Below, piece by piece: positions 1-17,594 of a stretch of DNA of 17,594 nucleotides; the stretch's first letter is position 1; every line of letters begins with the position of its first letter. The stretch is from contig CAJINV010000035.1 of the NCBI GenBank assembly GCA_905178155.1, forward strand, positions 119,571 through 137,164, read 5' to 3'. Under the pieces are notes generated by a model, which worked only from the letters and a program-made list of their open reading frames with translations, did no database searches and had not been told where the DNA came from. Source of the stretch: Amoebophrya sp. A120 (Eukaryota > Protista > Dinoflagellata). A program made the translations under genes and the position numbers.

Positions 1-257
1 GATCGTTTTTGCCAAGCTCGCAGTGCTTGGCACTTACACTGGACTTTGAGAACGTTGCTGATTTGCTAAGCGCGCACCACCACGCCACAGAACAAGGTCA
101 CAGCCAGAGATGAAAGAAAGTGAAATAATAACGCTCCAGTGCGTGAGCGCTGAAAGTCTGAACCTTTGAAGGTGCTGCTGTTCGGGTTCTCGTCGTCGTT
201 GATCTGCTTCAAGTTTATTAACAGCTTTAAACAGGGCTGGCATGGTTTGGCGTTTAA
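1..257. repeat. Long direct repeat, left copy (runs off the window start); duplicate of 6209-6465
   Basis: Matches 6209-6465 except at 131 (a vs g6339) and 241 (c vs t6449); the copies diverge after cgtttaa. Confidence 0.95.
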
Positions 258-374
258 TGGAGTTAAGAAACTTGAAAGAGATCACACGACCGGCAAGGGT
301 CCTCTCGCACATGCCGTGAAGTAAGCCTGCACTGTGTAGGTTGTGAAATTTTTTCTCCCGCCCACCCGCCCACG

Positions 375-1574
375 ATGGACATTGAGGAGGCTGCGCTGTA
401 TGGGGCTATGCTGTATTCCTCCCCGGCCGATGTCACAGGTGGAGTTAGCAGTAGTAGTTCCGCAACAGGCCCCGTTCCCGATGAGAAGACAGTAAACGCA
501 CCCGCAGCCAAGAAACGCAAGTACGACCGGGCGAAGGCTTCGCCTGTGCCGGCGCCGGGGGCAGCTGACAAGCTACCGCTCGAGGAAATTGTCAGGAGCC
601 TGAAGGACGACACCTTCCGCGAGAAGTTGTTGCAGGACTTCGCAGGGCGCCAATACGCGTCCCGGACCAAGGCTGCCCAGGGTTTCGTCATCGGGAAGTA
701 CGTCTGCCCGATCTTCGCCGCGATGGGCTGGAAGGCTGGCGAGCCGCTTGATGAGGAGAAACTCCGACTGGTTGCCGCCGTGTTGTACAAGTGCCAGGGA
801 ATCGGCAATAGTGCGGCGACTTACCTCGCCAACATCAAAGCGAGCGCAGACGGCAAGGTGTCTTGGTCTGCCACCTTGCAGGCGGAGTACTCGCGTTGCT
901 TCAAGATCTTGCAGTTAGACGCGAACCCGAGCCAGGAGAAGCCGGTGCTTGTTAGTTTTTGGACGACAGTGGATTCGATTACGCCCACCAACGACACCAT
1001 GATCGAGCACAAGGGCCAGCAGCTTTCCTGCTCGGAATGGCTGGACTTCGCGGTGTCTTCCTGGCTTCTGTTGTCCCGCCCGGATGAGCTGGCGGACCTG
1101 GCGCGCACGGTCACGCCCGCTGGGGAGGCTCGCTTTCATTTGTCGAAGTCAAAAGTTGACCAGGGTGGCCGCGGCTTCGACGCCTCTTTTCGGTGCTCCT
1201 GTGAGCTGTCGACTACCGTCGGGCTGTCCAGGAAGCTATGTGCTGCGCATTGCGTAGCTGATACGGTTTGGGACTCGTGGCGCCAGCAAGCGATGCTGGT
1301 GCACCGCCGTTGCTTCGCGGCCGTCTTGGAGCGCTGCAAGATCCCGAACAAGAAGGTGAACTCGACCCGCAGTGAATGGGGCCTCTACAGCTTCCACATC
1401 GGGGGGGCCCAGGCCGCTAGTCAGGGCGGACTCGACCAGCTTTCGATCAAAAAGCTGGGTCGGTGGAAGCAGTTCCAGACAATGGCGGCATACCTCGACG
1501 GCTGCTCCGTGAATTGCACGGAGACGACGGCAATCCGGTGGCCCCTTGCCGCCCCGCTGAATGTGATCAAGTAG
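375..1574 (+). CDS. Tyrosine recombinase of DIRS-type retroelement
   Basis: 399 aa. Box I LLSRPDE (R), SKSKVDQGGRG (K, cf. SKTDQ), YSFHIGGA (cf. HSFRIGGA), LGRWK (W) and AAYL (catalytic Y), in the expected order and spacing. Confidence 0.9.
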   Translation: MDIEEAALYGAMLYSSPADVTGGVSSSSSATGPVPDEKTVNAPAAKKRKYDRAKASPVPAPGAADKLPLEEIVRSLKDDTFREKLLQDFAGRQYASRTKAAQGFVIGKYVCPIFAAMGWKAGEPLDEEKLRLVAAVLYKCQGIGNSAATYLANIKASADGKVSWSATLQAEYSRCFKILQLDANPSQEKPVLVSFWTTVDSITPTNDTMIEHKGQQLSCSEWLDFAVSSWLLLSRPDELADLARTVTPAGEARFHLSKSKVDQGGRGFDASFRCSCELSTTVGLSRKLCAAHCVADTVWDSWRQQAMLVHRRCFAAVLERCKIPNKKVNSTRSEWGLYSFHIGGAQAASQGGLDQLSIKKLGRWKQFQTMAAYLDGCSVNCTETTAIRWPLAAPLNVIK

Positions 1575-1798
1575 TTGGGAGGATTGACCAGGATGACCGC
1601 GATGATCAGACCGTGACTGTTGTGAAACCTCCTCTGCATTGAGATCGTGACTTGACGGACCATAAAACCGAAATGATGTAGGCTCAGGCTCGTAAATTGA
1701 TGCAAATTGGTCGTAAATTATTGATGTAAATTCTGACGCAGTTCTAGTTCCTGGACATGATGATGATGGCGCCCAGATCGATGCGATAAATCCCTCTA

Positions 1799-1871
1799 CG
1801 GCAAATCTGGGGCTTTCGGGATCCGTCACATTTCTTGGCCTGGACGATTGTGCCCGGCTTAGCCTGTTTCA
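1799..1871. repeat. 73-bp internal direct repeat, copy 1
   Basis: cggcaaatctgggg...cttagcctgtttca; 68/73 identical to 2943-3015. Confidence 0.92.
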
Positions 1872-1924
1872 AGTTCTCTGCTTTAGATTTAGACCGTTGC
1901 GATCGACGATTTGGATCAGCCTCG

Positions 1925-1960
1925 AAAGTCGTGACGATGTGCAAAGTCGTGATGATGTGC
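1925..1960. repeat. 18-bp tandem repeat x2 upstream of gag-like ORF
   Basis: aaagtcgtgacgatgtgc followed by aaagtcgtgatgatgtgc. Confidence 0.8.
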
Positions 1961-2121
1961 TGCGTGAGTGTGAGTGTAGTATGCGTGAGGGTGAGCCTAT
2001 ACGTGAGCGAAAATGACTGGAGATAAGCGATCTGCCTGCGATCGTTCGTTCATGTTCTCACAGGGAAAAACGTTGATAATCTTCGGACCCACTTCTCGCT
2101 TCGCAGTCGCCCATCTTCAAA

Positions 2122-2940
2122 ATGGCCAACGCTAACGCTGCGCAGCAGTTCATGGGTCTCCTCGGAGACGCGGGGGTCCAGTTGCCCACCGCGGCGCAAC
2201 TGGTAGCCCACAACGCTGCCGTCGAGAACATCCCCGAGGAGTACAAGCCGACCTTCGGCACGACCCAGAAGTACCGCCGCCGATACGAGGGTGAGCAGAT
2301 GATGGCCATGATTGACATGGCGGCGAAGGAGATGGCGCCGCAGCAGTTCTGCGGCGTGTTGCGTGCCATCGGTCTCTTTGACGATGACCAGGCCAACACG
2401 ATGATCCAGTATGTCACGAAGCTGCACACCGGTGACATGTTGAGCACCGCCGCCGTCGGCCTGCCGAAGAAGAAGGTTTGGGACATGTACTTCGAGAAGG
2501 CCAAGGGCGTCATCCAGAGTATGCCGGCCGCGCCGGCTGGCCAGGCCAACCCGTACCAGTTCCGTTGCCGTGTGGCTCTGACCGTGTCCCTGAAGGCCGC
2601 CATGCGTACTGCCAGCGAGCTCGAGAAGGAGAAGACCAGCATGACGGCCGAGATCGAGCGCAAAGTGACGAGCATTCTTGACTCCGCCATGTCCAAGATG
2701 TCCAAGAAGCTGGACACGATCCAGGCCCAGGCTGGTCGCAAGCGTCCGGGGGAGGGTGACAACGGCGCTGGCCGCAAGTTTAGTACCCCCCTGTTGTGCC
2801 ATGATTGGATGAAAGGCACCTGCTCCCGGGGTGCTGCTTGCAAATTTGCGCACTCCGGTTCTTTGGACCGCCTGAAATTTGTCCGGGACCTGAAAGGGTT
2901 CCCTATTTCAGATGAGAAGCTGCAGGAGCTTGCTTCCTAG
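2122..2940 (+). CDS. Gag-like protein with coiled-coil-like region and C-terminal CCCH zinc finger
   Basis: 272 aa, strong GC3 codon bias, aaaATGg start context, CHDWMKGTCSRGAACKFAH (C-x7-C-x5-C-x3-H). The gag role is inferred from its position before RT. Confidence 0.8.
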   Translation: MANANAAQQFMGLLGDAGVQLPTAAQLVAHNAAVENIPEEYKPTFGTTQKYRRRYEGEQMMAMIDMAAKEMAPQQFCGVLRAIGLFDDDQANTMIQYVTKLHTGDMLSTAAVGLPKKKVWDMYFEKAKGVIQSMPAAPAGQANPYQFRCRVALTVSLKAAMRTASELEKEKTSMTAEIERKVTSILDSAMSKMSKKLDTIQAQAGRKRPGEGDNGAGRKFSTPLLCHDWMKGTCSRGAACKFAHSGSLDRLKFVRDLKGFPISDEKLQELAS

Positions 2941-2942
2941 AC

Positions 2943-3015
2943 CGGCAAATCTGGGGCCTTCGGGATCCTTCAGATTTCTTGGCCTTGACGAATGTGCCCG
3001 GCTTAGCCTGTTTCA
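2943..3015. repeat. 73-bp internal direct repeat, copy 2
   Basis: Begins 3 nt after the gag stop; contains the hairpin aaatctg...cc-ttcg-gg...cagattt. Confidence 0.92.
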
Positions 3016-3332
3016 CCTCTATGCGGGTGGCGTCGCTATTATATATACATAACTTTGTAGAGGCTTGAGAGTATTGTGGTGTCCGGGGATCATTATTACG
3101 ATTTAGACTCTTTGCGCTGTTGCTTGCGAGCATTTCTCTATGTGTTCCCCACTTCTGTGTGAGCTCGGTGGCAGGCGATAAGCCCGCCAATGAGTTATCA
3201 ACCCGCGCGACGAACTAGAGCTAGATCTTGAAAGTGCGGCATTCTGACGCCGATGCTAGTCCATCGATTTCACTACTTTTGGTCTGCTGTTTTCCCCCAA
3301 AATCGGCCGACTGTTATCGGGAGTTCGAACGC

Positions 3333-3575
3333 CGAACATTCAGAGTCTCGGTTGTCTGTGCCTGATTCACGGCCGCCAGTTCTGCCAAGTGGACTGGTCG
3401 GAAGAATTAGGTCTCGACACTTGCCTTCTCCAAAAACATAAACATAACATCAGGTCCAAGCCGTCCGCCGCAGGAAGATAGAGCTTTAGGATTTGCGCTA
3501 CTGTGTCGAGACCTTAAGATACCCACCAGTCCGCTGCTTCGAATCTTAGTTCCTGAGCTGTGAGTGACGTGTTCG
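3333..3575 (+). other. Long imperfect stem-loop upstream of RT ORF
   Basis: Nested complementary arms: 3409-3420/3503-3514 (12 bp perfect), 3388-3398/3525-3535, 3366-3373/3557-3564, 3333-3339/3569-3575. Mismatches read as G-U pairs on the + strand. Confidence 0.75.
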
Positions 3576-3609
3576 TGATTCGTGACTGACCTACCTGTGA
3601 AGAGTATTT

Positions 3610-5913
3610 GTGATTGACCTACCTTTGAGAGACAGCATGTTACTGAATGACATGCCCGCCCCGCCCGCCCTTGACAGCGGAAAGAGGGATTTGATCGGTG
3701 TTGGTGAGCTCTTCGATAAGCGCCGTGTGTACGGGTGCCGGTCCACCATGCCGTGGATGGTGCGGGATGTTGTGCAGGAACTGAAGAGGACTCCCGCACG
3801 GGAGACGATGGCAAGGAATTCCGTCCTTGCTCGTTGGCTGGTCTCGCTTCATTCGTCCACGAAGGAAGCCAATGAGGTGATGGCGAAGAGCTTGCCGGAC
3901 CACATGCAGAGAAATTACCAGAACCATGGGAAGCAGTTAGAGATGTGGTTCGCCCTTCTGGACTTGGCGGTGGACAGGCTTCAAGATCCGGACGTGACGC
4001 CGGCCGACAAGATAAAGATGAAGGCTTGTCGGCGCAAGTTGATCAGAGGCGTCACCACGCGGGGCGACATCTCGCCGTGCGGCTTCTGGCGGGAAGCTTT
4101 ACCCACTGACGAAGACAAGCGGGGGGCTTCGCCTCCTTTGCTGGACCCAGGTGGCTGGCGGCCGCCAGCTGACCACTGGGCTGATGAGGCGCAAATACTC
4201 GAGATGGAGAGACAGGCGGATGCAAATCTTGCGGCCGGTATCTGGGTGGAAGTTGACCCGGTCGCACCTCTTCCGTCTGTTCCGGCGATTGGGTTCCCGG
4301 TGGAGCAGAAGAACAAAACGCGCTTGTGTGTAGATTTTCGACCACACAACAAACACATGCGGCCGGCGGACAGGATTCGCCTGTTGGGGCCACGCCACTC
4401 GATCGAGGTTGCCGAGCTTTGTGCTAGTTCAACCGATGTGGTCACCTCCTGTTTTCAGACCAAGCGGGACGTCATTGCCGACACCTTCAGCGAGCGGGCC
4501 TTCCTACAGAATCACACACAGCCCTTCGCTTTGCCACCTTGCCGCGCGGTAGTTTCTGGCGCAGACGCTGAAGCAGGTGATGGGTTCGGTTTTGCGGCTG
4601 CCCTGGCCACCCGTGATCTCGAAGGGTACTACTACCAGCTTTGCGTGTCCAACCCCGACGAGAACCTCGTCGCCCTTCCACGCCCTAGGGCGAAGGGCGA
4701 CCGCAGCCGGCGCCGCTGGCGTGTGATCAAGTCCTACGTCGCCCTGTTTGGCAGTCTCGGTTCTGTGTTTGACTGCATCGGGATAAGTGAGTGCCACATG
4801 CTGATATGTGTGGTTTTGCTTCGCCTAGCCTGTCCGTATTATATCGACGACGCGACCCTGTTCGCGCGTCTCCTTGCACTTGCGTCCAGCGCCGCCCTGC
4901 TGGATCTATATTTGGCGTTGACGGGTTGGACCGTCGCGCACAAGAAGTCCGAGGCGCATACGGTGCAGCGGGTCCTGGTGTCGTTGGGCGTCGCCTACGA
5001 CCTGAGTCCGGACGGCTCCCGCTTGTCTGTGTTCATTCCGACGGAGAAGATCGCTCGGTGTGTTTCGAACATCACGAAACTCGTGCTCGACATTGAGAAC
5101 AGGTCCGCGCGCCTCGGGGATTTGCTGAGCGTGCGGGGCCTCTGCCGCTATGTCTCTTCCTTGAGCCCCGGCGTTGCTGGCGTGACTAAGGCTTTGGATC
5201 CGTGGGCGGATCCTCAGTCCTTCGGGAAGCTGATTCGCAAGGAGAAAAACCGACAGCAGCTCATCTTCACCCTGCGGCTGCTTTCGCAGTTCATATCTGT
5301 GATGCCGCCGAGGGAGATCTCATTGGCTGCCGGCTGTCGGCAGTTGCAGCATCTGTATTCTGATGCCGCCTGCGAAGCATGGGACGGCTCAAAGGTGTCT
5401 ACTTTGGCCGGCGGGTCCTCCGTCGACGTTTCCAAGCTCGGCATTATGATCGGCGGCGTCTGTTGTAAGAGCGGCTTTCGGATGCACATCAGAACAATCC
5501 CGCAGTGGGTCGCCGATGCCTCACCGAGCATCGGGTTTTGGGAGATAGTTGCAGCTGACGTTAGTCAGCGCCATTTTTCCCAGATTCTCGCCGGCTGCCA
5601 CCCCGTTCACCATATCGACAACATGGGCGATTGCTTTTGCCTGGTGTCTGGGTCCTGCAGAAACATGCTGATGCAGAGCGCCATTGACGCCATCACGATC
5701 CGGCTGGCCCGCCTGCCTTTGTCCGTGTACTACGTTTGGATTTCCACGCACAGGAACAAAGCCGACCTGCCTACGAGGCTCCTGAAGCTTCGCGCCTTGC
5801 AGGAAGCGTATCCGGACATTATTTGGGACGATTTGAACGCTGGTCCGGTGGCTATTCCCTGGGAGGAATACCGTCGGGATTTTGAGAAGCTTGCTGCCAC
5901 CGGTCGAAGTTAG
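3610..5913 (+). CDS. Reverse transcriptase + RNase H (DIRS-type pol); first ATG at 3637
   Basis: RT motifs RLCVDFRPHN, DLEGYYYQL, LFGS, YYIDD, SLGV. RNase H motifs LYSDAA, WEIVAA, HIDN, WISTHRNKADLPTR, typical of YR retrotransposons. Confidence 0.93.
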   Translation: MIDLPLRDSMLLNDMPAPPALDSGKRDLIGVGELFDKRRVYGCRSTMPWMVRDVVQELKRTPARETMARNSVLARWLVSLHSSTKEANEVMAKSLPDHMQRNYQNHGKQLEMWFALLDLAVDRLQDPDVTPADKIKMKACRRKLIRGVTTRGDISPCGFWREALPTDEDKRGASPPLLDPGGWRPPADHWADEAQILEMERQADANLAAGIWVEVDPVAPLPSVPAIGFPVEQKNKTRLCVDFRPHNKHMRPADRIRLLGPRHSIEVAELCASSTDVVTSCFQTKRDVIADTFSERAFLQNHTQPFALPPCRAVVSGADAEAGDGFGFAAALATRDLEGYYYQLCVSNPDENLVALPRPRAKGDRSRRRWRVIKSYVALFGSLGSVFDCIGISECHMLICVVLLRLACPYYIDDATLFARLLALASSAALLDLYLALTGWTVAHKKSEAHTVQRVLVSLGVAYDLSPDGSRLSVFIPTEKIARCVSNITKLVLDIENRSARLGDLLSVRGLCRYVSSLSPGVAGVTKALDPWADPQSFGKLIRKEKNRQQLIFTLRLLSQFISVMPPREISLAAGCRQLQHLYSDAACEAWDGSKVSTLAGGSSVDVSKLGIMIGGVCCKSGFRMHIRTIPQWVADASPSIGFWEIVAADVSQRHFSQILAGCHPVHHIDNMGDCFCLVSGSCRNMLMQSAIDAITIRLARLPLSVYYVWISTHRNKADLPTRLLKLRALQEAYPDIIWDDLNAGPVAIPWEEYRRDFEKLAATGRS

Positions 5914-6208
5914 TTGCGCTTCCCTCCTTCGGGGGGGCTATCTCAATAGATGCGAACTGGCTGTGACCTAGCTCGACCGCCGAGCGAAATCGGTGCGCCA
6001 TGTGGAATTTTTTTTTGGGGGTCCCTGCCACGTTTACTGCACTCGCTGCGGCCTCGCAGCGCACTTTCCGCGCAGATCCGGGCATGGAGTTCGTGTTGAG
6101 TGACGTCGGCCCAGCCTTGTGCTGTGCTGGCCGATCCACCTCTTTGTGCTATAGATGCTCCTCCCGGGTCTGTCCTTTCCCTCTGGGGGCAGGGGCCTCA
6201 CCTTGGTG

Positions 6209-6465
6209 GATCGTTTTTGCCAAGCTCGCAGTGCTTGGCACTTACACTGGACTTTGAGAACGTTGCTGATTTGCTAAGCGCGCACCACCACGCCACAGAA
6301 CAAGGTCACAGCCAGAGATGAAAGAAAGTGAAATAATAGCGCTCCAGTGCGTGAGCGCTGAAAGTCTGAACCTTTGAAGGTGCTGCTGTTCGGGTTCTCG
6401 TCGTCGTTGATCTGCTTCAAGTTTATTAACAGCTTTAAACAGGGCTGGTATGGTTTGGCGTTTAA
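6209..6465. repeat. Long direct repeat, right copy; overlaps last exon and intron of host gene 1
   Basis: 255/257 identical to 1-257. Confidence 0.95.
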
Positions 6466-7937
6466 AATTCGTTAAACTTCTAGAACACATTTTTCCTATC
6501 AAATACCGATCTTTTCCTGTGTCGTCGCTGCGGCCACACCACCAGGAGGCACGTCGGCCGTCGTCGGTGGTACCAACAAATTCGGTTGTTCTCGGTCTTG
6601 TGAACTACCAACTGCCGCTGCCGCCACACTTGTTTCGCTTTCCCCGTTCGTGAACAATTCCGGTACTATGTTCTGTTGCAAGTTCAACGTGCTCGTGCTC
6701 TGCTCGTGATTATTCCATGGGACTGGTCCGCTTTGGTGCGCAGGAGTCACAGCCGCTGCATATCAAGAAGAAAAATCCCCCCTCCCCATACCAAAACGAA
6801 AATCTGTGATGCAGATTTGTGGTCATAAATCAGCTTTCTCGTGCTAGAAGGACAGAGAGAGATGCGGAGCGTAATGCTGGCTTGCATGGGAAAGCCTTGC
6901 GCCTTCAGCAGGACAGAAAACCAGTGAAAGTGGATAGCAGCATGACAAATTGCCTGCAAACGAGGCCGCAGCTGCCTCTCGTGGCCTTTTAGCACTGCAA
7001 GGCGATTTTTGCACTCAAATACAGCATCACAAATTTCGTTTTCGATATGGGGAGGGGGGATTTTTCCTTTTGATACTGCAACGGAATCAGCTGCTCGTCG
7101 TGCTGCATCGGCCGGCGCAGACGTAGCTGTCATCGCCGCCGGGACGAGACTTGTTTCAGCCAGCTGGCCTTGACCAGATGCGGGGGGTCGGCTGCTGGAC
7201 GAACTAGAACTGGAGCTGGTCGTGGGGGCTTCCGGCTGTTTATGCTCGGTGAAATTATTATGACCACCTGCAATGTCAATTTGTTATGCAGGTATATATG
7301 CCTATTTGCCATGACAAATTCCATTTCGTGCCGTCTCAAGACGATCGTCTGCGACGAGTGCATGACAAATTGCCATCTCTCGTCGAGCTGGTACATTTAT
7401 TTCCACCTGATACGACCGTCTCAGCGTACTTTGCCCTGCTTGTAGTCCCAGCGTGTCGACAGTTGCGGCATTACCGCCCGAGTGCGGCGCAGTTGTCGTC
7501 GCAACATCATTGGGAACGTCGGTCCTCGCCACCCGCAGCTGCCGCTCGTCCTCCTTTTGTTTCTTCTCAAAGCACACCATAGCCGCTATGGCGTTCTCAA
7601 ATGTTGCATTCTCAACAGTTACATGATTTGCCATGCAAAACGAGCATCAACGTCCACATGGTGAAGCTACTGCGCATGACAAATTTTGGAAGGGCTAAAC
7701 AGGATGAGAGCCTGTGCCGAATTTGTAATGCAAGAGTTGCAAGATCCGGCCTTTCTCTGTTGCCATTCTTGCATCGCAAATTCATGTAAGAACAGTTGAG
7801 AACGTAACAATTGAGAATCCCATAGCCGCCTGCACGCAGAGCGCGTTCAGCTTCTTTTTCGCCAGCTTTTCGGAGTACTTCTCGGCGAGCCGGTCGAAAA
7901 GGTGCTGCACATCCGGCGCGCGGATGTTGTTCAACAT
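6242..7937 (-). CDS. Host gene 1, hypothetical protein of about 297 aa, 5 exons (approx. 7937-7825, 7581-7413, 7235-7076, 6755-6507, 6444-6242)
   Basis: aaaATG at 7937. Removing 243, 177, 320 and 62 nt gives a stop-free frame MLNNIRAPDVQHLFDRLAEKYSEKLAKKKLNALCVQAAMVCFEKKQKED...DSVAAAVTPAHQ...TQEKIALFKAVNKLEADQRRRE...SQSPV*. The 3' end is uncertain. Confidence 0.7.
6445..6506 (-). other. 62-nt GT-AG intron, probable decayed introner
   Basis: Minus strand ATCG|GTATTTG...CCATACCAG|CCCTG joins ORF 6499-6750 to ORF 6242-6502 in frame. The core 6449-6505 keeps tat...ata ends. Confidence 0.65.
6761..7075. mobile_element. Introner/MITE family A
   Basis: About 50-bp TIR (tatcaagaagaaaaatcccccctcccc / ggggagggggatttttccttttgata); perfect DR ctgca; 320-nt removal restores frame. 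Confidence 0.9.
7241..7412. mobile_element. Degenerate introner
   Basis: tat...gata ends, imperfect TIR, catgacaaatt motifs; DR decayed (ctgtt/cgacc); 177-nt removal keeps frame. Confidence 0.65.
7587..7824. mobile_element. Introner/MITE family B
   Basis: TIR tatggcgttctcaaatgtt / aacaattgagaatcccata; perfect DR gccgc; 243-nt removal restores frame. Confidence 0.9.
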
Positions 7938-9981
7938 TTTCTCCTCTGGTAGACTTAAACTTAGGGCGTTTCAATCGTATCTTCCGATTTTTGTTCGCTT
8001 CTCCTCTTTTCTATGCTACACAAATTGAACAAAGATTGCTGCCTTGTTGGCCGAGGGGTTTGTGTGATCAGAAGCCTCTGACACAAGCCTAGGTTGAAAG
8101 TAAAATGGTATTGGGAAATAAGGGTAGACCTTGCTACTCGGGAAAAATTGCAGGGTAAAATCCACAATGGAAGTAATAGTGGAGCCTTGGGCCGTGGATG
8201 TATCCTTACTCTCCTTGGTTTATCATCAAGTTCCTCTCTGCTGATAGGACTAGTTCTGCATGTAAAAAACTTATTTACAGATGGTGCGCAAGAAGACGGT
8301 GAAAAACAGAATAGCTTTCCTCTCAAAAGAAAACTCTCGACCACACCCGGAAAAAAACAAGGAACAAAAACTCGTGATGGCACAACACACAGTAGCGGCA
8401 CCCTCACCGTAACTCGCTATAAGAAAAAAACATATGCTGCACTGAAAAGATTTTTTGGGGTACGTCCTGGGGGAAGAAAACGCGGACTCGCTCGTAGCAC
8501 AACTACGAGGAGAGGTGTGGGGTACAACAATACGACGTTGGGTACAACAACATTGAACACATTTGAAGAAGTCGAACATCATCTTCGTTCGAGCCGCGAG
8601 GTCTGCATCAGTAATAAACCCAGGTCTAGTGCTAATCTAATAGGACAAGTTTGCGATTCTCAGACAACAAAATCAGTTTTTTCGGTTTTTGTTCATTTTT
8701 TTGCATCGCCTTGAAGATTTGATGCCCCTGCACAAGAAATCACTTCACTTTCTTGATATTCATCGAATGCCTCATCCTATTTACATGTCATCATGCCCGT
8801 CATCTGTATTGGAAAGTTCCATATGGTCAATCTTTCAAATCAAAAATCGTCCATGGTTTCACCTTTGTTATAGTCGTCTGTAATCTTTTAGTGGTTGTGG
8901 TTGTCGTCAAGCGGTCAGCATGCTGTTGTCCAGCAAGTGAGAGGTCCGTCGAGTATTATCGTATAAAAATCGGTGCAAAAGTTATTGTACTGAAGTGTGG
9001 ATTCAATATTCAATTTTTCTCTCGACAGCTGCAAAAGCAAGGTGCTGTGGCTTCGTCTCACATGACAACGAGCAAAGTTTTTCTAGAAAGTGATTTCCAA
9101 CGTCGAAAATGCAGGTATAATCTTCATTCCTCTGTACTATCTGTATCCTATGGTATTGTATATAGTGTTAAGACCTCAAGCTCTTGTGCTGGTTGTGCCG
9201 AGATTTTGTTTCATATTGCCTGCTACAAGAGAGCATGGAAAGAAAAAAGTTCCGTTATTATGTGCAAAAAATATCAGCTTGAGTGTAATTCTTCTGCGAC
9301 AGACACAGAGGCCGTAAACTTTTGCAAACGTAAAAGTCCTCACAAGGCAGTGCAAAATTGCATGCAACTCTAGAAATACATCAAGTTGAAATATAGTATG
9401 CGCTGTTACGTAAAAACTATCGCAGTCGCTTCTGCAGCACAAAGAACTAGGGGCACGACCACATCGAAGGAAGATGTGGCAAAGTAGTGCTGTAAATTTT
9501 CATTTCAACGTTGTAGCAAAACTCCGTTTGGAAAACAAAAGGCTTCATCTTTTATCTCTTTCATGTTAGGTACCAATACTAGTACAGCTGCTTTTCTTGT
9601 TAGCGTATGATAAAATTTTTTAGGCTTTCAAAAATGAGTTGCCCTGTTGTTCGGCGCAACGTACTGGTACAAGTCGGCCTCACTTTCGTATTTCGCAAAA
9701 GCAAATCGTAAAAAGAAAAATTATGGTTACATCTACAAAAAACTGCCGCAGGTAGTAGCAGCGCGTCAAGCTGTCATGTATAGAGGCTCTGCACGCGGCC
9801 TCTTAGGAAAATTTTCTAGGCATTAAGTGTGCCCTTCCGGTATAGGTAAGAGCTTTCAAGAATTTGACCAACCGTACACGTGCCCGAAAAGCATAAAGTA
9901 ACGTCCATAGTCTTCTAAGCACGGTTCGCCAGCACGGGCTCGAAATTCATAGATTAACGCCCGTAGTGATCGATGTCCTTT

Positions 9982-10249
9982 TATCAAATGTAAAAGAAAA
10001 AGTGTCTGGGTTTGGAAGAGTGCGCCATTTGTCATGCAGCTTTTCCATGACCCATGAAGCCTGGAATGCAGGACCTAGCATGACAGATTCTGCGCGATCT
10101 CTCTCATGCCTATCCTGCATGAGAAACTCCCTCCCGACTTGGTCAAAACGGGAAGACTTTTGGTACTCATGCAACACAGATTTTTGCACGCTTCAGATTT
10201 AGCATGACAAGTTGCATTCTTCCAGACCCAGACATATTTGCAGTTGATA
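9982..10249. mobile_element. MITE/introner family C2, host gene unresolved
   Basis: TIR tatcaaatgtaaa...gtctgggtttggaag / cttccagacccagacatatttgcagttgata; interior is the reverse complement of 16665-16932; no matching 5-bp DR. Confidence 0.8.
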
Positions 10250-10628
10250 TAACTTGCGGATGTACGATTGATTCCCGGCCGTCTGCTGGCCGTAACAAAA
10301 AAATCACCAATGCGACGAGATTCATACAGCTGTACTAGAAAGCGATAAACGAGTATTATATGGTCTCATTAAATAAACGCAGGTTCATCTGATATTGGCA
10401 TGAAGCAATGCTAGTAGAATTGTTTGGTTAATAATATGAGAGCATTTTTTGTAATTTTAGGTCTTTTATTTCGTGTAGGTCGTCTATAATAGACTCTTAC
10501 AATTGATGATAGTATTACAACGTCGTTTTCGTTTTTTCTTGGTTCACCAATATATCAGATAAGTCGAAAATAAACAGTAGCAGTACACCAGTGGTTAACT
10601 CGCGTCACTTGATGCTTACTACAAGCAC

Positions 10629-13600
10629 TTACTTCACCATTGGCGCGGGCTGCTTGCCGCCTGGAGTTGTAGGCGCAGAATATGGCGTTCTCAAACGTTA
10701 CTAGTACACTCTCAACCGTTACTGTTACATGAATTTCACATGCATATGCAAGAGATGAACAGCAACAGAAACAGTTATGTAAAGGGGCAAATCTTCGTTG
10801 ATCATGCTGCTTTCGCATCACAGATTTGTTGGCACAGATTTGATTGCTGTTTAGCCCTTCGGAGATTTGTCATGCGAAATAGCTTGACTGTCCGGCGGAT
10901 TGGGGTAGTTTTGCATGAGATTTCACGTAACATCAGTGGAACGTAACGCTTGAGAATCTGATACAGCAGGAACAGCTCCTAGTGTCACCTGCCGTCCCGT
11001 CACCGAGGGTTCTTGAGCCTGCGCTGCAGCGGACGACGACGAGATATGAACATGGCCGCTTGATGTTAAACCGCCGTGCTGCAACGTCGTGCTCGAGTCA
11101 ACAACACCTTGTTGTTGATGTGGTACCACGGTCGTGCGACGCGTTTCCCTTGCGGTCATGAGGCGCTCACCAACGCGGGCGAAGGAGCTAGCCGAACTTT
11201 TGCTATAAGACGGCCCCTATGCATTGCAAATATGTTTGGGTCTGGAAACTTGTGATGCTAAAATGTGGACGATGGCAACACTTTTGCATGCAGCTCAGCA
11301 TGACACCTTCCCAGAATGCTTTCTCATAGGAAGTCCGCATGAGAAACTGCGTTTTTGCATGACAAAAGTGGCTGCGTCCTTTGTTGCTTATGCAATACAG
11401 ATTTCCCAGTAATGCAGAGCTAGCATTACAAGTTCCAATTTTCCAGACATTTTTGCAGTTGATAGTCCCGACCCCGAGGCCGCTGCCGTAGTGTTGCTCG
11501 AACCGGCAGACCGCGTACTTATCCAAGAAGAAAACTGTGTAGATGTAAGCCTGCAATGCAAAGTACGCAACACAGATACATCTGTCATGCTGGCCAGCCA
11601 TGATGAAGTCCTGTTTTCATATGTTTTTTCTAGTACTAGCTGATGTGCATGACAGGTTTTGTTCTCTGTCATGCAGAGCAAATTTGTCATGCTGTCACTC
11701 CAAGACAGCTACACTCACCCAGTTTTTATCTTGCATAGTACTAGGCGTGTGATCAATGGCCGCGCGGGCGGAAAGTGGCGGGGGTGCCGAGGACAGCGAA
11801 GTAGATCCGGGTAGAGCAGCCCCTTGATGGCCGCTGGTAGAAGAGCCAGCCCCCAGTAGGGGGCCCCGGTGGTGCTGATGCCCCGTTCTGCTCGACGGCG
11901 TCACAGCTTGCGGTAGGGAAACTCCCCCCTGGTGTAGTTGCGCTTGCAGCTGCCCCGGAGCACTGTGGCTAGTCCCGCCCCGAGCTGCCGGCGAAGACGG
12001 GGCTCTCGCCGCGGGAAGAGGAGATGGAAAAATTGATGCTGGCGGTTGATGCGGCACCGCAACTGCTGCAGCGGGAGTTGCGCTAGATTGCTGGCTTTGA
12101 AGATGATCGCCCGTTTGGAGTCGGAGGGAAGATTCGGTTTCCCTGATTCCCCGCCCGCCACTCTCCGTCCTTGCCACTACACCTGCTCGTCCCGTGCCAA
12201 AATTATAGAGCGGATCCGCCGCGACTCTACTCGGAACTTTCGCCGGCGTGTTTATCTTGTAGTCCATCTGCATCGTCTTCAGGAGCTCCTTGTAATTTGA
12301 CGTGAGATGAAGACCCCCAGTTTTGCTATCTGCTTCCAAAGCCCCCGTGCTTGTGGCTGGGCGGTCGGAAACGCTACGGTGCCACAGAGTTCGAGCCATC
12401 GCAGCCTCCAGGGGGTCTTCCTCTTCTTGCTGCAGGAGCTCTGGGTCAACATTTGAAGCAACTTCCCCAGTAGGTGGACGTCCTCGCCCGTCCGCAGGTT
12501 GTTGGCGACACGAACTTCTCGATCGCATCTGCAAGATTTCATCGGACATCGCGCGTGACCACAGGGGCCGCCCTTGTTCCTCTTCTTGTTCCCATTCGGG
12601 GGCAAAAAGGTCCGGTGACGCAGCTCCTGTAGTTGTCATCAACGTCGGGTCGGAAGAACTCAGCGGGGGAAGTTGTGGATCATGGTGGTCTATGGAGGAT
12701 TGCAAATATCCCTGGATGTCGAAAAACTTGTAATGCTGAATGGTCATGCTTGACTGTGCCTGTAAGTGCAGTGCAGCATGACAAATGTTTCAAACGCTTT
12801 CTCATCCGCAGAACGCATTACGAACTGCGCTTTTGCATGACGAACGTGTCGTGGCGCTCTATTTGCTGCTTATGCAATACAGATTTTTTAGGAATGCGGA
12901 ACATGCAATACAGGCTCAACCTTCCAGACTCAGACATATTTGCACTCGATACGGTGCTGCGCCGCCGTTTGGTTGATCTTGCCAGGAGGACCACCACCAG
13001 CATATTGAAGCGGAGCGCCGCCCGAAGTAGTTTTAGAGGCACTTCTACTGCGGCTCGCCTGCTGCTCCGCACTGGCATTGGTATTGGCAACTACATCTTC
13101 TGCACGACTAGCGGTCTTGCCGAGATGAACAATTGGGTCCATAACAAGAGCAGGACTTTCATCTTCAATCGGAGCATTCCTGATGCAGACCTGCGCCAGT
13201 TGGTCGCAGAGTCCGGCGATATTATCAACTAGAGAAGAAGGAGCCTCTTCATGATTAGATTGCTGTTCTGGCGCAGGAGGAGGAGAAGTAGGTCCTGCAG
13301 CTCCTGTACTATCGGATCCTGTAGCACAACAACCTGACGGTGTTTGATCGATCTTATCAAGTGGATCGCCAGCATGCTGCCGGTTATTTTGAGCGCCCGA
13401 AGTTCCAGAGGTACTTCTGCTTTGGCTCGTCTTTTCAGCCTCTTCACGCGGATGTTGCTGTTGCGCAGGAGGAGCTCCTGCACCTGTATTAGATCCTGTA
13501 CCTGCAGCTTCAGTATGATTCTTACGGGCGGCCGTTTCTTGTTCATCATCTTTGCCGTGACGACGGGTCGACGACGTTCTTGGCGACGGTTCTTCACAAT

Positions 13601-16600
13601 TACGCAGCTCAACATCCTCGACCCCAGACCGGTGTTCTATCGCAAGAAAAAACTGTTTCACTATGAACTTGTGATGCATAGAATAGAACGCAGAACTATT
13701 TGTCTTGCTACACCTGCAAGCTATTGGATTTTTAAGCGCGTTTTCCCTTGGAAAGCGCGCACGGCAAATTTTCTGTGTCATGTGTAGCAAACTTGTGATG
13801 CGGATCTTGCAAAACCATCACAGTGAAACAGTTTTTTCGTGGGATATGTTCTTCATCCACTTTATTCATTTTCGACGGAGCAGCTACAGGTGCCGGCTTT
13901 GCGTCCGCGTGCTGCTCTACTAGTGCTTGCACATCAGCGGAAGAAGTTTTTGTAGTGGTAGTTTTATTGTTCTTCCCACCTGCGGCGCCGCTCGTGGTCG
14001 ACGTCCACTTATCATCTACTATAGGATTGCCTGCTAGATCAAAAACCCGGACGACCTGCTGTCCCGGGTGGACACCGCGTGCTGTGTTCTATCAAATGCA
14101 AAAGCATCGTACTAGTATGAATTGCATGACAAATTTCCTCACCATGAGAAATGGAATTTGTAATGCTGATTGACATAACGAAAAAGATTTGTAATGCATA
14201 ACTGCAATGACTACGAGTACGAGACCTTTGCACTGGATATGTTCCTTGAACACGCAAGGTTCGTCCTGGACGCAAGGCTGTGCAGTATCCTGAGTAAAAA
14301 CGTCCCCACACCAGAGTTGTCATGCAGATTTGCCATGACAGGAACATTTGTGATGCGCAACCCCATGACAGGCATTTTCAATCGTGTTTGGGAACTTGTA
14401 ATGCTGTAAACAGGATCAGCAGATCGATTTGTGACGCGGCTTTCCTTGCTAACTTGCACCACCTTACGGACTGAAACTTGTCATGCGTGACTCACAAAAC
14501 TCCTAGGCTTGTGTTGCAAAATCCCCATCCTGAGACTGGTGTGGGTACGTTTTATTTTACTCAGGATATGCAGGTTTTTGTCGGTAAGAGGACTAGCGAA
14601 GGTTGATTGCTCTACTGGCCCTCGAGATCCACTGTCCGACCTCGGCTTGCTATGAGAGTGCACAACTAGAAGTACTTACCCCTCCCCATCATTTGTCTAT
14701 GCAAAATACAAAACCAACACTGTGCCTCTTTGCACTGTTTGCATGACAAGTTTTGGCATCTCAATGAATAGCACGACCAACTTCCTGTGCGAATTTCTCA
14801 TGCAAAACCTGCATTCTTGCTGACGCTTGTATTGCTGTTTATGCGATGCAAATGAGGGGGAGGGGGAGTAGTTGTGCACTGTCATACTTGAGCTGGTCCT
14901 CGTCGCCGATATCTTCCTCGTCCAACATTGACTGTATCAACTGCAAATATGTCTGGGTCTTGTCATGCACGTTTTGCATGAAGCATGATCGGTCTGTGAT
15001 GCATGCCCCAGCATCACTGACTCTTTGACCGCTTCTTGATGCCTCTTCCGCATGACAAATGCCCCTACGACCGCGTAGCAAAAGTTACATTCTCTTATTT
15101 GCTATTGCTGCTCATGCAATACAGAGTTTTCCGGAATTCAAATGCAGCATCACAAGTTCTTGCATTCTTCCAGACATCCAGACATATTTGCAGTTAATAG
15201 ACTGGCCTGAAGAACGCACTCCGACGTCCCACAACTCTTGCACATCCTGGATGATGGTTACCTCGTTGCGCTATCGTGAGGAAAAATCCCCATTCCCTGT
15301 ATCGAAAAGGAGATTTGTGATGCTGGATTTGAGTGCACAAATTTACATGTATTGCTAGAAGGCCAAGAGACGCAGACGCGGCCTCACTTGCAGGCAATTT
15401 GTCATGCTCTTTCCCGCTTCCAGTTGCTTCCTGTCATGCTGAAGACGCAAGGCTGACTCAGGTCAGCCAGCCCTACGGTCTGGATCTCTTTCGTTGTAGC
15501 ATCACAGCGGGACTTGTGATCACAAATCATGCTACACAAATCTCCATTTGAGTATGGGGAGGCGAGGTAGTTTTTCATTGTAATATGCGCTCGTAAGAAG
15601 GACCTTCATGATCGGGCGCGGCCCCCGCCCCGATTCCATTCGATCGGCCTGCATATGCTGTGCAAAAGCACCGCACTCGTAGTACTAATCGCATTCATGC
15701 ATTGCAAATCTTTTTATTCAGGTAAATCCGCATTACAAAATCCGTTTCTAATGCTGAGCAAATTTGTAATGCGATTTCTACTAGTACGATACTTTTGCAA
15801 GGCATACTGCAGCCCGGTCGGCAGTTCCCACGCTCGCGGACGACAGTATCCCGTTGCCACCTCCCGAGGAATCACCTCCAACCACACTCGTGAGCCGCAT
15901 TCGCAACATGGCCAGCAGGTCGTACCGCACGTTTTCCTGTCTCTCCCGGATATTTTCCCTCCGCTCGCGCCGCCGATCTTGCTCTTGCTTGGATCGTATC
16001 AAATGCAAATATGTCTGGGTCTGGAAACTTGTGATGCTACAATGTGGATGATGGGAAGAGTTCCGAATGCAACCCAGCATGATAACTTTCCAGAACGCTT
16101 TTTCATAGGCAATCCGCATAAAAAAATGCGTTTTGGCATGTACAAAAGAGGCTGCGACTTTTGTTGTTTATGCAATACAGATTTTCTAGGTATGGAAAGA
16201 TAGCATTACAAGTTCCAACCTCCTAGACCCAGACATTTTTGCAATCCATAGATCGCGCCAGTTCGTTCCGCGCGACCTCCTGCACTGTGGTTTCTTGTTT
16301 TGTACGTGGACCAATAAATCTGGTTGCGTCGTCCTATCCTGAGCAAAAACGTCCCCACCCCAGAGTTGTCATGCAAATCTGCATGCCAAAAATGTTTCTC
16401 ATGCGGAGCCCCAACATGAGAAGCATTTTCTATGCGTGTTTGGAATTTGTGATGCTATAATCAGCATGATATACTAGATCTAAGATGCTGCTGAACTACC
16501 TAAACAGGATGACACTACGAGGACAAATTTGTCATGCCAAACGACCAAAGGTGGCTGATTTGTCTAGCAGATTTCCCATCTTGACTCTGGTGTGGGGACG

Positions 16601-17531
16601 TTTTTGCAAATAATACGACCACCGCGGAGGTCATCCCACTCTCTAGTGCTCCCATGATGCACACTATGCGTTGCAAAGCTGTCTGGGTCTGGAAGATCGC
16701 AACTTGTCATGGTAATTCTGGATACTGCAGAAATCTGTGCTGCATGATTACCAAAAGCTGTCCACTTTTGACCAAGCTGAGAGGGAGCTTCTCATGCAAA
16801 CGAGGCATGATAGAGGTCGGGGAGATGAGTCTGTCATGCTGGGGCATGTATGACAGACCGCACGCACCATAGAAAACCTGCATGACAAGTCTTCCAACCT
16901 TCCAGACCCAGACATTTTTTTTGTATTTGATACACATTCCGTGGTTACAATTGTCGCTTCCATAGACTTATGAACTGCAAAAGCATCGTACTCGTATAAA
17001 TGCATTACAAATTTCCTTAGCATGAGAAATAAAATTTGTAATGCGGGTTCACCTTAAGAAAAAGATTTGTAATGCATGACTGCAATACGAGTACCATACT
17101 TTTGCACGGGATAACACTCCGGAATCCGCGCCGCCATTCGCTCTGCTGCCAGACAAAAAAGACCCGTTATCGTTCTCGTAAACGGTATGGAAGTGTCAGA
17201 ATCGAAATTGATAAAATCGAAAAACTTGTGATGCATAAAATCGATACCAGTTGGATCCTCAGTTTGCAAGCGGCGCATGACAAATTTCGGGAGCACCGAA
17301 ATCCTGTCTGTCATGCTGTTTGAGCAAAGAAGACTGCTCCTGTCATGGTACTCTGGCAGCACATTGCATACCCCTAAACAGGCTTACAATCTGTCTCATT
17401 TGCCTGCTCCCCAATACAGGCCTCGAGTGCCCTACATTTTACGCATCACAAATTTTTCGATTTTGTCGATTTCGATCCTGACACATCCATAAACGGCGGT
17501 TCGGCTGCTCGCGTCGGAGTCCGATACTGTC
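10629..17531 (-). CDS. Host gene 2 (5' part outside window), about 1000 aa visible, >=17 exons, largely low-complexity protein
   Basis: Approx. exons 17531-17492, 17180-17114, 16963-16933, 16659-16616, 16329-16251, 15991-15807, 15648-15586, 15266-15200, 14929-14871, 14671-14569, 14280-14240, 14084-13847, 13632-12952, 12685-11738, 11514-11465, 11212-10964, 10675-10629 (2992 nt). They read without stops to ...KQPAPMVK*. One LRR-like motif, VVRVFDLAGNPI, near 14020-14055. Confidence 0.82.
10681..10963. mobile_element. Introner family B
   Basis: Ends like 7587-7824; DR cagaa/cagca; 288-nt removal in frame. Confidence 0.85.
11218..11464. mobile_element. Introner family C1
   Basis: TIR tatgcattgcaaatatgt / acatttttgcagttgata; DR gcccc/gtccc; similar to 15997-16250; 252-nt removal in frame. 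Confidence 0.87.
11520..11737. mobile_element. Introner (aagaaaactg-type ends)
   Basis: tatccaagaagaaaactg / cagtttttatcttgcata; perfect DR gtact; 223-nt removal joins HTPST-RSAG. Confidence 0.87.
12691..12951. mobile_element. Introner family C1
   Basis: Interior similar to the 11218 and 15997 elements; DR tggtc/cggtg; 266-nt removal joins ORFs 12930-13790 and 11695-12747. Confidence 0.83.
13638..13846. mobile_element. Introner (aaaaaactgtttcact-type ends)
   Basis: TIR tatcgcaagaaaaaactgtttcact / agtgaaacagttttttcgtgggata; perfect DR tgttc; 214-nt removal in frame. Confidence 0.9.
14090..14239. mobile_element. Introner family D
   Basis: TIR tatcaaatgcaaaagcatcgtact / agtacgagacctttgcactggata; perfect DR tgttc; 155-nt removal in frame. 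Confidence 0.9.
14286..14568. mobile_element. Introner family E
   Basis: TIR tatcctgagtaaaa / ttttactcaggata; perfect DR tgcag; 288-nt removal in frame. Confidence 0.9.
14677..14870. mobile_element. Introner with TAC...GTA ends
   Basis: TIR tacccctccccatcatttg / caaatgagggggagggggagta; DR gtact/gttgt; 199-nt removal in frame. Confidence 0.75.
14935..15199. mobile_element. Introner with family C ends
   Basis: TIR tatcaactgcaaatatgtctgg / ccagacatatttgcagttaata; perfect DR gactg; 270-nt removal in frame. Confidence 0.9.
15272..15585. mobile_element. Introner family A (opposite orientation to 6761-7075)
   Basis: Perfect DR tgcgc; interior reverse-complementary to the 6761 element; 319-nt removal in frame. 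Confidence 0.9.
15654..15806. mobile_element. Introner family D (opposite orientation to 14090 and 16969)
   Basis: Perfect DR ctgca; reverse complement aligns to 14090-14239; 158-nt removal in frame. Confidence 0.9.
15997..16250. mobile_element. Introner family C1
   Basis: TIR tgcaaatatgtctgggtct / agacccagacatttttgca; perfect DR gatcg; 259-nt removal in frame. Confidence 0.9.
16335..16615. mobile_element. Introner family E
   Basis: TIR gcaaaaacgtccccac / gtggggacgtttttgc; DR cgtcc/cgacc; 286-nt removal in frame. Confidence 0.88.
16665..16932. mobile_element. Introner family C2
   Basis: TIR tgtctgggtctggaag / cttccagacccagaca; DR cacac/cacat; 273-nt removal in frame. Confidence 0.88.
16969..17113. 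mobile_element. Introner family D
   Basis: Similar to 14090-14239; DR agact/acact; 150-nt removal in frame. Confidence 0.88.
17186..17491. mobile_element. Introner (tgtcagaatcgaaat-type ends)
   Basis: About 48-bp TIR tatggaagtgtcagaatcgaaattgataaaatcgaaaa / ttttcgattttgtcgatttcgatcctgacacatccata; perfect DR aacgg; 311-nt removal in frame. Confidence 0.9.
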
Positions 17532-17594
17532 TATCAAATGTAAAAATGTCTGGGTCTGGAAGAATGCAAGATTTGTGATGCAGGTTTTCCATGA
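17532..17594. mobile_element. Introner family C2, truncated by window edge
   Basis: tatcaaatgtaaaaatgtctgggtctggaagaatgc matches the left end of the 9982 element. Confidence 0.8.

What the first reader, a model, noticed from the sequence alone, without database searches (positions are those of the whole stretch)
6756..17594. About 20 MITE-like elements act as precisely excised non-canonical introns (element plus one 5-bp repeat)
Seen: 19 complete intragenic elements. 11 have perfect 5-bp DRs, 5 one mismatch, 2 two mismatches, 1 decayed. Removal lengths fall in all three phases, yet every junction restores the frame. They make up 3911 of 6903 nt of gene 2. Most cannot be GT-AG: at 6761 the GT-AG reading removes one base too many and hits TGA at once. 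Established: inverted-repeat introners with short DRs and non-canonical sites were described in Amoebophrya; mechanism and mobiliser are, to my knowledge, unresolved. The strict TAT...ATA plus 5-bp rule with TIRs up to about 50 bp is unusually clear here.
Basis: partly seen in the sequence, partly recalled or inferred. Interest (0 to 1): 0.85.

Follow-up and report, generated by a model that had tools for sequence, protein, structure and literature searches.

The report
Transposon introns that bypass GT-AG signals
Twenty small hairpin-ended transposon copies interrupt two genes of what is likely the marine parasite Amoebophrya; this intron class is already published, but likely-RNA contigs show them cut out to the base even where a normal GT-AG exit lies one base away, which likely reflects a relaxed spliceosome that reads a short 'UA' start signal and counts a fixed distance at the end.

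Summary
Observation confirmed. All 19 elements exist, plus a 20th in a 3' UTR. In likely-RNA contigs (one sample), 13 of 20 have a listed joint, each removing element + 5 nt; a DNA-like run keeps them. They match the published Amoebophrya A120 introners (TAT + 7 nt + AAA ends, 5-bp repeats; PMC7789003), so the class is known. Added here: (1) mismatched repeats fit one cut register only, intron = N-TAT...ATA-NNNN; (2) four elements skip a GT...AG reading one base longer; (3) two alternative isoforms fit the same 3' cut with the 5' cut moved to another N-TA, one at the only such site in 40 upstream bases, outside the hairpin; (4) the same family is removed in both orientations; (5) 74 of 106 copies in a separate metagenome assembly have perfect 5-bp repeats. 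Best reading: a relaxed spliceosome (0.55); rival: hairpin endonuclease/ligase (0.25). This scan had already noted the 1+4 register on other DNA of the same genome. Gene 1 appears to be spliced across a tyrosine-recombinase retroelement of 6.5 kb or more.

The parts
6506..7937 (-). Gene 1, coding exons (ATG at 7937); low-complexity protein; continues past 6506 into an exon outside the window
   Evidence: Open frame after L+5 removal; contig joints and a 152-nt loose end before 6505 that is absent from the window
6761..7075 (-). Element, 315 nt, perfect repeat CTGCA; intron 6757-7076, ends GT-CA
   Evidence: Joint 6755>7076, 320 nt, in 4 of 4 runs; GT-AG reading at L+6 not used
7241..7412 (-). 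Element, 172 nt, decayed repeat (1 of 5); intron 7237-7413, GT-CA
   Evidence: Joint 7235>7413, 177 nt, 4 of 4 runs, register 0-1; GT-AG at L+6 not used
7587..7824 (-). Element, 238 nt, perfect repeat; ends CT-GG
   Evidence: Joint of 243 nt in 3 of 4 runs
8677..10628 (-). 3' UTR of gene 2 (inferred)
   Evidence: Contigs of 4 runs stop at 8677-8696; zero depth 8260-8631
9982..10249 (-). Element in 3' UTR, 268 nt, decayed repeat (1 of 5); intron 9978-10250, AT-AG; pins the register
   Evidence: Joint 9977>10251, 273 nt, no ambiguity, X1 and X2; alternative 9977>10253, 275 nt, X3
10629..17530 (-). Gene 2, 3' part: 17 exons, 982 codons after splicing, no family found
   Evidence: no Pfam hit for the two long exons; no homolog
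10681..10963 (-). Element, 283 nt, repeat 4 of 5; GT-CT
   Evidence: Joint 10675>10964, 288 nt, X1 and X3; alternative 10676>10983, 306 nt, X2
10965..10982 (-). 18 exonic nt lost when the upstream N-TA donor at 10982 is used
   Evidence: Joint 10676>10983, no ambiguity; only TA at +2/+3 in 40 upstream bases
11218..11464 (-). Element, 247 nt, repeat 4 of 5; predicted CT-GG
   Evidence: Sequence and frame only; no joint among those listed
11520..11737 (-). Element, 218 nt, perfect repeat; predicted CT-TA
   Evidence: Sequence and frame only
12691..12951 (-). Element, 261 nt, repeat 3 of 5; GT-CC
   Evidence: Joint 12686>12953, 266 nt, 4 of 4 runs, register 1-4
13638..13846 (-). Element, 209 nt, perfect repeat; AT-AC
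   Evidence: Joint of 214 nt in 3 of 4 runs
14090..14239 (-). Element, 150 nt, perfect repeat; predicted AT-AC
   Evidence: Sequence and frame; indirect support from bin depth in X2
14286..14568 (-). Element, 283 nt, perfect repeat; predicted AT-GC
   Evidence: Sequence and frame; indirect support from bin depth, 0.98 seen and 0.978 expected
14651..14886 (-). Element, 236 nt, repeat 4 of 5; GT-AA
   Evidence: Joint of 241 nt in 3 of 4 runs; GT-AG at L+6 not used
14935..15199 (-). Element, 265 nt, perfect repeat; CT-GT
   Evidence: Joint of 270 nt in 3 of 4 runs
15272..15585 (-). Element, 314 nt, perfect repeat; AT-GC; same family as 6761, opposite orientation
   Evidence: Joint of 319 nt in 2 of 4 runs; orientation
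15654..15806 (-). Element, 153 nt, perfect repeat; GT-CA
   Evidence: Joint of 158 nt in 2 of 4 runs; GT-AG at L+6 not used
15997..16250 (-). Element, 254 nt, perfect repeat; CT-AT
   Evidence: Joint of 259 nt in 2 of 4 runs
16335..16615 (-). Element, 281 nt, repeat 4 of 5; GT-AC
   Evidence: Joint 16329>16616, 286 nt, register 0-2, 2 of 4 runs; excludes an equal-length GT-AG reading at register 4
16665..16932 (-). Element, 268 nt, repeat 4 of 5; predicted GT-GT
   Evidence: Sequence and frame; the 44-nt side of the previous joint in X2 ends at the predicted cut
16969..17113 (-). Element, 145 nt, repeat 4 of 5; predicted TT-TC
   Evidence: Sequence and frame only
17186..17491 (-). Element, 306 nt, perfect repeat, 56-nt TIR; predicted TT-GT
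   Evidence: Sequence and frame
17531..17594 (-). Element cut by the window end
   Evidence: Same terminal family as 9982, 14935, 16665; X2 contig continues with other sequence behind 17531
6466..6505 (-). Introner-like 5' end (G-TAT...AAAAA) of an intron whose other end lies outside the window
   Evidence: Sequence; contigs of X1 and X2 leave the window at 6505

Best explanation
These are short terminal-inverted-repeat elements with 5-bp flanking repeats, likely non-autonomous DNA transposons, that are absent to the base from likely-RNA contigs and are likely removed by a relaxed major spliceosome at one fixed register: the intron starts 1 base before the terminal TAT and ends 4 bases after the terminal ATA. 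Shown: anatomy, L+5 removal in 13 of 20, one register fitting all, GT-AG readings bypassed, removal in both orientations. Inferred: the 5' cut is chosen by sequence (U at +2, A at +3, any base at +1), the 3' cut is set by distance from the terminal ATA (its first A, at -7, would be the branch point) with no AG needed, and the hairpin only brings the ends together. Because the 5-bp duplication supplies the 1+4 flanking bases and the ends are symmetrical, an insertion at any site, phase or orientation would restore the original mRNA exactly. Mobilisation by a DDE transposase or integrase encoded elsewhere is inferred from TIRs and random 5-bp duplications.
For: Joints: 13 elements, all L+5. Allowed registers {1} (9982), {0,1} (7241), {1-4} (12691), {0-2} (16335), {0-3} (10681), {0-4} (14651) intersect only at 1. 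Ends at that register: +1 is G8 C5 A5 T2, 12 different last dinucleotides, no GT-AG in any equivalent register. 6761, 7241, 14651, 15654 offer GT...AG at L+6 and are removed at L+5; the UTR element offers GT...AG at L+8 and is removed at L+5 or L+7. The alternative donor at 10982 is the only N-TA among 40 upstream positions and is not predicted to pair with the 3' end; the second alternative fits an N-TAT two bases upstream. 5 of the 13 excised elements have predicted terminal pairing of 0.17 or less. All 18 predominant non-canonical site pairs in Table S4 of PMC7789003 have T at +2, and that paper reports U2, U4, U5, U6 and 83 of 89 spliceosome proteins in A120. A spliceosome handles non-GT/AG transposon introns in Fritillaria (PMC13326754 abstract). 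In metagenome copies a GT-AG fit at this register occurs in 9 of 194 orientations against 3.4 expected (p 0.007, one of five tests).
Against: No lariat, branch point or snRNA pairing was tested. TAT/ATA invariance is circular: it was my search criterion and could equally be the transposase signal. Only one alternative donor is unambiguous; the second has four equivalent placements. X1-X4 are one sample, unstranded contigs, RNA by guess; strand rests on the open frame. Contig assembly and decay of frameshifted RNA could hide L+6 products in coding exons. 7 of 20 elements have no listed joint (9 joints were not shown). 8 of the 13 excised elements do have well-paired ends, and all 20 fold strongly (z -2.7 to -10.7), as a structure-reading enzyme would need. 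U1 snRNA was not detected in A120. No element has G-G at first and last base. The GT-AG excess may be a CCNGG-like insertion preference.
Confidence: 0.55

Rival explanations
1. A non-spliceosomal endonuclease and ligase cut at fixed offsets (1 and 4 nt) from the base of the TIR hairpin, as suspected for euglenid nonconventional introns, which leave as circles.
For: All 20 elements fold far better than shuffles and 8 of 13 excised ones have paired termini; no dinucleotide rule at either end; U1 not detected; euglenid precedent as reviewed in PMC11282704.
Against: The alternative donor 18 nt upstream lies outside the stem yet falls on UA, with the 3' cut unchanged; five excised elements have weak predicted terminal pairing; gene 1 appears spliced across 6.5 kb or more.
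Confidence: 0.25
2. A specialised second spliceosome or adaptor (divergent U1-like RNA or protein) recognises the whole TIR, including the A-run at +12 to +16, rather than only UA and a ruler.
For: Most ends share TAT + 7 nt + A-run (PMC7789003); divergent U2AF paralogs serve non-canonical ends in Fritillaria.
Against: The alternative donor at 10982 has no such A-run; element 17186 lacks it but its joint is not listed.
Confidence: 0.1
3. The joints are reverse-transcriptase template-switch artefacts across hairpins flanked by short repeats (mechanism recalled), and real transcripts differ.
For: Strong hairpins with direct repeats are the classic substrate; only cDNA-derived contigs were seen.
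Against: Elements with 1 of 5 repeat matches (7241, 9982) are removed at the same length; the 982-codon frame needs all 16 removals; without removal the longest open exon is 317 codons.
Confidence: 0.04
4. The elements are excised from DNA in some life stage, like ciliate internal eliminated sequences.
For: Transposon-like ends; precise restoration of the target site.
Against: DNA-like run X5 has exact contigs across boundaries of 8 elements and the 6505 end at depth 18-37, equal to unique sequence; alternative junctions vary between runs of one sample as splice isoforms do. X5's joint table was swamped, so a minor or stage-specific excised form is not excluded.
Confidence: 0.06

Closest known systems
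Introner elements / non-canonical introns of Amoebophrya sp. A120 (Farhat et al. 2021, PMC7789003; passages, section 10 and supplement tables read, figures not seen)
   Same: Inverted repeats starting TAT + 7 nt + AAA, short direct repeats (5 bp in the Fig. S19 legend), about 240 nt, many families, RNA-supported removal without GT-AG.
   Different: The paper calls splice sites variable relative to the hairpin and finds no clear signature; here one register fits all informative joints, TIRs reach 56 nt or more, GT-AG readings are bypassed and alternative donors fall on N-TA.
Amoebophrya A120 introner families, incl. family 38 (Gozashti et al. 2025, PMC12130899; passages, section 6, a few supplement rows)
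   Same: TIR DNA-type introners of about 260 nt, tens per gene, splice sites co-opted from the insertion site.
   Different: The two A120 rows seen give automated TSDs of 4 and 3 bp; here 5 bp. No transposase is encoded in these 20 elements; family 38 (integrase-like ORF within TIRs) was not compared.
Fritillaria borealis non-canonical introns (PMC13326754 abstract and section 30; review PMC11282704 section 6)
   Same: Transposon-derived, TIR and TSD, removed by an adapted U2-type spliceosome.
   Different: Mostly AG-AC/AG-AT ends with U1 retained; here T at +2 is constant and both terminal bases are free.
Euglenid nonconventional introns (review PMC11282704 section 6 only)
   Same: TIR-paired ends offset unequally from the two cuts, TSD-like repeats, no GT-AG.
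   Different: Offsets are 3 and 5 nt with CAG/CTG and the introns leave as circles; here 1 and 4 nt with TAT/ATA, excised form unknown.

Membership tests
Amoebophrya A120 introner elements | Inverted repeats at both ends starting TAT, 7 variable nt, then an A-run | tested here: met
   motif as in PMC7789003. 17186 lacks the A-run.
Amoebophrya A120 introner elements | 3-5 nt direct repeats at the exon/intron boundary | tested here: met
   5 bp: 11 of 20 perfect, 84 of 100 bases match
Amoebophrya A120 introner elements | Removed from transcripts at non-GT-AG sites | tested here: met
   13 of 20 with listed joints in likely-RNA contigs of one sample; none GT-AG in any equivalent register
Amoebophrya A120 introner elements | Repeated in families across the genome | tested here: met
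   At least five families with two or more members in the window; 39,538 contigs of X5 laid at 90% likeness; 129 metagenome loci for one end motif
Amoebophrya A120 introner elements | Host genome is Amoebophrya sp. A120 | tested here: inconclusive
   No named record matched; inferred from the strain-specific TAT motif and from unchecked scan notes on the same genome
MITE / non-autonomous TIR DNA transposon | TIRs, fixed-length target duplication of free sequence, no coding capacity | tested here: met
   74 of 106 metagenome copies perfect at 5 bp, 0 of 106 at 4, 6, 7 or 8 bp; all four bases at each position
MITE / non-autonomous TIR DNA transposon | Empty orthologous site and a cognate transposase | tested here: inconclusive
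U2-type spliceosomal intron | GT/GC...AG ends | tested here: not met
   0 of 20 in any equivalent register; nearby GT-AG readings bypassed
U2-type spliceosomal intron | Lariat with branch adenosine; dependence on U2/U5/U6 | not testable with these tools
   Needs intron-product sequencing or inhibition
U12-type intron | AT-AC ends and minor snRNAs | tested here: not met
   Only 2 of 20 read AT-AC; minor spliceosome reported absent
Euglenid nonconventional intron | CAG at +4..6 paired with CTG at -8..-6; circular excised RNA | tested here: not met
   Ends are N-TAT and ATA-NNNN; circularity not testable
Self-splicing or structured RNA families (Rfam) | Match to a covariance model | tested here: not met
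   0 matches at gathering score

The most novel reading that the evidence does not exclude
This lineage runs a U1-less spliceosome whose code is N-UA at the 5' end and a branch A fixed 7 nt from the 3' end: it ignores G+1 and the AG acceptor even when GT-AG is on offer, the transposon's own terminal TAT/ATA doubles as both signals in either orientation, and the code holds over introns of 6.5 kb or more, making introners safe landing sites for larger retroelements.
Probability: 0.4. Interest if true: 0.75.

Novelty: already known. Interest (0 to 1): 0.42.

Why it matters
The element class is published, but how about 65% of introns in this organism are removed without GT-AG is an open question. 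A single register turns 'variable splice sites' into concrete predictions (branch at -7, U+2 and A+3 required, AG dispensable) that one lariat-sequencing experiment can test. This window adds three discriminating cases: introns that skip an adjacent GT-AG, an alternative donor outside the hairpin, and a frame-free UTR intron. It also explains how a transposon with a random 5-bp duplication can be harmless at any site and orientation.

Tried and rejected
No own genome is held, so snRNAs, transposases and genome-wide junctions could not be examined. No holder run is on record as RNA. Gene 2 exons: no Pfam hit, no longer homolog (weak search), no metagenome ortholog; none of 129 loci covers window exons beyond 38 bases beside an element, so presence/absence was not tested. 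Constant removals other than L+5: L+8 and L+2 keep long frames (966, 783 codons), so frame alone fixes the length only modulo 3; the repeats and contigs fix L+5. One X2 depth bin (13840-14211) is about 6 nt-equivalents above my expectation and is unexplained. In one search, 27 of 133 matches were dropped for lack of a partner TIR or flank; one search used the 97 of 106 with repeats of 4 or 5 matches. The neighbouring tyrosine-recombinase retroelement was considered as mobiliser and rejected: such enzymes are not known to make TIR elements with random 5-bp duplications (recalled). Its long ORFs gave no Pfam, useful PHROG or PDB match. Literature searches returned no paper stating the 1+4 register or a tested mechanism; figures of PMC7789003 (S19-S25), files 13-14 and 56 of 58 A120 rows of the PMC12130899 supplement, and subscription papers were not seen and may bear on this.
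Full report
Observation. A scan for TAT...ATA pairs with 5-bp flanking repeats and terminal inverted repeats, completed by hand, gives 20 complete elements of 145-315 nt between 6761 and 17491 and one cut by the window end at 17531. Repeats are perfect in 11, one mismatch in 6, two in 1, and decayed in 2. Flank identity is 84 of 100 at 5 bp and near background at other lengths; a strict filter finds 15 pairs against 0.1 on average in 100 shuffles. Both genes are on the minus strand. Removing L+5 from the 16 elements of gene 2 gives 982 open codons; the plus strand gives at most 182. Frame alone fixes the length only modulo 3.

Removal from transcripts. Ten runs were listed; six were laid. X1-X4 (one sample, contigs, RNA by guess) have zero depth at 8260-8631 where X5 has about 36, and end together at 8677-8696, so I treat them as RNA and X5 as DNA. 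Of 24 joints, 15 were shown: they cover 13 elements, each with a joint of exactly L+5 (320, 177, 243, 273, 288, 266, 214, 241, 270, 319, 158, 259, 286 nt), plus two alternative joints. Seven elements have no listed joint; for 14090, 14286 and 16665 depth and side lengths give indirect support. X5 has exact contigs across element boundaries at depth 18-37, so the elements are in the DNA of that sample; it may be the window's source, and its joint table was swamped by repeats.

Register. Perfect repeats hide the cut, mismatched ones do not. Counting bases kept from the left repeat, the joints allow {1} at 9982, {0,1} at 7241, {1-4} at 12691, {0-2} at 16335, {0-3} at 10681 and {0-4} at 14651. If one rule holds, it is 1. 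In transcript sense the intron is N-TAT...ATA-NNNN. At that register the first base is G in 8, C in 5, A in 5, T in 2, the last dinucleotide takes 12 forms, and no element reads GT-AG, GC-AG or GA-AG in any equivalent position; two read AT-AC. Table S4 of PMC7789003 fits: all 9 predominant A120 pairs and all 9 A25 pairs have T at +2, though the text reports no clear signature and aligner choice may bias that table.

GT-AG is bypassed. Elements 6761, 7241, 14651 and 15654 start with GT at the register and have an AG one base further (L+6); all four are removed at L+5. Element 16335 has a GT-AG reading of equal length that would keep the other repeat version; the joint excludes it. In coding exons L+6 products could be lost to decay, but the UTR element has GT...AG at L+8 and is removed at L+5 (X1, X2) or L+7 (X3), with no frame to protect.

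Alternative donors. X2 joins 10676 to 10983 with no ambiguity: same 3' cut, 5' cut 18 nt upstream, in frame. That site reads C-TAG, the only position in 40 upstream bases with TA at +2/+3, and is not predicted to pair with the 3' end. X3's 275-nt joint has four equivalent placements; the one keeping the 3' cut starts at T-TAT two bases upstream (2 such sites in 40). These two cases are the only non-circular evidence that UA is read as sequence, since TAT/ATA was my search criterion. Both occur at the deepest-covered elements, and both have weak predicted terminal pairing.

Structure and orientation. All 20 elements fold better than 30 shuffles each (z -2.7 to -10.7). Terminal UAU/AUA pairing in pre-mRNA context is 0.5 or more for 8 of the 13 excised elements and 0.17 or less for 5. 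Pairs 6761/15272 and 7587/10681 are the same families in opposite orientation and all four are excised.

Transposon nature. One 22-base end motif hits 129 loci in metagenome contigs, all 80 listed from one assembly. Of 133 matches, 106 have a partner TIR chosen without using the flanks; 74 have a perfect 5-bp repeat, 97 at least 4 of 5, none a perfect 4-, 6-, 7- or 8-bp repeat, and all bases occur at each position. The best match to a window element is 91%, and no window exon is covered. Pooling both orientations of the 97, a GT-AG fit at the register occurs in 9 of 194 (3.4 expected, p 0.007), G at -1 in 71 (p 0.02), G at +1 in 67 (p 0.10); two other tests were null. This is weak and may be insertion preference.

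Mechanism. I favour a relaxed major spliceosome (0.55): U+2 and A+3 are the core of ordinary donors and fixed branch-to-3' distances exist in some lineages (both recalled); A120 retains U2, U4, U5, U6 and most proteins but no detected U1; Fritillaria shows a spliceosome can adapt this way. The branch at -7 is a prediction. A hairpin-guided endonuclease/ligase (0.25), a TIR-reading specialised spliceosome (0.10), DNA excision (0.06) and cDNA artefact (0.04) remain.

Comparison. The ends, repeats, size and density match the A120 introner elements (PMC7789003: passages, section 10, supplement). Host identity is inferred from that motif, not from a named match. PMC12130899 classes many A120 families as TIR DNA elements and proposes an integrase-like family 38, so the mobiliser is not wholly without candidates. 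Passages of PMC11453091, PMC12005148 and PMC9860276 add no register or mechanism. Five searches found none in print. Unreviewed notes of this scan report the same 1+4 register on other pieces of the genome; my reading was written before I saw them, and they are not independent evidence.

Beyond the finding. Contigs of X1 and X2 leave the window at 6505 into 152 nt that are not in the window; 6466-6505 reads like an introner 5' end. Positions 1-6465 hold a recombinase-like ORF, a CCCH-finger ORF and an RT/RNase H-like ORF between 257-nt direct repeats, and X5 links the repeat end to the introner end. Gene 1 is therefore likely spliced across 6.5 kb or more, unless the RNA sample lacks the insertion.

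Verdict. Real, confirmed, and a known class; the refinement of the splice code makes an open question testable. Novelty: already known. Interest 0.42.

Noticed in passing
window 1-6465: DIRS-order-like retroelement in the order recombinase (375-1574), CCCH gag-like (2122-2940), RT/RNase H-like (3610-5913), with a 257-nt direct repeat at 1-257 and 6209-6465. Atlas look-alikes carry PF00589 (27-86% of members) and RVT_1/RT_RNaseH. The recombinase reads SFHIG where its relative P0001 reads SFRIG, possibly a lost catalytic Arg (role recalled).
   Followed up: partly
window 6466-6505: Introner-like end abutting that retroelement; likely-RNA contigs join exon 6506 to an exon outside the window, suggesting an intron of 6.5 kb or more with the retroelement nested inside.
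   Followed up: partly
window 8677-10628: A 1.9-kb AT-rich 3' UTR of gene 2 whose element (9982-10249) is excised although no frame depends on it.
   Followed up: yes
window 7577-7586 and 17182-17185: The exon just outside the repeat copies the element's own end (CCATA before the repeat at 7587; joint ambiguity 10 nt); chance, target preference or a trace of an earlier element.
   Followed up: no
window 10999-11074: One X4 contig (depth 12.9) differs at 10 or more positions from this exon: a likely paralog of gene 2 or a second strain.
   Followed up: no
window 1799-1871 and 2943-3015: 73-nt direct repeat (93%) flanking the gag-like ORF inside the retroelement.
   Followed up: no
window 3388-3420 / 3503-3535; 200-232 / 252-284: Inverted repeats in the retroelement's non-coding parts.
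   Followed up: no
L001-L129: One metagenome assembly carries the same TAT-ended family at about 130 loci with best identity 91% to window copies and none of the window's exons: possibly a sister lineage usable for empty-site comparison.
   Followed up: partly
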